Source of the DNA: Candidatus Nanoarchaeia archaeon
Lineage (GTDB): Archaea > Nanobdellota > Nanobdellia > Pacearchaeales > GW2011-AR1
Length of the DNA stretch: 64,000 nucleotides
NCBI GenBank assembly: GCA_035291345.1
Contig: DATDSF010000038.1
Span: 23,845-87,844, forward strand
Direction: 5' to 3'
Shown here: positions 1 through 64,000 of the stretch, piece after piece
Numbering within the stretch: position 1 is the first letter of the stretch
Layout of the letters: each line of letters starts with the position of its first letter
Notes under the pieces: model-generated
Told to the model about the DNA's origin: nothing
Database searches by the model: none
The model's input: the letters and a program-made list of their open reading frames with translations, nothing else
Position numbers and translations under genes: made by a program

Positions 1-56
1 TGATTTAGGAATTATTAATTCTTTGGACATATTTGTTTCCTTTCAAATTATTTTGA

Positions 57-77
57 TTGACAAAACAAATATAATAC
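57..77 (-). promoter_or_regulatory. conserved phage promoter-like motif
   Basis: Plus strand reads TTGACAAAACAAATATAATAC. Read leftward, in the direction of transcription, this is GTATTATATTTGTTTTGTCAA. Confidence 0.4.
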
Positions 78-83
78 ATCTGA

Positions 84-311
84 CTATTCAAGTGCAGTTT
101 TTAGCTTAGTGAAGATTTTTTGATGCATAATATAAAGAGACATAGGTTTCACATCAAGAATTCTACTAATTTCTTTTATTGATAAACCATCTCTATATTT
201 GAGGATTAGTAGCGTACGTTCTCTTTCTGGTAATTTCTTTAATAATTCAAGAAGTTTTTGATTAGTTTCTTCTTGTTCAAATTGTTCCTGTATATCTATA
301 CAATTATCCAT
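84..311 (-). CDS. sigma-70 region-4-like HTH protein (75 aa)
   Basis: LPERERTLLILKYRDGLSIKEISRILDVKPMSLYIMHQKI resembles the sigma-70 region 4 / LuxR-type HTH. Only region 4 is present. The upstream ORF 312..707 ends with a stop immediately before this ATG. Confidence 0.45.
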   Translation of the reverse strand: MDNCIDIQEQFEQEETNQKLLELLKKLPERERTLLILKYRDGLSIKEISRILDVKPMSLYIMHQKIFTKLKTALE

Positions 312-707
312 TTAAAACTCATCTGAATCAGAAATATCAATTGTTTTTAACTTTTTTGATATCTTTACTTTACTTTCAAGTATTTTAAATTGTTCACCAT
401 TTAAGATTATATCAGTACTTGTATTAGTAGCTAAGCTAGAATCTATATATTCTTCAACTTTCATTTTAGACTTAGCTTTAATTTTAATAACTTCAATTGA
501 TTTTTCAATATTATTAATATAATCAAATGAAAAAATATAATAAATGAACATAAGCCCTCTTAAGTATTGATTAATATTATTTCTACAATAGATTATTATT
601 TTCTCCAAAGTCTTAATATCAATATTACTATGCAGACCCAAATTAAAATACTTATTATAGCTTTCATCTTTTTTTACTCTGTAAAGAATCTTCCAATGAT
701 CTATCAA
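312..707 (-). CDS. hypothetical protein (131 aa)
   Basis: ORF in the minus-strand array. No recognisable motif. Could be the N-terminal part of a sigma-like protein interrupted by a stop, but that is not demonstrable. Confidence 0.35.
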   Translation of the reverse strand: MIDHWKILYRVKKDESYNKYFNLGLHSNIDIKTLEKIIIYCRNNINQYLRGLMFIYYIFSFDYINNIEKSIEVIKIKAKSKMKVEEYIDSSLATNTSTDIILNGEQFKILESKVKISKKLKTIDISDSDEF

Positions 708-1128
708 CTATAAACATAATAACTGCCCAAATACAATGATTTAAATCAGGATATAATTTAGTAAGTTTCTTTTTAATTATTTGTTTCTTGTACTCAAATT
801 TATCATACTTAAAAAACTCAACAATTGAATTCATTGCTCCATAGTCACTAAGACATAAAGTAATATCTCCACAATGATGAGGTGGAACATCTAATAACTT
901 AAACTCTATAACCCTCAATTTACCCTTCTTTAGAAGCTTAGACCTTTTCAAAGTTTTCAATAAAGCCATTAAGTATTCATCATGATTGGGGATATAATAT
1001 ATCCTTCTATTTATTGAATAATAATCAATGAAGTTTTTAACAGATAGAGCATGAATAGATTTAATCTTTTTCAAACATTTATAAAGTTTATGATATTGCT
1101 CTATTAATATACTATTTGGAATTTGCAT
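664..1128 (-). CDS. hypothetical protein (154 aa)
   Basis: ORF. Overlaps the start of 312..707 by 44 nt in another frame. Confidence 0.35.
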   Translation of the reverse strand: MQIPNSILIEQYHKLYKCLKKIKSIHALSVKNFIDYYSINRRIYYIPNHDEYLMALLKTLKRSKLLKKGKLRVIEFKLLDVPPHHCGDITLCLSDYGAMNSIVEFFKYDKFEYKKQIIKKKLTKLYPDLNHCIWAVIMFIVDRSLEDSLQSKKR

Positions 1129-1161
1129 AATAAAATGCCTTCAATTTATTGTATAGATACA

Positions 1162-1587
1162 TTAAAAATTATCCGAGCAATTGGTCTTAATTGCTTCAAT
1201 TAGAGAATATCTTGACATCTTTAATCTTGCAGCAGCATTAACAATAATATAAGTAAGTTCTTCCATTAACAGTTGAGCTTCTTCATTATTAATATGCATC
1301 TCTTCTGACAACTCAGAAGTTATCTCATTTGTAAAACAACGATCCACTTCCCATTTCATTCTAGCATCTAAAAATCCACGTGTATTTTTAAATTTTGAAA
1401 TAATGAATGGGTCATTAATAGCTTGAAATTCATCATAAATAGATTTATTTTTAACTCTTCTTTCTTCAAGATCTGAAGTATTAAAATTATCATTAATACC
1501 TTCAGATAAAACAGATAAAAGGGTTTGAGATGAATCTTTTTTATTGAGCACTATTGCTAATACAGTTTTTGCCATTTTAAACCTCAA
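1162..1587 (-). CDS. hypothetical protein (141 aa)
   Basis: ORF in a co-directional array. No motif. Confidence 0.4.
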   Translation of the reverse strand: MRFKMAKTVLAIVLNKKDSSQTLLSVLSEGINDNFNTSDLEERRVKNKSIYDEFQAINDPFIISKFKNTRGFLDARMKWEVDRCFTNEITSELSEEMHINNEEAQLLMEELTYIIVNAAARLKMSRYSLIEAIKTNCSDNF

Positions 1588-1612
1588 TTTTAATTACAAT
1601 ACAAATTTAATA

Positions 1613-1804
1613 CTACTTAGTTCTTTTATATGACATACTTGTTAATTCAATTACAGTTGATACAACCCCTCGATATTTTTGTTTATCAAGACCATTAACT
1701 TCCATGAAAAAATCCACTGCTAGTTCATAAGAATCAGCATATACTCTCGTTATATACTTTTTGGGATCACAAGAATACCCTACAATAAATAAATATTCTT
1801 TCAT
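1613..1804 (-). CDS. hypothetical small protein (63 aa)
   Basis: ORF with a stop/start overlap to the neighbouring gene. Confidence 0.3.
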   Translation of the reverse strand: MKEYLFIVGYSCDPKKYITRVYADSYELAVDFFMEVNGLDKQKYRGVVSTVIELTSMSYKRTK

Positions 1805-2439
1805 AAACCTATTTTCCTTGAGAATAATCTTTTTATTTCATAACTGAATTGACCTTCAGCAAATTGTGAAGCCCAATCTTTTACTATTTCTTTATTATGA
1901 TGACCATAAGCAATTACTTTATTAACTTTGTTAATAACAGCATAATACTGTTCTTTCTGAGTTGGTTTAAGTAAATCAATTAATATTATTTCGTAATCTA
2001 CATCTAATATCATATCACTCTCAATTGCCCACTCATCTGCCCAAGTTTTAACAGCTTGTTCGTCATGATTACCATAGGCAATTACTCTATTATGTTTATT
2101 AACTACAATATAATATGGATTTTCAATAGGTAGCATATCATCTAGTTCAAACTCACCTAATTCTTGAAACTTAGGGTCTTGATTAAAAGCATTTTGACTC
2201 TGAATTAAAGCATTTTGACTTAATTGAGCATGATAATCTTCTTTCATCATTTCAAGTTGATTCTTTGATTTTTTTAATTCAAGTTCAAGATCTTGAATAT
2301 ATTGAAATAGTGAAAGAACTGCACCATCTCCAGTAAAATTTCTCCAATTACCACCATATCTTAAACAAATAAAAGAACCAATCTCATCATCATGTTTAAA
2401 AGTATACTTTCCATCACAAAGTGATATAGTATTTATCAT
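1801..2439 (-). CDS. hypothetical protein with an internal tandem domain duplication (212 aa)
   Basis: Two roughly 35-aa repeats: NPYYIVVNKHNRVIAYGNHDEQAVKTWADEWA and EQYYAVINKVNKVIAYGHHNKEIVKDWASQFA. Confidence 0.45.
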   Translation of the reverse strand: MINTISLCDGKYTFKHDDEIGSFICLRYGGNWRNFTGDGAVLSLFQYIQDLELELKKSKNQLEMMKEDYHAQLSQNALIQSQNAFNQDPKFQELGEFELDDMLPIENPYYIVVNKHNRVIAYGNHDEQAVKTWADEWAIESDMILDVDYEIILIDLLKPTQKEQYYAVINKVNKVIAYGHHNKEIVKDWASQFAEGQFSYEIKRLFSRKIGL

Positions 2440-2747
2440 TATATGTCAAACCTCCAATTAAGAGAATCAATAGCAGTAAAAAGTTGTTTTTGAGTAATAT
2501 GAGAGAATTTAAGTTTATAATAACTAAGTGAGTTTCTGAACCTCAATGCTTTTTTTGATACAGAATAAATATCTGATCTTACATAAGTACCTAAAGGTTT
2601 AGCATAAACATGGTAATAAAACTTCTTAGTCTTCTTTTGTTTATTTTCTCTCCAATAAACAACAATGACCTTTTTTGGTTTTGTACCTATACAAGTATTC
2701 TTACCTATACACATTCCATAAATACCTAAAGGCTTTCTTTTTCTCAT
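2439..2747 (-). CDS. hypothetical basic (Lys/Arg-rich) protein (102 aa)
   Basis: ORF. Very basic composition, possibly nucleic-acid binding. Confidence 0.4.
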   Translation of the reverse strand: MRKRKPLGIYGMCIGKNTCIGTKPKKVIVVYWRENKQKKTKKFYYHVYAKPLGTYVRSDIYSVSKKALRFRNSLSYYKLKFSHITQKQLFTAIDSLNWRFDI

Positions 2748-3208
2748 TTAATATCTTTCCTAAATTTTATAAATGAAGTCATCTCATTATATAACCAAGT
2801 ATATCCTTTGATTTGATGGTCCTGTATTAGAGGACGACCAGATAAAACAGCCTCATAATACCTAGAATTTTCCCTTTCCAATATATCTTCAATTAAATAT
2901 GGGAGCTCATTAAGGGTTGGCATATTTTTATCTACTAGTGATAATGGACCTACTGGGATATCACCTTTTAAAACTCTTTCAAAGAAAACAAGGTTTGCTT
3001 TCTCATAAGCCTCTTTAACTACTCTGTGATAGTAATAATCTCTCAATAACAAAAGCATTTGCATGAAAGCATGAGACTGAGTCAAATTATAATTTTCTTC
3101 AATAAACTTTCTCAAAGACTTTATAAAAAGTCTCTGGGACATAAAATTTGAACTTTCATAAATCGAAGTATTTGCAGATTTCATATGATTAATAGGGTTT
3201 TTTGCCAT
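2744..3208 (-). CDS. hypothetical protein (154 aa)
   Basis: ORF with a 4-nt start/stop overlap to its neighbours. Confidence 0.4.
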   Translation of the reverse strand: MAKNPINHMKSANTSIYESSNFMSQRLFIKSLRKFIEENYNLTQSHAFMQMLLLLRDYYYHRVVKEAYEKANLVFFERVLKGDIPVGPLSLVDKNMPTLNELPYLIEDILERENSRYYEAVLSGRPLIQDHQIKGYTWLYNEMTSFIKFRKDIK

Positions 3209-3209
3209 A

Positions 3210-3611
3210 TCATCCTTCCATTAATTCTTCATAACTATCTGTTTCAATAAGAAGCAGCCATTTACTGATATCAGTATCAAATAAATCTTTATTTGATACA
3301 TAAAGTTTAAATTCTTCGAGCAATTGATCCTGAATAGGTTGATTATTAAGCCCTTCATCTAGAGAAATAAAAAGCGCTTTAAGTAATGTTATTTGAGTAT
3401 GATGAACACCTGGATAAAGCTCTTTCAATTCCTTAATAGAACAGTTAAATTGTCCTTCTAATTGATACTCTTCTCCTGCACCAGTATATAAACATCTGTA
3501 GAGGTAATCAATTTTATGAGGATTATGATTTCTATTCTCAATATAAATATCATATTGTTCTTTAGTCAATTCACCACCCCAATTCTTTTGAAATTTCTGA
3601 AGTAAATCCAC
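3210..3611 (-). CDS. hypothetical protein (133 aa)
   Basis: ORF. Confidence 0.4.
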   Translation of the reverse strand: MDLLQKFQKNWGGELTKEQYDIYIENRNHNPHKIDYLYRCLYTGAGEEYQLEGQFNCSIKELKELYPGVHHTQITLLKALFISLDEGLNNQPIQDQLLEEFKLYVSNKDLFDTDISKWLLLIETDSYEELMEG

Positions 3612-3795
3612 CTTTTTCTTTCAGAGTGTCTGAAAATAAATCTCCCAAACTTTTACCTTCACTAGTAATTAAATCTTTCCTAAACATTAAAGTACCAGAA
3701 GGAGCAAACCTCCAATTCCTACAAAGGGTATACTGATCCATAGCTTTTATAGTTTCAGCTATACTATCAATTTGTTGTTGAGTTAATTCTGCCAT
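3571..3795 (-). CDS. hypothetical protein (74 aa)
   Basis: ORF preceded by a structured 118-nt intergenic leader. Confidence 0.35.
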   Translation of the reverse strand: MAELTQQQIDSIAETIKAMDQYTLCRNWRFAPSGTLMFRKDLITSEGKSLGDLFSDTLKEKGGFTSEISKELGW

Positions 3796-3913
3796 ATTTT
3801 CCTCAAATTTAATGCCTTTATAGGGGGCGGAAATTCATCCTACCCCTATTGGTGAGTGAGTCATATTGCAAAGGCTAGGCAATACAAAAATCAAATTGTT
3901 TTAAATCAATAAT

Positions 3914-4141
3914 TCAAATATAAAGCTTCGTTCTCAATTTATGTAAAAATTTGCTGAAAATTGAGTATTTGATTTGATCATTCTTTATATCAACTAATAT
4001 TGAAATTCTTTCTTCTAGAGAAAACATTTTATTATCCCTTGAAGTTCTTGGCATATTAATTTTGTCAAGCAGTGTATGACACTTATTAATAGTCTCAACA
4101 CTTTCTCTTAGCTTAAACTTTAATAACTCGTTCTGGTCCAT
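3914..4141 (-). CDS. hypothetical protein (75 aa)
   Basis: ORF. Confidence 0.35.
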   Translation of the reverse strand: MDQNELLKFKLRESVETINKCHTLLDKINMPRTSRDNKMFSLEERISILVDIKNDQIKYSIFSKFLHKLRTKLYI

Positions 4142-4147
4142 TTAACC

Positions 4148-4582
4148 TCAGTTAATATTACGGTTCCTTTTATCGATAGATACAATTTTTGGCTGAGAAG
4201 CTACAAAGGTTAGACCTTTTAAGATTTCATTATTAGGTTCAAAATCATTATTAAAAGAATCAATAAAGTCCGAATGCACATCCAATTTCTTATGCTTAAG
4301 TAAGAATTTTATTACTTCTTCAGTTAAAGGATGGAGCTCTGGATAATTCTTTTGAATAATAGCTTGAGAATTTTCAGGAGTCATGTTCCAAATTGCAGCA
4401 ATTTCAGGAGCTACTGCCATTTCTATAAATACATTTTTAGTATTGTTTTCACTTGAAATGATATTAATAACTTTAATAACACCAAAATTATTCCCATCTC
4501 TTTCAAGATTAAAAAAGAATTGTTTCTTGTTAATCTTTACTTCAACTTCCAGAACCGGCATGTTTTTAATTGTTACTTCCAT
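4148..4582 (-). CDS. hypothetical protein (144 aa)
   Basis: ORF. Confidence 0.4.
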   Translation of the reverse strand: MEVTIKNMPVLEVEVKINKKQFFFNLERDGNNFGVIKVINIISSENNTKNVFIEMAVAPEIAAIWNMTPENSQAIIQKNYPELHPLTEEVIKFLLKHKKLDVHSDFIDSFNNDFEPNNEILKGLTFVASQPKIVSIDKRNRNIN

Positions 4583-4600
4583 TATAGTACTCTCGTGATT

Positions 4601-4918
4601 TTATTGAATAATATTTTTATTGATTGATAACTCTCGATAAGCTTTGGCAATATCTAAATTAAACCTAAAGTGTTTAATATTTTTAATTGCAATAAATAGT
4701 CTATTAGTTCTGCCTATTAAAAAAATTAAACCATTGATAAATTTTGAACTTCTTTCATGTTGAATGATTTCATCTAGACTTGGTACATATATATCCATCC
4801 ATCTTTGTTCTTTTTTTCGCAGTTGAATTATTTCATGGTACCAATTTGATGAAATTGAAATATAAATAAAAAATGCAAACAACCCCATTAATATCAATAA
4901 TGCTTCTAAACCATTCAT
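4601..4918 (-). CDS. small membrane protein, holin-like candidate (105 aa)
   Basis: Single N-terminal hydrophobic helix LEALLILMGLFAFFIYISI. Lies upstream of a membrane protein and a transglycosylase-like gene. Confidence 0.35.
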   Translation of the reverse strand: MNGLEALLILMGLFAFFIYISISSNWYHEIIQLRKKEQRWMDIYVPSLDEIIQHERSSKFINGLIFLIGRTNRLFIAIKNIKHFRFNLDIAKAYRELSINKNIIQ

Positions 4919-5024
4919 TTTAAAAATCCTTTAAAAAATAAAGCCGGAGTGTTTATTGTGACCCTCACAATACACAAATTAACGCTTTACCCGATTGTTT
5001 AGTGTTAAAATCTCCGGCTTAAAC

Positions 5025-5459
5025 TTATTCTTCATCTCCTGCTTTAATTGCTTTATCTTTTCTGCGTATGGCAAAAGGTAATAAGATTAGACCTATTATC
5101 AAGAACAATAGATATAATAGAGAATATAAAGCACAAAACTTTATAAAATAATCTCCAGTTAATATAATTATTGACCACTGATTTGTGATTTCAATTGTTT
5201 CTATTCCAATTACTGCAAGACAACGTATAGCAGCCTCAAAGACCAAAAGGAAAATAAAAGAAGCTAGAGCAAAAGAGAAAAAGAATATTGAGGGTCTCCA
5301 AATTGGTTCATCTAAATACTTTTGCCATTGAGTTCTTGTGTCTTCAACAGGTTTAGATGAAGGACCTCCTATTCCACCTCTTCTACCTCTTCTGAAAAAG
5401 ATTGGAGCAAATAACATTGGTGAGATCATATCTATTATCCTTATTTTATTTCCATTCAT
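5025..5459 (-). CDS. integral membrane protein (144 aa)
   Basis: Several hydrophobic segments (FFFSFALASFIFLLVF; LYLLFLIIGLILLPF). Confidence 0.4.
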   Translation of the reverse strand: MNGNKIRIIDMISPMLFAPIFFRRGRRGGIGGPSSKPVEDTRTQWQKYLDEPIWRPSIFFFSFALASFIFLLVFEAAIRCLAVIGIETIEITNQWSIIILTGDYFIKFCALYSLLYLLFLIIGLILLPFAIRRKDKAIKAGDEE

Positions 5460-5745
5460 TTAAATTTTCAATTATGCATTCTTCAAGCTTATCAAAAACC
5501 TCTTTAGAAACATTTACTGTTGTGTGTTCATCCATTATAACTGAAAACCCATCATCTGCAATATATTGATAAGCGTTTATAACCTTTAATCCTTTTTTTG
5601 AAGACTCGAGCCGTAAACAAGCATTTGTACCAATATTTTTCTTAAAAGCAAATATAATCTTTCTTTTTCTAAAAATGCCTTTATGCACAACGCAATAATG
5701 AGTACAAGTCTTCAGAGTTGAATAAGCTTTTTCTTCAAAGTTCAT
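5446..5745 (-). CDS. hypothetical protein (99 aa)
   Basis: ORF. Confidence 0.35.
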   Translation of the reverse strand: MNFEEKAYSTLKTCTHYCVVHKGIFRKRKIIFAFKKNIGTNACLRLESSKKGLKVINAYQYIADDGFSVIMDEHTTVNVSKEVFDKLEECIIENLNEWK

Positions 5746-5751
5746 AATAAC

Positions 5752-6417
5752 CTACTTAATTTTCACAAAACCAATTAATTTAATATCTCTGATCATTTTT
5801 TTCATCCAAAGCTCACTGGTAATTTTAATTGTTTTATCTTTGTATAGTTCAGAATAAGCTCCATAATAACGCGTAATAATTCTGCCTAATAAATCAGCCC
5901 CTGGTTTATGAATTTCTTCATTAATAATATATCTTAAAATATAAGCCGCAGCTTCAATATTAACTTCTGGTATATAAAGATCATTTCTGTTTTCAGCAAT
6001 TTTTTTATTTATTAATTTATCACTCCAGTATTCCCAAACCACCCCACCTAGACCAATTGCATTTGTTTCTTTACCTTTTACAAATATCTTTGGGTGATTA
6101 ATCATCCATCTATAATCTGACTCAACCCTAAATATTGAATGAAGCATTCCAACCGGAATTGAATATTCTTTTGAAGCCTTCTCGATTGAACCAATAAAAT
6201 CTTTATTGACTCTTTTTGAAATATACCCATACATCTCAATGTCTTCTTTTACAAATTGAAGATCAGAACGAAATAGATCTTGTTTGAATGAAATAAGTAA
6301 TTGATCCCTCTCGTCCTTTAGACTTTTTATATAAAAACTTCCGGCAAATACTAAGAATACTATTAAGACGACTAAAGACCACTCAAACCATGAAAGTTTT
6401 TTATTGAGCTCTAGCAT
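5752..6417 (-). CDS. membrane-anchored lytic transglycosylase-like protein (SLT-domain candidate)
   Basis: N-terminal TM helix. VESDYRW...NAIGLGGVVWEYW resembles the SLT catalytic ES...AxGLMQ region. Start moved to the internal Met (MLELNKK) because the conserved upstream motif overlaps the longer ORF. Confidence 0.4.
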   Translation of the reverse strand: MLELNKKLSWFEWSLVVLIVFLVFAGSFYIKSLKDERDQLLISFKQDLFRSDLQFVKEDIEMYGYISKRVNKDFIGSIEKASKEYSIPVGMLHSIFRVESDYRWMINHPKIFVKGKETNAIGLGGVVWEYWSDKLINKKIAENRNDLYIPEVNIEAAAYILRYIINEEIHKPGADLLGRIITRYYGAYSELYKDKTIKITSELWMKKMIRDIKLIGFVKIK

Positions 6418-6433
6418 ATAATACCTTTTTTTT

Positions 6434-6456
6434 AATTGATAAAACAAAATTAATAC
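6434..6456 (-). promoter_or_regulatory. conserved promoter-like motif (variant)
   Basis: GTATTAATTTTGTTTTATCAATT in the direction of transcription, upstream of 5752..6417. Confidence 0.4.
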
Positions 6457-6950
6457 TACCTTGTCTTTAAATTCAAATCAATGGTATTAATAATTGAATT
6501 CTTTGGTATATAGAATCTAAATTCAGCATTACATAATGACTTAGCGTATGAGTCAGAAGAAAAATACTGTGATACAAAATTATTAATATCAGTAATTTGA
6601 ACATTGCCAGAAGATAAAGCCATATTCATTGATTTAGTGTTTAAGAAAACATACAAATGCAAATGCTCATTAGACTCTATTATGGTAACAAATCTTGCAG
6701 GAATATTTAATGGATATATAATTCCATACCTTTCAACATAACAAGAATATATCATTTCTTGACCTGATTGAGATTGATATGAACCTATACCCAAAAAGAA
6801 TTGACCTGATCCATTTCCATGTGTTTGAGATGATACTACTAACTGTTTTAAGTTAAAAGTGCCCATAGCTTGACTAATCCAAGGCTGGCTCTTAATTACA
6901 ATTGAAGTAAAAAACAACATTAATGCAATTATTAGTGTCTTTTTGCACAT
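6456..6950 (-). CDS. secreted protein with N-terminal signal peptide (164 aa)
   Basis: MCKKTLIIALMLFFTSIVIKSQ signal-like N-terminus. Promoter-motif copy upstream. Confidence 0.4.
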   Translation of the reverse strand: MCKKTLIIALMLFFTSIVIKSQPWISQAMGTFNLKQLVVSSQTHGNGSGQFFLGIGSYQSQSGQEMIYSCYVERYGIIYPLNIPARFVTIIESNEHLHLYVFLNTKSMNMALSSGNVQITDINNFVSQYFSSDSYAKSLCNAEFRFYIPKNSIINTIDLNLKTR

Positions 6951-6970
6951 AATTTTATCTCTTTTAAAAA

Positions 6971-6991
6971 TTGATAAAACAAAATTAATAC
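6971..6991 (-). promoter_or_regulatory. conserved promoter-like motif (variant)
   Basis: GTATTAATTTTGTTTTATCAA upstream of 6456..6950. Confidence 0.4.
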
Positions 6992-7011
6992 TACAGCTGC
7001 TAAAACTTATC

Positions 7012-7212
7012 TTACTTTCTCAAAGGTCTGATAACAATAGTGTCTGAAAGGAAAAGATTATTTTTAAGACTTTGAATAGATTTTAAAACATTTGATTCTT
7101 TTTTATAGCCTTCACTTTGAGCCATAATTTTTCCATTTCTTGAAACAATAGAAAAATACCATTGATTATTCTTTGAGGATTTTTTAACAATTATCTTAAG
7201 AGCAGCTTTCAT
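7012..7212 (-). CDS. hypothetical protein (66 aa)
   Basis: ORF. Confidence 0.3.
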   Translation of the reverse strand: MKAALKIIVKKSSKNNQWYFSIVSRNGKIMAQSEGYKKESNVLKSIQSLKNNLFLSDTIVIRPLRK

Positions 7213-7226
7213 GATTAGCCTTTTGT

Positions 7227-7526
7227 TTAGTTTTTATTATCTTCAGAATAAAATTCTTCTATATTATCTTCAAGGAGTCTACCTCTATCAATTGGATAAT
7301 AGATGATCTCTAAACCCATCTCATCTCTTTGAAGTTTCATTTTTGCAGCTTTTTTAATATCATCTGCGTAAATTTCTTTTCTTCTGTTTGTGCAGACTGC
7401 TGGACCTGTCCAAGAGAATCTTCCATGATAGTCTCTAACCGGAATATTAGCCTTAACCATTCTTTTAACAAATTGATTACATTTTTCATTATCATAAACC
7501 AAAGGTAATTTTATTTTTGTACTCAC
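7227..7526 (-). CDS. hypothetical protein (99 aa)
   Basis: ORF. Confidence 0.35.
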   Translation of the reverse strand: MSTKIKLPLVYDNEKCNQFVKRMVKANIPVRDYHGRFSWTGPAVCTNRRKEIYADDIKKAAKMKLQRDEMGLEIIYYPIDRGRLLEDNIEEFYSEDNKN

Positions 7527-7915
7527 TTTAAATGCTCCTTTAAGAATTCTTCATAATTAATAACAATGTGATCAGTCAACGCAGCTAAAGATTCTGAATC
7601 GTCTCCCATTTCAATATATTCTCTAATCATATCTTCTAGTAAATCATAGATGGAAATTAAGACTAATGGTACTGAATTTATTGAAATCTGAGCTAACATA
7701 TCATCATCAATTTCTTCAGCAATTTCAATATCATGAAAAGCTTTAAACTCACGAAAAGTTTCATCAAAATTAATGTTTTTAGATAAATAGACGCATCTAA
7801 GAGAGTGTATACCTCTTAATCTCTCAAGAGTAAATATAATACATTCATTTAACTCAGAAAGCTTAGGATCCAACATTATATCCTCTTCAAATTTTATTTT
7901 AATTGGTAAAAACAA
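7523..7915 (-). CDS. hypothetical acidic protein (130 aa)
   Basis: ORF. Promoter-motif copy about 10-25 nt upstream. Confidence 0.4.
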   Translation of the reverse strand: MFLPIKIKFEEDIMLDPKLSELNECIIFTLERLRGIHSLRCVYLSKNINFDETFREFKAFHDIEIAEEIDDDMLAQISINSVPLVLISIYDLLEDMIREYIEMGDDSESLAALTDHIVINYEEFLKEHLK

Positions 7916-7924
7916 ATATAAGGC
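7904..7924 (-). promoter_or_regulatory. conserved promoter-like motif
   Basis: CCTTATATTTGTTTTTACCAA upstream of 7523..7915. Confidence 0.4.
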
Positions 7925-8022
7925 TTTTAAAATAATAAACTTAACTTAATTCAATTTAACAGAACTGAATATACTGTAACTTAATTCAATCGAATATAAA
8001 GTAAAAGACTTAAAAATCAAAT

Positions 8023-8053
8023 TTGAGGCCTCTATTAGACTAGAGGCCTCAAA
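8023..8053 (-). terminator. terminator-like GC-rich hairpin (copy 1)
   Basis: TTTGAGGCCTCTA-ttagac-TAGAGGCCTCAAA, a 13-bp perfect stem. On the minus strand it is followed by TTTGATTTTTAAG. Confidence 0.5.
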
Positions 8054-8191
8054 CTTAATATAATTGAATCTAATAAACTGAAACTGAACTAACCTGAATA
8101 AAGTGAAATTCAATTCAATAGAAGTTAATGCAATTCAATCTAATACAATTTAACTGAATCAATCTAGATATATTCAAATTTAATAATCAAA

Positions 8192-8223
8192 TTTGAGGCC
8201 TCTAATCTAGTAGAGGCCTCAAA
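8192..8223 (-). terminator. terminator-like GC-rich hairpin (copy 2)
   Basis: TTTGAGGCCTCTA-atctag-TAGAGGCCTCAAA. On the minus strand it is followed by TTTGATTATTAAATTTG. Downstream of gene 8302..8886. Confidence 0.5.
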
Positions 8224-8301
8224 CTTAACTTAATGAAATACAATCAAATCCACAGCAACTAAATATAGTAAAATAAAATGAAACCGAGCTTAATTGAATA
8301 A

Positions 8302-8886
8302 TTAAGATGTTGCAATTTTATTAGAAAAAGTTTTCTTGTAAAAATCAATGTCAGGAGTAAATAAAAGTTTATTTGACTTCTCTGGTGATTTAAGTGCGTT
8401 CAATGTTTTAACGCTTGAGAATTGTTTTAACATTCCAAATTGAGCAATCTTAGAAATATAAGTTTGACGTTGCTCAGCTGGGAGGGAATCAACATTTACT
8501 GATGTTAACTTTCTTATTGACCTAGATGCAGTCTTAGATATCCTCCTGCGTTCTCCATCTGTTAAATCTGATATCTCTGAAGGATTTAAGCACTTAATAC
8601 AATCTTGCTTATATAATCGTTTCCATACTAGTCCATTGTTTCTAAGTACATAAGAAATAGCAGACAATAAGAATTGATATCCACTTCTGCTAGGTCTAGT
8701 ATCTTTGTTGATTAAGATCATCATCTCTGCATCTGAAATAATGTCTCCTACTTGTTTTGAAGACAATAATGTAATCAACTGAGCAGTAAATACTGATTTA
8801 TGTGGAAAATGTCTAATTTCTTGTGTTTCCATATCATAACTCAACTTCTTTATATGATTTAACAAGAAAACGTCCATATTCTCCAC
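8302..8886 (-). CDS. hypothetical protein (194 aa)
   Basis: ORF. Two terminator-like hairpins downstream. Confidence 0.4.
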   Translation of the reverse strand: MENMDVFLLNHIKKLSYDMETQEIRHFPHKSVFTAQLITLLSSKQVGDIISDAEMMILINKDTRPSRSGYQFLLSAISYVLRNNGLVWKRLYKQDCIKCLNPSEISDLTDGERRRISKTASRSIRKLTSVNVDSLPAEQRQTYISKIAQFGMLKQFSSVKTLNALKSPEKSNKLLFTPDIDFYKKTFSNKIATS

Positions 8887-9421
8887 CTTTTCTTGGACGC
8901 ATAGCCAACAATCCTACAAATTTACCGGCTTTATCAAGATATTCAATAACCTTTTCAGACCTATCAATCAAAATAGGATCAATAATTATGATTCTTGCTT
9001 TTCCAGTCCATTCTGTAATAACTGGAAATTTCTTCCATACCCTTGAACTTCCGCCCTTTTTACCATCAGAAGGTACAAACATTGGTAGATAACTTACTGC
9101 ACTTTCATCAATACCCAATTGGATATTTTCAGGAATTGATATGCCAGCTTCAAAATGTTTTGTGTAAGTTGCTTTGCCTTTACCAGGAACTGATTCTGAT
9201 AAAAATCTTGCACATTCAACTAAAGTGTTACTAAGTGCTCTACCAGGAATGTAAACTTCTTTAGTTGTTGGATCAAAATGAAGTCTTTCTTTCCAAGTCT
9301 TGTCTTCAAATTTTTCATGAGCATCTCCAGCTTCTTTTTTGGAGATAATAGGCTTATTATACAAAATTGGACTTGCGCTTGTTAATTCAACTTCAAAGCA
9401 TTTGATTGTTTCTTTTTTCAT
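8834..9421 (-). CDS. hypothetical protein
   Basis: ORF. Start placed at the internal Met (MKKETIK) with an AAAAAGGG ribosome-binding site. The longer ORF would overlap the conserved promoter motif at 9439-9459. Confidence 0.4.
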   Translation of the reverse strand: MKKETIKCFEVELTSASPILYNKPIISKKEAGDAHEKFEDKTWKERLHFDPTTKEVYIPGRALSNTLVECARFLSESVPGKGKATYTKHFEAGISIPENIQLGIDESAVSYLPMFVPSDGKKGGSSRVWKKFPVITEWTGKARIIIIDPILIDRSEKVIEYLDKAGKFVGLLAMRPRKGGEYGRFLVKSYKEVEL

Positions 9422-9438
9422 CTTTATACCCTTTTTAA

Positions 9439-9459
9439 TTGTTTTTAATTGATAAAAAC
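9439..9459 (-). promoter_or_regulatory. conserved promoter-like motif
   Basis: CCTTATATTTGTTTTTATCAA upstream of 8834..9421. Confidence 0.4.
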
Positions 9460-9553
9460 AAATATAAGGCTTCACTCATATTAAACCTCATAAATTTAAT
9501 ATGGCGAAGCCTTTGGATTAAGAAGGAAAAGAGTGCTTTCTCAAAAAACCTTC

Positions 9554-10204
9554 TTAAATAAGAGTAGTACTGTATTTTAATATGTAAAACTCTTCAAGTC
9601 TTTTATCTTTAAGAACAGTCTCAAGTTCACTTGCATTTTCCCCTACTTCAACTTCATCGACCTCCCCATCAAGAATAATTTGAAATGTCTCATGAGTAGG
9701 AAAAGATAAAGAGCTTACTGCATAAACATCTGCAATAATTGTATTTAATAAAGCCAAAGAGATTTCAGTAATAGTTTCATTGATTGAATATACTGAGTCA
9801 CAGCCCCAAAAACTAAGGCCCGTCAATACATCTGAGTCTACTGAAAAATTCCATAAAATCTTTGCATGTTCTTTGTTTAGCATTTTTAATCTTCTTAGAA
9901 GATCTGAAAGCATCAAATGATAAAAATAGATTAATTGTGTTTTAACCCAGTAACGTCCAAAACTGTTAAGAGGTGGTAAATACCAACTGATTTTAGACTT
10001 AATAAATTCTTTTAGAAACATTTTCTGAAAGACCTGAATATAATTTAAAGCTATTATTTCAGAGTAATTTCCTTTTGCTCTTTGAAGCTCAGCTTCAAAT
10101 TCTTTACAGCGTTCAACAAAGAATGGGAAGTTTAATACAGCTTGTTCAATGTCGGTTCTTGTTATAGGTTGTTTCAACCTATCTGTCAAGTATAACCTTT
10201 CCAT
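9554..10204 (-). CDS. hypothetical protein (216 aa)
   Basis: ORF. Confidence 0.4.
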   Translation of the reverse strand: MERLYLTDRLKQPITRTDIEQAVLNFPFFVERCKEFEAELQRAKGNYSEIIALNYIQVFQKMFLKEFIKSKISWYLPPLNSFGRYWVKTQLIYFYHLMLSDLLRRLKMLNKEHAKILWNFSVDSDVLTGLSFWGCDSVYSINETITEISLALLNTIIADVYAVSSLSFPTHETFQIILDGEVDEVEVGENASELETVLKDKRLEEFYILKYSTTLI

Positions 10205-10251
10205 TTAGTACCTCTATTTTAGTTATTTATTTACCCTGTTTTTCAAGGAGT

Positions 10252-10638
10252 TTAAAATCTATTCCTTTCATGATAAAACTTTGATTTTACCCAATGTTTT
10301 CTTTTCCTTTTCTCAATAAAAACTTCTTTTGGGATTTCAAATAGTGCATTACTAAGCTTGAAAATCTCAGGTACTAGTCTTTCAGGTGTCTTAATTATTA
10401 TCTCGAACAATTCAATGTTTCTTAATTTACTATTAATTGACACCATATGAGATATTAATTGAGCTTCTATTTCACCAAAATCAACTCCGATTATAGCAAT
10501 TTTATTATGACTCATCAGGTTTAACTCTAAAATTTTCAGGATATGAAATAATATCAAATAGTGACACTGAAATTCTATCTGCCCATCTCTCTTTGCTAAA
10601 TTTACCTGCTTTTGATTGTAGATCTTTTCCCTCTTCAA
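10252..10638 (-). CDS. hypothetical protein (128 aa)
   Basis: ORF. Overlaps 10505..10738 in another frame, so at most one of the two extents is fully correct. Confidence 0.3.
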   Translation of the reverse strand: MKREKIYNQKQVNLAKRDGQIEFQCHYLILFHILKILELNLMSHNKIAIIGVDFGEIEAQLISHMVSINSKLRNIELFEIIIKTPERLVPEIFKLSNALFEIPKEVFIEKRKRKHWVKSKFYHERNRF

Positions 10639-10746
10639 TAGCTTTTAAAAGTCTTGACACATTTAATAATGATATAGACTTTCCTCCTTTGAGAGTTATT
10701 CTCTCTATTTCACTACTGCTATATATAAGTTGTGTCATTTAAAACC

Positions 10747-11034
10747 TCAAATAAATGCTATATCTTTGCATTGAACTGTAATATCTATTTTATGGGTAAA
10801 AGACCAAACAAGAACAGATTTATTACTAAATCTATCATCAATAATGACAGGATTACAAATTGTTATACTACCTTTAGGTAATATATTGCCCATTTTGGTT
10901 TTTATTCTTTTTTTCACTTGGATTAAAACATAATTATCAAAATGTCCTTTATATTGAGGATAAGTCATTACTTGCTCGTAAGCATTCTGTCTTAATTTTA
11001 AAACTATTAGAGCATCAGCCATTTTAGACCTCAA
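10747..11034 (-). CDS. hypothetical protein (95 aa)
   Basis: ORF. Confidence 0.35.
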   Translation of the reverse strand: MRSKMADALIVLKLRQNAYEQVMTYPQYKGHFDNYVLIQVKKRIKTKMGNILPKGSITICNPVIIDDRFSNKSVLVWSFTHKIDITVQCKDIAFI

Positions 11035-11036
11035 GA

Positions 11037-11252
11037 TTATTTTTCTTTTTTCATAATGAAAGAATCACAATATGTCTGTTTGTGTTTATTAGTACTTTTT
11101 AAATTAAAGCATTCTCTATACACATAACATGAATTAATAGATTTCCTATAAACAATCTCTAAAGTTTTGTTATCACTACCAAAACCTATTGAAATTAGAA
11201 CCTTTGCATTGATTAATTTTTCATTAGTTACAATCTGTATTTTATTAGCCAT
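11037..11252 (-). CDS. hypothetical protein (71 aa)
   Basis: ORF. Confidence 0.3.
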   Translation of the reverse strand: MANKIQIVTNEKLINAKVLISIGFGSDNKTLEIVYRKSINSCYVYRECFNLKSTNKHKQTYCDSFIMKKEK

Positions 11253-11269
11253 GTAAATCCTTTTTATTT

Positions 11270-11343
11270 GCGGAGGCGTTAGGACTCGAACCTAAATCCC
11301 ATATCATTTCTGATACGATAATTACCATTATTACAACATCTCC
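11270..11343 (-). tRNA. tRNA-like element (possible tRNA gene or pseudo-tRNA); anticodon undetermined
   Basis: The reverse complement reads GGAGATG-TT-GTAA-TAATGGTAA-TTAT-C-GTATC-AGAAAT-GATAT-GGGAT-TTAGG-TTCGAGT-CCTAA-CGCCTCC-G. It has a canonical T-arm (GGTTCGAGTCC), a 7-bp acceptor stem with one mismatch, and a D-arm containing GG. The anticodon arm as read has only a 6-nt loop, which is aberrant. Confidence 0.4.
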
Positions 11344-11386
11344 GTAATCAAAGTACGTTTTTAATTCCTTTGATTGCTAGCCTATT

Positions 11387-12334
11387 TTATTGATTAGGAC
11401 CTAACAATGAGCCTGTTTGTACGGGTATTGGCCCATAATGATTTGCTGGGACATATCTTCCATCCCATCTTTTAATTTCTTCATATTTATTTTGTAGCCG
11501 GATTTTTTCCAATTCATATTGCATAAATGAAGCAGTCAATATGTAGTACTTTTGTAGGCCTTCTCCTTCTTTGAACTTAGCCTTAGCATTGATTTCTGCC
11601 GCAGCGAGATTTCCTTCCGCAATTAATACTTTCGCTGTCTTTTGAGCCTCTGCCTGTTTTACTTGCTTTTGAGCTTCTTGTTCTGCAATCAATAATTCTT
11701 GTTGTTTTACTTTCACTTGTTGAGCTTCAGCCATAGTTCGTTCAATTTGCTTCTCAAATTGTTCTGACCAGTCGTAGTTAATGATTTTGAAATTATCTAC
11801 CAAGACAGGATAGATTTTTAATTCCTGCTTTATAAGAGCTTCGACTTGACCAGCAATCATTTGCTGATTAGCTGCGACATCAAATATAGTATATTTACCA
11901 ATAACTTGCTTAAATGCGGATTGAAGAGTTCGATAAACAATGCTCTTCATCTTGTCAACGCCCACTTTTTGCCACAGATAATGCAGTTTGTATTCATTGT
12001 TAGATATAAATAGTTTAGTACTCGCACCGACTGTTTGGTTATCTTTTGTAATAGCGCCTTCCGGACCTACAAGAACATCAACTTCTATTTCTTCAGGCCG
12101 CACAGACAAAACTTCAACCGATTGAAAGAATGGCATAGTAAATTGAACGCCAGGATTAAGTGTACTTTGTTCAAGTTTACCCATGTTAAAACGCAAACCT
12201 CGAGAACCTTCTGGTATGATTGTAATAACCATCCAGAGAACGATTAAGATACCAAAGATACCTAAACCGATTTTCAATCCTTTGCTTGATTTCAAAGTAT
12301 TGAGTAATTGTTGCATTGGTGATTCGTAAGCCAT
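11387..12334 (-). CDS. SPFH/band-7 (prohibitin/HflK-like) domain membrane protein
   Basis: N-terminal TM helix followed by a region typical of stomatin/prohibitin, then a Gln/Ala/Lys-rich coiled-coil (QQVKVKQQELLIAEQEAQKQVKQAEAQK). AAAGGAG ribosome-binding site. Confidence 0.55.
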   Translation of the reverse strand: MAYESPMQQLLNTLKSSKGLKIGLGIFGILIVLWMVITIIPEGSRGLRFNMGKLEQSTLNPGVQFTMPFFQSVEVLSVRPEEIEVDVLVGPEGAITKDNQTVGASTKLFISNNEYKLHYLWQKVGVDKMKSIVYRTLQSAFKQVIGKYTIFDVAANQQMIAGQVEALIKQELKIYPVLVDNFKIINYDWSEQFEKQIERTMAEAQQVKVKQQELLIAEQEAQKQVKQAEAQKTAKVLIAEGNLAAAEINAKAKFKEGEGLQKYYILTASFMQYELEKIRLQNKYEEIKRWDGRYVPANHYGPIPVQTGSLLGPNQ

Positions 12335-12365
12335 TATAGCTCCTTTTATTGTTTGAATTAATTTA

Positions 12366-12384
12366 TTGACAAAACAAATATATC
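12366..12384 (-). promoter_or_regulatory. conserved promoter-like motif
   Basis: GATATATTTGTTTTGTCAA upstream of the SPFH gene. A second, weaker copy lies at 12487-12506. Confidence 0.45.
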
Positions 12385-12516
12385 TCTTCTAATAAAAATG
12401 CCTCTTAAGTTTTAAATGCTTCCAATTGTGGGGGGTCAATTGGACATATTAAAGACAAAAGAGGCAAACTTTATTTAATCAAAAAAGTACAAAACAAAAA
12501 TAATACATCAGTGATT

Positions 12517-13422
12517 CTATTTTTTATTTAATTTACTGAAAGGTGAGGAAATGCCTAGTAATTTCAACTTAGATTCAAACTCATCTAATTCTCTTGAAAC
12601 CTTAATATAAGAATTATCAACATACGACAACCAACCAAATTCTGTGGCCAATTCAAAAATATCTTTTGGAGTATATTTCTCAGCAATGATCATTTGTATT
12701 AAGTTATAGTCTTTCTGGAAAAGTTTTAAAGAATATAACTCATACTCTTCAAATGCAGACCATGATATTGGGAACTCTTCTTTAACAAATTCTGCAATAG
12801 CCAAAGCATACTGATGGATCTCATATTGTGCATGCGAGTCCAATCGAAGTCTTAAAAAGTTAAATAAGTTATGCAAATCAATCTTCCAATAAGCTTCTGT
12901 ATAAGTTGATAATGGAAGATCTTTTCTTGCTTGTTCTTTTGCAACTCCAGCTTCAATTCGTTCATTATATATTCTTGTAGCGATAGCTTGAAAATTTTTC
13001 TCATCTTTTGAAAGATTATGGGCTAATATAGGGTTTATATCTTCAAGTTTTCCAGCAGAACCTTGTTTATTGTCTTGAGCTTGTACTCTCCACTGATTTT
13101 GTGCAGTTTCTTGTTTCTCATCAATTGCTAATGAATATCTGGTTGAATATTCATTTACATTTGCAGTTCTATGTCTAATCCATTGACGCCAACAATCCAT
13201 AGGAACTTTAACATGAAATTTCATTTCAACCATTTCAAATGGTGATGTGTGCCCATGTCTATAAAGATATTTTATTAAACCTTTGTCTTCAGAGACTTTT
13301 TTAGTACCAGCACCATATGAAACTCTTGCTGCTTGAACAATTGAGTCATCAGAGCCCATTACATCAACAAGGCGTACAAATCCCTTATCTAAAACATTAA
13401 TTTTTCTACTCCACTGTTCCAT
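12517..13422 (-). CDS. thyX: FAD-dependent thymidylate synthase ThyX
   Basis: ThyX signature RHRTANVNEYSTRYS (RHR-x7-S). Length about 300 aa, as expected for ThyX. Confidence 0.8.
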   Translation of the reverse strand: MEQWSRKINVLDKGFVRLVDVMGSDDSIVQAARVSYGAGTKKVSEDKGLIKYLYRHGHTSPFEMVEMKFHVKVPMDCWRQWIRHRTANVNEYSTRYSLAIDEKQETAQNQWRVQAQDNKQGSAGKLEDINPILAHNLSKDEKNFQAIATRIYNERIEAGVAKEQARKDLPLSTYTEAYWKIDLHNLFNFLRLRLDSHAQYEIHQYALAIAEFVKEEFPISWSAFEEYELYSLKLFQKDYNLIQMIIAEKYTPKDIFELATEFGWLSYVDNSYIKVSRELDEFESKLKLLGISSPFSKLNKK

Positions 13423-13703
13423 TATTTTTTTCCTTTAAATATTAATATGGTATTATCGATGATTAACAATAAACCCCAGAGGATAAACATAGAACCAAAA
13501 GAATAAGCAATAATATCAGTAGGCCATTCACTGACAGGTTTTAAACTAAATAAGTTTATTACTATCTGTAAGCCAATTGAAAAAATAAATACACCAAGAG
13601 AAATGAGAAATATACCTGACATAATTGATGATTTCACTATTACCTCTTTTAATAATAAAAAATAATGGCCGGTATTGCTACCAGCCATAAATGAATAATG
13701 CAA
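13422..13703 (-). CDS. small integral membrane protein (93 aa)
   Basis: Two or three hydrophobic helices. Confidence 0.4.
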   Translation of the reverse strand: MHYSFMAGSNTGHYFLLLKEVIVKSSIMSGIFLISLGVFIFSIGLQIVINLFSLKPVSEWPTDIIAYSFGSMFILWGLLLIIDNTILIFKGKK

Positions 13704-13808
13704 AAAGAATCACGTGTTTGTCTTGGAGTCCGTTATGTAAGCGGTTTTAAAGACGTTTAGAGTGACACTACGTGTTCATCACTTTTGACCAATTCGAATT
13801 GGTCAAAC

Positions 13809-14576
13809 TTAAAATATATTACGATCTATCATATATGATCTATAAGCATGTAAACTATTAATAAGAACAATAAGTTTACCGGGTTCAATTGGCACTCCAT
13901 CAACTAGTTGATCATTAATTCTTTTAGTTACCCAATCATTTAATTTTCCAGCAAGGTACATGTCATTGATAAAATGCGTGTAAAAATCACAACTCCTCAT
14001 GTGATAAAACATAATCAATTTATTATCACGAATCAACCAAGAATAATCTAAAGAACAAGAAACCCGTCCAGTTTGTTCATTCATGTCTTGGTCAAGATCA
14101 CTTGAATAGATATTTAATACTTGACGTCTTGAATTCCTATCTAATACAAGTTGATTAATAATACGAAGCAGAAGATTATTACGGAAGAAGCGCTCATTGT
14201 AAGTATATTCAAAACGACCATTAACCATAATTGGTTCCCAAACATACCGACGTAATTTCCAAGCTTCACCAGGATTGGGACTAATAGCTGATTCATCTAC
14301 TCTTTCAAGAAACTCAACATTGGCCCATGCAAGAACGTTATCTGGTTGTTCTATTGAATCTTTATAGATAAAAGCATAAGCCTTTTTAACTTCAGCTAAT
14401 GGGTCTAGTATTGAGAATGTTTCTCCTTGAATTTCTTTAGTAGTATACTTCTCAACAAGTTCAGGTGTGTCAAGTTTTTTGTTCTGAAATGACTTAAGTC
14501 TAACCTCTTGACCCATTTCGAATAAGTTTCTTTGTGTTTCTTTCACTGTCTCGTAAAGATTTTTGTAAATCCTCAT
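13809..14576 (-). CDS. thymidylate synthase ThyA-fold protein (TS or deoxypyrimidylate hydroxymethylase family)
   Basis: RRQVLNIYSSDLD aligns to ThyA RRIIVSAWNPxDL. GRVSCSLDY...FYHMRSCDFYTHFINDMYLA aligns to ThyA PCHAFFQFY...[21 protein letters not shown]. LHAY near the C-terminus aligns to ThyA DAHIY. Strong AAAGGAG ribosome-binding site. Confidence 0.65.
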   Translation of the reverse strand: MRIYKNLYETVKETQRNLFEMGQEVRLKSFQNKKLDTPELVEKYTTKEIQGETFSILDPLAEVKKAYAFIYKDSIEQPDNVLAWANVEFLERVDESAISPNPGEAWKLRRYVWEPIMVNGRFEYTYNERFFRNNLLLRIINQLVLDRNSRRQVLNIYSSDLDQDMNEQTGRVSCSLDYSWLIRDNKLIMFYHMRSCDFYTHFINDMYLAGKLNDWVTKRINDQLVDGVPIEPGKLIVLINSLHAYRSYMIDRNIF

Positions 14577-14799
14577 ATTCTTCTCCTTTAACTATGAAGT
14601 CTTTAGTATTTATATAACGATTAAATTCAACAATTTCACCTTCAGCTAAGTCTCTTATAGCAAAACCATTTATATCTTGTATGCCAAAATTTCTAAATAC
14701 ATTAATAGATTTTGATTTTTCTTTAAAAGAGATGGGCTCACCTTTTTTAATTTTGACTAGACATTTACATTTAAAAATGTATTTATGTTTATCTCCCAT
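14500..14799 (-). CDS. hypothetical protein (99 aa)
   Basis: ORF with an AGGAA ribosome-binding site. Overlaps the start of 13809..14576 by 77 nt. Confidence 0.3.
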   Translation of the reverse strand: MGDKHKYIFKCKCLVKIKKGEPISFKEKSKSINVFRNFGIQDINGFAIRDLAEGEIVEFNRYINTKDFIVKGEEYEDLQKSLRDSERNTKKLIRNGSRG

Positions 14800-15061
14800 T
14801 TCTAAATTCCTGTATTAGTTCTTTACCTAATTCAAATACCTCCTCAACTTTAAAATCAACTGTATTTAATGATATCCAAACCCCTTTTTTTGTTGGCAGC
14901 CAAGTACCTGTTTCAGAAAGAGTATATAACCTAATATCAAGATAAAACTTATTACTTAATTCCATTATTGTAAGTTTTATCTTGGTACTGTCACTCATTT
15001 CAATTTCTTTACTTTGATGAGCAACACCAGTAAATTCTTTTTTTACTTTGCTATTTGCCAT
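14789..15061 (-). CDS. hypothetical protein (90 aa)
   Basis: ORF. Confidence 0.35.
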   Translation of the reverse strand: MANSKVKKEFTGVAHQSKEIEMSDSTKIKLTIMELSNKFYLDIRLYTLSETGTWLPTKKGVWISLNTVDFKVEEVFELGKELIQEFRNGR

Positions 15062-15348
15062 TTATCATCCAAGAAGATAAAAACTTCAATTGGTATAACT
15101 TGCTTACCAAAAGATTTCCTAGTTAATTTCTTAAAATTTTGAATTGCTCTTCTACGATTTACTGCTCTTGTTGAGAATTCATATCCTTTTACATCACATT
15201 TATAAAGATTTAAATTCTCTTGAAGAGATATAACCTTTTGTTTACCATCAATCTCAACTTGTACACTTCCTTCTAAATCTAAATTAAATTCAGTTACAAT
15301 ACTCTTTACATCTAGCTTTGATAATGAATGCTTAAATTTATCTTTCAT
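15043..15348 (-). CDS. hypothetical protein (101 aa)
   Basis: ORF. Confidence 0.35.
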   Translation of the reverse strand: MKDKFKHSLSKLDVKSIVTEFNLDLEGSVQVEIDGKQKVISLQENLNLYKCDVKGYEFSTRAVNRRRAIQNFKKLTRKSFGKQVIPIEVFIFLDDKWQIAK

Positions 15349-15354
15349 AAACCA

Positions 15355-15378
15355 GGAAAGGGACCTGAGTCCCTTTCA
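15355..15378 (-). terminator. intergenic hairpin (terminator or attenuator)
   Basis: GAAAGGGAC-ctga-GTCCCTTTC, a 9-bp stem immediately after the stop of 15379..15798. Weak U-run (TGGTTT). Confidence 0.4.
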
Positions 15379-15798
15379 TTAATTTGCTACAACTTCTGTA
15401 GGGATAATAAGAGAAATTGCTTTTGCATTTTCAACAATCTCATCTTTAAATGAGCCACCAGATGTTTCAATTTTTCTCTTGCATTGACGAAGTTTTTCTC
15501 TACCTGAACTTGTATGGGGAAGAGAAAAGGTATCAAGTAGATCTTTAATTTTGTGGGGCTTTCCATCAGAAACAATTTCAAAGAATTTTTCAAAGATTGA
15601 ATCGCCTTTTGAAGCTTTCTGCGTCTTTAAATCAGCAGGAGCAGTTTCAACTTGTTTCAATGATTTAACAGCTGATTTTGTTTGTTCAACTGGAACAACA
15701 GTCTCTGTTTTTTCAATTTGCGTAGATTCAACTGGAGCATCAGCCTTTTGTTTAACTGTTTCTCCATTGCTTAACCTTAAACCTGATAATTTTGCCAT
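15379..15798 (-). CDS. abundant-protein candidate, MAKL-family paralog (139 aa)
   Basis: Its N-terminus MAKLSGL is shared with 16385..16831 (MAKLAGL). Promoter motif 45-65 nt upstream. Low-complexity Lys/Thr/Ala-rich N-terminal half. Confidence 0.5.
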   Translation of the reverse strand: MAKLSGLRLSNGETVKQKADAPVESTQIEKTETVVPVEQTKSAVKSLKQVETAPADLKTQKASKGDSIFEKFFEIVSDGKPHKIKDLLDTFSLPHTSSGREKLRQCKRKIETSGGSFKDEIVENAKAISLIIPTEVVAN

Positions 15799-15841
15799 TT
15801 TTAATTAGGCCTCCCGACCTTGTTTTGTTAATAAAATAAAA

Positions 15842-15862
15842 TTGACAAAACAAATATAATGC
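15842..15862 (-). promoter_or_regulatory. conserved promoter-like motif
   Basis: GCATTATATTTGTTTTGTCAA upstream of 15379..15798. Confidence 0.5.
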
Positions 15863-15868
15863 TTCTTG

Positions 15869-16279
15869 TCAGCGATCTTTTAAAGCCCTTTCTAATTCTA
15901 GTATATGGCGTTTAATGTCATCAACAGATTTTAATTCAAATTCATCCAACTCAATTCCAGGTTCAAAAAAAGATTCCACTTCTAATTCATATTTATAGAA
16001 TAAAATTTCTTTTTTTGTAAGATCAGTTTCTTCTTCCCATTTCTTTTCAAGTTCTCTTAATGCTGCATCAAGCTTTTTTAAGTGAGGATTATTTTGCTTC
16101 CATATGATATCAATTTGTTCTAGCTTTTGCGAACCCAATGAAGTCTGGAATACTTTATTATTTAATCTTTTCCCCTCAATTACTTTATATCTTGAACCAT
16201 CAACATTTTTAGATTTATTAAACAATTCTTGTAAAAATTTTGGACGTCCAGCAATATCATTTGTTGTATCTATTCCCAT
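15869..16279 (-). CDS. hypothetical protein (136 aa)
   Basis: ORF. Confidence 0.4.
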   Translation of the reverse strand: MGIDTTNDIAGRPKFLQELFNKSKNVDGSRYKVIEGKRLNNKVFQTSLGSQKLEQIDIIWKQNNPHLKKLDAALRELEKKWEEETDLTKKEILFYKYELEVESFFEPGIELDEFELKSVDDIKRHILELERALKDR

Positions 16280-16384
16280 ATCTTCCTCAAATGATTAATT
16301 GTTCCCTAATACGACATAAGCCCATTCAATACTTTCTCTGTTATGAGTATTTCTTGAATGGGCTTAAATCATGACATGGGATAT

Positions 16385-16831
16385 TTATGCAACCGGTAAT
16401 TTGTAGACTTTTTTGTTTGAACCTTGAGTCTGAGTCTTTGTGCAATGAAGCTGATCTCTCAACATTCCGCGAACTTTTCGATCAAATTTTTCTGCTTTCA
16501 ATTGTTCAATTGGCGTTGAGCTAATTGATTTCAAAATTTCTTCAGTTCCGAGACCGTCAGGATTTTTTGTAAGAACGTCCTTCAATGCATTTAACAATGC
16601 TTCGTCTGCTGCTGCTTGTTCCGGAGATTTTGTACGAGGTTTAAGATTTGCAAGTCGCATTGCCTTGAGTTCTTCTTCAGTTTTCTTCGGCTTGTCTTCT
16701 TTAACCTTTTTTTCTTTCTTTGGTTTTGTTTCTACTGCGGCTGCTGCTGCATCTTGTGAGGCAACTTGACCAGCTGCTGCATCCGTTGCAACTGCAGCGT
16801 CTTTTGCTTTTAATCCTGCTAATTTTGCCAT
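16385..16831 (-). CDS. Ala/Lys-rich histone-H1-like low-complexity protein, MAKL-family paralog (148 aa)
   Basis: MAKLAGLKAKDAAVATDAAAGQ...KPKKEKKVKEDKPKK. Locally GC-rich codons (gctgctgctgc). Its 26-bp translation-initiation region is identical to that of 21033..21290. Confidence 0.5.
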   Translation of the reverse strand: MAKLAGLKAKDAAVATDAAAGQVASQDAAAAAVETKPKKEKKVKEDKPKKTEEELKAMRLANLKPRTKSPEQAAADEALLNALKDVLTKNPDGLGTEEILKSISSTPIEQLKAEKFDRKVRGMLRDQLHCTKTQTQGSNKKVYKLPVA

Positions 16832-16853
16832 TTGTTTGGCTCCTTTTAGTTAT
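16827..16853 (-). repeat. conserved translation-initiation region, copy A (identical to 21286-21312)
   Basis: GCCATTTGTTTGGCTCCTTTTAGT on the plus strand. On the minus strand this reads ACTAAAAGGAGCCAAACAAATGGC, i.e. ribosome-binding site plus start codon of 16385..16831. Confidence 0.7.
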
Positions 16854-16887
16854 TAATTGATTTTTTATTTCTCATTGAAATAAAAAT

Positions 16888-16907
16888 TTGATAAACAAAT
16901 ATAAAGC
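16888..16907 (-). promoter_or_regulatory. conserved promoter-like motif
   Basis: GCTTTATATTTGTTTATCAA upstream of 16385..16831. Confidence 0.5.
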
Positions 16908-16931
16908 TTCTTTCTATTCTGTTCTGCAAAA

Positions 16932-17360
16932 TTAATCTTTATCTCTTAACAAGCTGTGAGTATCAAGAAATTCATTTAATGAAAAAGTACCTTTTTTATG
17001 TTCAACAAACATTGCCCAATATGTTAAAAAGTCTATATCGGGCCTTTGGTTTTTTGAGTCAAAGATTACATTACTAGTACTCCTAAAACAAATTTGGAAT
17101 TCTTTAAATTTTTTCAAGCATTCTGCAGTATTTATAACTAAGCCATTTTCAAGATTTATAAATTTAAAATAAGGAAAAGTTTCACCAACAAGATAATTCT
17201 CAATTGAATCTTCTTTTCCCTCAGGTAAACCAATAAAATAAGATGGTGCTAAATCTTTAACTTTTGAAATCTCAATATTATCCTCAGTAAAAACAAGAAA
17301 TTTAGTCATATTTTTCCTCTGGAAAGGGTATAAATTAAATAAACAAAACATCCTAAACAA
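16932..17360 (-). CDS. hypothetical protein (142 aa)
   Basis: ORF. Promoter-motif copy about 100 nt upstream. Confidence 0.4.
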   Translation of the reverse strand: MFRMFCLFNLYPFQRKNMTKFLVFTEDNIEISKVKDLAPSYFIGLPEGKEDSIENYLVGETFPYFKFINLENGLVINTAECLKKFKEFQICFRSTSNVIFDSKNQRPDIDFLTYWAMFVEHKKGTFSLNEFLDTHSLLRDKD

Positions 17361-17463
17361 AAAAATATAAATAGTGCAAATAAAGGTAGAATTACTTGAA
17401 GCATTAATAATGTAAACATTAGAGGTATTAATCTCATTTAATCCCTTAATTGAATATTTTTAA

Positions 17464-17484
17464 TTGAATTACAAATATAATATC
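17464..17484 (-). promoter_or_regulatory. conserved promoter-like motif
   Basis: GATATTATATTTGTAATTCAA about 100 nt upstream of 16932..17360. Confidence 0.35.
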
Positions 17485-17566
17485 TCTTTGATACTTGAAA
17501 ATATTATATTTTGCTCAATTAATATGTGAGATATAGTTATTTGGATTTTTAAACTATACGTGAAGG

Positions 17567-18019
17567 CTAGATTACTCCAATGATCCTTGCATTTTTCAGA
17601 GTTGCCTCCATAAACCTTTGTACATCTCCTGGATTGACTCCTTGCTTACCAGTACCAATTAAAGGCACAAAGACTTTTTTACCTCTTGCTTCTAGATCAT
17701 CAAAGTTCTTATCTCCCCAAGCTCTTAACCATAAAATTGATTCTTGAATTACAGAGAAGTCAGATTTATTTCTTTGAGTAGACTTACAAGGTAACAGGAT
17801 TATGTTGTGTTCTTTATAATATTGATGAAAATCACCTGATAAAATATCTACATTATATTGAGCTCTAAGTCCTGGATTCTGAGCAAATACTTCTTTCAAA
17901 TAACTTGAAACCTTTAGTGCTTTGCCTTCTGCTTTTTTATTAGGGTCTACACCTAGCACAATAATGTGACCAATTTGATGATATATATATAGTTTTGAAT
18001 CTCTCCATTCCATAATCAT
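17567..18019 (-). CDS. hypothetical protein, weak macro-domain-like motif (150 aa)
   Basis: VFVPLIGTGKQGVNP resembles the macro-domain AISTGxYGxP motif. The N-terminal GGGV motif is not clear. Confidence 0.3.
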   Translation of the reverse strand: MIMEWRDSKLYIYHQIGHIIVLGVDPNKKAEGKALKVSSYLKEVFAQNPGLRAQYNVDILSGDFHQYYKEHNIILLPCKSTQRNKSDFSVIQESILWLRAWGDKNFDDLEARGKKVFVPLIGTGKQGVNPGDVQRFMEATLKNARIIGVI

Positions 18020-18282
18020 CCTTGAAGTTTTTTAGCTTTCTTTTTTAAATATTTCCAATATAAATAAATACCAACATATACATATGATTTATTTATAATA
18101 TTAAGATTCATCTTTTTAATTTGAGACTTAATCCAGAGAATATTACCATGTATGAGTAGTATACCAGTATTAGCACAAACTAATCTATATTCACCGGCAT
18201 CTCTATTAACTTTCTTAAGTCTAAATTTATATCTTTGAGCATCTGCAAAACTGTTTAATGTAATAATATCTTCAATCATCAT
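18016..18282 (-). CDS. hypothetical protein (88 aa)
   Basis: ORF. 4-nt overlap with the neighbouring gene. Confidence 0.35.
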   Translation of the reverse strand: MMIEDIITLNSFADAQRYKFRLKKVNRDAGEYRLVCANTGILLIHGNILWIKSQIKKMNLNIINKSYVYVGIYLYWKYLKKKAKKLQG

Positions 18283-18374
18283 TTCACCAATAGTTCTTTA
18301 TATCTTGACCGAAGAAATGAAATTCTTTATCTGTATTTAATGACTTATCAAGACCTATATAAAGTATTTTCATT

Positions 18375-19784
18375 TTATCCTCTTCCAGTTTTTATACAAT
18401 CTGGTCTAAATCTTTTAAAAATAGGAAATCTTAATGAATGCGTACCTTGTTTGTTAATAGTAATTTCTTGAGAAACTACTTCTATAAATTGACCTATTAA
18501 TTCATCTTTTCTTTTCCAAAAATCATTTCTTTCTTTATCTTCAAACCCTCCTCCACACTTACCAGATATTTTTACTGTTTTCTCTTCAATAGCAATATCT
18601 TCATCGACTAGTGGTATTTCAGCTTCATAGGTAAACCCACCTAATCTATCTTCATTTTTAGTACCTTTTTCACCTAAATAAGCATCTAAAATCTTAACAA
18701 TATATTCACTTTCATTTGTGTTGCCCATTACTTCATCATAGTCTTGAATTTTGAACTTCCACCAAGTTGCTTGTTTTCCTCCTCTCTTTGAACCCGCTGA
18801 ATACATGTACATTGAGTTTGAGTCTTTACAAATGACTCCCTCCTCCCCAACTTCACCTTTCCAATATTCAAAAGACTTAATTACATCATCCATGCTGTTA
18901 ACTTCACCATATGGAAGTGTAACTAAGTGAGGTGCCATTAAAGGTTCTCCATCATCAAATAAGAATTCATTGAGTCTATTTTTTCTATCTTTTAATTTAT
19001 GGGTACATTTTTCTTCTAAAAACTCTTCTAAAGGAAGAATGTCCCATAATTTGAATACTGCCTCATCACATTGTACATCATGAATACGTCTTGCATTATT
19101 CATAATACCATTAAATGTTTTATCTTGAATCTCACCATCTAAAACAACTCCATTTTTATAAAACTCTTTTTCTCTGTCATAAAATGATTCCCATAAAGTT
19201 CTAGTTTCTTGTTCAATTACTTTGAAATTTGTATATGGAATTCCGCTTCTAGCTTTGATTTCAATGTTTCCATCTGGATTAATGAATATGAGAGCCCTTA
19301 CCCCATCAATTTTTGGTTCAATCAAAAGAGGGAATTTAGGTTTTACTTTCTTGAACCTCTCACATAAACCTAATTTAAATTCAGGAATCCAATCAGGCCA
19401 AATATCATTTATAAGACCAATTCCTACACCAATTTTAAGATCTTTCTTTAGGATTTTTTCAAGATATGGTCTAAACTCAAAAGGTAATCCAGTATAAATA
19501 TTTTCCACATGTTCTCTAGCTTGATTACCTGTTATGACTCTGTCATGTAGTGGTTGCAATTGATCCATTAAGTCATCTACAGTGTACAGTAACTTACAAG
19601 CATTAATTTCACTAATTAATACTACTTTTGCTACATAAAACTTAATATATGGATCATATGCAAAACGAAAAATCAATTTAAGATCTTCATCATTTTTATA
19701 AAGATTTATTAAATCTTTCTTTGCATTTGTTGATGATATCTTTGAAAGATCATCAAAGACTAATCCAATTGTTTTTAAATCCAT
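18375..19784 (-). CDS. ATP-dependent DNA ligase
   Basis: Adenylation motif I EPKIDGVRALIF (KxDGxR). The size and downstream motifs fit the ligase nucleotidyltransferase and OB-fold architecture. Confidence 0.75.
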   Translation of the reverse strand: MDLKTIGLVFDDLSKISSTNAKKDLINLYKNDEDLKLIFRFAYDPYIKFYVAKVVLISEINACKLLYTVDDLMDQLQPLHDRVITGNQAREHVENIYTGLPFEFRPYLEKILKKDLKIGVGIGLINDIWPDWIPEFKLGLCERFKKVKPKFPLLIEPKIDGVRALIFINPDGNIEIKARSGIPYTNFKVIEQETRTLWESFYDREKEFYKNGVVLDGEIQDKTFNGIMNNARRIHDVQCDEAVFKLWDILPLEEFLEEKCTHKLKDRKNRLNEFLFDDGEPLMAPHLVTLPYGEVNSMDDVIKSFEYWKGEVGEEGVICKDSNSMYMYSAGSKRGGKQATWWKFKIQDYDEVMGNTNESEYIVKILDAYLGEKGTKNEDRLGGFTYEAEIPLVDEDIAIEEKTVKISGKCGGGFEDKERNDFWKRKDELIGQFIEVVSQEITINKQGTHSLRFPIFKRFRPDCIKTGRG

Positions 19785-20339
19785 TTAGACTCCTATTTTA
19801 GAAGATAAAACTTCTATTGATTTGTTGAATCTATTTAAATGTTGTTTAACTAATTCTTTTTGATTATAAGCTTCTTGAGCTTTTTCAATCTTTAGTCTAA
19901 GATCTAATTTTTTTAATAAAAAGCTAATTATTTGTTCTACAAATAAAGCTGTCTTATTAATATCAACATTATAATATTTATTTGGGATTTTTCTTTCACC
20001 CGAATCTTTATTAATGTACTCAAATAGTTCTCTGGAGCCTTCTAAATTGATATTAAATTCAAACTTAGGCACACATATACCCATACCATCATCAGTTTTA
20101 TTGTCAGTATAGATAGTCCACGAAAAAATTTCTACTCCTTTATAGAAAATATTATACTCACCAATATTCTCTGATATCCATTCTAATTTGATTATATAAT
20201 TATCATTATGTGGACCATAAGATATATTCTTTTTATAATCATCAATCAATAAGCCTAAATTAAAATTAAGCTTACAAAAATCAGGGTACCTTTGATTAAA
20301 TAATCTAGAAATAGGATTATCCAGTTTAAAAGGGTTCAT
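19785..20339 (-). CDS. hypothetical protein (184 aa)
   Basis: ORF. Confidence 0.4.
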   Translation of the reverse strand: MNPFKLDNPISRLFNQRYPDFCKLNFNLGLLIDDYKKNISYGPHNDNYIIKLEWISENIGEYNIFYKGVEIFSWTIYTDNKTDDGMGICVPKFEFNINLEGSRELFEYINKDSGERKIPNKYYNVDINKTALFVEQIISFLLKKLDLRLKIEKAQEAYNQKELVKQHLNRFNKSIEVLSSKIGV

Positions 20340-20641
20340 TTTTGTCTCATATCTGTGACAGCTATTGATATTGATCCATTAGATGAATTAGCAATTACAT
20401 ATATAATTTTTCCAGTTTGAAAATCCATTACACGATATAATTCATCATTAAACTTGCCCGTATTAATTATATGTGTATTTGTAATAGATGCAGAAGTATT
20501 ATGATACCATTCTCTATATTGAAATGTAGTACCAAAGAAAGAAAAGATAACAATAATTATAAATACAATTATTGCAATTTCCATAAATATTTGTTTTCTA
20601 GTTTTCATATATTTTCTCTTTAGGACATTTATAAAAATCAA
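20336..20641 (-). CDS. small membrane protein (101 aa)
   Basis: N-terminal TM helix IAIIVFIIIVIFSFFG. Confidence 0.35.
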   Translation of the reverse strand: MIFINVLKRKYMKTRKQIFMEIAIIVFIIIVIFSFFGTTFQYREWYHNTSASITNTHIINTGKFNDELYRVMDFQTGKIIYVIANSSNGSISIAVTDMRQK

Positions 20642-20930
20642 ATTTAGTTTTCAACTTTTCTACATTACGTAGAATGAAATTCTTAGCATCAATACTACTA
20701 TTAAAAGATATTTTAAGAGTTATATTCCTCTTAGTTATATTTTCATCCTTTACATAGAAATGTATCTTATGCATACCATCATCAGGATGAGATCTAGCAA
20801 AAGTTCTTTGTACTTGTATATACCCTATCTTCAGTCCACCTAATTTAATATCATGAGTCTCAGGTTCAAATGATTTCCATCTACCTATATGTTTAATTTT
20901 TTTAAAAGAGAAATTTTCTTTTTTTGCCAT
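20598..20930 (-). CDS. hypothetical protein (110 aa)
   Basis: ORF. Confidence 0.35.
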   Translation of the reverse strand: MAKKENFSFKKIKHIGRWKSFEPETHDIKLGGLKIGYIQVQRTFARSHPDDGMHKIHFYVKDENITKRNITLKISFNSSIDAKNFILRNVEKLKTKFDFYKCPKEKIYEN

Positions 20931-21032
20931 ATCAATTATTTATTTTTATTCAACAAATATAATTCATCATTAATACAGAAATGCCAGAAAATAAATTCTG
21001 GCATTTCTAGACTAAGAATATTTAGAAGAATA

Positions 21033-21290
21033 TTAAGCTTGAGGTGCAGATGCAATTGTTTCGCGTTTCTCTCTTAAAGCAGCTCTAAGTTCCTTCATGA
21101 ATTTGGTCATTGCAGAACTGCCAGTATTTACTCTTTTGCCTGGAGCTTTCATACCCTTATCAAAAAAGCGAATAATATCTGTTTTCAACTGTTCAGTAAT
21201 TTCATCTAATTTACCACAAAGCAATTCACCTTGTGTTGGATCTACTACTGCAGTTTCTGTTGCAACGGATTCTGTTTTTACTTCTGCCAT
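21033..21290 (-). CDS. abundant small protein candidate (85 aa)
   Basis: Shares an identical 26-bp ribosome-binding site and leader (ACTAAAAGGAGCCAAACAAATGGC) with 16385..16831. Promoter motif upstream. Confidence 0.5.
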   Translation of the reverse strand: MAEVKTESVATETAVVDPTQGELLCGKLDEITEQLKTDIIRFFDKGMKAPGKRVNTGSSAMTKFMKELRAALREKRETIASAPQA

Positions 21291-21312
21291 TTGTTTGGCT
21301 CCTTTTAGTGGT
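21286..21312 (-). repeat. conserved translation-initiation region, copy B
   Basis: Identical 24-26-nt segment in front of 21033..21290. Confidence 0.7.
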
Positions 21313-21328
21313 TGAAATTAATTTATTA

Positions 21329-21350
21329 TTTGAGACAACAAATATATTAC
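21329..21350 (-). promoter_or_regulatory. conserved promoter-like motif
   Basis: GTAATATATTTGTTGTCTCAA upstream of 21033..21290. Confidence 0.45.
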
Positions 21351-21838
21351 ATCTTTTATTTTTTGATGTGAAAAATTTTTAGAACCATACTTTATTGATA
21401 AAATATAAAATGTATCTTATTAGTGAAATAATTGATAATCAAAATATTCTAATAAATAAACTTCTTTCCAATGCGCTCGCCCGTAGTTGCTTTTATATTT
21501 TATATCAGAATGTTAATAATATAAATGTTAAGATCTTGTTTACCATAATTTAATTCAAATTTAATTTAAAAACACCCGTTGAACCGTTGACTTCATTAGT
21601 GAATATGTCATATAACAAGTCAAAAGTAACTTGTGTGTTTTGACTTTTTCTGGCGGTTCAAAAATCAATCTGTAAAAAGTTTAAAACTCTCAATTTGAAG
21701 AACACCGAGTTCGAAAATCCTAATATATTATATATAAATAAGGTTAATAATTTAAAACTAAAATAAGTTAAATAGCTTTTTAGTTAAATATATTGGAATT
21801 TTCCGCAACTCTGAGTATACTTTATTTTATTGAGATTA

Positions 21839-22063
21839 TTAGCCACCAATCTTAAGTAGCTTTCCATCAGATTCAAGATAATTTTCATAGTAGATATCAA
21901 TTATTTCACTGGGAGAATCCTTTACATATATCATCAATCCTACAACTCCGGAGTTTTTATTGATATAACCTCTACCCTCTAATTGGAGTTCGCCTAAAGC
22001 AATTTTTTCTATAAGTTGCTCAACAGGGGTATTGGACGTTATTTTAATCTCTTTCTCATCCAT
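21839..22063 (-). CDS. hypothetical protein (74 aa)
   Basis: ORF. Last minus-strand gene before the strand switch. Confidence 0.35.
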   Translation of the reverse strand: MDEKEIKITSNTPVEQLIEKIALGELQLEGRGYINKNSGVVGLMIYVKDSPSEIIDIYYENYLESDGKLLKIGG

Positions 22064-22299
22064 TAATTAACCTTATCTCTTTTATAGTTTTCAATCATAT
22101 TTGATAGTGTTTCTATACAATCTGTAAAATTATCTTCATTCTCCTGAGATTTTAACCATAAGTTAAATTCTGGATCATTTAGTAGTGAAACTAATTCTTC
22201 AAACAATATCTTATATTCTTCTGGATTCAATTAATTTCGCACCAATGGAGTAACTGATTGTTTAATTTTGTCACATCAATTTTGGAGTAAATTTTCAAT

Positions 22300-23094
22300 A
22301 TGATTAATATAATTTCACCAGAACAATTTACTAGTCTGAGTAATTCAGAGGCTAAACTTTTATTCTACCTCTTTCTTTGTCGCAGCAATATATCCTCACA
22401 ATTTAATTTAAATGTTATTAAGAAATCATTTGATGGTAGCCATCAACAAGTATTTTTTCTATTAAATAAACTTGAAGCAGCAGAACACTTTGAATATAAT
22501 ATTAATAAAAATGAATTAGGTGTTTTATTCCCTTCTGGATTTGTATCTTTTCATGTTGAAGATTGGACAAATGATCAAATTATTGATATGCAATCTACTA
22601 TATTTGAAAATGATTTAACTACTATTGAAGGATTGATAGAGCAAGTATATATACCTCAGAATATATATACTAAAAAACTAGAACAGTTAAGTATACCTGC
22701 TACTTCAAAAATCAAATGCACAACTAAAACAGAGCGTAGAAAACAAAGAAAGAAAGAGCAAGCAGAATTGATGAAAGATCCAAAGTTTATCTTGGCAATT
22801 GATGTAGTTGAATATTTGTATTTAAAATTAAAGGAAAAAAATATAAGAGAAGTATATCTCACTACTAAAGATAGAAATAGTGAGATAAGAAAAATATTTA
22901 CTCTTGTGAAAGCTAATCCTTCTGTATCATTGGAAGAATATCAAAAAGTAGTTGATTATTTTACAAGCCACACAAATTTCTGGCAGAAAGTTATTATTGA
23001 TTGTACTACTCTCCAGAAAAATTTCTTTAAAGGCTTAGTACAGATTAAAGCAGCAAATAGAACTTCTAATTCTCATGGGATTAAATTTTTATGA
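22300..23094 (+). CDS. hypothetical protein (264 aa)
   Basis: First gene of the rightward block. GGAG ribosome-binding site. Confidence 0.45.
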   Translation: MINIISPEQFTSLSNSEAKLLFYLFLCRSNISSQFNLNVIKKSFDGSHQQVFFLLNKLEAAEHFEYNINKNELGVLFPSGFVSFHVEDWTNDQIIDMQSTIFENDLTTIEGLIEQVYIPQNIYTKKLEQLSIPATSKIKCTTKTERRKQRKKEQAELMKDPKFILAIDVVEYLYLKLKEKNIREVYLTTKDRNSEIRKIFTLVKANPSVSLEEYQKVVDYFTSHTNFWQKVIIDCTTLQKNFFKGLVQIKAANRTSNSHGIKFL

Positions 23095-23612
23095 CAGATG
23101 GTCTTAAAAAATATGAAGAAGACTGGAATTTAAGGTACCTTAATTTAACTGATCCATCACTTATTGAATCTTCATTAAGTGAAGCCAGCTTGGAAGCATT
23201 AAATAAAGTAATTAATAGTTTTCCAGATGTAGACCCAAAAATCATATCTTTTACAGGTGATACATTTATTGGAAATTTAATCTATAATTACTTGATTACT
23301 ACCTTTATGGAAAGTAAATTCATACGTACTAAATGCGTAAGAATAACAAATAGTTGGCAGTATGACAGCATAAGAGAATTAAGTCGATCTACATATGATA
23401 TGAGGCTTCTTGACAATTTAGAATTTTCATTATATAATAATATACAAAAAGAAGCATTAAATAATTATATTGAGACTATTTATAATCAGACAAAATTAAT
23501 CATACTAAATGTCCCATCAAGTGAAGATTGGGAATTTGCCCCTAAATCTTTACAGAAATTAATCTCAAACCACTCATTAAACATCCTGATCAAGTCCAAG
23601 GGCACAATATGA
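23091..23612 (+). CDS. hypothetical protein (173 aa)
   Basis: ATGA overlap with the upstream gene. Confidence 0.45.
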   Translation: MTDGLKKYEEDWNLRYLNLTDPSLIESSLSEASLEALNKVINSFPDVDPKIISFTGDTFIGNLIYNYLITTFMESKFIRTKCVRITNSWQYDSIRELSRSTYDMRLLDNLEFSLYNNIQKEALNNYIETIYNQTKLIILNVPSSEDWEFAPKSLQKLISNHSLNILIKSKGTI

Positions 23613-24958
23613 TTGAAGATTTTTTATCCGAGCAATTAGCAGTTGGTTTAATGCTTAATAGCCGAGAAGCTGCATTCAAAGGAATTGGTGAATTAGATGA
23701 TGGAGATTTTGCAAATCCAAATTTTATCGTAGTATTTAGAGCAATTAGAAAAGTTATTGAGCAGCAAAAAGAAGTTGATATATTCTCAGTAAATTCAATG
23801 CTTGAGAATATGGGAAAACCTTTGAGTCTTGAAGAACTATTCAATATTGAAGACAAATTCTATGTTGAAGAGAAGTTTGATTCTATTATTGAGATTTTAC
23901 ATGATAAGAAGAACAGAAGAATTACAGATCAAAAATTAAAAGAAGTATCAAAAAGGCTTAATAATGATAATACTTCTTTTGATACTATTATAAGAGATAT
24001 TGATTCAGTTTTTGATACAAAGACTTATTCATCAAATGTAGTCTCAGGTACAAACTATCTTGAGTTTAGAGCTCAACAGGATAAAGAAAAAAGAGAAAGA
24101 AAATGGATTCTTACAGGCTTTGAAGAAATTGATAATATTTTAACCTATAAAATATCAAGGGGGGAAATATCAGTAATTGCTGCAAGACCCTCAAATGGTA
24201 AATCTGCCCTAAAAACTAATCTAATTAAAAATATGTGTGAGCAAGGAGTAGGTGTAGTAAACTATGCTCTTGAGCAAACAATGGAAGTTGAATCTGATAG
24301 ACTAGAATCTTTAGTCAGTGGGATACCTGGTCAATTTATTGTAGATTGCCACATATGGGAAGATACAGATTTTAGAAAGATAAAATTAATGGAAGCAAGA
24401 GAAAAGATTGCTACTTGGAATTACCATTTAATTGAAGGTATAAGTAAATCTCTCGCTGAGATAAAAAGTGAATTAAGAATGCTAAAGAGAAAAGGTATTG
24501 AAATTGCATTCTTTGATTTATTTGATAGAATAAAAGATGTTGTAAATAGTACATCAAATAAAGCTCAACAAGTAACAAAGTGTTTAACTGAGATGCTTGC
24601 TATTGCAAAAGAATTAAATATACATATTTGTGTTATAGTACAATTAAATAGAGATCTTACTAAAAGAAAGAGTATGATTCCACAACTATCTGATTTAAAA
24701 GATTCTGGAGCATATGAAGAAGTTGCAAGAACAGTATTCTTTTTACATTATCCAAAAGCTCATGATAGAAAATTAGTAGAATCAAACATTACATGGATCA
24801 TTGCAAAACAAAATAATGGGCCATTATTTGAGATGGATATTCCTTTCCAAGAAGACATAGGAAAATTTATTTCAAAAGATCCAAGTAATCAAGGTATTAA
24901 GAAAAAAGGTCTAAGTCAACCATCTTCTAATATTGAGACTCAAAATGATAGAAAATGA
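23609..24958 (+). CDS. DnaB-like replicative DNA helicase
   Basis: Walker A IAARPSNGKSAL (DnaB ARPSMGKT). H4-like IVQLNRDL. About 450 aa. Confidence 0.75.
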   Translation: MIEDFLSEQLAVGLMLNSREAAFKGIGELDDGDFANPNFIVVFRAIRKVIEQQKEVDIFSVNSMLENMGKPLSLEELFNIEDKFYVEEKFDSIIEILHDKKNRRITDQKLKEVSKRLNNDNTSFDTIIRDIDSVFDTKTYSSNVVSGTNYLEFRAQQDKEKRERKWILTGFEEIDNILTYKISRGEISVIAARPSNGKSALKTNLIKNMCEQGVGVVNYALEQTMEVESDRLESLVSGIPGQFIVDCHIWEDTDFRKIKLMEAREKIATWNYHLIEGISKSLAEIKSELRMLKRKGIEIAFFDLFDRIKDVVNSTSNKAQQVTKCLTEMLAIAKELNIHICVIVQLNRDLTKRKSMIPQLSDLKDSGAYEEVARTVFFLHYPKAHDRKLVESNITWIIAKQNNGPLFEMDIPFQEDIGKFISKDPSNQGIKKKGLSQPSSNIETQNDRK

Positions 24959-25604
24959 GGAATTAGTTAAATTTTGTGCAAAATATCAAGAAGGTAAAGT
25001 AACTGATAAAGAATTATGTTACTACTTTTATAAACTAAAAAGATCTTGGTATTTAAAGTATTATGAGGATAAATCAGGAATATTATTAAAAGAAGATTTT
25101 GAATCTATTGCCTATTTTGGTTATATAAAAGCATTAAAAACATATAATCCATTAAAAAATAACTCTCCACACGCATGGATATATATGCTTGTAAAACAAG
25201 CAGTGGTTAAAGAAATTATTTCAATTTTTAAAAAATCAGGTATGGTTATAAATTCTCATATGGACCCAAATTTAGAAATTGAAAATTATGATATTGAGAT
25301 TGAAGTTCCAATGGATTTTGATATTAGGGTTTATGTATCAGATGGTACACTTATAAAATTTATAAAAGAAATACAAGGAGTTTTTAGAGGGAAGTCTGGT
25401 CAAAAAATTGGTAATATCTTTCAATTAAAACTTATGTTTCCAAACATGAAAAGAGAAACTATCGCAAAAATCATTGGTTATAGTAGACGAAATGGTATTG
25501 CAAAACCTATGAAAAAGATAAGAGCAATGTTTCATAATGTTGATATTAATACTTCTTCTATAAATTCTAAATTTATAGATTATATCACTAAGTCATTATC
25601 ATGA
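24945..25604 (+). CDS. sigma-70-family sigma factor (regions 2 and 4)
   Basis: EDFESIAYFGYIKALKTYNP...SPHAWIYMLVKQAVVKEI aligns to sigma region 2.1-2.4 (DLIQEGNIGLMKAVDKFDP...FSTYATWWIRQAI). C-terminal HTH RETIAKIIGYSRRNGIAKPMKKIRAMF corresponds to region 4. Start set at the in-frame ATG at 24945. Confidence 0.55.
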   Translation: MIENEELVKFCAKYQEGKVTDKELCYYFYKLKRSWYLKYYEDKSGILLKEDFESIAYFGYIKALKTYNPLKNNSPHAWIYMLVKQAVVKEIISIFKKSGMVINSHMDPNLEIENYDIEIEVPMDFDIRVYVSDGTLIKFIKEIQGVFRGKSGQKIGNIFQLKLMFPNMKRETIAKIIGYSRRNGIAKPMKKIRAMFHNVDINTSSINSKFIDYITKSLS

Positions 25605-27121
25605 ATCTAAGAATACAACATAATTATACTTATTTCTCTATTAATAAAGAAGAGAATCCATATGAGATGTATAACTATGTGCAACAAGCATGTAAATTTG
25701 AGTATTCTGCATTTCACAGAGGTAATGGAGAGATAATCCATCAAGATAAATCTTTATGTTTAGCAAATTTGAATTTAAGAAAATTTCCTACAGGCTTGTT
25801 TAACAAAGTTGTTGAAGAAGTACCAGAATCAATTGAATTAAATATAATTGATGAAAGAAATTATAAGGATATAATTGAGGAACAACACGCTAAATTTGAT
25901 TATGATTTTTATGATAAACAAAAACTAGCTATTGATATTGGGATTGAAAATAGAAGAGGTTATTATCATATTGCTACTGGAGGAGGAAAAACTACTATTA
26001 TTGCTACGTTGCTAGGACATTTCAAAGGTAAAGCACTTGTTATAGTACCCAGTATTGATTTAGTTGAACAAATAGGATTTGATATATTTAATGCATTAAA
26101 TGAAGATATTGATTTTATCATTGGTAAAGAATCTATTTATGCTTCTCAAAGCAGAATTAAAGTTGCTAGTGTTGATACACTCGATTCTTCATTTGATGAA
26201 TTAGTTTCTAATGGCTGGTTAGAACAATTTAATACAATTATGTTAGATGAAGCACATCATGCTAATTTTACTAAAGCAAAAATTATAAAGAAAGGTGGAA
26301 GGATTATTAGAAGAATTCCTCAAGGATACACTGGTTACTATAAAATTGCAATGGCTTGTCCTGCTGAGAATAGATTTGGTTTTTCAGCAACTCCAGAAGA
26401 AAGTGAATTATTCATTCAAGCTGTCTGTGGTAAAAAGCTAATACAAATTGATGAAGATTATTTAATATCAATTGGTAGATTGGCAAAACCTTATATATTA
26501 ATCTATAAGCATAAAGTTCCTTTCTATGAAGATGAGAAAGAAGCCACAAAGAATAATATTTATTTAAATGAAAATAGAAATTATATGCTTTTAAAAGCTA
26601 TTCAGACTATTAATCAACATGATGGAACAAGCTTGTTAATGATTGATAGTAAAAAATTCCAGTTAGATTTATTAAGGCAGATAAGCGATGAGATTATTGA
26701 AGTAACGGGTGATACTAAATTAAAAGAAAGAAAAAGAATATATACTCAGCTAGAAAATAAGGAAATCAATAATATAGTATTAACTGTGGGAAAAGAAGGT
26801 CTCAATATCCCAAGTGTTGATGCTATTGTAAGAGGTTCTGCTAAAAAATCAGAGAGGTTAGTTGTACAAGAAAAAGGAAGAGGAGCAAGAGTTACTAAGA
26901 CTAAAGGTAAAGTATTGCTTATTGACACTTATGATGATGATGGAGTTAATAAGATTCAAAAAGAAGAATATAAATGGATTACAAAAGTAGGACATTTAAG
27001 AAAACATTCTGAGGAAAGACTAGATATTTATAAAAAGACTAAAGCATCAATAATTAAAATTGTTGAAACTGAGGAAGACTTTATTGATTATATAAATAAG
27101 TTTTTTAATGGAGAATTATAG
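25601..27121 (+). CDS. superfamily-2 DEAH-box helicase (type III restriction res / UvsW-like)
   Basis: Motif I ATGGGKTTI, motif II MLDEAHHA, motif VI QEKGRGAR. Confidence 0.7.
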   Translation: MNLRIQHNYTYFSINKEENPYEMYNYVQQACKFEYSAFHRGNGEIIHQDKSLCLANLNLRKFPTGLFNKVVEEVPESIELNIIDERNYKDIIEEQHAKFDYDFYDKQKLAIDIGIENRRGYYHIATGGGKTTIIATLLGHFKGKALVIVPSIDLVEQIGFDIFNALNEDIDFIIGKESIYASQSRIKVASVDTLDSSFDELVSNGWLEQFNTIMLDEAHHANFTKAKIIKKGGRIIRRIPQGYTGYYKIAMACPAENRFGFSATPEESELFIQAVCGKKLIQIDEDYLISIGRLAKPYILIYKHKVPFYEDEKEATKNNIYLNENRNYMLLKAIQTINQHDGTSLLMIDSKKFQLDLLRQISDEIIEVTGDTKLKERKRIYTQLENKEINNIVLTVGKEGLNIPSVDAIVRGSAKKSERLVVQEKGRGARVTKTKGKVLLIDTYDDDGVNKIQKEEYKWITKVGHLRKHSEERLDIYKKTKASIIKIVETEEDFIDYINKFFNGEL

Positions 27122-27523
27122 ATGGAGAATAAAAGAAAAATTAATACTAAGAATGAATTTGAACAAGACATTGATAAATTTTTACTTGAAAAGAAAGGTA
27201 TAGAATCATTTTTTATTAGTGGAATTGGCTTAAGAACCAACAGAAAGAAGAATGAAAGATATCATCAACTTAAAGTTAATATACCCAAAATGAATGTAGA
27301 AGCATTTCAAACTTTTGCTTTATATTTAATGCTCACATATAGAACAGAAAAAGTTGATAGAAAACCCCCAATAACCAAATGGTTAGTAGAACTTGTTAGT
27401 CAAAAGATTAAAGAATTAGTTGATAGTAAGGATCCAACTTGGATTGAGGCTAGAAATCTTTTAAGAGACTATAAGTTTCAATATCATAAAAAATTAATGG
27501 AACAAGGAAATAAAAATCAATGA
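27122..27523 (+). CDS. hypothetical protein (133 aa)
   Basis: ORF. Confidence 0.4.
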   Translation: MENKRKINTKNEFEQDIDKFLLEKKGIESFFISGIGLRTNRKKNERYHQLKVNIPKMNVEAFQTFALYLMLTYRTEKVDRKPPITKWLVELVSQKIKELVDSKDPTWIEARNLLRDYKFQYHKKLMEQGNKNQ

Positions 27524-27525
27524 TA

Positions 27526-27542
27526 TATTATATTTGTAAATA
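27526..27542 (+). promoter_or_regulatory. conserved promoter-like motif
   Basis: ATATTATATTTGTAAAT upstream of 27560..28042. Confidence 0.35.
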
Positions 27543-27559
27543 AATAAAAAGGATTTATT

Positions 27560-28042
27560 ATGTCTACTGATAATAATTCAGTAAAAATAATTGGGAAAGA
27601 GGATTTTAGAAGATGTGTTCTAAACTATGATTTACCTTTTTCTCAGAGACTTGCTTTAGTAAAAGAGGAATTTGATTTAGAAATGCCTGATCATATTGAA
27701 GATGGGGAACCTTTCTTAGATTTAGTATATTCAAAATACATGAATATGGTAAATGAATTTCAACTAATGAAGAATGTAAAATATTCAATTCAAAGAAATA
27801 AAGAGAATCCAACAGAATCAAAAAAATCATTTATAGTAAAAACTATATTTGAAAGTAAGAATGGTATCTTTTATAAAGAGCTATATGATACTGTAGATGT
27901 CAAGTTTGAATATAGTAAATATGGTCAATCTCCAAGAACAAGATTGAGAAAAGTTATTGAAGAATTAACCATGAAAAACCTAATTGAAGATACTATGCTT
28001 GATGGAAAACGCTACTTGAAAATTATAAAGGCGCAGCAATGA
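27560..28042 (+). CDS. hypothetical protein (160 aa)
   Basis: ORF with promoter-motif copy upstream. Confidence 0.4.
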   Translation: MSTDNNSVKIIGKEDFRRCVLNYDLPFSQRLALVKEEFDLEMPDHIEDGEPFLDLVYSKYMNMVNEFQLMKNVKYSIQRNKENPTESKKSFIVKTIFESKNGIFYKELYDTVDVKFEYSKYGQSPRTRLRKVIEELTMKNLIEDTMLDGKRYLKIIKAQQ

Positions 28043-28941
28043 TAACAGTTATTGACGGTTCTAATCTTGCTTATAGAGCATACCATACTTTTATTCAATT
28101 TGAATCAAGTGGTGGCGCACCTACGGGTATGTTATATGGGTTTTTATCTATCCTTAATTCTTATGCTAATAGGTTTGGCTCTAGTATTGTAATTACTTGG
28201 GACAAAAAACCCTATTGGAGAAAGATATATTATCCTGCATATAAAGAATCCAGAAAGGAAAATGAAGAATTTGAAAAAATGCGTATTGAAGAGTCTTTTA
28301 GGATACTAAAGGAAGTACTAACGCATTGTGGAATAGTTCAAATTGATAAATTAACTTATGAAGCAGATGACATAATTGCCTTTATAGTAAAAAAGTTTAG
28401 TAGAGATATCACAGTTATATCTGGAGATAAAGATTTACTTTCATTAATGGATGAGAGTAAAAATATAAATATTGTTAGACCCGGTAAGAAAGGACTTATA
28501 AAATATAATGAACAAATGGTAATGGAAGAATTTGGAGTATCAAAAGCAGATATACCAAAATATCTTGCTATTGTTGGTGATAAATCTGATAACATTATTG
28601 GATTATATGGATTTGGTCCGGTCAAGACAGCAAAATTGATTGATGAGCATCCAGATTTGATGAATAAACTTAATCAATTATTTCCTGCAGATTTTCAAAG
28701 AATTAAGCTTAATCTAGAATTGGTTGATTTAAAGAATCCAAAAGTGAAAATTAATTATCTTGAAAGAGAAGATATTAAAATGCCAAATCCAGACAGATTG
28801 AAACTCTCCATGGTATTAAGAGATTCTGAAATTAAAGCTTTTAGTCCTTCTGATCTTATTGAGAATTTTAGCAATCTTAAAATAAAAACAGACGTATTAA
28901 ATTTGTTAACTGAAAAAATTGAAACCCGGTTTAATAATTAA
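28039..28941 (+). CDS. flap endonuclease / 5'-3' exonuclease (FEN, T5 D15 / Pol I 5'-nuclease family)
   Basis: N-terminus VIDGSNLAYRAYH. Helix-3-turn-helix motif GDKSDNIIGLYGFGPVKTAKLI. Confidence 0.8.
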   Translation: MITVIDGSNLAYRAYHTFIQFESSGGAPTGMLYGFLSILNSYANRFGSSIVITWDKKPYWRKIYYPAYKESRKENEEFEKMRIEESFRILKEVLTHCGIVQIDKLTYEADDIIAFIVKKFSRDITVISGDKDLLSLMDESKNINIVRPGKKGLIKYNEQMVMEEFGVSKADIPKYLAIVGDKSDNIIGLYGFGPVKTAKLIDEHPDLMNKLNQLFPADFQRIKLNLELVDLKNPKVKINYLEREDIKMPNPDRLKLSMVLRDSEIKAFSPSDLIENFSNLKIKTDVLNLLTEKIETRFNN

Positions 28942-29310
28942 ATGTTTGATGCAGTAAAAGAAAAATTGGTATTAAGCTATATGCTTAAAAATCCTGACAA
29001 GGAATTCTTATTATATTGGTCTGGTGGACAAGATGATGATAAATATATTGTTATGTCAGAGGTAATTAGGGAGAGTAAAGTATGTTGGTATGTAAAACCA
29101 ATACATGGTTTTTTTGAAGTAAGGATTAGCAAGCACTTGAATAAAAAATTTCTTGGGTATATATACAAAGGCAAGATTACACAAGAGATAGAATTATTTA
29201 TTACTAGAAGTATAAATATTAAAATTGAAAAGCAACAATTGACAGAAGCCTTTCAAAAATTAAGAGATGAAATAAATATATTAACATTAAAAAGTATTAA
29301 TCAGGTATAA
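28942..29310 (+). CDS. hypothetical protein (122 aa)
   Basis: ORF. Confidence 0.4.
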   Translation: MFDAVKEKLVLSYMLKNPDKEFLLYWSGGQDDDKYIVMSEVIRESKVCWYVKPIHGFFEVRISKHLNKKFLGYIYKGKITQEIELFITRSINIKIEKQQLTEAFQKLRDEINILTLKSINQV

Positions 29311-29311
29311 G

Positions 29312-29533
29312 ATGTTAAGAACTGTCAAAAGATTTATGTATGGTGGAAGTTCAGGAATTTGTGGAAAGGTATCTAATGAAGAATTTTGCAGTAGTATGAA
29401 AACAGATTATATGTATGAATTAAGTTGTGGACATACATATGTAGAATCATTTAAAGGTAAAGAAGGAAAAATTCTTGATAATGATTCATTAGTCTTATGT
29501 GAAAAATGTGATAAATTACCAAACCAGGAGTAG
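29312..29533 (+). CDS. small Cys/His zinc-finger protein (73 aa)
   Basis: CGK...C...CGH...C..C spacing. Confidence 0.4.
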   Translation: MLRTVKRFMYGGSSGICGKVSNEEFCSSMKTDYMYELSCGHTYVESFKGKEGKILDNDSLVLCEKCDKLPNQE

Positions 29534-29537
29534 TAAA

Positions 29538-30188
29538 ATGAACGTATATGATTTTCCAGATCAATTTAATGAAGAACACTTATCAAAGATATATGAACTT
29601 ATTTTTGATAGACAAGAGCAATTAGCTCAAAAATATACACCTCTTGAACACCAGAATGGCTTAAGATGGACTCAAGATATGCCAGTCAATATTCATGATG
29701 GAAAAGGCCAAGCACAATTGAAAGATATGGCTTGGAGAACAATGGAGGAGATTGGAGAATCACTTGAAGCATGGTTTGATGATAGTGAGAATGTTGAAAC
29801 TCAAAATGAGCAACTTTTACATGCAAAAGAAGAACTTGCAGATGGCTTACATTTCTTAACAGAATTGGGTATACTTTCAGGTATAAAACATACTGATATT
29901 AATATTTCACTTGAAAAAGTAGTACATCAAGCTAAAGAGGTTGTAAGTATTGATGAAGCTGTTACTGATTTTGTTTTGAGACTTGGTATTACAATGAATT
30001 GTTTGAAGAATAAACCTTGGAAATGCTCTCAATATCCAACAGATGAAGCAAAATTCAAGAAACACTATTTATTAGCATATGAGGCTTATATTGTTCTTAT
30101 GCTTGAAATAATGGAACCACTTGAAATTCTTAATCTTTACTTTAGAAAATCAAACGTAAACCAGTTTAGAATTGAATCTAAATATTAG
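29538..30188 (+). CDS. MazG-like all-alpha NTP pyrophosphohydrolase (candidate dCTPase/dUTPase)
   Basis: EEIGESLEAW and EELADGLHFL match the MazG EExxE / EELxD metal-binding helices. Start at the ATG with an AGGAG ribosome-binding site. Confidence 0.6.
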   Translation: MNVYDFPDQFNEEHLSKIYELIFDRQEQLAQKYTPLEHQNGLRWTQDMPVNIHDGKGQAQLKDMAWRTMEEIGESLEAWFDDSENVETQNEQLLHAKEELADGLHFLTELGILSGIKHTDINISLEKVVHQAKEVVSIDEAVTDFVLRLGITMNCLKNKPWKCSQYPTDEAKFKKHYLLAYEAYIVLMLEIMEPLEILNLYFRKSNVNQFRIESKY

Positions 30189-30197
30189 GAGGTTGTT

Positions 30198-30443
30198 TTG
30201 GAAAGAGATGCTATACTTTTGAAATTTAAGAGTATCTTAGAGAATAAGTTGGGTGTTCATTTTTCTGAAATTACAGAAAGCTCACACTTAATAAATGATT
30301 TAGGTGCTGATTCACTAGATGTTATAGAAATTCTAATGGAGTGTGAATCACTTTTTGATATTTCTATACCAGAGGGGGATGTTGAAAATCTTTTCACTGT
30401 AAAAGAATTAGTTGATTATGGTTATGGGAGGTTAAGTGGCTGA
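30198..30443 (+). CDS. acyl carrier protein
   Basis: Canonical phosphopantetheine-attachment motif DLGADSLDVIEILMECE in a 4-helix, roughly 80-aa protein. TTG start 5 nt after AGGAGG. Confidence 0.7.
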   Translation: MERDAILLKFKSILENKLGVHFSEITESSHLINDLGADSLDVIEILMECESLFDISIPEGDVENLFTVKELVDYGYGRLSG

Positions 30444-30669
30444 TTTTTGTAAACAATGTCATGATAAATTATTTAAACCTCTTGAGGATTCAACTAAGTA
30501 TGATTTTTATGGTTTAAGCACTCCTGAAGATGATAAAAATGAATTATATCCAGTTGTATTATGCGAAGGTTGTAAAATACAAGGTGGATACATACAAGTT
30601 AACTCAAAAGGTGAATGCATAAGTCCAGATTGTGGCTCTCATGGAGGAAAGATTTATCCAATAACATAA
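30436..30669 (+). CDS. small zinc-ribbon protein (77 aa)
   Basis: CxxC...CxxC...C..C pattern. GTG start after GGGAGG. Confidence 0.4.
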   Translation: MADFCKQCHDKLFKPLEDSTKYDFYGLSTPEDDKNELYPVVLCEGCKIQGGYIQVNSKGECISPDCGSHGGKIYPIT

Positions 30670-30782
30670 GGAGATCTTATGACTTAAAAACTATCTATAA
30701 TCGAAATGTATAGATAGATTGGTAGAGTTATTTTTTGCACAGGCCCTCTAAGTTGAGGGCCTAAATTATAAAGGAGTTTAAA

Positions 30783-31043
30783 ATGGCAAGAACAGCAGTT
30801 GACCAATATGAAAGCATGATCACAGTTATTTTTCAACAAAAAGGTGTACAGAGACAAGAATTTTCTCAATCGATGGCTATTTCAATCCCATCAACTGTTT
30901 TTATTGATTTAAGCAAATTAAAAGCAAGACTAGAAGAAGTAACTATTAATCTTATTGATGAGTACAAAAATACCGGATCTTTTCCAGAATTAGCAATTAT
31001 AGATCCATCATTAGATGAACAACCAAAAGATATAACATCATGA
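30783..31043 (+). CDS. hypothetical protein (86 aa)
   Basis: AAAGGAG ribosome-binding site. Confidence 0.45.
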   Translation: MARTAVDQYESMITVIFQQKGVQRQEFSQSMAISIPSTVFIDLSKLKARLEEVTINLIDEYKNTGSFPELAIIDPSLDEQPKDITS

Positions 31044-31297
31044 TAAATATGTCTGAAGGAATCTATAAACGATTTATAGACAAGCAAGTTATAGTCTCAA
31101 ATAATGTTACTGCAGGTTTTTACTTCTTTGAAGATACAAATACTATTATTATGAATAATAAATCATTTGTATCAATGCTATTTAGAAGTTTAGAATTTAA
31201 TAAAGCTTTAGAAACTTATTCAAGTTATTATATCAATAAATTGATGACAAAAGCAGATATACTTTTTTCACGGAAGTTTCCACATGAGGTTTTATAA
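31040..31297 (+). CDS. hypothetical protein (85 aa)
   Basis: ORF. Confidence 0.35.
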   Translation: MINMSEGIYKRFIDKQVIVSNNVTAGFYFFEDTNTIIMNNKSFVSMLFRSLEFNKALETYSSYYINKLMTKADILFSRKFPHEVL

Positions 31298-31350
31298 TTT
31301 ATTAAATTGCATCAATTTATTTGATTAAGAATTAAAACTCAAGAGAAAAA

Positions 31351-32244
31351 ATGACATCAGATAATTTTCAAGAAATTTATATAAAGATTCTTCAAAAAAC
31401 TTTAGACGAAGGTATTTTGTGGGCAAAAGCTAAGACAATTACTCCAATTAGTTTTACAATTACAAATCCTGTTTTATCATTAATTAACCATAAGAAAAAC
31501 TGGTCATGGGCTTTTGTTGAACTAGCAAACAGGTTGGCTTTTGAGGAAAAGGAAATGCAAAATCCTGGATCAGCATGGACTTTTAGACCTGCTTGGAAAA
31601 GAAAACTTGAAAAAGAAAATGGAGAATTTCATTATAGTTATGGTGAGGAATATACAATACAAATTCCACACATCTTAAAAAAATTAAAACTTTCAGCAGA
31701 TCGAGAAGCTATTTTAACAATGTGGAAACCTGAGTATCTTTACATAAAAGAAATGGATAGAAGGCCTTGTACATTAAATATTCACTTCTTCAAAATTCAG
31801 AATAAGTTACATTGTTCTGTATATATGCGTACTGTTGATATAATGAATCTATTACCATATGATGTTTTTCATCACACAATGCTACAAAGATATTTAGCCT
31901 CTGTATTAGGAATTGAATTAGGAAATTTTAACTTTAATGCTTCATTTGGGTACTATCAAAAGAAAAGAGATGTTACAGGTAGTGTGCAAAATACTCTAAA
32001 TGCATTATCAAAAACCTCTTCCCTTGATTATTGTGATGATTGGAGATTTGGTGAGAAAGAAAGATTAGAAATAACTAATATAGCTTTTAGACTTGATAGA
32101 GGTGAAGGCTTTTTTTACTATCATAATCATGAACTCAGTTCCTTTGGTCAACAATATGCAAATGCTCTCATATATATTTATCAGAAAAATGCTTTATTAA
32201 AAGGGTCTGAAATTATAAATGAATTTAAAATTCTTTTACTCTAA
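31351..32244 (+). CDS. thymidylate-synthase-fold deoxycytidylate hydroxymethylase-like enzyme
   Basis: Its N-terminus (YIKILQKTLDEG) aligns to the ThyA N-terminus MKQYLELMQKVLDEG. REAILTMWKPEYL aligns to ThyA RRIIVSAWNP. RRPCTLNIHFF aligns to ThyA PCHAFFQFY, the catalytic Cys. KLHCSVYMRTVDIMNLLPYDVFHHT aligns to [24 protein letters not shown]. The uracil-specifying Asn of ThyA (LPFN) is replaced by Asp (LPYD), as in T4 dCMP hydroxymethylase. Confidence 0.65.
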   Translation: MTSDNFQEIYIKILQKTLDEGILWAKAKTITPISFTITNPVLSLINHKKNWSWAFVELANRLAFEEKEMQNPGSAWTFRPAWKRKLEKENGEFHYSYGEEYTIQIPHILKKLKLSADREAILTMWKPEYLYIKEMDRRPCTLNIHFFKIQNKLHCSVYMRTVDIMNLLPYDVFHHTMLQRYLASVLGIELGNFNFNASFGYYQKKRDVTGSVQNTLNALSKTSSLDYCDDWRFGEKERLEITNIAFRLDRGEGFFYYHNHELSSFGQQYANALIYIYQKNALLKGSEIINEFKILLL

Positions 32245-32254
32245 CAAAGCTGAA

Positions 32255-32274
32255 TTATATTTGTTTTGTAAAAT
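32255..32274 (+). promoter_or_regulatory. conserved promoter-like motif
   Basis: ATTATATTTGTTTTGTAAAA about 15 nt upstream of the kinase gene at 32290. Confidence 0.45.
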
Positions 32275-32289
32275 TAAGGGATTAATTAC

Positions 32290-32796
32290 ATGATTTATAT
32301 CTTTGAAGGCTCAGATTTATCAGGAAAAACAACGTTAGCTGAAGCCTTTTCAAAAAAGAATAACATTCCACTCATTAAAAAACGTTTTGATGTATTGGGG
32401 ATGTCAAAAGAATTCTTACTTACAAATTTAATTGAAGAATTACAAAAATTCTTTTGGCTTACTATATGGCCAATAAGAGAACTTATTAATGTGGCAGTTG
32501 ATAGGTCATTACTTTCATCACTTGTTTATGGTACTTTCTTTGAAAGAGAATATGATAAAACATATATAATGGAAGCTTTAAAAGATCCATTTGTAAAAGT
32601 TTTCTTTGTATATGCTGATTCAAACTCTATTGAGAGAAGAAAACTTGTCAGAACAGAAAAACTTTTCAGTTTAGATGAAATATTAAAAATTCAAACCATG
32701 TATTTTGAAGTAGTTAAAGTACTTGAAAATGAGGGTATTAAGATTATTTCAATAAATAATTCAGATAATTCAAATATAGAAATACCGAGTATATAA
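32290..32796 (+). CDS. thymidylate-kinase-like P-loop dNMP kinase
   Basis: IFEGSDLSGKTT matches the Tmk P-loop (IxxEGxDGxGKxT). The DRS...YG motif matches the Tmk DRY motif. Confidence 0.6.
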   Translation: MIYIFEGSDLSGKTTLAEAFSKKNNIPLIKKRFDVLGMSKEFLLTNLIEELQKFFWLTIWPIRELINVAVDRSLLSSLVYGTFFEREYDKTYIMEALKDPFVKVFFVYADSNSIERRKLVRTEKLFSLDEILKIQTMYFEVVKVLENEGIKIISINNSDNSNIEIPSI

Positions 32797-33440
32797 TGCA
32801 AACTTTTTTATTGTCTGATAAAGAATTTGCTGAAACTATCTATTTCAAAGACTTATGTAAAGGCTTAGAATTTCTTGATAATAAGCGTTTAAATAAACAA
32901 ATTCTTGAAGCATACCAAATCTTACAAATTTTAATAAAAGGAACTGGTAGATATTTGAGTCATCCTGTGGTTCAAATGTGGATGAGCTCAGAGAATCTTT
33001 TAGCAAGATATGGTTTTGAATGTTGTAAAGCTTTTCAATCAAAAAGTGCTATAAAGACTATACATAAGTATATGAGCTTCTTTGAAGAATATTGTTATAC
33101 AGCACGACATGCTTATTTTAAAGAACCCTTTTGGTTAGAAAATCAGAATTTTTTACATGAATTAGTAAAGTCTCATAAATCTAATCTTCAATATAAAGAC
33201 TCAAGTTATTATCAATTTAATGATATTGACTCAAATCTTTTATATGTTTGGCCTTCATATTATGTATTTGATAAAAATAATGGATTTAGAATCTCTTATG
33301 AAGGTAAAGAAGCTTTACTAAAAACATGTAAAAGGAAAGCAATCAAAGAAGATATTTATCAATCTGAAATATTAAACTCATTCATGTATTATGATGGAAA
33401 TAAATGGGTAAGAGCACTTCATTTAATGGAGAAACAATGA
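32796..33440 (+). CDS. hypothetical protein (214 aa)
   Basis: ORF inside the modification cluster. Confidence 0.4.
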   Translation: MQTFLLSDKEFAETIYFKDLCKGLEFLDNKRLNKQILEAYQILQILIKGTGRYLSHPVVQMWMSSENLLARYGFECCKAFQSKSAIKTIHKYMSFFEEYCYTARHAYFKEPFWLENQNFLHELVKSHKSNLQYKDSSYYQFNDIDSNLLYVWPSYYVFDKNNGFRISYEGKEALLKTCKRKAIKEDIYQSEILNSFMYYDGNKWVRALHLMEKQ

Positions 33441-34426
33441 AATTTTCTGTTGGTGGTTTTCAATGCGGCATAGGTAATTTATTAGGCTTCCAATTAGAAG
33501 GTTATAATGTGCTTTTTAATGTGGATAATAGAGAGTTTATACATAAAGGTAAGGTAGCTTTTTATGATAATTTCCCTAATATAAGTATTAGTAATGATTT
33601 TGATGATGGATTAGTAAATTATCCTACTCCAACAGTTTTAATATCATCTCCATCCTGTAGTCAAATTTCTGCATTAGGAGTGAAAAGAAAGGATCGTTCA
33701 AGTTTAAAGACTCTTGGCATTAAAGATTTTGAATTTTATCATGCTCTAGTAAAATTACTTTATACAAATGCTCCATATATTGTTATGGAATATTTACCTT
33801 CTCTCCTTAGGTTTTTTGAAGTAAGGCATAATGAACTTTATTGTATATCAACAAAAGAATCATTCTCATATCCAGATCATTATCGTGTTCAAATTGTTAA
33901 TGTTGATTCACAAATATATGGAACGCCACAGTCTAGAAAACGTTTATTTATTTTCTTTTCGCTAAAGAATTTAGATTTTATGTATCTTAAACCTTCTACA
34001 ATGCTCGCTGGTAAAAAAGCTGGAGAAGTTTTAATTGTATTAGATCTTTTAAGAAAAGATAGAAAATTATATGATGATGAACATCCTAATCATTCTGAAG
34101 AAAGAAAACAAGGTTTTAATAAGCTCTTACCAGGTGATAGTTTTTATGGAACTCAAAATAATAAAAGATTAGATCCTGAAAAGATTTGCCCAGTTATTGC
34201 ATCATCAAAAACTCAATATGTACATCCTTGGCATGATAGAGTACTTACACCAAGAGAAGCGGCTACATTTCAAGGATTCCCATTAGATTTTCAATTTGGG
34301 CATATAAGTTTTTCAACAAAGCTGGATTTAATTGGTAGAAGTATACCAGTACAAGTTGCTGCTCATATAGCAAGTGAGATTAAATACAATTATGAAAGAA
34401 ATATTGATTTAGGAGTTATAGGATGA
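33437..34426 (+). CDS. DNA (cytosine-5)-methyltransferase family protein
   Basis: Motif I FSVGGFQCGIGNLLGF. Motif IV SSPSCSQIS (PC motif). Motif VI MEYLPS. Motif VIII GTPQSRKRLFIF. Motif IX TPREAATFQGFPLDFQF. Start at the ATG at 33437 with a GGAG ribosome-binding site. Confidence 0.65.
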   Translation: MKFSVGGFQCGIGNLLGFQLEGYNVLFNVDNREFIHKGKVAFYDNFPNISISNDFDDGLVNYPTPTVLISSPSCSQISALGVKRKDRSSLKTLGIKDFEFYHALVKLLYTNAPYIVMEYLPSLLRFFEVRHNELYCISTKESFSYPDHYRVQIVNVDSQIYGTPQSRKRLFIFFSLKNLDFMYLKPSTMLAGKKAGEVLIVLDLLRKDRKLYDDEHPNHSEERKQGFNKLLPGDSFYGTQNNKRLDPEKICPVIASSKTQYVHPWHDRVLTPREAATFQGFPLDFQFGHISFSTKLDLIGRSIPVQVAAHIASEIKYNYERNIDLGVIG

Positions 34427-34737
34427 GTAATTTTCAATCGATACTAATAACAATTAATGGTTCTAGAATTAAAGAGATGGCTTCTAGAAAAATGGTATTA
34501 TTACAAACTGTTGCAGCTAAATTAGCTGAACAAATGGAAGATTTAAGAAGAGGCCATCTTAATGCAGACGATCGTCAACTTATTAAAGAAAAGAAAGATT
34601 TTGAGTTATTGAAAATAGATGACTCTGTTAACTTCTGTCAAGTTTTAATAGATTTTATTCCAAATGAAAAGGAATATGAATTAAGTGCGAGAGAATTAAA
34701 TTTCTTACGTAATGATAAGATAATTTCTTATGAATGA
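34423..34737 (+). CDS. hypothetical protein (104 aa)
   Basis: ORF between the methyltransferase genes. Confidence 0.35.
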   Translation: MSNFQSILITINGSRIKEMASRKMVLLQTVAAKLAEQMEDLRRGHLNADDRQLIKEKKDFELLKIDDSVNFCQVLIDFIPNEKEYELSARELNFLRNDKIISYE

Positions 34738-35494
34738 AATCCTAGTAAATCAAGTTTATCAATGTGATAATCTATACTTACTCAAAGAATTACCAAGTAA
34801 GTGTATAGATTTGATATATGGGGATGTGTTATTTGGTACTGGAAAAGATTTTAAGGAGTTTAAAGATTTAAAACCTGTGAGATTAGACATATTGGAATTC
34901 TATACTCCAAGATTAATAGAAATGCATAGGGTTCTTAAACCAACTGGTTTATTATACTTTCATTGTGATTCAATCATTTCCCATTGGATAAGAATACTTA
35001 TTGATGGTATTTTTGGTGATCATAATTTCAGAAATGAAATAATATGGTACTATAATTCTGCACCTCGTAAGAAAAAAGATTTTGGAAAAAGACATGATAC
35101 TATATTAAGATATACAAAAACTGAGAACTATTATTTCAACCCAGATTCTAAATATGTAAGACAACCATATTCAGAAACTGCACCAAGAGGTTATGATAAA
35201 GAAAAATATTATGATCAAAGAGGTAAAATATTAGACGATGTATGGACCATTTCAATTCTAGGTCAAAATGATAAAACAGAGAGAACTGGTTACCCTACTC
35301 AAAAGCCAAAATCTTTATTATATCCAATTATAGACTCAAGTTGTCCAAGTGATGGAGTATTCTTTGATCCTTTTGTTGGTTCAGGAACTTCTGTTGTTGT
35401 TGCAAAAGAATTAAATATAGATTTCATTGGGTGTGACATAAATCATAATGCTATTTCTTATACTATAGAGAGGTTAAAGAATGTTAATTGCTGA
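34730..35494 (+). CDS. beta-class amino (N4-C / N6-A) DNA methyltransferase
   Basis: C-terminal SAM motif FDPFVGSGTSVVVA (FxGxG). An N-terminal segment DLIYGDVLF sits where DLIxxDPPY would be, so the DPPY motif is degenerate. Confidence 0.55.
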   Translation: MNEILVNQVYQCDNLYLLKELPSKCIDLIYGDVLFGTGKDFKEFKDLKPVRLDILEFYTPRLIEMHRVLKPTGLLYFHCDSIISHWIRILIDGIFGDHNFRNEIIWYYNSAPRKKKDFGKRHDTILRYTKTENYYFNPDSKYVRQPYSETAPRGYDKEKYYDQRGKILDDVWTISILGQNDKTERTGYPTQKPKSLLYPIIDSSCPSDGVFFDPFVGSGTSVVVAKELNIDFIGCDINHNAISYTIERLKNVNC

Positions 35495-35783
35495 CATAAT
35501 TAAATTAGCGGAATCAGATTTTTCAGAGTGTTTGGAAACATTAAGAAAAAAGGGGAATGACTATGCTGCAGAGATTGATGGTCTTTCTAATTTTAAATAT
35601 TCCGGTGATTTTGCTGGAGTTACACAAGAGCAATCTTGTAAAGTACTAATTGGTACTAAGCTTGCAAGATTAAGAGAATTAACTAATAATCCAAACAAAG
35701 TTGTTGCAAATGAATCAGTAAATGATACTATCAAAGATTTAATAAATTATTTAATCTTATGGAAAAGTATTAGAAATGAGTAA
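35481..35783 (+). CDS. hypothetical protein (100 aa)
   Basis: ORF. Confidence 0.35.
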   Translation: MLIADIIKLAESDFSECLETLRKKGNDYAAEIDGLSNFKYSGDFAGVTQEQSCKVLIGTKLARLRELTNNPNKVVANESVNDTIKDLINYLILWKSIRNE

Positions 35784-36798
35784 AATTCTAAGCACTAAAG
35801 ATGAATTAATACCACATCCAATATCGAAAGTTTCTTTTGGTAGTATCTATTGTGGAGCAGGTTTTCCTATTTTAGGAGCACTTTGGGCAGGTATGAATGC
35901 TAGATGGGGTCTAGAACCACGACCTTATTTTAATATAAAAACTTTCCGTAGCAATTTTCAATCTATTATGTATTCAAGTGAACTGGAAGCTTTTCATCAA
36001 TACCCAGTTGATGTTATTTGGGGAAGTCCAAGTTGTGGAGAGATATCATCAAGTTCTAGAAATTCCAAGAATGCAAAAACTATGGCTATGAAAGAATTTC
36101 AAGATTTTGAATATGTAAGATTTATATTAGAAATTATTGCTAGAAAACCAAAAGTATTCATTCTTGAAAATATACCTTCTGTGAAAAACTTTGTTCAATT
36201 TAATTCTACTCCTGCTGGATTTATATTAAAGCATCAAATCTCAAAAGAAGAAGTTCCTCTGTATGATTATTATATTGAAGAGCATAGGATTACCCCAACT
36301 GAAGTTGGTATACCTCAAGTGAGAGATAGGCTATTTACAATTGGTAGTAGATTTCCTTTTAGGTTTATGTTAGAACCACCAGAAAAAGATTATAGAGCTG
36401 AACTATCTATTGGGCCTATCTTTGAAGAACTTGATGACCTTAGAAGACAAGGTGTTACTTTACATAATGATCATTTTCCAAAACATTCAGAAGAAAAAAT
36501 TGAAAAAATGTCTCGTATTCGTCCTGGAGAAGGTCTCTACGGAGGAATCAACAACAAAAGACTGGACTCAACAAAATGTGGTCCAGTTATCATGTCTTCA
36601 GCAACTAGGTACATACATCCTTGGGAACATAGACTCCTTACAGGAAGAGAATCAGCATGCCTTATGGGACTACCTTTAGACTTCTTGTTTATTGGAAGCG
36701 AAAATAAAGTATTAGATCAGATAGGGAAAGGTATTGTACCACAAGTTGGTGAATATATTCTAAAACAAGTAAAAAAGTATTTGGAAAAAGAGTCATGA
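35776..36798 (+). CDS. DNA (cytosine-5)-methyltransferase family protein
   Basis: Motif I SFGSIYCGAGFPILG. Motif IV GSPSCGEIS. Motif VI FILENIPSV (ENV). Motif VIII IPQVRDRLFTIG (QxRxR). Motif IX TGRESACLMGLPLDFLF. Motif X IGKGIVPQV. Confidence 0.7.
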   Translation: MSKILSTKDELIPHPISKVSFGSIYCGAGFPILGALWAGMNARWGLEPRPYFNIKTFRSNFQSIMYSSELEAFHQYPVDVIWGSPSCGEISSSSRNSKNAKTMAMKEFQDFEYVRFILEIIARKPKVFILENIPSVKNFVQFNSTPAGFILKHQISKEEVPLYDYYIEEHRITPTEVGIPQVRDRLFTIGSRFPFRFMLEPPEKDYRAELSIGPIFEELDDLRRQGVTLHNDHFPKHSEEKIEKMSRIRPGEGLYGGINNKRLDSTKCGPVIMSSATRYIHPWEHRLLTGRESACLMGLPLDFLFIGSENKVLDQIGKGIVPQVGEYILKQVKKYLEKES

Positions 36799-37091
36799 GA
36801 AATAATGTCCAGATTATATCAGAATATAAGCTAAAGAGTAATTCAATACGGAAAGGTTTTTATTTAAGTCAAGTATTGATAACATGGTTAATATTAGATA
36901 AGTTTAACCCATCTACAGTAATAAGTACAATTTATTATGTATTAGTAGCACTTTTTCTAGTAATAAGATTAGTTTACATTACACAAATTGAAAAAGAGAT
37001 GTCATTAGAAAGCTTGGTATATGGTATTTTAAAAAATGTTAGTGATAATAAATCAATTAAATCAATTAATGATATTATAAATAAAAATTAA
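36795..37091 (+). CDS. small membrane protein (98 aa)
   Basis: Two hydrophobic helices. Confidence 0.35.
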   Translation: MRNNVQIISEYKLKSNSIRKGFYLSQVLITWLILDKFNPSTVISTIYYVLVALFLVIRLVYITQIEKEMSLESLVYGILKNVSDNKSIKSINDIINKN

Positions 37092-37102
37092 AGGAAATAG
37101 TA

Positions 37103-38971
37103 ATGAATAAAATAAGTACTGAACAATTCAAGAAAGCTACTTCAGAGATAATGAAAGGTATAAATACCCCTCATAATAGAGAGATTGTTAAAGAATATTA
37201 TAGAGGTAATGAGAATGTATGGCTTGATTCAGCAAATAATCCTTTAATAAGACCTAGACTTGATTTTGTAAAAAATGCAGTATCAACTCTTAGTGCTGTA
37301 AAAGGTAAAGATATCAAAATTCTTGATATTGGAGCTTGGTCTGGTTTGTTTTCAAATGAGCTTAAAATGTTGGGTTATAATAAAGTTCAATGTCTTGAAT
37401 TAAATGTAAAGGCATGTCACTTAGGAGAATTTAGATATGCTTTACCCTACATCAATGCAGATGTTGAAACATATAAAACATTTGAAAAGTTTGATGTTAT
37501 CATAATGGGAGAGATTATTGAACATTTAATCAATCCAGCTGAGACAATTAATAAAGTTAAATCTTGGTTATCTGATAATGGACTTTTATTAATAACTATA
37601 CCAAGAGAAGAACATATGTGGCCAGGAGTTACTGGAAATCCAGCAGATGAAGGATCTGAGCATATTAACCAGATATCAATTGAGGATCTTGAAAAACTAG
37701 GTATGGTTATTACAGATACTATAACCGCTGCTAACAATGAAATGTCATGGCATGTTGGGTATATAGTGAATTCAGTTATTGAAACAAAATTGAAAGAACC
37801 AGAAAAACCAACGTTTCACCTATTAGGCTTAGCAGATTATAAACTTGGATGGGAAGAAGCACCTAATAATCCATTCAATACTAAAATTATTTATATGTGC
37901 AGGATGCTTAAAGAATTAGACTATAAAGTAATTGTTTATGGTGTTGAAGGAAGCAAAATTGATGAGAAGATTGATGAATTTGTTTCTGTTGTTTCTGAGA
38001 GCATGCATAATAAAATACATGGCAAAAGAGATAAAAATGCTCTTGACCATCTAACTAATCAAGAAGGTCTTGATTTTGAAGCTTTTATTAAGAATACAAT
38101 TGAAAGTCTTGAGTCAAGAGTTAAAAAGCATGATTTTATTCTAAATTTCTTTGGGGATGCTTTTAGACCTATCACAGATGTCTATGCATCTCATTGTATT
38201 TGTATTGAACCTGGAATAGGACATGGTGGATCATATTTACCGGATAGAATTTTTGAATCATACACATGGGCAACAGCTTGTTACTATAGGTGGAATAAAA
38301 ACTCTCCCTCATATTTTCCAAACAACTATGATTATGTTATCCCAGCATATTTTAATGTAGATGATTACCCATTTGAAGCAGAGAAAGATGATTATTATGT
38401 ATTCTTGGGAAGGAAAACTTGGGGTAAAGGCTTATCAGTTGCTATTGATGTCACTCACCAATTAGGCAAAAAACTTGTAGTTATAGGCGGTGGTAGTATA
38501 TTTGATCCTGACATTCAAGCGGGTTCAGTATATAAAGTATTTGATCATGTAGTTGAAGTAGGAGTATTACCACTTAAGCAAAAAGTTAAATACTTATCAA
38601 AAGCTAAAGCTCTAATCTATTTTAGTCTATATGTTGAGCCATTTGGTCATGCTCCAATTGAAGCCATGTTATGTGGTACTCCAATTATTACCAGTGACTA
38701 TGGAGCTTTTGTTGAAACAAACCTCCATGGAATAACTGGTTATAGATGTAAAACTATGAATGATATTTACTGGGCTTGTAAATCATCTGAGAAGCTTAAT
38801 CCAGAAAAGATAAGAAAATATGCTGTTGAAAATTATGGGTTAGAGAACATAAAAGAAATGTTTAAAAGATATTTTAAAGATACTCATGATTTAAGAACAG
38901 GAAAAGCAGACTGGTATACAATTGACAAACAAAATCCTGCAAACCTTGAATATCTAAGGAAAAAAATATGA
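37103..38971 (+). CDS. bifunctional class-I SAM-dependent methyltransferase / GT-B (GT4-like) glycosyltransferase
   Basis: N-terminal SAM motif I ILDIGAWSGLFS and an acidic-residue motif (IIMGEII). C-terminal GT4 EX7E motif EPFGHAPIEAMLCGTPII, with GGGS upstream. Confidence 0.6.
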   Translation: MNKISTEQFKKATSEIMKGINTPHNREIVKEYYRGNENVWLDSANNPLIRPRLDFVKNAVSTLSAVKGKDIKILDIGAWSGLFSNELKMLGYNKVQCLELNVKACHLGEFRYALPYINADVETYKTFEKFDVIIMGEIIEHLINPAETINKVKSWLSDNGLLLITIPREEHMWPGVTGNPADEGSEHINQISIEDLEKLGMVITDTITAANNEMSWHVGYIVNSVIETKLKEPEKPTFHLLGLADYKLGWEEAPNNPFNTKIIYMCRMLKELDYKVIVYGVEGSKIDEKIDEFVSVVSESMHNKIHGKRDKNALDHLTNQEGLDFEAFIKNTIESLESRVKKHDFILNFFGDAFRPITDVYASHCICIEPGIGHGGSYLPDRIFESYTWATACYYRWNKNSPSYFPNNYDYVIPAYFNVDDYPFEAEKDDYYVFLGRKTWGKGLSVAIDVTHQLGKKLVVIGGGSIFDPDIQAGSVYKVFDHVVEVGVLPLKQKVKYLSKAKALIYFSLYVEPFGHAPIEAMLCGTPIITSDYGAFVETNLHGITGYRCKTMNDIYWACKSSEKLNPEKIRKYAVENYGLENIKEMFKRYFKDTHDLRTGKADWYTIDKQNPANLEYLRKKI

Positions 38972-41091
38972 AAAATAAGATTGCAATTTTAGTAATTAAT
39001 TATGAAACCCCAGAATTAACAAAAAACTTAATGAATCAAATTAAGACATTTGATGAATCAAAGTTTGATTTAACTATTTGGGATAATAGTTCTTCAAATA
39101 AGATGACAGAAGCTACTGAACTTAGCACCCGTAATCTTGGATTCGATCAAACTGTATTAAAATGGTTAAGCTGTAAAGAAGATTATGCTGGATATTGGCT
39201 TTTAAATAGTGATTGTGTTTTGGATTTACAATATAATTACTTAGATAAATTCTTAAATTTGATTAATCATGCTGATAATATTGGTATAGTCACAACAAAG
39301 GTTAATGACACTCTTAATGGATTTATATCTCCCCAGAGAATTACACAAAAGGGTATATTTCTCACTAGATATTCTGATTTGCAATCTGCAGTTTTGTCAA
39401 ATTCATTTGTAAAAGCTTTCTTAAAAGGTTTAAAAGGGAAAAAATTAAATTACTTTCATGGCGGATTAGATTTAGATTTTGCATTATTTGCTGAACGAGA
39501 AAATTTCTTAATATTAGTAGATTCTACTATGGAAATCAATCATTTGGTTGGAAAATCAACGGATAAAGCGATACCCATTAATGATTTTACCAATTTCTTG
39601 ATTGAAAGGTTTGGTAATTTATCAATACTTGACAAATATACCAATTCTACTGATACTATTAGATTTAATGAAGGTAATGCAGAACTATTAAGTGCTACTT
39701 TGATTGAAAGATATTCAATGCCTGTACCAGAAAATAAAACACCTTTAAAAGCAGTCATTGAATTAAAATCAAAAAAACTACAAGGACAAATGGTAGATTG
39801 GGGAATTATTAATTTTAATAACGGAATTAAGCTTTTTAATGAAATTAAATATGCAGAAGCTATTCCATATCTTAAAATAGCTGCTTATGCAGGAATACAT
39901 CAAGCATATGCATATTTAAGTAGTTGTTATGATCAGACTGGTCGATTCTCAGAAGGATCTGAGTTTTTTAAACCATTAGTTAATCTAGAAGTTTATGATG
40001 ATGTTAGGTCAAGGTATGAATATTTAACTGCTCAAAGAGACACTTATGAAGTTGTAAAAAGAAAACAACAGTTAATAGTTTTCTATGTAAAACCTGATGC
40101 TGGGCATACTTGGGACGCAGATAACACTGAGAAAGGAATTGGCGGATCTGAAATTGCAGTAATACAACTTTCAAAAGAACTTGCTAAATTAGGTCACTTA
40201 GTTTATGTTTTTAATAATTGTGGTAATCCAAAAATCATTGATGGTGTAGCTTGGGAACCTATAGAGAAATTTGATGCTTTTGAAAAGATAAATGAAATAC
40301 ATACTTTAATAGTGTCAAGATTACCAGAATTTAGATTTGTGAATCCAAAGACTAAAGTTTATTTTTGGGCTCATGATTTAAACTATTATAACAGGATTAA
40401 TCCTATTAATATAAACTATTTTGATAAATTTTTAGTGTTATCAAGATATCATTATAGATTCTTTACGGCTGCATATCCATTTATACCTACTAGTAAAATG
40501 GAGATTTTTGCTAATGGTTTAGATTTATCAAGATTTAACCAAAAAGTAGAAAGAATACCTACAAAATTAATATATTCAAGTAATCCAGATAGAGGCATGA
40601 CTGAGTTGATACCCATTTTTGAAGAACTAAAAAAATGGGATAATAGATTAGAATTACATGTTTTTGGATACTATCCAGATAATATTAGAAAACATCCAAA
40701 TTATTGGAAAGAAACACCTGGATTAATTTATAGAGGATATCATAATCAGAAAGATCTTGCAAAAGAATATATGTCTAGTAAATTATGGTTATATCCTTGC
40801 ACATGGTTAGAAACATTTTGTATTACAGCCATTGAAGCTCAAGCAGCAGGAACTCCAGCAGTTGCTTCAGATTGGGGTTGTTTGAGAGAAAGAGTTGGAA
40901 ATGCCGGTATTATTGTTGATGGTTGGATAAAAAATAAAGACCATAGAGAAAATTTTATAAATGCTGTTAAACATTTATTAACCAATGATATTGACTGGTA
41001 TGATTATCATCAAAAAGGATTAGAACAGTCTAAGAACTTATCTTGGATTAATGTTGCAAAAAGATTCTTAGAATTGGGAGATAAATTATGA
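38968..41091 (+). CDS. multidomain glycosyltransferase (GT2-like N-terminus, TPR linker, GT4-like C-terminus)
   Basis: N-terminus KIAILVINYETPE...IWDNSS resembles the GT2 DxD/DDGS region. The middle region is TPR-like (AIPYLKIAAYAGIHQAYAYLSSCY). C-terminus has GIGGSE and EX7E (ETFCITAIEAQAAGTPAV). Confidence 0.55.
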   Translation: MKNKIAILVINYETPELTKNLMNQIKTFDESKFDLTIWDNSSSNKMTEATELSTRNLGFDQTVLKWLSCKEDYAGYWLLNSDCVLDLQYNYLDKFLNLINHADNIGIVTTKVNDTLNGFISPQRITQKGIFLTRYSDLQSAVLSNSFVKAFLKGLKGKKLNYFHGGLDLDFALFAERENFLILVDSTMEINHLVGKSTDKAIPINDFTNFLIERFGNLSILDKYTNSTDTIRFNEGNAELLSATLIERYSMPVPENKTPLKAVIELKSKKLQGQMVDWGIINFNNGIKLFNEIKYAEAIPYLKIAAYAGIHQAYAYLSSCYDQTGRFSEGSEFFKPLVNLEVYDDVRSRYEYLTAQRDTYEVVKRKQQLIVFYVKPDAGHTWDADNTEKGIGGSEIAVIQLSKELAKLGHLVYVFNNCGNPKIIDGVAWEPIEKFDAFEKINEIHTLIVSRLPEFRFVNPKTKVYFWAHDLNYYNRINPININYFDKFLVLSRYHYRFFTAAYPFIPTSKMEIFANGLDLSRFNQKVERIPTKLIYSSNPDRGMTELIPIFEELKKWDNRLELHVFGYYPDNIRKHPNYWKETPGLIYRGYHNQKDLAKEYMSSKLWLYPCTWLETFCITAIEAQAAGTPAVASDWGCLRERVGNAGIIVDGWIKNKDHRENFINAVKHLLTNDIDWYDYHQKGLEQSKNLSWINVAKRFLELGDKL

Positions 41092-41515
41092 CACAAGAAC
41101 AAAAAGAGCAAGTTTCTGAATTTTTATTATATGAGATAGCATCTTCTCCATTTGCATCATTTATAGGGTTACATTATTTTCAAAACATAACAGCAATATA
41201 TTTTGCTTGGAAGGTTAAAAGAAAATTTAATAAATATTTATTATTTAAGGCTAAGAAAAATGGAATCAAACAGAGTAGTTAATACATATTTAGGTATGAT
41301 TGAAGATGAGAAAACTTGTTTAAAAGTAAACAAAGTCAAACTAAAATTAGCACTTCTAGGCTATGGTCAACATCAATTAGAGGGAATAGGATACGTAGGT
41401 ATATTAGAAATGCTTATGAAAGAAGAGAAAAATAAACGTAGAATTATATTTATTCAATTAAAAATACTCTATTATAATTTTATTAAATGGTTTCCTATTA
41501 AAATTAGTATAAGAA

Positions 41516-42907
41516 TTGAACACGAAAGAATTAAAAGATAAAGTAAAGATTGAAGATATCATATCTCAATATATAAAGATTGAGCGTGACTCAAACTATT
41601 CTGACATGAGGGCACAATGCCCATTCCATGAGGGAGATCAAAATCCCTCTTTTAGTGTAAATGGTGTTAAACAACTTTTTTATTGCTTTGGGTGTAAAAA
41701 AGGTGGCGATGTATTTAAGTTTGTAGAATACATTGATAAAATTAATTTTCAAGAAAGTATAAAAAGAGTAGCAAAACTTGCAGGTATTGAAGTTGAACTT
41801 GGAGATCTAGATTTACTTAATCAAATCACTGAATATTACCACGAGCAGATCAATCTACCAAGAGGTATTAAGTTTTTAGATGATAGAGAAATTCCCGATG
41901 AGATGGCTATTGAATTTAAACTCGGCTATGCAAATGAAAATCTTTATGCTCTTTATAATGCTTTTCCAGATTTTAAACAACAGTTGATAGATTTAAACTT
42001 CATTGATTCAAAATATGCAGGAACAGTAAACGAGATAAATCCTTCTAGATTTTCAAACAGGATTATGATTCCTATTACGTCGAACATTGGTACCATTGGA
42101 TTTTCTGGCAGAACTTTAATTGACAGTGAAGATAAATATAAAAATATTAAAAATAATCGTTTCTTCAATAGGAGAGAAATGGTATTTGGTTTACCTCAAG
42201 CAAGAAAATCTATTATTGAGATGGGAAACTGCTATTTAGTAGAGGGCTTTCTTGGGAAAATAAGAATGCATCAAAGACATTATTTTAATACGGTTTCTAT
42301 CTTTGGTTCTGCATTAACTATTGAACAAGCAAGACTTATAAGGAGATATACTAATAAAGTAACATTTTTATTTGATGGAGATGAGGGAGGTTTTACAGCT
42401 TGTATGTTTTCTGCTAAGTCATGTATTATGGCAGGTTTAGATTTTGATATATTAATACTTCCAGATGGATTAGATCCTGATGATTATCTAAAAAAGTCAA
42501 AAAATAAAATAGAAACATTAGATAGTATTGATAAAGTAATCTTCTTGAAAGAAGTATTTATTAAATCAGATATACTAGATTGTGTTGAGAAAGCAGATAA
42601 TATTGAAAAAATTCCAGTTGATATTATTGATGGCTTTAAGATTAATTTGGATATGGTAAGGAAAAACAGGACTACGTCAATTGTCAAAAACTACAATATG
42701 AAAAATCTGACAAAATTCTCCCACATGTTAATGCTTATTGAATCACACCCAAAACTTGAAGTTTTATTAACTGATGAAGAAAGAGTAGAAATTGATAAAG
42801 AAAAAAATAATATGGATTTATTAGAAAATATAATAGATGGTAATAATTTTTATACTAAAGTCAAAGATCCAGAAAAACTATTTAACACAATGAGGAACTC
42901 AAAATGA
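41516..42907 (+). CDS. DnaG-type DNA primase (zinc-binding + TOPRIM)
   Basis: CHC2 zinc finger CPFHEGDQNPSFSVN...CFGCKKGG. TOPRIM glutamate in CYLVEGFLGK and DxD in LFDGDEGG. Start is uncertain; TTG at 41516 is the first in-frame candidate. Confidence 0.7.
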   Translation: MNTKELKDKVKIEDIISQYIKIERDSNYSDMRAQCPFHEGDQNPSFSVNGVKQLFYCFGCKKGGDVFKFVEYIDKINFQESIKRVAKLAGIEVELGDLDLLNQITEYYHEQINLPRGIKFLDDREIPDEMAIEFKLGYANENLYALYNAFPDFKQQLIDLNFIDSKYAGTVNEINPSRFSNRIMIPITSNIGTIGFSGRTLIDSEDKYKNIKNNRFFNRREMVFGLPQARKSIIEMGNCYLVEGFLGKIRMHQRHYFNTVSIFGSALTIEQARLIRRYTNKVTFLFDGDEGGFTACMFSAKSCIMAGLDFDILILPDGLDPDDYLKKSKNKIETLDSIDKVIFLKEVFIKSDILDCVEKADNIEKIPVDIIDGFKINLDMVRKNRTTSIVKNYNMKNLTKFSHMLMLIESHPKLEVLLTDEERVEIDKEKNNMDLLENIIDGNNFYTKVKDPEKLFNTMRNSK

Positions 42908-43362
42908 GTAGAATCACAAGACAGGATTATTTTATGGCTATTGCACAATTAACAGCATTAAGAGGAACTTGTAATAGATTACAAGTTGGTTGTGTTTTAG
43001 TAAATGATAATAGAATTGCTTCTGTGGGATATAATTCATCAGTAAAAGGCACAGCTCATTGTATAGATGTAGGCTGTTTAATGGTTGATGGGCATTGTAA
43101 AAGATGTCCTCATGCTGAAGTAGCAGCAGTTGCTAACCTAACAAGAAGATATCCTCAACTAAAAGCATATATAACACATCAACCTTGTTTAGATTGTCTA
43201 AAATTACTTGTAACTGCAAATGTAACAGAAATATATTATATTAAGGAATATCAATCTGCTGAAAGAAACAGAGTACTTGATGAAATCTCTCAAGCTCATC
43301 CTAATTTTATTATGCAACAAATTATCCCAATAACTAATCTTTTATTAGGTAGTTCTAGGTGA
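42904..43362 (+). CDS. dCMP deaminase
   Basis: Zinc motifs CPHAEVAAV (HAE) and PCLDCLKLL (PCxxC). Confidence 0.75.
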   Translation: MSRITRQDYFMAIAQLTALRGTCNRLQVGCVLVNDNRIASVGYNSSVKGTAHCIDVGCLMVDGHCKRCPHAEVAAVANLTRRYPQLKAYITHQPCLDCLKLLVTANVTEIYYIKEYQSAERNRVLDEISQAHPNFIMQQIIPITNLLLGSSR

Positions 43363-43598
43363 AAAGGTATCTTGTAGTAGTTATAAAGAATAAAAAACCT
43401 ATCACAGTAATAAATTCTTTTCTTGAAAAAGAAACTAAAATTGATGAGTTAGGAGAGATAAGTTATATTTATTATATTAATTTTGAAAATCAAAAACATG
43501 TAGTTAAGTCTGCTACTATTGATTTGTCGAAAATTCCTTGTTGTAAGTTTAAAAATCTATACATTGAAATAATAGAAGAGTTTAAAAATGACAGTTAA
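43359..43598 (+). CDS. hypothetical protein (79 aa)
   Basis: ORF. Confidence 0.35.
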   Translation: MKRYLVVVIKNKKPITVINSFLEKETKIDELGEISYIYYINFENQKHVVKSATIDLSKIPCCKFKNLYIEIIEEFKNDS

Positions 43599-43630
43599 TG
43601 AATGGTTAAATCAGCCTAAGGTAAATAAAG

Positions 43631-44401
43631 ATGTCTGAAGATCAAATACCAAAAAAGATTTACGATGTATTAAAAAAATTAATGAATCTAAAAGAAGGTG
43701 CAGAAAAAATAGGCTCAATTCATGAAGCAGAGAATGCTGCAGCCAGAATTAATGAAATTCTTCTTAAATATAACTTAGAGCTTTCTGAAATTAAATTTTC
43801 AGAGAAATCAAAGATTGAATATGATGAAACAGCTTTACCAGGTATTGTATTTGAAGATGGAATATTTAAAAATAAACGTAAAAATGAAGGTAATTGGGTT
43901 CAACTTCTATATATGATCATTAGTAAACATAATTTATGTAAAGTAGTATTTTCCACTAGAAAGAATTTTATTTTTGGAGTAATGATTTTTGGTAAAAGAG
44001 TGAATATTGAAATAGTTAAATACTTAATTGGTTATCTTGAAGTTGTATTATTAGAGCTAGCAAAAACCTCTTGGAATACTCATTCATTATCAAATACTAG
44101 TGATACTAAAAATACTTATATAAGATCTTTTCTTCAAGGAGCTGTGATGGGGATTAATAAAAAACTTACAGACGAAAAGAATAGAATGATGGCAGAATCA
44201 AATATAATGACTTCTTTAATTAAGAGAGAAGATATTGAAATTGATGCAGTAATTAATGCCCAATTAAAAGACCAAAAAGAAAAAAAGATGCAAACTTCAT
44301 CTTCAAATAATGGATTAAAACATGGATTTGAAGCTGGGAAAGCTATACAGCTTAATAAAGGATTGCATACAAATAGTCAAAACTCAAAAATGATTAACTG
44401 A
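43631..44401 (+). CDS. hypothetical protein (256 aa)
   Basis: ORF. Confidence 0.4.
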   Translation: MSEDQIPKKIYDVLKKLMNLKEGAEKIGSIHEAENAAARINEILLKYNLELSEIKFSEKSKIEYDETALPGIVFEDGIFKNKRKNEGNWVQLLYMIISKHNLCKVVFSTRKNFIFGVMIFGKRVNIEIVKYLIGYLEVVLLELAKTSWNTHSLSNTSDTKNTYIRSFLQGAVMGINKKLTDEKNRMMAESNIMTSLIKREDIEIDAVINAQLKDQKEKKMQTSSSNNGLKHGFEAGKAIQLNKGLHTNSQNSKMIN

Positions 44402-44403
44402 TG

Positions 44404-44424
44404 ATTTATATTTGTTAAGTTAAT
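44404..44424 (+). promoter_or_regulatory. conserved promoter-like motif
   Basis: ATTTATATTTGTTAAGTTAAT upstream of the polymerase gene. Confidence 0.4.
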
Positions 44425-44452
44425 AAAATAATTGTTCTATTCAAGGATTAAT

Positions 44453-47449
44453 ATGAGAACTCCACAACAATTTTACTATGATTTACCTCACTTACTTAAA
44501 TCAACATTTAAAGAATATAAGTATAAATCTTATGAAAAAGAAAAACAATCTAGAAGAGATAAAGCAAAGATCAATGAAAAAGCTCAAGAATCATACCTTA
44601 GTTTACTAGGATTTGAACCCACAGAATTTCATTTTGATGAAGAACCTTCAGTTTGTGATGGCTGTCCATTCTATAAAGATGCAAAATACCATAAGTTTTC
44701 TCCTTCATATGGTTCTTGGTTTAATCTTAATGCTGTTGATTCTCCAATTGAGTTTATTTTTATCACTGATAAAGGAGCATTAGTTCAACACGTCGGAAAA
44801 GCTTTAATGCTCACTAAAGGGAATGATGGTCAAAATTTTATTCAAGCATTAAATGACCTTGAGATGACTAATTATGCAATTACCTCTATACATTTATGTA
44901 GAGGTGAATCGAGTAAATTCAATAAAGATGCTTCAAATCATTGTAGACCTTATTTAGAAAATTTCATAATGCATATAACAGAACTAAATGCAAATCTTGG
45001 AGCAGAACCTCCAATATTAATTCTATGTGGTAATAATGCTATTGAACAAGTGACAAAAAAGAAACTAAAAGTGGATGGTCATCTTAATACAAAGTTTGAA
45101 TCAAAAGATTATAACTTCTTACCAGAACTTAATTTATCTTTCTATATAACTTACCACCCTTCATTTTTTAATCCTGGTACTAAATTTTATGATGAGTTAA
45201 AAATTCAGCTTTTTATGGATTCAATGGAGAATAGGCTAATTGGATTTACTCCTGACATTCCAAAAGGTACATATAAAATTATTGATAATATTAATGATTT
45301 TAAGTCTCTAATGTTAAGTATGAAGCAAAGCGAATTACTATCAACTGATATTGAAACATCTGGTTTTAATTATAAAGAATTTATAACTATAAAAGATAAA
45401 AAAAGAAAAGGTTATAAGGAAAGAGAATATGGTTCTCATAAAGATTTCATAATTGGTATTTCATTCTCAAATAAGCATGGAGAAGGTTTTTATGTACCTC
45501 TCTATGTTAAAGGCAAGATCTTAAAAGAATATGTAGATCATGATCCGGAATTAGCATACCTTGAAGATGAACAATTCTACTTCATTTTTGGTGATGACAT
45601 CGATGAAGTAATCTCACTTTTGAAAGATTTACTTGAAGATGAAAAGATCAAAAAAGTATTGCATAATGGTAAATTTGATGCTACTTTCTTACAAGTTCAA
45701 TTTGGAATAGTAATAAAGAATTTCTATTGTGATACAATGATTATGACATATATAATCAATGAAAACAAAGAAAAATCGCTTGATTTTCTATCAGCAAGAT
45801 ATCCAGATTTAGCCGGATACAAAAATGAAGTCTACAGTAATCTTACTGAAGAAAAGAAAGAAGTTGAAAACTATTCTGATATTGGATTAAATAAGTTAGG
45901 TATTTATGGTGCAAAAGATGCTGATGCTACATTACGAATATTTAATGAAGGCATGGAAGAGATTGATAAACTTGAAAAGAAATATCATGGAGCAGCATTA
46001 TTAAAACAATACTTATTTGATTTTTACATGCCTCTTCAAAAACATTATATGGATGCTGAAATTGAAGGAGTATACTTTGATAGAGAATATGCTACAAGAA
46101 CTGCTGAAGAATATAAAGATAGAATGGAAGAATTGGAAGAGAATATTTTTAAGCAAGTAAAACCTATTATTCCAGAACCTCTTGATGAATCCGGTAAGTT
46201 ATTTAATATAAATTCTTCTAACCAATTAAAGATAGTTTTATTTGAGAAGTTAGATTTTGAACCTGTAAAACCAACTAATGCTGCAATAGATAAAGGTCTT
46301 TATAAAAAATCAAAAGGAAAATATAACAAAGTCATTGACAGTGATGATGCTTCAACAGATCAAGATACATTAAAACAATTATTAGAATTCTCATATAACA
46401 AAGTTGAATCAATCAGTTCATCACCAGAAGATAAAGAAGAATATCAATTAAGAGCAACTTTATTAGAAGATATTCTTGAGTATAAGAAAAAAGCAAAAAT
46501 GATAAATACTTATCTTGAAGGTAAAAAATTATTATCAAGACTAGATGAATCGACTAATAGATTACATTTCTCAATGAAAGTAGTTGGCACTACATCTGGA
46601 AGATTAAGTTCAACCCCAAATGTACAAAATTTACCCAAGAAAACGCCTAAATCAAATATTAGAGGTATATTTGCCCCACCATCTGATGAATATAAATTTT
46701 TCTCAGCAGATCTTTCACAAGCAGAATTAAGATTAATGGCAGATCACGCACAAGACTTTAATATGTTAGATGATATTGAAGCTGGAAGAGACATTCACTG
46801 GATGGCAGCTCTTGATTTATTTTATCATGGACAAAATCTTGAATATGATTCTAAAGATCCTCAAATGAAAAGATATAGAAAACTTACTAAACTTTGTAAT
46901 TTTGGTGGTCTATATGGTGGTTCTGATGATAAAAAAGTTTCTTCAATTAATGAAAAACTTGAAAGAGGTGAAGAGAAAGTCGATTTAACATTAGCAGCAG
47001 ACCATTCAAAGTGGTTCTGGAGCCGGTACCATAGAACAGCTGAATTTCAATCTGAAGTTAGAGATTTTGCACTGTCCACAGGGTTCTTAATTTCAAAATT
47101 AGGTAGGATTAGACGATTACCAGAAGTTAATTCCACAAATAATGCTGCTTGGGAAGAAGCTTTTAGACAGGGTATTAACAGCATCATTCAAGGAGCAGCA
47201 AGTGATATTGCTCAATGTGGCTTCATGAGAATTAGAGAATATTTCAAGGATAATCAATTAAAATCCTGTTGTCTGTTCACTGTCCATGATGAAGCAGATG
47301 GATACTTACATGTTAATGAGATTGATATGCTTAAACCAATTATACCTAATTTAATGGTAGTGAAAGATACAAAATGGTTACCACTTGATAGAATTAAAGT
47401 TAAGTTAGAATCTGAGCTTGAAATATTCAAAAATAGATTTGGAGAATAA
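44453..47449 (+). CDS. family-A DNA polymerase with 3'-5' exonuclease and an N-terminal UDG-family-4-like domain
   Basis: Pol motif A FFSADLSQAELRLMADHAQD. Motif B RYRKLTKLCNFGGLYGG. Motif C FTVHDEADGY. Exo I LSTDIETSGFN. N-terminal ITYHPSFFNPG resembles the UDG family-4 HPS motif. Start at the ATG at 44453 after an AAGGA ribosome-binding site. Confidence 0.8.
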   Translation: MRTPQQFYYDLPHLLKSTFKEYKYKSYEKEKQSRRDKAKINEKAQESYLSLLGFEPTEFHFDEEPSVCDGCPFYKDAKYHKFSPSYGSWFNLNAVDSPIEFIFITDKGALVQHVGKALMLTKGNDGQNFIQALNDLEMTNYAITSIHLCRGESSKFNKDASNHCRPYLENFIMHITELNANLGAEPPILILCGNNAIEQVTKKKLKVDGHLNTKFESKDYNFLPELNLSFYITYHPSFFNPGTKFYDELKIQLFMDSMENRLIGFTPDIPKGTYKIIDNINDFKSLMLSMKQSELLSTDIETSGFNYKEFITIKDKKRKGYKEREYGSHKDFIIGISFSNKHGEGFYVPLYVKGKILKEYVDHDPELAYLEDEQFYFIFGDDIDEVISLLKDLLEDEKIKKVLHNGKFDATFLQVQFGIVIKNFYCDTMIMTYIINENKEKSLDFLSARYPDLAGYKNEVYSNLTEEKKEVENYSDIGLNKLGIYGAKDADATLRIFNEGMEEIDKLEKKYHGAALLKQYLFDFYMPLQKHYMDAEIEGVYFDREYATRTAEEYKDRMEELEENIFKQVKPIIPEPLDESGKLFNINSSNQLKIVLFEKLDFEPVKPTNAAIDKGLYKKSKGKYNKVIDSDDASTDQDTLKQLLEFSYNKVESISSSPEDKEEYQLRATLLEDILEYKKKAKMINTYLEGKKLLSRLDESTNRLHFSMKVVGTTSGRLSSTPNVQNLPKKTPKSNIRGIFAPPSDEYKFFSADLSQAELRLMADHAQDFNMLDDIEAGRDIHWMAALDLFYHGQNLEYDSKDPQMKRYRKLTKLCNFGGLYGGSDDKKVSSINEKLERGEEKVDLTLAADHSKWFWSRYHRTAEFQSEVRDFALSTGFLISKLGRIRRLPEVNSTNNAAWEEAFRQGINSIIQGAASDIAQCGFMRIREYFKDNQLKSCCLFTVHDEADGYLHVNEIDMLKPIIPNLMVVKDTKWLPLDRIKVKLESELEIFKNRFGE

Positions 47450-47450
47450 A

Positions 47451-47687
47451 ATGTCAAGAAAAGATAATATAGCAGACATAAGAAGCAATTTTATAGCAAA
47501 GACCTTTAGAGGCCAGAAAGTTAAAGCTATAAGTCCTGCAGGTATTTCTGGAGGATTAAGTCTTTCTTATGAAAGAGGTAAACAAGAAGGCATTTATATT
47601 AGCTATCGATTCTTAAAAAAGATTAATAAAGAAATTGCTACAAAATTATTTGATGCTTTAATATATGAAGATGGGAGAAAGAGGTAA
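47451..47687 (+). CDS. hypothetical protein
   Basis: ORF. Start at the ATG after a GGAG ribosome-binding site. Confidence 0.35.
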   Translation: MSRKDNIADIRSNFIAKTFRGQKVKAISPAGISGGLSLSYERGKQEGIYISYRFLKKINKEIATKLFDALIYEDGRKR

Positions 47688-47689
47688 AT

Positions 47690-47947
47690 ATGTCACTTAA
47701 ATCTGAATTAATTGAATATTTTAGTGAAGGTAGACATAATTATGACCAAGAAGAGATTAAAACTGTCTTATCAATTATAAAACGTGGGAATGATGACTTA
47801 AGTAATTATCAAGATTTAGATGGATTAGATAGAAATTTGATTTGTAGGCTTTTAGAAGATGATGAAAAAGGTATTGAGCTTTATAATAGAGTTAAAATTA
47901 AGTATGAACATAAAGATGATAGATTAAATAACTTATTTGATGAGTAA
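47690..47947 (+). CDS. hypothetical protein (85 aa)
   Basis: ORF. Confidence 0.35.
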   Translation: MSLKSELIEYFSEGRHNYDQEEIKTVLSIIKRGNDDLSNYQDLDGLDRNLICRLLEDDEKGIELYNRVKIKYEHKDDRLNNLFDE

Positions 47948-48230
47948 TAAAATGAATTTAAAAGAATATTCAAGAGAAGAAGTTTTAGAAATTGTAATAG
48001 CATCAATTCCTTTGCCTAAGCATATGGAGCAGATTAAAATAAGTGAGCGTCAAGAAGGTATCAGTTTTATCTGGTGGCAAAGTCACTATATAGTATCAAC
48101 TCAATTAAAAGTATCTATTATTGATGGTATTATGATTGGCGGAGGACCAAAAGCTATGCTAATGGAAGCATTAATTAAAGAGATTGCATATAAAAGAGAG
48201 TTAGCAAAATCTTTAGGATTATCACTATGA
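47940..48230 (+). CDS. hypothetical protein
   Basis: ORF. Confidence 0.35.
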   Translation: MSNKMNLKEYSREEVLEIVIASIPLPKHMEQIKISERQEGISFIWWQSHYIVSTQLKVSIIDGIMIGGGPKAMLMEALIKEIAYKRELAKSLGLSL

Positions 48231-48685
48231 GAGATTTAAATATGCTAGAAGTATTTAAAAAAATGTATGGGAATAATGATCCTAATCTTAATATAGATTT
48301 ATTACATTATCATGCGTGGAAAATGGAAGAGATGGTTCCATATAGAAGTGGTGCTACCACTGCTGAACTTATGAATCTAGTTAATGTAATTATGAATAAT
48401 AGTAATGAAAATATAATTATCATATCTGATCACTCTATAAATGATTTATTAAATGAGATTATAAGACTTTTTGATATGTATAGTATTGAAATCTTAAATA
48501 TTAATACATATGCTCAGTTTAAAATTCTCATTAAGCATCAAGGACATGTCTGCAGAATACATTGGATTAGACATGATAGACCAGAAAATATTAGAGGTAT
48601 GAATAAAGAATGGCCTATAGTACTGATTTTTAGAAATAGGATTGAAAAGATTCAATTTATTTATAAGATGGAGAGATTTTTATAG
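48227..48685 (+). CDS. hypothetical protein (152 aa)
   Basis: ORF. Confidence 0.4.
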   Translation: MRDLNMLEVFKKMYGNNDPNLNIDLLHYHAWKMEEMVPYRSGATTAELMNLVNVIMNNSNENIIIISDHSINDLLNEIIRLFDMYSIEILNINTYAQFKILIKHQGHVCRIHWIRHDRPENIRGMNKEWPIVLIFRNRIEKIQFIYKMERFL

Positions 48686-48697
48686 ATGAAACTGATG

Positions 48698-48718
48698 AAT
48701 TATATTTGTTTTAACAAT
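48698..48718 (+). promoter_or_regulatory. conserved promoter-like motif
   Basis: AATTATATTTGTTTTAACAAT upstream of 48741..49757. Confidence 0.45.
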
Positions 48719-48740
48719 TAACAAAAATAATTCGGGAGAA

Positions 48741-49757
48741 TTGAATATGTTAGACTTACAAGAAGATGATCATTTTTCTACAAAAAGCTATGATGAAGCT
48801 TTAGCTTATGCAGAAAAATCTACTGATTATGAAAAAGCCCAATTACTTTTTAGAGATTTGAAAATTACTGATAATGGAGAATTAACTCTTCAAGGAAATC
48901 CTTTCAAAATCTCTGAAAGCGGATTTATGAATCTGTGCTCAACTCTCAAAATTCCTTGGGGTTATGCAAAGATGGTTCCAACCGATCAACTAATCTTTGA
49001 TGTTAACAGGCTTTCAAAAGAAAGAGAACTTGACAGACTGGACACTTACTTCAAACCTGAATCTGAAACCATCATTGATATGAATGACAACTCACGCTTA
49101 ACAAACATTTCTAATTTTGCCTTCATTAATAAGATTAAGGAAGGTTCAAGGTTTATGTTCACCAATCATTGGTTGAAAATGGAAATCATACCTGAAAACG
49201 GATTAGAAGTTGCATCTGTGGGTGATATCCATAAAATTGGTTCTTCAATAATGCACTTCCCAACTTGTTCATCTGTAACTCAAGCTTTCATGGAACTTTG
49301 GACTTTGAGGTGTACAAATGGAGCAATTGCTCCACGTAGCATTGGAAGAGAAAAATTGAATCTTAAATCAAGAAATGATGTAAATACATTACTTGAAGCT
49401 TTCATTGAAAAGGTTAAAAAGATGGTTTTAAGTAAAGAAGAGCTTGAAAATGCCTTTAAATATCTTGATGAAAATATGATTGAGTTTGCAGCTTTGAAGA
49501 AAATTGATAAAAGATTTTCAAGAATTATTGGTGATGACACTCAGCTTCTTATGGGAAGCGCAATTTACAATGAGTATGCCATGATCAGTGAAAAATCTGA
49601 GGAAGATGAAGAAAGGTTGCTTACTCACTCACAATATGATCTCTACTATAATATTACTAATTATGGTAGTAATCTTACAAAAGATGCTGGAATTTCAAGA
49701 AAAGTTCAAACTTTTGCTGGTAATCTATTATTTAATGCTTTAGATGAAGCAGAATAA
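48741..49757 (+). CDS. hypothetical protein (338 aa)
   Basis: ORF. Promoter-motif copy upstream. Confidence 0.45.
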   Translation: MNMLDLQEDDHFSTKSYDEALAYAEKSTDYEKAQLLFRDLKITDNGELTLQGNPFKISESGFMNLCSTLKIPWGYAKMVPTDQLIFDVNRLSKERELDRLDTYFKPESETIIDMNDNSRLTNISNFAFINKIKEGSRFMFTNHWLKMEIIPENGLEVASVGDIHKIGSSIMHFPTCSSVTQAFMELWTLRCTNGAIAPRSIGREKLNLKSRNDVNTLLEAFIEKVKKMVLSKEELENAFKYLDENMIEFAALKKIDKRFSRIIGDDTQLLMGSAIYNEYAMISEKSEEDEERLLTHSQYDLYYNITNYGSNLTKDAGISRKVQTFAGNLLFNALDEAE

Positions 49758-49826
49758 ATAATGGCTTCCAATTGAACCTCCCGCTGTTGGAAGCCTAATT
49801 TTTAACTTACAGAAGGATAAAATTAG

Positions 49827-50045
49827 ATGAAAGAATTAGAATTATTTCATAGTTATTTAGTAAAAGATATTATCAATCAAGATAATGGTATTGAAAAGTT
49901 TCATGTGGGTGAAATGACTGTTACTTCTTATCACATAAGTATTATCAAAACTTCACTTGGACCTCATAATAATTTTTGGATTTTAAAAGTAGATTTTGAA
50001 AGTAATTATGTAATTATTGAGGATTTAGGAAATGGATCTATCTAA
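49827..50045 (+). CDS. hypothetical protein (72 aa)
   Basis: ORF. Confidence 0.3.
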   Translation: MKELELFHSYLVKDIINQDNGIEKFHVGEMTVTSYHISIIKTSLGPHNNFWILKVDFESNYVIIEDLGNGSI

Positions 50046-50997
50046 AATAGATATGAACTCAAATGCCCATATCATTGCTCTTTATGGTAAAGAAGAAAAA
50101 GGTTTACTAAATATAAAAAGATCTTATGGCTTTATATGGTATTCGGTGGGAAAAAAAGCAAAGATTATTAAAAGAACTGAATACATACTTGATGACAATG
50201 CTTTAATGGAGAAGGCATTAATAGAATTTTTCAATGTTTTTGAGTTGATAAAGCATAAAATGGTTACAAAGAAGCTTATATTCTCTATACCAGCCAATAC
50301 AGAAATTGACCCTGATTGTATGAGTCAGAATATTGCTCATGCCATAAGATTAGGATTTGATATTACATTTGAAGAGTCTCATTCATGGACACAAGAAATA
50401 ATAAGTGATGTTTACAAAGCTAATACAGAGTATAAAGAAATAAATGATTTTAATGATAAGAAAAGAATATTGTCTGTATGTGATGAATCATCAATAGATA
50501 AAGATCTTATTGATTCTGGATTTGAACTTCGTCAATATATATCTAAGCATGAATCTGGAATACCAGGAATTGAAAAGAAAATATTGTTCGTAGAAGATTT
50601 AGCTTCTCAAGATAAATATATTATTGAATCAAATATTATGTGGCCATTGTATACTGAGGAATTAAATGACTTAATGAGACGCACTTGCATGATGATTAGA
50701 GATAGTGAGATAGTAATAATGGTTTCTAGTATTGTGAACCCATCGGACGGCGAATTTATTGATGGTTATCATACTGCTATTTATGCTTTATGTACTTCAA
50801 TGAGTAAGAAAGTATTAGTTTATGATGTTGCTACTCAAAAATGGTATTCGGAGTCAACTTCTTCTAAAAGAGAATTAGTTAGGACATCAATTAAATCAGT
50901 CGCACAATATAATTTAATTGGATTTAGTTCTTTATTTAAACCCTATGCATTATGTAGAGAAACAGTAAAAAAATTCTTAAAAGAATTAAAGATGTAA
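50032..50997 (+). CDS. hypothetical protein (321 aa)
   Basis: ORF. Confidence 0.45.
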   Translation: MDLSKIDMNSNAHIIALYGKEEKGLLNIKRSYGFIWYSVGKKAKIIKRTEYILDDNALMEKALIEFFNVFELIKHKMVTKKLIFSIPANTEIDPDCMSQNIAHAIRLGFDITFEESHSWTQEIISDVYKANTEYKEINDFNDKKRILSVCDESSIDKDLIDSGFELRQYISKHESGIPGIEKKILFVEDLASQDKYIIESNIMWPLYTEELNDLMRRTCMMIRDSEIVIMVSSIVNPSDGEFIDGYHTAIYALCTSMSKKVLVYDVATQKWYSESTSSKRELVRTSIKSVAQYNLIGFSSLFKPYALCRETVKKFLKELKM

Positions 50998-51018
50998 TAT
51001 ATTTATTTTGTCAATTTT
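50996..51018 (+). promoter_or_regulatory. conserved promoter-like motif
   Basis: AATATATTTATTTTGTCAATTTT upstream of 51075..51656. Confidence 0.4.
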
Positions 51019-51074
51019 TTTCTACAATTAATTATAAATTTAGTATAAATTGGGTATAAGCTGGATATAAACTA

Positions 51075-51656
51075 ATGAGTCAACAAAGAAGTATAAATAC
51101 TTTTCGTTTTGGGGCTTTGAAAAACCAACCTGATGATATCTCTACTATTAAGCTTAAGCCAGTAAATATTGAAGAATTATTTGCTACTCATAATTTAAGT
51201 AAGCTCCATTTATATCTTGATGGTAATGATTATGAAATGGATATTGAAAATTACCTTAGAATTGGTAATATGAATAGAGATTCTGATGTTGACCTTGAGA
51301 AAAAAGCAGAAGAAATCAGTGCTATAAGATATACTATGACAGCATCTGAAGCTGATTTAGCAGAGCTAATTGAAGAACTAATAGATGAAATGGAATCTGC
51401 TAAAGCTTTCAAAATGAATCAACTAGCCTCAACTTTTACGAAACCTACTGATAAAATGATTTATAATCAATTCATCATGACCGAAGAAGGAAAAACTTTC
51501 TTAAAACAAAAGAAATTAATAGGAAACTATAAAAATTCACTTCATAGAATAAAAGGACTTCAATTCATTCTTGCTGAAAGAGTTAAGATTTTAGAAGGCA
51601 TGCTTGATAGAAGATATTTTACTAAAAAGGGAAAAGGTAAAGATGGCTCAATCTAG
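51075..51656 (+). CDS. hypothetical protein (193 aa)
   Basis: ORF with promoter-motif copy upstream. Confidence 0.4.
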   Translation: MSQQRSINTFRFGALKNQPDDISTIKLKPVNIEELFATHNLSKLHLYLDGNDYEMDIENYLRIGNMNRDSDVDLEKKAEEISAIRYTMTASEADLAELIEELIDEMESAKAFKMNQLASTFTKPTDKMIYNQFIMTEEGKTFLKQKKLIGNYKNSLHRIKGLQFILAERVKILEGMLDRRYFTKKGKGKDGSI

Positions 51657-51933
51657 TGTAGACCAGTATTTATTAGACCTTGAAAAGTTTAAACCAATCT
51701 TCAAGATACAAAACTTTTTTACTCTTTTAGACAGAAGAGATAAAGTTCTTGGTGCACCTTTCTCTGTTACAGCTAAAAATATTAATTTTGAATGCAAATA
51801 TGCAAGGAGACAAAAACTAACAGCTCATGATGGTTATGGTTACTTTTGTGTATTTGATGATCATATTGATGAGTTTACAACTACAGGTGCAAAAATAATT
51901 TCATGTGCAAATTGCTTAAATCATAATAAATAA
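51643..51933 (+). CDS. hypothetical Cys-containing protein
   Basis: Start at the ATG (MAQSSVDQ) with an AAAGG ribosome-binding site. C-terminal CANCLNH. Confidence 0.35.
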   Translation: MAQSSVDQYLLDLEKFKPIFKIQNFFTLLDRRDKVLGAPFSVTAKNINFECKYARRQKLTAHDGYGYFCVFDDHIDEFTTTGAKIISCANCLNHNK

Positions 51934-52108
51934 GAATTCTATATGAGAGACCCAGCAGGAAAACTAGTTTTAATATTCTTATTTCTTATTTCTTATTTCT
52001 TACTTTAATATTCAGGTTTGCAGAAATAAAGATAAGAGTTTATATCTGTTTAACACTAGTATTATTATTCTTTATCTTGAATAACTAACAATCAAAAGGA
52101 GGCCTTAA

Positions 52109-53236
52109 ATGCCAGAACCAGTAAAAAAACGTATGACCATTGGTACTACAGCACAACAACGGGAAATGAATCAAGAACCCGAAAATTATCTTGATGATCA
52201 GATTAAACTTGCTGAGGGTAATAACCTTCTTCGTATTGTTCAAGGCCCTTTCAAGATTAAGACAGTTTTCTATCCTTCTATTAAAGAAACAGAAGAGAAT
52301 AATGAGAAGTTTTATGCTCCTACATTGATTGCTCTTAATTTTCTTGAATCAGGTGGAGTAGTTGATACTCTCTTCTCAATTGAATCTATAATCCGCTCAG
52401 GATTAGGTGATAAAGGAGAAGTAGGTTGGAAACCACAGCTCAGATGGTGGTTCTTTGCATTAAATCTTCAAGAACGTGGAGAAAAGAAAGTAAGAGCTTT
52501 CAAGGCTACAAAAGGTATCAGAGATGATATCAAAAGTCTTGAAGAATCACTTGATCCACTTGATCCTACTTTCCTACTTAATGGTCCTTTCTTCTTGTAT
52601 CCAATCCTTATTAACAAGAGCGTTGACCCAACTAAACCTAAGAAATTTGGTACCAAATATACAGTATCTGTATATGATAATCAATGGAAAAGTCAAATTC
52701 CTGCTGATTGGTTAAATGCTACATCTGAAGAAATCATTGACAGTCTAGGTGTTGAAAAAATCTTCACTGAAGATGAAATTAATGCTATCAATTCTTGTGA
52801 AATTGATTTAGATGAGATTATTAAACCAATGAATGAACTTGAAATCAAAGAGAAATTGATGAAATTTCCAATGAATCTCAAGGGTTTGAAAGTTAATTCA
52901 GCAGATTTTTTCTATCCACAAGTCCCAGAATTTGAAGAACAAATCAAAACTTTAGGTCTTCCCACTGTTAAATTTGACTTTAAAGATTCAACTTCAAAGG
53001 TTAAGGTTGGTGCTCAATCATCCATTAAAACATCCGGTGATGAATCTCCAAGAAGACTTTCGTTAAGTAAAAAAGAGACTCCAGCTGAAGAGAATGTTGT
53101 TGACGCAGTTTATACTGATGTTAAATCTGAAACTCCACCAGCTGAAGTAGAAACAAAAACTAAAATTGAACCAAAACCGGCTGATGAAGCACCTAAGAAA
53201 CGTACTTTAGGTGGATTAAAGAAAAACAATCTATAA
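52109..53236 (+). CDS. hypothetical abundant protein (375 aa), possible ssDNA-binding protein
   Basis: Very strong AAAGGAGG ribosome-binding site. Lies immediately upstream of the RecA-like and RuvC-like genes. No diagnostic motif, so the SSB idea rests on position only. Confidence 0.3.
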   Translation: MPEPVKKRMTIGTTAQQREMNQEPENYLDDQIKLAEGNNLLRIVQGPFKIKTVFYPSIKETEENNEKFYAPTLIALNFLESGGVVDTLFSIESIIRSGLGDKGEVGWKPQLRWWFFALNLQERGEKKVRAFKATKGIRDDIKSLEESLDPLDPTFLLNGPFFLYPILINKSVDPTKPKKFGTKYTVSVYDNQWKSQIPADWLNATSEEIIDSLGVEKIFTEDEINAINSCEIDLDEIIKPMNELEIKEKLMKFPMNLKGLKVNSADFFYPQVPEFEEQIKTLGLPTVKFDFKDSTSKVKVGAQSSIKTSGDESPRRLSLSKKETPAEENVVDAVYTDVKSETPPAEVETKTKIEPKPADEAPKKRTLGGLKKNNL

Positions 53237-53245
53237 GGAACTTAT

Positions 53246-54217
53246 ATGGCTTTGAATAAAGAATTAAGGGATGGTCTTAGAGAATTGTTTCCTACTTATA
53301 GAGTAGCTAATGAATCAGTACCTGTACAGGTTATAAAGACTAGATGGCCATCTCTGAATGATATAGTTTTAGGTTGTGGCGGGATTCCAGTAGGACGTTC
53401 AATTGAGCTATATGCTCCACCTTCAGCAGGAAAGACAACTGTTGCAATTAATTTAATTGCTGAGTTCCAGAAACAAGGATTACTTTGTGCTTTTGATGAT
53501 AGAGAAGGTTCTTTCATGGAAGCAAAATACACTGATGGCGCCGGTTTAGATAGATCTGAATTAGTAATGATAGATTCTTCAACTGGGAATGATTGTTTAT
53601 TTCAATGTCAGTTAGCTATTGCTACAAATGCTTTTAATTTATACGTAATTGATTCTGTTGCTGCAATCATGCCAGAAGGAGCTTCAGTTGTTGATAATGC
53701 TGACGGTTTAAATATGAATGAAAAACTACAAAGAGCTAGTTTGTTAACTGGATTTTACTCACAACTCAGAAGTGGCTATTTCATTGGTAAACCTGGTACA
53801 TCTAAAAAAGATGGTACTTATAATCAAGAAAATATGATTGAAGCTGATAAGATTTACCAGATTAATGGTAAACCTAATAAGTTTCTTCATAAATTAACTG
53901 ATAAAATTACTACTCTTATCATGATTAATCACATGAAGACACGTCCTGGACAATCATTTGGAGATTCTACGACAACTTCTGGTGGTGATTCTGGTAAATT
54001 TGACGCTTCTATAAGACTAAGGATTACTCACAAAAAACGTTCTAAAAAGAAAGATAAATGGGGACGTCATGAGTATAAATTGGTTGAGATTAAAGCCGAT
54101 AAAAACAAATGTGCACCTCCTAATGGAGCAGCTTTATTTATGCTTTATTCAAATGGGCGTCTTGAAGAGTTTGATAAATCAGCTGCAAATGATGCTGATA
54201 TGGAAGACGTAGAATAA
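53246..54217 (+). CDS. RecA-superfamily recombination ATPase (UvsX/Sak4-like)
   Basis: Walker A YAPPSAGKTTVA. Walker B LYVIDSVAA. RecA-like core. Confidence 0.6.
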   Translation: MALNKELRDGLRELFPTYRVANESVPVQVIKTRWPSLNDIVLGCGGIPVGRSIELYAPPSAGKTTVAINLIAEFQKQGLLCAFDDREGSFMEAKYTDGAGLDRSELVMIDSSTGNDCLFQCQLAIATNAFNLYVIDSVAAIMPEGASVVDNADGLNMNEKLQRASLLTGFYSQLRSGYFIGKPGTSKKDGTYNQENMIEADKIYQINGKPNKFLHKLTDKITTLIMINHMKTRPGQSFGDSTTTSGGDSGKFDASIRLRITHKKRSKKKDKWGRHEYKLVEIKADKNKCAPPNGAALFMLYSNGRLEEFDKSAANDADMEDVE

Positions 54218-54265
54218 TCAATTGAGCCAGTATTTCTACTGGCTCTTTATTTATAAGGACTTTTT

Positions 54266-54949
54266 ATGAAAATTCTTTGTTTAGATATTGCTTCTAAAAC
54301 AGGATTTGCTGTATTTAATTATAATTTTAATGAAGATTTTGAGCTTACTCTTATTAATAAAGGCGTTTTTGACATGTCAAAAGCTTCACCTCTTCATAAA
54401 AGATATAAGCCCGGTTTAGAACATCCACTTGACTTCATCAATTTCATTGACGCACAAATGGACCCAATTGAGGCTTTTATATTAAAAGAAAGACCTAATA
54501 TTATTGTGGTTGAGCAGACTAACAAAGGAAGAGATCGTTGGAGACAGAAATTACTTGAATGGATGCATAGAGAACTGATCTGGAGAATCATGAGCATAAA
54601 TGAAAATGATAATGCAATACCACTAAAAGAAGATGGGAGTATAGATGAAATTAAACTCTATTACTTAGATACAATGGAATGGAGAAATATTTTAGGTATT
54701 AGGGTTGGAAAAGAAGAAAGAAAATCAAATAAGTCAGCAAGAAAATTAAGGGCAGAACTTAAAGAAAGAAAAGCTGCTGGAGAAGAAGTATCATTTAAAG
54801 GGGTTGAGGTTATTAGAAATGCTAAAAAAGTAACTATTGATTATGTTAATAGATTATATGGATTAACCCTAAAAAAGAAAGACGATGACATTGCTGATGC
54901 AATATGTCTAGGTCTTGCAATTGTAAGAAAACCAGGAATAAAGTTATGA
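54266..54949 (+). CDS. RuvC-like Holliday junction resolvase
   Basis: N-terminus ILCLDIASKTGFAVF (RuvC first catalytic Asp). C-terminus DIADAICLGLAI (RuvC DAxDAxAxA). Confidence 0.65.
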   Translation: MKILCLDIASKTGFAVFNYNFNEDFELTLINKGVFDMSKASPLHKRYKPGLEHPLDFINFIDAQMDPIEAFILKERPNIIVVEQTNKGRDRWRQKLLEWMHRELIWRIMSINENDNAIPLKEDGSIDEIKLYYLDTMEWRNILGIRVGKEERKSNKSARKLRAELKERKAAGEEVSFKGVEVIRNAKKVTIDYVNRLYGLTLKKKDDDIADAICLGLAIVRKPGIKL

Positions 54950-55107
54950 AAAAACATATTAGGCGTATTATGCTATCTTCAGTTTTAATTGTTGCATCAT
55001 TTTTAACTTCATATGCAAAAGATATTTCTGATGACACAAAAATAATAGTTGCTACATTAGTTTTGTGTACACTTGCTATATTACATAATAGAGGTTATCA
55101 TGAGTGA
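54946..55107 (+). CDS. small membrane protein
   Basis: Two hydrophobic helices. AGGAA ribosome-binding site before the ATG at 54946. Confidence 0.3.
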   Translation: MKKHIRRIMLSSVLIVASFLTSYAKDISDDTKIIVATLVLCTLAILHNRGYHE

Positions 55108-55423
55108 AAAAATTGGAATTAGGCTTGAAGAAAAAAATAAGTTCATTCTCCATACAGGTATGACTAAACTAAGTGCATATGAACAAACTCCGGCATTTGA
55201 TAGCATGATGAGAGCTAAACATAAATATGCATTAGTAGACTTTATTGAAAAGCATTTTGATAAAGACATATGTATACCAAATCCTAGAATACAAGAATTA
55301 ACTTATTCTACGGCATTAATCATACTTACACCAGGGGAACTTAAAGAGATTATTAAAGATTTTTATCTTATGGGTAAAGGTGAGAAAGATCATATTGAAT
55401 CTATTGAAGTGGAGATTAAGTAA
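55100..55423 (+). CDS. hypothetical protein
   Basis: Start at MSEKIG after an AGAGG ribosome-binding site. Confidence 0.35.
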   Translation: MSEKIGIRLEEKNKFILHTGMTKLSAYEQTPAFDSMMRAKHKYALVDFIEKHFDKDICIPNPRIQELTYSTALIILTPGELKEIIKDFYLMGKGEKDHIESIEVEIK

Positions 55424-56511
55424 TGAAATATGGTTTCATAGCAGATATACACTTAGCAACAAGTGATAATTTATCACCTATTGATGGGGCTTCTGGTCTT
55501 TCAATCAGAACACTTGATAAATTAAAAGCTCTTGATAAAGCATTAAATATTTCAGTAGAAAGAGGTTGTGAGGTATTCTTTTTAATTGGTGATATATTTG
55601 ATAAGTTAAACCCACCAGATAGATTGAAAAAAGCTTTTTATGAAACTCTTAAACCTTATTTCTATAAGATTGGGTTGCATATAATAGTAGGAAACCATGA
55701 TGGAGCAGACTTCACAAACAACTATTTATCTGAACAATTATTAATGGAGGAAGTTGAAAATCCTCCAATTCATATTATTGATAAAATTAAAACTCTTTCT
55801 CTGGGTATAAAAGGGGATGAAATATTAGTTATACCTTGGACAATTGATGGCGCATCTGTTGAGACAGCAGTTATTGAAGCTAATAAAAATATTCTTTGCC
55901 TTGCACATCATGAAATTTCAGGTGCGGTTGCTTCAACTGAATATGTACTCACGGGAGGATTTCCTGCAGGAATGTTTGATAAATTTAGACATACATTTAT
56001 GGGACATTATCACAGATACCAGATTATAAAAAAAGTAACATATGTTGGTAGCCCAATTATAAAAGATTTTTCAGAATTAGGAGTTGCAAAAGGATTTATA
56101 ATCTATGATTATTCTTCAAATAAAGCAGAATTTATTAATCTTGAAGAACGTAAAGCATATGTTATAACAATTAATGAACAAAATGCAGAAGAAATTGAGG
56201 CCTGGCTTGAACAAGAGCAAATAAAAGAAGGTTCTCTTATAAAGATTATTCTAGAAGGAGATGTTCATTGGGTTCGCCAAAGTAGGCCGGTTGTATATGA
56301 AGTATTTCATGCATTAAATCCATTAAAACTTATAATTGATAAAAAGATTTTGAAACAAAATATTGAAAATGCTACACAAGAAGCTATACTTAATTCAACT
56401 AATAGACTTGACAGGCTTAAAAAATTCTCAAAAGATGTAGATAAATCATGGATAGATTATGGTTTAAAGATATACACTCAGGCAGAGAATAAATTCATGG
56501 AAGGATCTTAA
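55423..56511 (+). CDS. Mre11/SbcD-family nuclease (T4 gp47-like)
   Basis: Phosphoesterase motif I FIADIHLA, motif II GDIFDK, motif III GNHD, plus later His motifs. Confidence 0.75.
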   Translation: MKYGFIADIHLATSDNLSPIDGASGLSIRTLDKLKALDKALNISVERGCEVFFLIGDIFDKLNPPDRLKKAFYETLKPYFYKIGLHIIVGNHDGADFTNNYLSEQLLMEEVENPPIHIIDKIKTLSLGIKGDEILVIPWTIDGASVETAVIEANKNILCLAHHEISGAVASTEYVLTGGFPAGMFDKFRHTFMGHYHRYQIIKKVTYVGSPIIKDFSELGVAKGFIIYDYSSNKAEFINLEERKAYVITINEQNAEEIEAWLEQEQIKEGSLIKIILEGDVHWVRQSRPVVYEVFHALNPLKLIIDKKILKQNIENATQEAILNSTNRLDRLKKFSKDVDKSWIDYGLKIYTQAENKFMEGS

Positions 56512-56512
56512 T

Positions 56513-56707
56513 ATGGGCAGGCAAAAAGGAGCAGAAGTTAAAGCTTTTAATGTGAGTTTTGAAGAAAGATGTGAAGAATTAGGATGGGATTCAAAAAATA
56601 TTATAAGTAGTATAATTAAAGATCGATCTATTAATGGTAACCCTAAACAGATTATGAGCAAATCAAGAATACCAATACCTTCTAAACGTCGTAGAGGAGC
56701 ATCATGA
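56513..56707 (+). CDS. hypothetical small protein (64 aa)
   Basis: ORF between the Mre11-like and Rad50-like genes. Confidence 0.3.
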   Translation: MGRQKGAEVKAFNVSFEERCEELGWDSKNIISSIIKDRSINGNPKQIMSKSRIPIPSKRRRGAS

Positions 56708-56985
56708 AGAAATCTAAATTACTAAAATTAATAGTTAAAAAAGCTTGTGAAAATAATACTTTATTAGATGAAGATGATTTATTATGTGATATAGATGATC
56801 ATCATTCTCATATTCCATTAATCTTTTCACATGATTTTGCAAAAGCTTTTTGGGGAACAAATTTACATGATACAACAAAGTATGGTGAACAAGGATTACA
56901 GTTCACAGAACAAGAATGGGAATATCATTTAAAAAAGATGGTATTATATAAAGACCCAATAAAGTATTTGGAGCAATTTTTATGA
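56704..56985 (+). CDS. hypothetical protein (93 aa)
   Basis: ORF. Confidence 0.35.
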   Translation: MKKSKLLKLIVKKACENNTLLDEDDLLCDIDDHHSHIPLIFSHDFAKAFWGTNLHDTTKYGEQGLQFTEQEWEYHLKKMVLYKDPIKYLEQFL

Positions 56986-59153
56986 AATTAAAAAGTTTAG
57001 CTTTTGAAGGATTTGGTCTTTTTAAAACAAGGCAATTTATTGATTTTACAATGTTTCCAGAAAATGCCATTATTGGAATTTTTGGTACAAATGAGGATGC
57101 TGTAGGCTATGATTCTAATGCATCGGGTAAATCAACACTCTTAAATACAATTACTTGGTGCTATTTTGATAAAGTTCCAATCCAGTCTGATAGAGATTCT
57201 ACAATTGGAAAAATAGATATAATTAATGATCAGTGTGATAGAGTAGAAGTTACTGTAAATTTTATCTCTGATATTGGTAATGATGTTGTTTTTAAAAGTG
57301 TTAGGACTAGGAAAGATTCAAAACGACTGTATCTTGAAATTGATGGTGTAGAATGGAAATCTAATACTGATTCTCAAAAACGTGAAAAGCTATTCCAGAT
57401 ATTAGGTATTGGAGGTAAAAAGAAAGTTTATTTCAGTGATTTTTTAAACCATACTTATTTTACTGGCGAAACTACTAAAGGTTTTGCTTCAAAAAATTTT
57501 TCATCTAAAGACAGATGCTCAATGATATCAAGATTTAGAAAACTTGAAATTATGGATTATGCATCTGAATTGTCAAATATTGATAAGAAAAAAATCTCTG
57601 ATGAGATTATGTTACTTGAAAATAATTTAACTGTTCTTACAAACCAATTATCAAAAGATTTTGATGAAAAAGTAATTAAAAAAGAAATGAAAGTGATAGT
57701 TAGTACTATCAATGGAGTAAAGATTAAGATTGATGTTATTGAACAAGATTTGAAACAAGGTGAAGAATATAATAAAGCTCAAAGGAAAGTTTCTAGCTTA
57801 AAATTAGAATTAGGAGAAATTAAATCAAGAGTTGATGCTTATGTGAACGATATTGAAAAGATTTGCTGGTTATTAAACTCAAAGAAAAAAGAATTTGATT
57901 CAAATGAAAAGTTAATAAATGAGCTTTCAAGCAATAAAAAAATTGAAACTAAAGAAGTATATGATATCAAGTTAAAAGAGCTTGAAACTCAGTATACAGA
58001 ATATAAAGTAGAAATAAGTACTCTTGAAAAAAGAGCTAATGAATTAAGTGAGAAAATAGACCATATTAATTCTGGTAATTATCTCTCATGTCCAAAATGT
58101 AAATCAGAATTATTACTTAAAGAAAATGTTTTATCAGTAGTTAATAAATCAAAATTAGCTCAATTCATGTTAGATTATAAAACTGATATGACACAAATAG
58201 AATTAAAGATAAAAGAAATTAATGAAAATCTTTCTAATATTGTTAAGTATAGAATAGAAATAAAATCAAAACGTGATAAAGTAGTTGAAACTTCAACAAG
58301 ACTTGAAAGTTTGAAACATAATTCAAGAGTTATACTAAATATTATTGATACACATTTAACAGAACAAGAAGAAGGTGTTATTGTAAAAGATGCAACAGGT
58401 TCTTATAGTATTGATAAAACATTAAAAGAGTATTCAACTTATTCTGAGTATACAGAAAAATTAGATGAACTTAATAAAGTTATAAATGAGAGTTCACACC
58501 TTACTGAATCATTTTATAAAATGAGTGATTTAAATGAAAAGAATAATGAATTAAGAATTCTTGAATTGAAGTTACAAACAATGCAAAATCAGATTGATAT
58601 GTATAATAAAGTATCAAATCAGATTTTTGAAATACAAACTAAAGTTGCAGAAAAACATATAAAGCTTGAAATGTATGAATATTGGGTAAATGGATTTAAA
58701 ACTATAAAGAATATTGAGTTACTTGAAACTGAACCAATGTTAGAGCAAATTACAAATGATTTTTTAAGCAAGTTAGGTACTAATATTGAAGTTAATTATA
58801 AACTTGATGTTAATAATAGTGAATTAGATTTAGATCTTATTGAAGATTCTGGAGTACAACGTGTTCTTGAACTCTTTTCATATGGTCAATCAAATCGCAT
58901 TTCATTATCAGCAGGATTAGCCTTAAGAGAATTAAATCGTAACTCAAACATGGACTTTGGTTTTACTCTTTGGGATGAAGTATTAGATGGACTTGATGCT
59001 ACAGGGCAGGATCGGTTCTTTGATATCCTACGTGATATTAGCGGGCTGAAACTAGTGATTTCTCACGATATTAATCTAAAAAATTCTTTTGAGCATAGAA
59101 TAATAGTTAGCCGAAAGAATCATATTTCTAATATCAAGATTGAAACTAATTGA
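56982..59153 (+). CDS. Rad50/SbcC-family ATPase (T4 gp46-like)
   Basis: Walker A SNASGKSTLLN. Long coiled-coil with a CPKC zinc hook. Signature SLSAGLAL. Walker B LWDEVLDGLD. H-loop ISHD. Confidence 0.75.
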   Translation: MKLKSLAFEGFGLFKTRQFIDFTMFPENAIIGIFGTNEDAVGYDSNASGKSTLLNTITWCYFDKVPIQSDRDSTIGKIDIINDQCDRVEVTVNFISDIGNDVVFKSVRTRKDSKRLYLEIDGVEWKSNTDSQKREKLFQILGIGGKKKVYFSDFLNHTYFTGETTKGFASKNFSSKDRCSMISRFRKLEIMDYASELSNIDKKKISDEIMLLENNLTVLTNQLSKDFDEKVIKKEMKVIVSTINGVKIKIDVIEQDLKQGEEYNKAQRKVSSLKLELGEIKSRVDAYVNDIEKICWLLNSKKKEFDSNEKLINELSSNKKIETKEVYDIKLKELETQYTEYKVEISTLEKRANELSEKIDHINSGNYLSCPKCKSELLLKENVLSVVNKSKLAQFMLDYKTDMTQIELKIKEINENLSNIVKYRIEIKSKRDKVVETSTRLESLKHNSRVILNIIDTHLTEQEEGVIVKDATGSYSIDKTLKEYSTYSEYTEKLDELNKVINESSHLTESFYKMSDLNEKNNELRILELKLQTMQNQIDMYNKVSNQIFEIQTKVAEKHIKLEMYEYWVNGFKTIKNIELLETEPMLEQITNDFLSKLGTNIEVNYKLDVNNSELDLDLIEDSGVQRVLELFSYGQSNRISLSAGLALRELNRNSNMDFGFTLWDEVLDGLDATGQDRFFDILRDISGLKLVISHDINLKNSFEHRIIVSRKNHISNIKIETN

Positions 59154-59164
59154 GGACCAAAGAA

Positions 59165-60004
59165 ATGGCCAAACAAACTAAGAATTTCTTAAAACCAGAG
59201 CTTCAAAAAGGGGGAATTAATGAAGCTAGCAGTCAACATGCACAAAATGAGGCAGGATCAAATTTACCTGATTCAGTAACATTACCTTTAACAGAGATTC
59301 AAAAAGATATTGTTCCTCAGATTAAACCACAATTTGATTCTGAAGATGATTTATCTGCATTACCAGAAACAGAACTTAATAAACTAAATCTTGAAGAATT
59401 GAAAAAAAGAGTTCTCATTGGCGATGATCTCAAAGGATCTACTGGGTTTTCTATAACACCAGGGTTACTCGATAATACACAAGTAAAATCTGATGATAAA
59501 CTAAAAGTAAAAGGAATTGCTGGAGGTATAGAGCCTACTGAGGTTGATAACAGTAAATTAACTGACGAAGATATTAAAAAATTAAGCTTATCAAAAGAAG
59601 GAATTAATAAATTAAATCTTAAGAATAATCAAGCTGGTATTATTGGGACTATGAACATTAATGATAAAGAATTAATTGGGAAACAATCAGGTCCTGAAGA
59701 AATTGGTTTTAGAAAGATTGGAAATACATTAAGATATATAGATCCTGTTTTTGAAGCTATTAAAAAAGCTGTTGTTGAAGATCAGAAATCTAGGCTCCAT
59801 AGTATTAATTGTTTACAAGTAAATGATGGCCCTACACTAATTATATTTCAAGGTAATCGTGATAATGTTTGGGCTTATATTGAAGCTCGTCTTGATGTAG
59901 ACCATAGACTGATAAATAGAAACATTAAAATCTATAATTCTATCCTTAGACAAATCTTAAAATCTGCTGAAGCAACTAGAGGAATTGTTAATCTTTTCAA
60001 TTAA
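59165..60004 (+). CDS. hypothetical protein
   Basis: Start at the ATG after a GAGGA ribosome-binding site. Last gene of the rightward block. Confidence 0.4.
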   Translation: MAKQTKNFLKPELQKGGINEASSQHAQNEAGSNLPDSVTLPLTEIQKDIVPQIKPQFDSEDDLSALPETELNKLNLEELKKRVLIGDDLKGSTGFSITPGLLDNTQVKSDDKLKVKGIAGGIEPTEVDNSKLTDEDIKKLSLSKEGINKLNLKNNQAGIIGTMNINDKELIGKQSGPEEIGFRKIGNTLRYIDPVFEAIKKAVVEDQKSRLHSINCLQVNDGPTLIIFQGNRDNVWAYIEARLDVDHRLINRNIKIYNSILRQILKSAEATRGIVNLFN

Positions 60005-60053
60005 GGTTTTCAGGATTTTATTTAACAATAAATTTATCAATACAATTCACTAC

Positions 60054-60094
60054 AAACTCCAGGTATATATCCTAACAAAACCTGGAGTTTTCTG
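60054..60094 (+). terminator. rho-independent terminator at the convergent junction
   Basis: Perfect 10-bp inverted repeat AAACTCCAGG...CCTGGAGTTT followed by TTTTCTG on the plus strand. Sits between the convergent plus-strand gene 59165..60004 and the minus-strand gene 60117..60377. Confidence 0.6.
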
Positions 60095-60116
60095 TAGATA
60101 ACAATCAATTGAAAAT

Positions 60117-60377
60117 TTACTTTCCAATTGGTCTTTTAGCAAAGCCTGCAGAAGCTATAAGTTCAGCAACATCATCATAATGCAAGCAATCACATAAACA
60201 AGCACCTACAACAGGTCCACCAAGTATTGGTGCTATGCTACCATTGCAGTAATCATTTCCTGGTTGAGCATCAAATAAAATGCCTATGGCATTGATATTT
60301 ACTGGACTATTTCCATAACCTGCAAGTGATACAACTTTATCACCATTTTTTGCTTCTCTGCCATTTCTGTAATGCAT
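60117..60377 (-). CDS. hypothetical Gly/Cys-rich protein (86 aa)
   Basis: ORF. Confidence 0.35.
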   Translation of the reverse strand: MHYRNGREAKNGDKVVSLAGYGNSPVNINAIGILFDAQPGNDYCNGSIAPILGGPVVGACLCDCLHYDDVAELIASAGFAKRPIGK

Positions 60378-60391
60378 TGTCTACTCCTTTA

Positions 60392-63300
60392 TTAGAATGG
60401 GTCTATCCCTTTTACCTTAATGTTTTGACTAAAATCTTTTAGATTAAAATCATGTGACATGAGATAGAAATCAGTTGAATAATCTTTGAAATTAGGAAGA
60501 TATTTCTTTGATCTAATTGTTACCTTGGTAAGCTTTGAGTCCGTAGTACTCACAATCTTAAAGAAAGGTAAATTATATGACTCACCAGCAACGTTCTGTG
60601 CTTGTATTAAATTTTTAATCTCAAAAATCAATCTCGGAAAAGCAGATTGAAATAGCATTAATCTTGTAGCATACTCAATAAAATTCCTTTGCATAAATCT
60701 ATTCTCTGGTAAATCTTCAGTTTTTTTACCATATCTGTATATTGAATCTTGATTAACAGCAGTATATTTTAAACTACTATTAGCTTCTAGTTGTAATCCA
60801 GGAGCTTTTATCTCTATGTAATCATAACCATTAGGATTCTGCCAAAAAACTCCGGTACTTCCATATTCAAAACCCACAAAAATCTTAGAGCCTCCAACTT
60901 CAACCAATGAATCATTTGATGTTGATGGACCTTTTGGTACCCAGTATGCTAGAATACTTTTATTAATTAGTGTTGAATCAGTCCCAATGGTTGGTAATAT
61001 AGAATTATTAAAAGGTATGATCTGAATCCAATGAGTAGATTTATTATCTATCACATATTCTTTTTTTGCATAAATTTGATATTCAGCATTTAAATCTGAA
61101 ATTCTAATAACTGTACCAATACCAAGATTCTTAAAAGAAGCAACTTGAAATTCAACTATATCAGTAGATAGATTATAAGTAGTACCTGCAACTCTTTGAA
61201 TAACACCAGTTGAAATGAAGGTAACTCCCTTATCACTCCAAGTATTATTTGACAAAGTTGTCTTATTATCATCCCCTTTAATAGCATTAGATCTGAAAAT
61301 AGAGACTGGAGTATATGCTGCAAAATCCTGACCTAAGTTCTCTTCAAGAATTATGATGTTACTTGAAAAATCTGCATCGATAATCATTCTACTTATCTGT
61401 TGAGAATTACCTTCTGTGTCTGTATAATTAACTACAAAAATATCCCCTATAGAGAGCTGATCACTGAGATTTGAGCCAAAAAATGATGGCAGATATATTT
61501 CTGTCTCGTTAGACGCAACGTCTCTATAGAGTTTAGTTTCAAATACAACATTATAAATAAGGTAAGCAAAACGAACATTGGTGAAGTATTTATTTGAGAC
61601 ATTAGTAGGATCTATATTCTTATATTCATTTTCAACATTAGGTACAGAACCAACCACAACAGTTTTTAACACAATATCATGAGCCATATCATCTTCTTGA
61701 CGTATTCTCAATGATATATCAAGATTAGTTCTACCATCATCAACTTGAGTAGTTAACATATTTGAACAGAGAGTTACATTCCATTCAATATCGCCCTTTT
61801 TTGCTACCATTGGTGTAGCAGTAATAACGTTTTTAATATCTACATCTAAAATCTTTTTCTTAGATATTACGGGATCTAAATCTAAGTCAATAAATATGCT
61901 TGCTTCATTTTCTAGTTCTCTTTTTATGAAAAAGAACTTATCATTATCAAAACCCATTATATAGTTAAATGCTCTAGCAATTTGGCTTAAAGCATCCCAT
62001 ACTTTTAAATTATTAAAATCTGCTAATTCCACTACTCCAGATAAATACTTATCATATTTGAATAAGTAGTTTTTTGAGTTTGATTTTTTAATATAGTTCG
62101 GTAAATAACCAGTTGATACTCCAAAAACAGTATTAAATCCAGTAACCAATTCTTGAAGTTCAAGATTAGATAAAATATTAGTATCACCAAAAGTAATATC
62201 ACTTATAAACCCTAATCTGTCTTCTGTTTCAGTAACTAAATCATATCTCCTGAGTTCCATTTTATTAGTAGATTCATCTCTATCATGTATTAGTACATAA
62301 TATAGATAATTATCAATACTTGATTTAATTAGTCTTGAGAACTGATATTTGCCATTAATAAAATGATTAGAATATAAAGGGTTTAGGTCAGAAAACTCAT
62401 CAACTGAAACACTTAAATTAGTTAGCTTTGCTAGACCAAAAGGAGTGCCTAATGAAGGTTTATATGCATTCTCTGCAAATGTTACTATTTTCTTTCTATC
62501 ATAATAAGATATAATTAATCCATTAGAAGTATACAGCATATCTGTAATTGTAGCTAACATTTTACTATAATTAGACTCATATAATACTGTAATAGTAGGA
62601 AGTGCAACACTGCTACTAAAATCAACTTTTAATATTCTTGTCTTATTATGCTTTTCACTTGTAAAAACTCCATCAGTATCTGTTTGATTATTGAAAGACA
62701 TTCCAGCTATAAATAATGTAGTACCATTTACTGCTGTAGCTGTAATCTGTAAAGGAACATTGACACCACTATAAGATTGAACCATGTCTGATAAAGTAAC
62801 TTCAGTAAATGTATTTAAAGCAAGATCATAAATAAAATATTTAAATCTTAATGTTTCTGGAACCATCTCTCCAGTATTATAATCAAAACTTTGTGTATTT
62901 AAATCTGCTTGTGAAAAATTACAATTACCTTTAGAACGTCTACTAACTTTGTCAAGTACTTGAATAAAGAAACTACCACTTATACCTAAAGTAGGTAAAT
63001 ACTCTATAGAGCCTTTTTGACCGGAAGTATATTTTAGCCAAGGCCAAGAAATACCTTCAGGATTAATTCTAGTATGTACCCCAAACAATTTACTGTCTTT
63101 TAACAATAAAGCTTCTTCATACCATGAAAAATAACCCGGATAAAAAGTTTTAGCAGTAAATTGATTTGGGAGATATGAAAAAGGATTATCTATATTATAG
63201 TAATCTATTGAAGGACAGTTACTATCATAATTTTCCTCAAAATATGCAGAATTCCTATTAAAGCCTTTTGTTGGGTTGTTATTATCAAGTATGAAATCTT

Positions 63301-64000
63301 TTGTTTGTACTATAAAAACTGCTTGTTGACTGTACCCCTCAGTAGGTGCATAGTAATATTTATCAGCGGTCTCTGTTAAAGTTTTTCTTCCTTGAATAAC
63401 TATTCTAGTCCTATCCCTGAAATTATAAATTGGTGAACTATATACTGGATTACATTCACTAGGTCTTGTATTAAAATAAGGATCATCTTCAGCATATTCT
63501 CTTACATAAATTTGATTATTTACCCATCTATTACCCGTAGTTTCTGGGAAAGTTCTATTATGACCAAAATATGCATGTCTAAACTTATTAGCTCCTGGAT
63601 CTTCAACAGCACCATACCAAGCAGGTAAATAATTTTCAATATATCTATTAGCTATAAAACCTACTTTCTGAGCAAAAGGTATAGCAATATTCTCTGTTTG
63701 AGGAAATTTATATATATCTCCAGTAAGATTCTTAATTGATTGTGTCGCAATATCAAAATTTCCTATTCCAGACAATACTGGATTTAGCCTAAAATTAGTA
63801 TTCTTATAAGTATGATAAGTATTACCATAAATAGTTTTATAGTCTGCTTGAGACATTGCTGTTAATTTAAAGTAAGGAGGTATAATGTGATATTTACCAG
63901 GATAAATACTATATTTGAAATTATAGTTTGACGATTGAGATTGAGAATCAAATAAAACTGTTATAGATTCTCTGTCTGCTTTAAAGAAAACAAAATTCAC
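60392..64000 (-). CDS. large virion structural protein (tail fiber / baseplate-like), N-terminus beyond the window edge
   Basis: An ORF of more than 1200 codons that runs to the window boundary. Rich in Asn/Ser/Thr/Tyr/Gly, as is typical for phage fiber or host-recognition proteins. No enzymatic motifs. Confidence 0.5.
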   Translation of the reverse strand: MNFVFFKADRESITVLFDSQSQSSNYNFKYSIYPGKYHIIPPYFKLTAMSQADYKTIYGNTYHTYKNTNFRLNPVLSGIGNFDIATQSIKNLTGDIYKFPQTENIAIPFAQKVGFIANRYIENYLPAWYGAVEDPGANKFRHAYFGHNRTFPETTGNRWVNNQIYVREYAEDDPYFNTRPSECNPVYSSPIYNFRDRTRIVIQGRKTLTETADKYYYAPTEGYSQQAVFIVQTKDFILDNNNPTKGFNRNSAYFEENYDSNCPSIDYYNIDNPFSYLPNQFTAKTFYPGYFSWYEEALLLKDSKLFGVHTRINPEGISWPWLKYTSGQKGSIEYLPTLGISGSFFIQVLDKVSRRSKGNCNFSQADLNTQSFDYNTGEMVPETLRFKYFIYDLALNTFTEVTLSDMVQSYSGVNVPLQITATAVNGTTLFIAGMSFNNQTDTDGVFTSEKHNKTRILKVDFSSSVALPTITVLYESNYSKMLATITDMLYTSNGLIISYYDRKKIVTFAENAYKPSLGTPFGLAKLTNLSVSVDEFSDLNPLYSNHFINGKYQFSRLIKSSIDNYLYYVLIHDRDESTNKMELRRYDLVTETEDRLGFISDITFGDTNILSNLELQELVTGFNTVFGVSTGYLPNYIKKSNSKNYLFKYDKYLSGVVELADFNNLKVWDALSQIARAFNYIMGFDNDKFFFIKRELENEASIFIDLDLDPVISKKKILDVDIKNVITATPMVAKKGDIEWNVTLCSNMLTTQVDDGRTNLDISLRIRQEDDMAHDIVLKTVVVGSVPNVENEYKNIDPTNVSNKYFTNVRFAYLIYNVVFETKLYRDVASNETEIYLPSFFGSNLSDQLSIGDIFVVNYTDTEGNSQQISRMIIDADFSSNIIILEENLGQDFAAYTPVSIFRSNAIKGDDNKTTLSNNTWSDKGVTFISTGVIQRVAGTTYNLSTDIVEFQVASFKNLGIGTVIRISDLNAEYQIYAKKEYVIDNKSTHWIQIIPFNNSILPTIGTDSTLINKSILAYWVPKGPSTSNDSLVEVGGSKIFVGFEYGSTGVFWQNPNGYDYIEIKAPGLQLEANSSLKYTAVNQDSIYRYGKKTEDLPENRFMQRNFIEYATRLMLFQSAFPRLIFEIKNLIQAQNVAGESYNLPFFKIVSTTDSKLTKVTIRSKKYLPNFKDYSTDFYLMSHDFNLKDFSQNIKVKGIDPF

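Follow-up and report, generated by a model that had tools for sequence, protein, structure and literature searches.

Two predicted cytosine-type ThyA-fold paralogs of an apparently uncharacterised thymidylate synthase subclass in a bacteriophage nucleotide-metabolism locus

Gene content of the locus

The window (the whole stretch of 64,000 nucleotides of DNA that was analysed) is the nucleotide-metabolism and replication region of an AT-rich (29% G+C) bacteriophage of about 120–123 kb. A megablast search of 50,697 phage records with 21.5 kb of the window returned no match, and the phage thus has no close cultured relative; the gene cassette described here is kept in relatives at 39–50% identity. 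Inspection of the window confirmed the three thymidylate synthase (TS)-related genes of the original prediction, namely a flavin-dependent ThyX and two ThyA-fold proteins termed copy A and copy B, the open reading frames of which are all real and intact (Table 1). No fourth TS-like open reading frame was found in the window.

Table 1. Features of the window considered in this study, with positions counted from its first nucleotide
Feature	Position	Strand	Basis
ThyX, flavin-dependent thymidylate synthase (dUMP to dTMP)	12517..13422	-	Pfam Thy1, TIGR02170, motif
Copy A, short-form ThyA-fold enzyme of the Arg/Tyr-x-Tyr/NPG subclass, predicted cytosine-type	13809..14576	-	
All-alpha NTP pyrophosphohydrolase (dUTPase_2/MazG-like), candidate dCTPase/dUTPase for monophosphate supply	29499..30188	+	Pfam dUTPase_2 1.1e-06, phrog_12184 5.5e-26
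Copy B, long-form ThyA-fold enzyme of the same Arg/Tyr-x-Tyr/NPG subclass with MilA-type five-helix C-terminal domain, predicted cytosine-type	31351..32244	+	
P-loop dNMP kinase-like protein, candidate kinase for modified dCMP	32290..32796	+	Weak Thymidylate_kin, TIGR00041, phrog_761
C5 cytosine DNA methyltransferase 1	33404..34426	+	Pfam DNA_methylase 1.2e-22
N4-C/N6-A DNA methyltransferase	34730..35494	+	Pfam N6_N4_Mtase 3.5e-44
C5 cytosine DNA methyltransferase 2	35776..36798	+	Pfam DNA_methylase 1.1e-22
Methyltransferase-GT1 fusion glycosyltransferase	37103..38971	+	Pfam Methyltransf_23 + Glycos_transf_1
GT4/GT1 glycosyltransferase	38968..41091	+	Pfam Glycos_transf_1, Glyco_trans_1_4
dCMP deaminase	42904..43362	+	phrog_174 2e-32
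Family A DNA polymerase, would incorporate the nucleotide	44432..47449	+	Pfam DNA_pol_A 9.6e-61

The ThyX polypeptide of 301 residues scored above the cut-offs of both Pfam Thy1 (178.4 bits, 1.8e-52; cut-off 24.8) and TIGR02170 (184.9 bits, 1.3e-54; cut-off 87.9), and its translation contains RHRTANVNEYS, in which the RHR-x7-S signature is readable. These matches uphold the earlier view that ThyX covers dTMP synthesis, for which the dCMP deaminase would serve as a feeder. The protein is not orthologous to the ThyX of a 117-kb relative.

Genes for a pyrophosphatase, a kinase, a deaminase and a family A DNA polymerase (PolA) are all present in the window. The all-alpha NTP pyrophosphatase could equally be a dCTPase or a dUTPase, and a sequence search of the PDB with this protein gave no match. 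The kinase-like protein matched Thymidylate_kin with 26.9 bits (4.6e-06), just below the cut-off of 27; its sole PDB match, and nearest solved structure, was SPbeta YorR, and its position after copy B is kept in two relatives (L011 and L015). A homolog of the dCMP deaminase is likewise kept in related loci. A route to modified cytosine by way of a methyltransferase, a TET/JBP-type dioxygenase and a glycosyltransferase is not supported, as no TET/JBP-type dioxygenase was found among the window open reading frames scanned with Pfam or PHROGs, a set that took in part of those on the minus strand.

Active-site residues of copies A and B

Copies A and B both have the thymidylate synthase fold with a catalytic cysteine, and the TS-family matches of these open reading frames are far beyond chance. 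Copy B, a protein of 297 residues, matched Pfam TS with 46 bits and B. subtilis ThyA by phmmer with an E value of 1.7e-10, and its AF2 model had a pLDDT of 92.4. With the NCBIfam equivalog models, copy A reached 44.4 bits (TIGR03283; cut-off 174.6) and copy B 40.7 bits (TIGR03284; cut-off 108.4). The key residues are Cys174, Arg171, Tyr124/Tyr126, Arg194-Ser195, Asp197, Asp205 and His243-x-Tyr245 in copy A, and Cys140, Arg137, Tyr95/Tyr97, Lys85, Arg160-Thr161, Asp163 and Asp171 in copy B.

Replacement of Asn177 by aspartate redirects the TS of both E. coli and L. casei to dCMP, and D179N has the opposite effect in T4 dCMP hydroxymethylase (dCH). HMMER alignment placed P-Y-D of copy B opposite P-F-N (Asn177) of ThyA, in agreement with the aspartate originally proposed for this copy. 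Copy A had been regarded as ambiguous at this position; its F-I-N-D, however, aligns gap-free with F-R-N-D (Asp179) of T4 gp42, such that Asp205 of the IND motif occupies the specificity position and the asparagine lies one residue before it. Both copies therefore have Asp, not Asn, when aligned to ThyA and T4 gp42, and aspartate was found at this position in 120 of 120 retrieved copy A homologs and in all 285 classifiable homologs. Of the activities first offered for copy A, that of a cytosine-type enzyme is retained as the prediction, whereas Asp205 argues against a true ThyA or a dUMP hydroxymethylase, and neither copy is predicted to be one of these.

Both copies keep the nucleophilic Cys, the folate-activating Glu, Arg166, Ser/Thr167, Asp169 and the catalytic Tyr. 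Given this catalytic set and the aspartate at the Asn177 position, each should act on a cytosine nucleotide. The substrate form is less sure for copy B, since it has no His207 equivalent and only one arginine (in DRE) of the Arg126/Arg127 pair, both of which are present in copy A of the window (SRRQ).

It is highly improbable that one copy is nonetheless a working thymidylate synthase (dUMP to dTMP), with the set of genes serving as a redundant dTMP supply. Such a role would fit the A-like gene being the only annotated TS in phage Muddy and in C. perfringens phages, where it sits with genes for a dUTPase, a dTMP kinase or thymidine kinase, and a deaminase. The specificity aspartate, however, is invariant and is the residue that moves TS to dCMP, the equivalog scores fall far under their cut-offs, and ThyX already lies beside copy A.

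The published hydroxymethylase signature consists of Asp/Glu three residues before the catalytic cysteine (Cys-3) and Ser/Thr two before the catalytic tyrosine, and an Asp-Ser dyad activates water in T4 dCMP hydroxymethylase and in MilA (the literature behind the residue rules used here is PMC6400193, PMC13326640, PMC8670742 and 10.1101/2024.12.05.627091). In T4 dCH, D145N abolishes hydroxymethylation (PMC6400193). Both elements of the signature are absent from copies A and B, which have Arg171 and Arg137, respectively, at Cys-3, and Tyr124 and Tyr95 two before the catalytic tyrosine; with invariant Arg and Tyr at these positions, the original designation of copy B as a dCMP hydroxymethylase goes too far. 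The absence of the essential acid from both copies counts against a hydroxymethyl product.

Asparagine at position 169 (D169N) is diagnostic for 5-hydroxy-dCMP synthases (PMC13326640). This signature is absent from copies A and B, which have Asp197 and Asp163 at the position, and Asp was found there in 117 of 120 A homologs and in 23 of 23 classifiable B homologs. The hydrophobic Leu143/Trp83 shield is also missing, with Arg at position 143 in both copies and Ile/Phe (copy A) or Lys (copy B) at position 83. Neither copy has the ThyA-type C-terminal closing segment that hydride transfer requires: copy A stops 10 residues past H-x-Y, and copy B has the MilA-type helical domain there.

These residues also bear on the fuller model put forward earlier, in which copy B is a T4-type dCMP hydroxymethylase, the resulting 5hmC is glycosylated by the two adjacent glycosyltransferases, and copy A is a true ThyA or a dUMP hydroxymethylase. 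This model is considered unlikely. Asp177 and the MilA-like fold of copy B are in line with it, as are the polar Lys85 and Arg137 at the Trp83 and Leu143 positions and the placement of copy B in a cassette between the pyrophosphatase and kinase genes, 5 kb upstream of two glycosyltransferase genes. Its second half is wrong, for copy A shares the specificity aspartate, and copy B is without the Asp/Glu and Ser/Thr signature. Moreover, no other B-bearing contig had a homolog of the window glycosyltransferases closer than 10 kb to B, and the glycosyltransferase of the 117-kb relative belongs to another family (GT2) and lies elsewhere; the glycosyltransferases are not conserved partners of B. Glycosyltransferase-methyltransferase fusions are also typical of cell-envelope glycan genes. 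The fusion glycosyltransferase and the GT4/GT1 enzyme are variable cargo, for which a link to base modification is possible.

The Arg/Tyr-x-Tyr/NPG subclass in related phages

Judged by their motifs, copies A and B define a discrete and apparently uncharacterised subclass of the TS superfamily. In each, the two hydroxymethylase-signature positions are taken by an invariant Arg and Tyr, and an NPG motif is present. Arginine at Cys-3 was found in 179 of the 285 classifiable homologs and was accompanied by Tyr-x-Tyr in 175 and by NPG in 178 of these 179; in the class with Asp at Cys-3, [GSTN]xYG was present in 81 of 84 members and NPG was absent from 80 of 84. Direct BLASTP of copy A against copy B gave 28% identity (E 4e-8), and the A-family HMM scored copy B at 93 bits, compared with 60 for PaMx74, 56 for T4 gp42 and 54 for E. 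coli ThyA. Within the subclass, each copy is the nearest relative of the other, the two being ancient paralogs.

The subclass spans hundreds of viral contigs, with relatives in the therapeutic phage Muddy, C. perfringens phages and gut phages. No description of the subclass or of paired TS paralogs was found in the literature, and a Foldseek search of BFVD with copy B returned neither a close viral structure (the best TM was 0.71) nor a characterised one. Inteins are present in relatives exactly at the catalytic cysteine (A-like gene) and inside the Tyr-x-Tyr motif (B-like gene), on the strength of which A and B are predicted to be working enzymes. Two further candidates for B relatives were rejected: Muddy gp47, which lies beside the A-like gp46 and was considered as a degenerate B-like paralog (BLASTP E 0.05), is missed by both family HMMs and falls in a PHROGs family of unknown function, and the hypothetical gene that precedes the TS gene in the C. 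perfringens phage has no similarity to copy B.

A search for related loci in IMG/VR with a profile built from 17 close A homologs gave 558 hits. The order pyrophosphatase-A-PolA was observed in 70 of 80 A-only loci from these hits, and a homolog of the window pyrophosphatase lies directly upstream of the A-like gene in 78 of 80 IMG/VR loci; in C. perfringens phage E1, the gene upstream of the A-like gene matches phrog_12184. Each related locus has a C5 methyltransferase gene after the A-like gene or after the B-kinase pair; where it comes after the A-like gene, it follows directly and sometimes overlaps it.

An A-like gene, usually adjoining a C5 DNA methyltransferase, was present in all 13 true-B loci (11 of 11 IMG/VR contigs, a Pacearchaeota-labelled contig and the window), a co-occurrence that is partly phylogenetic, as the B-bearing contigs all belong to one phage lineage. 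Copy A relatives mostly occur without B, but every B genome keeps A. The two copies are therefore not redundant, as first proposed and as their low mutual identity also indicates, and B brings a second activity to a system built on A, be it through another product, another form of the substrate or another partner.

An A:B heterodimer, or a role for B as a regulatory or substrate-delivering partner of A, would offer another account of why B was never found without A. TS-fold enzymes are obligate dimers in which Arg126'/Arg127' are borrowed from the partner subunit (PMC5175136), and copy B has one such arginine where copy A of the window has both. This arrangement is nevertheless held to be very unlikely relative to two independent enzymes, given the full catalytic set in both copies, the inteins at catalytic motifs in relatives of both, and the gene arrangement, with 17 kb between the oppositely oriented copies in the window and 6–9 kb between them in most relatives.

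Predicted pathway, product and relation to known systems

The explanation toward which we lean, with slightly better than even confidence, is that copies A and B are cytosine-type enzymes of one subclass that feed a C5-substituted dCMP pathway. The substrate of each would be a cytosine nucleotide, most probably dCMP, which the enzyme would attack at C6 and to whose C5 it would transfer the one-carbon unit carried by methylene-tetrahydrofolate. On the model of T4 and Xp12, the likely pathway would begin with conversion of dCTP to dCMP by the all-alpha NTP pyrophosphatase, followed by formation of C5-substituted dCMP by A and/or B, phosphorylation of the modified dCMP by the dNMP kinase, and building of the modified nucleotide into DNA by the phage PolA. 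With two cytosine-type ThyA-fold enzymes encoded beside a normal ThyX, the phage probably carries modified cytosine in its DNA. Complete replacement is argued against by the conserved methyltransferases (two C5 and one N4/N6), which would have little to do if all cytosine were C5-substituted.

The last chemical step is predicted to differ from that of all characterised relatives, the Asp-Ser dyad being replaced by an invariant Arg-Tyr pair; this "dyad" was deduced by aligning the copies to the structure of the T4 enzyme, following its description in PMC6400193. The best guess, at about an even chance, is a hydroxymethyl-type, non-reductive outcome for at least copy B, the MilA-like copy, and formation of 5-methyl-dCMP by one copy or by both is almost as probable.

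An Xp12-like system as a whole is possible but rather doubtful. Here, A, B or both would produce 5-methyl-dCMP as reductive dCMP methyltransferases, 5mC would be present in the phage DNA, the deaminase would turn part of the 5-methyl-dC pool into thymidine nucleotides, and the C5 DNA methyltransferases would patch escaped cytosines. The NEB group has put forward a two-residue reading of positions 177 and 143 (PMC13326640; 10.1101/2024.12.05.627091); in our own application of it to these proteins, the combination of Asp177 and a residue 143 that is not acidic would indicate 5-methyl-dCMP. The loss of hydroxymethylation in T4 dCH D145N, the C5 DNA methyltransferase gene directly after A-like genes, and the match of LLPYD in copy B to GLPYD in PaMx74 are consistent with this reading. 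5mdCMP was the product of five of the seven metagenomic Asp177 enzymes that had been tested, and their neighbourhoods (TS, deaminase, MazG-like pyrophosphatase and PolA) resemble Muddy gp44–46 and the window, although the tested enzymes were compared by description only and the enzyme linked to the best-studied deaminase is described as Xp12/PaMx74-like. Against it, A and B are without the C-terminal closure kept by PaMx74 gp52 and E. coli ThyA, and the enzymes closest to them in structure and sequence are non-reductive. Furthermore, the window and 94 related loci gave no DHFR homolog in a jackhmmer search seeded with PaMx74 frd and E. coli FolA, a weak negative because the seeds miss each other, and the phage uses ThyX, for which no DHFR is needed.

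It is quite unlikely, though conceivable, that the subclass runs a terminal step new to the TS superfamily. For example, the exocyclic-methylene intermediate on dCMP might react with a nucleophile that is neither water nor hydride, or the enzymes might use another cofactor or another form of the substrate. If so, the A and B pair would allow the lineage to make two different C5-modified cytosines, or both enzymes would be steps on the way to a single new base.

Nearly all known pre-replicative pyrimidine modifications (5hmC, 5mC, 5hoC and 5hmU) start with phage ThyA homologs, the products of which are now predicted from two or three active-site residues. The current rules fit the class of copies A and B poorly, as it combines Asp177 with Arg where hydroxymethylases need an acid and is without the ThyA closure kept by the methylases. 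The product of this class would widen the predictive code for modified phage DNA, with relevance to sequencing, cloning, restriction evasion and enzyme tools, and the strict co-inheritance of A and B bears on whether one phage makes two different cytosine derivatives.

Among characterised systems, E. coli ThyA has in common with both copies the fold, the catalytic Cys and the equivalents of Glu58, Arg166, Asp169, Tyr94 and Trp80. It differs at Asn177 (Asp in A and B), Leu143 (Arg), His147 (Ser or Thr) and Trp83, as well as in the C-terminal closure. The Xp12/PaMx74-type 5-methyl-dCMP synthases resemble the copies in Asp177, in a non-acidic residue 143 with Arg nearby (QRNVPC), in the LPYD motif also found in copy B, and in their pyrophosphatase and deaminase neighbours. 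PaMx74 gp52, however, combines Asp177 with Asn at 143 and Arg at 142, compared with Asp and Arg in A and B; it is 30% identical to E. coli ThyA, retains the whole ThyA C-terminal segment with His207/Tyr209, and adjoins a DHFR gene, features that are missing from A and B except for the His and Tyr kept in copy A. The flavin-dependent 5-hydroxy-dCMP synthases (RB69 gp48, DLP3 gp80 and HY126; PDB 9iqc) have Asn169 and Glu at Cys-3, in contrast to Asp169 and Arg in both copies.

The architecture of the CMP 5-hydroxymethylases MilA and BcmA (PDB 5jnh, 5b6d), including the five-helix C-terminal domain, is shared by copy B (PMC5175136), although the sequence identity to MilA is only 18%. MilA has Asp at Cys-3 and His216/Tyr218, whereas copy B has Arg at Cys-3 and Gly in place of the His, and the NPG/Tyr-x-Tyr motif is a feature of copy B. 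Ala176/Lys133 of MilA account for its preference for ribose; Thr at the Ala176 position of copy B is of the deoxyribose type. Copy A, in turn, has in common with T4 gp42 (PDB 1b5e, 6a9b) the Asp179 equivalent, the local R-S-x-D...N-D motif and a short C-terminus, and the genomic context of gp42 is also alike, with a pyrophosphatase, a dNMP kinase, a dCMP deaminase and a separate dTMP synthase.

Gene content of the window

All three thymidylate-synthase-related genes of the original prediction were present: an unambiguous ThyX and two ThyA-fold paralogs, copies A and B, with copy A adjoining ThyX in the leftward arm. The window has a G+C content of 27-33% (~29% overall) and ~100 tightly packed ORFs, with transcription diverging from ~22.2 kb, at the sign change of GC skew. 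Genes of the rightward arm form a phage module for replication and nucleotide metabolism, with DnaB, a sigma-70-like factor, an SF2 helicase, a 5'-3' exonuclease, DnaG primase, dCMP deaminase, PolA, RecA and SbcCD.

Coordinates of features in the window and in related contigs
Feature	Position	Strand	Details
ThyX	12517-13422	minus	Thy1 178 bits, TIGR02170 185 bits; motif RHRTANVNEYS
Copy A	13809-14576	minus	255 aa, short form
Candidate replication origin or early promoter region	~21000-22300		divergent transcription switch, GC-skew sign change and cumulative-skew minimum coincide
Sigma-70 region-2-like protein	24933-25604		between DnaB and SF2 helicase; same place kept in distant relatives (L014:10967-11590)
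Acyl-carrier-protein-like gene	30198-30443		phrog_5934, 3.4e-15; between NTP pyrophosphatase and copy B
Copy B	31351-32244	plus	297 aa, long form
Pyr_excise gene	32796-33440		214 aa; T4 endonuclease V-like N-terminal match; NCBIfam 'MSMEG_6728 family' 6.7e-21; directly after dNMP kinase
DNA methyltransferases (two C5, one N4/N6 type)	33404-34426, 34730-35494, 35776-36798		~100-aa ORFs between
Large glycosyltransferases	37103-38971, 38968-41091		between second C5 methyltransferase and primase
Very large ORF	60392-64000	minus	>1200 aa, extends past window end
DnaB, 117-kb relative	L004/L005:1735-3465		576 aa, faint intein-splicing match
ThyX, 117-kb relative	L005:8965-10014		
DUF3326 protein, closest IMG/VR relative	L011:13599-14618		6.6e-76
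A-like gene with intein	L018:12043-13989		IMGVR_UViG_3300033141_003544

Contigs of 121-123 kb carrying the same proteins have been assembled repeatedly across many samples; no cultured phage close at the DNA level was found. NCBI records name a protein of this phage (P0121) 'Candidatus Nanoarchaeia archaeon', and a related contig with the DnaB-to-primase genes (L104, NZDU01000008.1) carries the label 'Candidatus Pacearchaeota archaeon ARS103'. To judge by their bacterial-type replication genes and sigma factor, such archaeon-labelled contigs appear to come from phages and to have been mis-binned into AT-rich DPANN MAGs.

Copy B lies in a nucleotide-modification cassette in the order all-alpha NTP pyrophosphatase, ACP-like ORF, small ORFs, B, dNMP kinase-like gene, Pyr_excise-like gene, C5, N4/N6 and C5 methyltransferases, methyltransferase-GT1 fusion, GT4, primase, dCMP deaminase and PolA. 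The three DNA methyltransferases argue against complete replacement of cytosine. A role as DNA glycosylase, tied to base modification or repair, is possible for the Pyr_excise protein; in the 117-kb relative, the slot after the dNMP kinase holds no annotated counterpart. The slot of the window's N4/N6 enzyme, between the two C5 methyltransferases, is taken by a DUF3326 protein in the closest IMG/VR relative. One glycosyltransferase carries a fused N-terminal class I methyltransferase domain and the other has ~380 N-terminal residues without a family match; their slot is variable among relatives. No homologs of either were found within 10 kb of B in other B-bearing contigs, and a GT2 is present elsewhere in the 117-kb relative. 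The glycosyltransferases are not conserved partners of B.

Specificity residue and subclass of copies A and B

HMMER alignment placed L-L-P-Y-D of copy B opposite G-x-P-F-N of ThyA, so that Asp171 occupies the Asn177 position, as had been predicted. Copy A, previously considered ambiguous here, aligned without gaps to T4 gp42 (H-F-I-N-D opposite G-F-R-N-D), with Asp205 at the specificity residue Asp179 and an Asn one position earlier. None of 52 aligned A homologs or 24 B homologs departs from Asp at the Asn177 position, and 285/285 classifiable relatives have it. Experiments have established the Asn-to-Asp switch as the feature that decides between uracil and cytosine (summarised in PMC8670742, PMC6400193 and PMC13326640). 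Both copies are therefore classed, from their residues, as cytosine-type, and probably act on a cytosine nucleotide. Asp205 rules out copy A as a true ThyA or a dUMP hydroxymethylase.

The hydroxymethylases T4 gp42 and MilA pair Asp/Glu three residues before the catalytic Cys (Cys-3) with Ser/Thr two residues before the catalytic Tyr, and T4 dCH is inactivated by D145N (PMC6400193). By contrast, A and B carry invariant Arg (Arg171 and Arg137, respectively) and Tyr (Tyr124 and Tyr95) at these positions, and the label "hydroxymethylase" originally applied is not justified by current signatures. The top match of copy A was PDB 9iqc, a monooxygenase of the flavin-dependent 5-hydroxy-dCMP synthase kind. 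In those synthases, position 169 is occupied by Asn (PMC13326640); A and B keep Asp169.

Classification of 289 Asp177 homologs, collected with both queries and by searching 1.84 billion representatives exhaustively with a profile, linked Arg at Cys-3 to Tyr-x-Tyr (175/179) and an upstream NPG motif (178/179). Homologs with Asp at Cys-3 had [GSTN]-x-Y-G in 81/84 cases and lacked NPG in 80/84. The A-family HMM scored B at 93 bits, well above PaMx74 gp52 (60), T4 gp42 (56) and E. coli ThyA (54), and on these scores A and B are assigned as paralogs within one discrete subclass. No experimental work on this Arg / Tyr-x-Tyr / NPG subclass was found in the literature searched.

Co-inheritance in relatives

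In the 117-kb relative (45-46% identity), ThyX overlaps B, after which come a kinase and two C5 methyltransferases, and the A copy lies 20 kb away. Its ThyX has no detectable BLAST similarity to the window ThyX and is not orthologous, which indicates independent gain or replacement in the two phages. An A-like gene was present in 11/11 IMG/VR contigs with true B, and likewise in a contig that had been assigned to a 'Candidatus Pacearchaeota' MAG. Most B-bearing contigs have a C5 DNA methyltransferase directly 3' of the A-like gene, then primase; with one replication-module layout common to all, they form a single deep lineage. True B is rare, represented by about two dozen 50%-identity clusters across the whole library searched. 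A-like genes alone are far commoner, with 558 confirmed IMG/VR matches, of which 70 of the best 80 showed the order pyrophosphatase-A-PolA, a neighbourhood also seen in C. perfringens phages and Muddy-like actinophages.

An intein lies immediately before the catalytic Cys of one A-like gene (…KKRIP|C…VHN|CSTGYMF), and another inside Tyr-x-Tyr of a 640-aa B-like protein, P0145 (…HFCY|C…SHN|SYGE). Such insertion is typical of active-site motifs that are indispensable, and argues that both A and B are working enzymes. The lineage may carry another intein, as DnaB has 576 aa in the 117-kb relative, with a faint intein-splicing match, and 449 aa in the window.

Predicted pathway and comparison with known enzymes

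With fold, catalytic residues, cytosine-type specificity residue, subclass membership, gene context and co-inheritance of A and B established, a pathway can be proposed in which the pyrophosphatase would supply dCMP, A and/or B would transfer the methylene-THF carbon onto C5, and the kinase and PolA would bring the product into DNA, while ThyX and the deaminase would supply dTMP. The chances that at least B has a non-reductive, hydroxymethyl-type outcome are about even. A 5-methyl-dCMP strategy, less likely than this, is favoured by loss of the essential acid of hydroxymethylases, by the two-residue reading as we apply it (the methyl-forming signature in use being a non-acidic residue at position 143) and by tight linkage with C5 DNA methyltransferases. 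The non-reductive outcome is in turn favoured by non-reductive nearest neighbours, by the Asp-class outgroup, by polar residues of B at positions 83 and 143, by the lack of a detectable DHFR, in a weak search, in a ThyX-using phage, and by the absence from A and B of the C-terminal segment with which ThyA closes its active site. That segment is kept by PaMx74 gp52, an Xp12-type 5-methyl-dCMP synthase. A new product is improbable.

Among close homologs of copy A, which ends 10 residues past S-L-H-A-Y, the C-terminal Phe is invariant. Copy B has no His207 equivalent (G-Y-Y-Q-K-K-R-D there), a single Arg of the Arg126/127 pair and, in place of Trp83, a Lys that is invariant. The structural superposition takes in the five-helix C-terminal domain that sets MilA and BcmA apart. 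Where MilA has its ribose-preferring Ala176, copy B has Thr. The original observation holds up and is of more interest than simple redundancy would be. Its value is that it defines a widespread, experimentally uncharted subclass and two strictly co-inherited paralogs open to direct assay. It nonetheless remains a variation on a familiar theme, that of phage ThyA paralogs that modify dCMP.

Follow-up and report, generated by a model that had tools for sequence, protein, structure and literature searches.

The repeated element analyzed here is almost certainly the early/middle promoter of the non-structural genes of an uncultured phage of ~121 kb. At least 23 copies were found, 20 in the stretch of 64,000 nt under study (the window) and three consensus copies in the 10 kb beyond its start on the same contig (L017 +12327, +14064, and +19666). 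Together with a 26-kb structural contig, the DNA covered amounts to ~96 of the ~121 kb of the genome. That the copies are promoters is very probable, and the original prediction to this effect is supported by several features: co-orientation with the genes, intergenic placement, a -10-like TA...T signature with a purine at the start, copies heading divergent gene clusters, a copy preceding a hairpin RNA without an ORF, and copies at orthologous positions in distant relatives.

Directly observed are the motif with its orientation and location, its recurrence in relatives, its lack in the late module, and the presence of a sigma gene; the point of initiation, the type of polymerase, and which sigma factor recognizes the box are inferred from the sequence. 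Each copy would represent a single extended '-10-region-only' element, served by a bacterial multisubunit RNA polymerase with a factor of the sigma-70 family. It would consist of G-19, G-16, T-13, and the box T-12 A-11 H H T-8 T-7 T-6 G-5, with no -35 element; a T-rich stretch of 4 nt, a purine start, and TCAAT would follow. Domain 2 of the sigma factor would nucleate melting at A-11/T-7, transcription would start ~5 nt past the G of the box, and the predicted 5' leaders, mostly 19-65 nt long, would carry the Shine-Dalgarno (SD) site. The complete reading, early/middle promoters read by a host primary sigma factor of the Bacteroidota/FCB type, is put forward tentatively, at somewhat less than an even chance.

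Large lytic phages are well known to have promoter sets of their own, and the motif alone is a useful annotation and no surprise; its consensus is new, its kind known. For this uncultured and widespread lineage, which has no cultured relatives, it maps at least 23 transcription units and one candidate small RNA, and it offers a candidate regulon for a new phage sigma family.

Consensus and placement of the motif

Alignment of 23 sites yields the consensus aGAwGnaT-TAtATTTG-TTTT-R-TCAAT, which carries ~23 bits over -20 to +7. Near-invariant positions are G-19, T-12, A-11, T-8, T-7, T-6, G-5, and T-4. Within the box, T-12, A-11, T-7, and T-6 are present in 23/23 sites and T-8 and G-5 in 22/23, and positions -10 and -9 are occupied by T or A only, never by G, in the 23 aligned sites. 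The upstream element (G-19 in 22/23 sites, G-16 in 19/23) falls into three sub-classes, GATG, GAAGC, and GTAGTAT, which may tune strength or timing. The predicted +1 is G or A in 16 of the 23 sites, and the others show a purine within 1 nt.

The motif exceeds chance expectation in several respects. Allowing up to three mismatches, TATATTTGTTTTGTCAA has 14 matches, three of them exact, whereas dinucleotide shuffles average 2.24 and never exceed 6; the matches at 4052+, 13577-, and 32552- resemble the expected chance matches. In an unbiased 8-mer test, the top-enriched sense 8-mers of non-coding DNA are all fragments of the motif. In non-coding DNA, TATATTTG has 12 sense copies and no antisense copy; the 60 kb of coding DNA contain 9. 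The motif was present in all 16 copies listed originally; scanning with a position weight matrix (PWM) added the sites 1609(-), 20961(-), and 28898(+), and a conserved variant is found at 22263(+). Site 3922(-) is weak and doubtful by PWM.

Most sites harbor the hexamer TATATT, a 5/6 match to the canonical -10 TATAAT. Nevertheless, the original view that this is not a canonical sigma-70 promoter holds. Among the 23 sites, the best -35 hexamer 16-18 bp upstream averages 2.48/6 matches versus a background of 2.61, TG at -15/-14 is absent (-15 is variable, -14 is A in 17/23 sites), and a -33 TTG/TTTG 17-23 bp upstream of the box is found in 2/23 sites versus 16% of random positions. Complete patterns TTGACA-17-TATAAT are not enriched either (90 versus 113 expected). 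Read in reverse complement, the motif gives TTGACA-N7-TATAAT, but an antisense sigma-70 promoter was rejected, as its spacer would fall 10 bp short and relatives do not conserve the TTGACA portion.

All 20 sites in the window, and 23/23 in all, are co-oriented with the local genes on either strand, in agreement with the original description. Between 18 and 19 of the 20 window sites fall in non-coding DNA, which makes up ~6% of the sequence; the exceptions are 28898, in the last 44 nt of an exonuclease gene, and 9466, whose status hinges on the choice of start codon. The proposed distance of 15-100 nt from box to ATG applies to the sites except 12502, which no ORF follows.

On the minus strand, the exact consensus (class GATG, PWM 33.7) lies at 56-80, with the box TATATTTG at 66-73 and the gene start at ~30. 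The copy flagged originally, at 15841-15865 (-), belongs to class GAAGC and has the exact core (PWM 34.2); from 15862 to 15842 the minus strand reads GCATTATATTTGTTTTGTCAA, the G of the box is 52 nt from the ATG at 15798, and the predicted leader measures 48 nt. Both variant families that had been claimed were found. GTAGTAT-TAATTTTG-TTTTATCAAT comprises the sites 6452 (6435-6459 (-), leader 23 nt, ATG 6417), which precedes a gene for an SLT-domain lysin-like protein, and 6987 (6970-6994 (-), leader 25 nt, ATG 6950); site 1609 is a looser member (1592-1616 (-), GTAGTAT-TAAATTTG, leader 22 nt, ATG 1575, PWM 24.7). AAGCCT-TATATTTG-TTTTTAYCAA comprises 7920 (7903-7927 (-), leader ~32 nt, ATG 7876), downstream of a repeat/hairpin region at 7937-8300, and 9466 (9449-9473 (-), leader ~33 nt, ATG 9421). 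The latter had been listed as 9439-9459; the copy is real, but this interval spans only its downstream half, with the box at 9459-9466.

Further leftward sites are located at 12365-12389 (-) (exact core; leader 36 nt, ATG 12334 of a Band_7/SPFH protein), 16886-16910 (-) (class GAAGC, one T fewer before the start; leader ~60 nt, ATG 16831), and 17462-17486 (-) (weaker downstream half), the last preceding an uncalled hydrophobic ORF of 42 aa (ATG 17437). The site at 20944-20968 (-) (class GATG; leader 19 nt, ATG 20930) lies 18 nt behind an intrinsic terminator hairpin and has orthologous sites in the relatives L146, L147, and L148. The leftward cluster is headed by 21329-21353 (-) (leader 44 nt, ATG 21290 of an Hc1-like gene), with orthologous sites in the same three relatives and L020.

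The rightward cluster starts with the variant GATTGTT-TAATTTTG-TCACATCAATTTT at 22256-22285 (+), the window copy furthest from the consensus (PWM only 3.5), which is kept in the same form in L146 and L020. It heads an operon (22300-27523) encoding DnaB, a sigma factor, and a helicase. The sites 27522-27546 (+) (weak downstream half; leader 19 nt, ATG 27560; orthologous sites in L147, L148, and L020), 28891-28915 (+) in the 3' end of the 5'-3' exonuclease gene (leader 32 nt, ATG 28942; PWM 24.5), and 32249-32273 (+) (leader 22 nt, ATG 32290 of a thymidylate-kinase-like gene) follow. Three rightward sites of class GATG are found at 44400-44424 (+) (leader 34 nt, ATG 44453 of DNA polymerase A), 48694-48718 (+) (leader 34 nt, ATG 48747), and 50991-51015 (+) (box TATATTTA; leader 65 nt, ATG 51075).

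The site at 12485-12509 (-) (site 12502, PWM 29.8) has no downstream ORF and is predicted to drive a structured non-coding RNA of ~95 nt (12395-12490 (-)), which would extend from the +1 at 12490 to a GC stem with a U-run and end just before the next promoter. Its predicted fold has a minimum free energy of -32 kcal/mol (z = -4.4), matched by 0/200 shuffles. The structure of the leader 3796-3912 is not significant (z = -1.4), and Rfam has no matches within the window.

A strict terminator lies upstream of only 1/20 sites, so most sites would be internal promoters. The same arrangement is compatible with a different role, as read-through transcripts from the preceding genes would contain the motif. 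It could then serve as a repressor operator, act at the RNA level in leaders (on processing, stability, or translation), or be a selfish cassette multiplying between genes. This is distinctly improbable. Conservation of +1 to +6 and of the T-run would place part of the motif in RNA, and the downstream half TTTTGTCAAT was found in this phage only among the genomes compared; what the relatives conserve, however, is the upstream, non-transcribed half (-19 to -5). Moreover, copies head both divergent clusters (21346- and 22263+), which no transcript enters from upstream; the copy without an ORF, followed by the hairpin RNA and a terminator, would have nothing to regulate; the full motif is devoid of dyad symmetry; and neither flanking repeats nor target duplications were observed.

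Promoter class and conservation in relatives

The original prediction left open whether the promoters belong to a middle or a late class. In the 26 kb of this phage that hold its tail-fibre, head, and tail genes (the structural module), no match scores above 8 with the PWM on either strand, compared with 23 sites in ~70 kb of non-structural DNA. An early/middle class therefore stands and a late one does not. The motif also precedes regions of small ORFs that look early. No convincing second, late motif was found in the few gaps of the structural module.

Orthologous intergenic sites are present in L020, L146, L147, and L148, whose proteins are 35-55% identical to those of this phage. Boxes were also found in the distant relatives L023, L025, and L027 (35-43% GC), and across phages of 25-43% GC the box co-occurs with the phage sigma family described below. 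In distant relatives, the upstream element is less conserved than the box. An Hc1-type histone-like gene is encoded by all close relatives; this family is typical of Chlamydiae and Bacteroidota, which would be in line with the host-sigma reading discussed below.

Candidate readers of the box

The box coincides with the -7 box TAnnTTTG (TAHHTTTG) of Bacteroidota primary-sigma (sigma-ABfr/sigma-A) promoters, whose -33 TTTG is weak. The -7 element of the F. johnsoniae sigma-A is TAHHTTTG, and its -33 element stands out far less (PMC6847099). In flavobacteria, the TAHHTTTG box occupies -12 to -5 of mapped transcription starts (PMC9723704), a spacing that puts the predicted +1 on the conserved purine of the phage motif. 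Both share T-12, A-11, T-8, T-7, T-6, and G-5 and have no G at -10/-9, and neither has more than a weak upstream -33/-35 element; since this is barely evident in F. johnsoniae, its lack in the phage motif weighs little. In contrast, G-19, G-16, and +1 to +6 are conserved in the phage motif and not in Bacteroidota promoters, and F. johnsoniae shows AT-rich motifs around -18 instead of G-19/G-16. Flavobacterium phage 11b carries identical TATATTTG boxes upstream of its genes, but there TTG abuts the box, whereas the motif described here has T-13 with a G at -16.

The translation signals differ from those of Bacteroidia. SD sites precede 53-66% of the phage genes versus 7-8% in random 15-mers; phage 11b, used as control, has 2-8%. 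For SD 4-mers, the values are 66% (8% random) here and 8% (13% random) in phage 11b, with mean duplex energies of -4.8 and +0.2 kcal/mol, respectively. A TAHHTTTG box is not known from any SD-using lineage. Bacteroidetes mRNAs lack SD sites (PMC6847099), as do the genes of phage 11b, and the known readers of TAHHTTTG are therefore unlikely hosts. In Chlorobaculum, the nearest lineage tested, the element is TAHHWT without TG (bioRxiv 10.1101/172254). The combination of Bacteroidota-type boxes with strong SD sites is an unusual mix, which means either a host of the FCB group outside Bacteroidia or a phage sigma factor that converged on the Bacteroidota -7 box. Under the first option, TAHHTTTG promoters and SD-led translation would occur together in one host lineage, for which there is no described example. 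It is improbable that the host is Bacteroidia-like, with a normally hidden anti-SD that the phage, nearly all of whose genes have strong SD sites, would have to free or exploit during infection, e.g. through ribosomes without bS21; if true, this would be a phage-imposed switch of the mode of translation initiation.

A sigma-like protein had been mentioned originally, and it is real: the gene at 24945-25604 (+) encodes a sigma-70-family factor of 219 aa (domain 2, linker, and domain 4), a candidate reader of the motif or of late promoters. Its own match to Pfam Sigma70_r2 is below the cut-off (E 3e-4), but 20 distant homologues were found, 15 of which match this domain, and relatives pass the TIGR02937 cut-off. 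The family profile finds sigma-H in the PDB (3mzy, E 4.8e-5) with both domains covered. An AF2 model (pLDDT 83) has sigma factors as its top Foldseek matches, including the gp55 structure 7d7c_F, albeit weak ones (best E-value 2.9e-3, none at or below 1e-3). Judged by these sequence and model comparisons, the protein is a genuine two-domain sigma factor of a new family. The family resembles Firmicute SigH/SigK/SigF models, the protein is distantly similar to the sigma factor of the SPO1-like phage CP-51, and it is indexed in 42 blocks of a public collection. A stand-alone sigma region 4 protein of 75 aa is encoded at 84-311 (-), with Pfam Sigma70_r4_2 above the cut-off (E 6.7e-12) and 47.5 bits to TIGR02937 positions 99-165.

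The 219-aa factor may itself read the motif on the host core polymerase, a serious contender at an appreciable, if lesser, probability than the host-sigma reading. The promoters would then form a 'middle' regulon like those of phiEco32 gp36 or SPO1 gp28, with the sigma gene first expressed in a burst from a host-type promoter that has escaped recognition, then boosted by its own promoter (autoregulation), and the likeness to Bacteroidota coincidental. Several observations fit: the long, uniform motif of 23 bits without a -35 element in front of genes with SD sites, the co-occurrence of box and sigma family, and the deviant copy heading the sigma operon together with a match to TTGATA-18-TAAAAT ~170 nt upstream of it, as read from the sequence. 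phiEco32 gp36, likewise a two-domain phage sigma, provides a precedent, as its promoters have one -10-region consensus, AATGTA, centred at -11.5, and no -35 element (PMC12276001). Yet AATGTA differs from TAtATTTG, gp36 promoters depend on the phage sigma, a dependence that is only a candidate here, and they serve late genes too, whereas the motif is absent from the structural module, so that a further late mechanism would be needed. With the motif also in front of early-looking regions, almost no early class would be left, and the match to all six invariant Bacteroidota positions would be due to chance.

In L146-L148, the 65-73-nt gaps heading the sigma operon offer no candidate other than a TAnnTT(T/A)G box, so the sigma factor would be needed for its own first expression. 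As the operon starts its cluster, with no read-through, and is headed only by such a box, a reader of these boxes must pre-exist the phage sigma. Given this and the six core positions, a host primary sigma factor of Bacteroidota type is no less likely than the phage factor to read the box, and the host-sigma reading is narrowly preferred. The reader would thus be the host's own primary sigma of the 'TAHHTTTG -7 box' type, in a host outside the class Bacteroidia, given the SD usage of the phage. The phage sigma, made together with the replication genes, would then turn on the structural genes that lack the motif, a late module that leaves it a natural job. Against this choice, a uniformity of 23 bits is more typical of a dedicated factor, and in L023, L025, and L027 the clearest box lies directly upstream of the sigma gene, which looks like autoregulation. 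In addition, the Firmicute-like sigma models and the matches of replication proteins to SPO1-like Bacillus phages hint at a host with a canonical sigma-A.

Both kinds of factors could also act together, as MotA and AsiA do at T4 middle promoters. The host sigma would read TA..TTTG, and a phage protein, either the 75-aa region 4 protein or the 219-aa factor, would bind G-19 to G-16 or replace the missing -35 contact. The separate upstream element with its three sub-classes, its lower conservation in distant relatives, and the strong Pfam and NCBIfam scores of the free sigma-4 HTH protein suit such an appropriation. It is nonetheless improbable: positions -19 to -16 abut the -10 region, far from the -30 to -35 at which sigma-4/MotA-type proteins bind, the 75-aa protein has no link to motif sites, and the variant before the sigma operon retains G-19 too.

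A contiguous block of ~23-25 bp in near-identical copies, conserved from ~-17/-19 to +6, is reminiscent of T7-class promoters. A phage-encoded RNA polymerase, single-subunit T7/N4-like or other, could be encoded in the 25 kb of the 121-kb contig (ERZ27254811 k141_110238, positions 1-11289 and 107621-121179) beyond the DNA covered here, which must also house the terminase and portal genes. This is very unlikely, as the box displays the TA...T signature of sigma-dependent -10 elements and a sigma-encoding phage normally uses the host core enzyme. Moreover, no RNA polymerase domain was detected in the large ORFs of ~96 kb (~70 ORFs scanned), where the large uncharacterised proteins are tail-like.

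Two further phage systems resemble the motif in part. T4 late promoters, read by gp55, have TATAAATA at -10, and like the box they are A/T-rich, -10-only elements of 8 bp, present in many copies in a sigma-encoding phage. They drive structural genes, unlike the motif, and lack an upstream part such as G-19/G-16; gp55 is without the domain 4 present in the 219-aa factor. SPO1 (Herelleviridae) uses a sigma cascade with gp28 for middle and gp33/34 for late promoters, which are bipartite (-35 and -10), whereas the motif is a single element. Shared with SPO1 are the large lytic phage type, ThyA-like base-modification genes, and a distantly similar sigma factor; the polymerase and helicase match SPO1-like phages at protein identities of only 24-27%. 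The '-10 TTTnTTT' of gp28 was considered and rejected, as TTTGTTT fits here but relatives have TTTGTAA or TTTGATT.

Identity of the phage

The NCBI copy of the contig is binned as 'Candidatus Nanoarchaeia'. The label was rejected as a mis-binning, because DnaB, DnaG primase, PolA, the SLT lysin, and the sigma factor are what a phage of bacteria would encode. An archaeal TATA/BRE reading derived from the label was rejected, since it misfits the bacterial gene content and SD usage. There is no nucleotide similarity to cultured phages, and tblastn searches with PolA, DnaB, helicase, and sigma returned only matches of up to 27% identity, to unrelated or SPO1-like phages. The exact 18-mer is found in 14 IMG/VR contigs, one match each, which is chance level and reveals no relatives, and in at least 117 contigs of GTDB genomes, again once each, from Bacillota, Bacteroidota, and others, which is likewise due to chance and points to no host. 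The sigma profile has no matches in GTDB genomes. Among cultured phages, SPO1-like Bacillus phages are the most frequent matches of the replication proteins. The phage also encodes a dimeric dUTPase with homologues in the database.

Copies and architecture of the upstream motif

The minus-strand copy from which this analysis started (GCATTATATTTGTTTTGTCAA, 15862-15842) has 52 nt between the G of its box (the TAtATTTG core) and the downstream ATG, which is preceded by GGGAGG. All 16 copies listed in the original prediction were recovered in the window. An iterated weight matrix added sites 1609(-), 20961(-) and 28898(+), a variant site at 22263(+) was recognised from comparative data, and the 10 kb past the window start hold three more consensus copies. 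With up to three mismatches, the 17-mer core occurs 14 times in the window, against 2.24 expected and a maximum of 6 in 100 shuffles. In an unbiased 8-mer count, the top-enriched sense non-coding words were all fragments of the motif. TATATTTG is found 12 times in sense and never in antisense orientation in 3.8 kb of non-coding sequence, and nine times in 60 kb of coding sequence.

Twenty-three sites were aligned and numbered with the first base of the box set at -12. T-12, A-11, T-7, T-6 and T-4 are invariant, G-19, T-8 and G-5 occur at 22 sites, T-13 at 20 and G-16 at 19. The box is followed by a T-rich stretch, then in most cases a purine, then TCAAT, and the motif holds 23 bits across -20 to +7; further upstream, the 23 aligned sites show no conservation. 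Three upstream sub-classes are discernible, namely (T/A)GATG(T/A)A(T/A), e.g. ahead of PolA and the Hc1-like gene, (A/G)AAGC(A/C/T)T, and GTAGTAT with TAATTTTG, ahead of a lysin-like gene with an SLT domain and of the gene beside it. With +1 set 5 nt past the box G, predicted leaders measure 19-65 nt at most sites, each with a Shine-Dalgarno (SD) sequence.

Only 2/23 sites have TTG at the spacing of the Bacteroidota -33 element (background 16%). For TTGACA at 16-18 bp, the best match covers on average 2.48 of 6 positions (background 2.61), and the window shows no enrichment of canonical sigma-70 patterns (90 versus 113 expected). Since the -35 and TG tests fail, the motif lies outside the canonical sigma-70 class. 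The earlier proposal of a probable phage-specific promoter other than host sigma-70 stands as regards a promoter class and its distinctness from canonical sigma-70; that the class is phage-specific is no more than a possibility. The reverse complement of the consensus (all copies, e.g. 15842-15862), ATTGACAAAACAAATATAAT, contains TTGACA and TATAAT, both perfect, but just 7 bp apart; this likeness is probably coincidental, as relatives do not conserve the TTGACA part.

Probable promoter function, timing and conservation

The motif copies are very probably promoters. Each of the 23 sites is oriented with its downstream gene, and of the 20 window sites 18-19 lie between genes. Both divergent clusters are headed by sites (21346- and 22263+), so that no upstream transcript is possible there, and a clean terminator hairpin lies 18 nt before site 20961. 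Site 12502 precedes no ORF and is followed instead by a hairpin RNA of about 95 nt (MFE -32 kcal/mol, z = -4.4) with a GC stem and a terminal U-run, immediately beyond which lies the next copy, 12382. Site 17479 lies upstream of an uncalled hydrophobic 42-aa ORF. It is improbable that the motif is not a promoter. Functionally, the sites constitute a classic phage promoter regulon.

The RNA at 12395-12490 (-), with its motif promoter, long hairpin and terminator-like end, is a candidate small RNA, for which no Rfam match was obtained in the window. The very hydrophobic 42-aa ORF (17309-17437 (-), MRLIPLMFTLLMLQVILPLFALFIFFCLGCFVYLIYTLSRGKI), preceded by an SD and by a motif promoter of its own, may encode a small membrane or holin-like protein.

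Temporal assignment follows from the distribution of sites. A 26-kb IMG/VR contig, 100% identical to the window phage, carries collagen-like tail fibres, the major head protein and tail proteins; neither of its strands has a site scoring >8, and the region past the window end is likewise free of sites, as opposed to 23 sites in about 70 kb of non-structural DNA. This distribution makes the class early/middle rather than late; from the earlier suggestion of middle or late promoters, only the former is retained. No common motif emerged from the small number of gaps in the structural module.

Comparison with other phages indicates that the motif is under selection. Relatives were located through the sigma gene and the dUTPase. 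Four related metagenomic phages (L020, 25% GC; L146-L148, 27-31% GC) share gene order with the window phage at 35-55% protein identity and carry GA(T/A)G-n-a-T-TAwATTTG-TA at orthologous positions: ahead of the Hc1-like gene (all five phages), ahead of the gene next to it, and after the helicase operon. The shared part is the upstream half (-19 to -5), and TTTTGTCAAT is largely restricted to the window phage. The Hc1-like gene (21033-21290 (-); Pfam Hc1, E 3e-7), which encodes a histone H1-like DNA-binding protein, has a motif promoter upstream and is conserved in all close relatives (L146, L147, L148); its leader CTAAAAGGAGCCAAACAAATGGC is duplicated ahead of an unrelated gene at 16831.

Candidate readers of the motif

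The phage encodes a 219-aa protein (24945-25604 (+)) that is a sigma-70-family factor with domains 2 and 4, of an undescribed family. Alone, it matches Sigma70_r2 below threshold, and a word-based search returned no homologue; an exhaustive HMMER search yielded 20 relatives (25-42% identity), and 15/20 family members match Sigma70_r2. The family profile matches the sigma-H structure 3mzy (PDB) over domains 2 and 4 (E 4.8e-5), followed by other sigma factors. TIGR02937 is matched above its cut-off by two relatives, over both domains, and these resemble SigH, SigK and SigF models. In the AlphaFold model (pLDDT 83), a disordered linker connects two helical domains; sigma factors, T4 gp55 among them, head the Foldseek matches, with weak E-values (best 2.9e-3). 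The gene invariably has DnaB (or a ThyA-like gene) on one side and a DEAD-box helicase on the other, within a syntenic module common to metagenomic phages of 25-43% GC. A stand-alone 75-aa sigma region 4 HTH protein (84-311 (-); Sigma70_r4_2, E 6.7e-12, above cut-off) may serve as a regulator or mimic sigma-4.

We tentatively favour an FCB-type primary sigma of the host as the reader. The -7 element of F. johnsoniae, TAHHTTTG, has nearly invariant T-12, A-11, T-8, T-7, T-6 and G-5, no G at -10/-9, and a hardly evident -33 element (PMC6847099), and the F. psychrophilum box spans -12 to -5 relative to mapped starts (PMC9723704). The phage motif agrees with all these features, with a purine at the implied +1, and genes of Flavobacterium phage 11b are preceded by TATATTTG boxes. 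Moreover, the phage-sigma operon starts a gene cluster and is headed solely by such a box (the divergent gap upstream measures 65-73 nt in total in L146-L148), so whatever reads that box must exist before the phage sigma is made. With a host sigma as reader, the motif-free late module would be an obvious role for the phage sigma.

This order of events counts against the phage sigma itself as reader, a somewhat less probable but still serious option. In its favour, more distant relatives (L023, L025, L027; 35-43% GC) keep tatTATATTTGat directly upstream of the sigma gene, which looks like autoregulation, and the two-domain sigma of phiEco32 uses promoters with a single -10-region consensus (PMC12276001). 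The motif shares the architecture of such -10-only promoters, but not their late-gene use. Both the sigma family and the replication proteins tend towards relatives in Firmicute phages, which speaks against a Bacteroidota-type host sigma. The motif likewise has the core of the Bacteroidota -7 box, but not its SD-free context, and its conserved G-19, G-16 and start region do not characterise Bacteroidota promoters. SD sequences are absent in Bacteroidetes (PMC6847099), and phage 11b, taken as control, has boxes with depleted SD (2-8% versus 12-13% random). In the window phage, SD duplexes of <= -5 kcal/mol precede 53% of genes and a core SD 4-mer 66% (random 15-mers 7-8%); this coexistence of Bacteroidota-type boxes with strong SD sites is the most interesting loose end. 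Chlorobaculum, the one related lineage tested, has a box without TG (bioRxiv 10.1101/172254). An appropriation hybrid is unlikely, and a phage polymerase that escaped notice is even more so, no RNA polymerase gene being detected among the ORFs scanned. Consensus, phage lineage and sigma family are all undescribed, and literature searches on this box in phages gave no relevant result.

Genomic setting and further elements

The window is phage DNA of 29% G+C, with genes pointing left over 1-22.1 kb, right over 22.3-60 kb and left once more from 60.1 kb onwards. The rightward genes form a module for replication and nucleotide metabolism, comprising DnaB, a DEAD-box helicase, a 5'-3' exonuclease, a dimeric dUTPase, ThyA-like enzymes, a DenV-like glycosylase, three DNA methyltransferases, two glycosyltransferase fusions, DnaG primase, PolA, a RecA/UvsX-like protein and SbcCD. 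No cultured phage matches at the nucleotide level, and protein matches do not exceed 27% identity. Exact-protein look-ups placed the window in the 121,179-bp metagenomic contig ENA ERZ27254811 k141_110238 (33704-97703, reversed), which recurs in many samples and of which one NCBI copy was binned as 'Candidatus Nanoarchaeia'. Together with adjoining loci and the IMG/VR contig, about 96 of 121 kb were covered.

Three thymidylate-synthase-like paralogues, two C5-cytosine methyltransferases, one N6/N4 methyltransferase and two large methyltransferase/glycosyltransferase fusions (12517-13422 (-), 13809-14576 (-), 31351-32244 (+), 33404-36798 (+), 37103-41091 (+)), joined by a dCMP deaminase in relatives, suggest hypermodified, possibly glycosylated, DNA bases. 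Auxiliary genes unusual in phages encode an acyl-carrier-protein-like product with a DSL motif (30198-30443 (+)), the all-alpha dimeric dUTPase (29538-30188 (+)) and a Band_7/SPFH membrane protein (11387-12334 (-)). ARAGORN reports a tRNA-like gene at 11270-11343 (-) with a four-base anticodon (gaaa) but assigns it no identity; candidates are a frameshift-suppressor-like tRNA and a mis-folded tRNA-Phe. In relatives, ORFs for LAGLIDADG homing endonucleases lie between the methyltransferase and primase genes, and PolA of L148 contains an intein-like insertion (regions L148 14091-16631 and 19118-20633; L147 15824-16612), both absent from the window phage.

The non-coding stretch 7937-8300 contains two direct repeats of about 170 nt, each carrying a near-perfect palindrome with a 19-bp stem (ATCAAATTTGAGGCCTCTA...TAGAGGCCTCAAA), and shorter AATTCAAT-type repeats; possible functions are twin terminators, sRNA genes, or an element for replication or packaging. 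Between the divergent clusters, a large ORF-free region (21291-21838 and 22064-22299) with several imperfect inverted repeats is a candidate control region, be it a replication origin or a regulatory hub.
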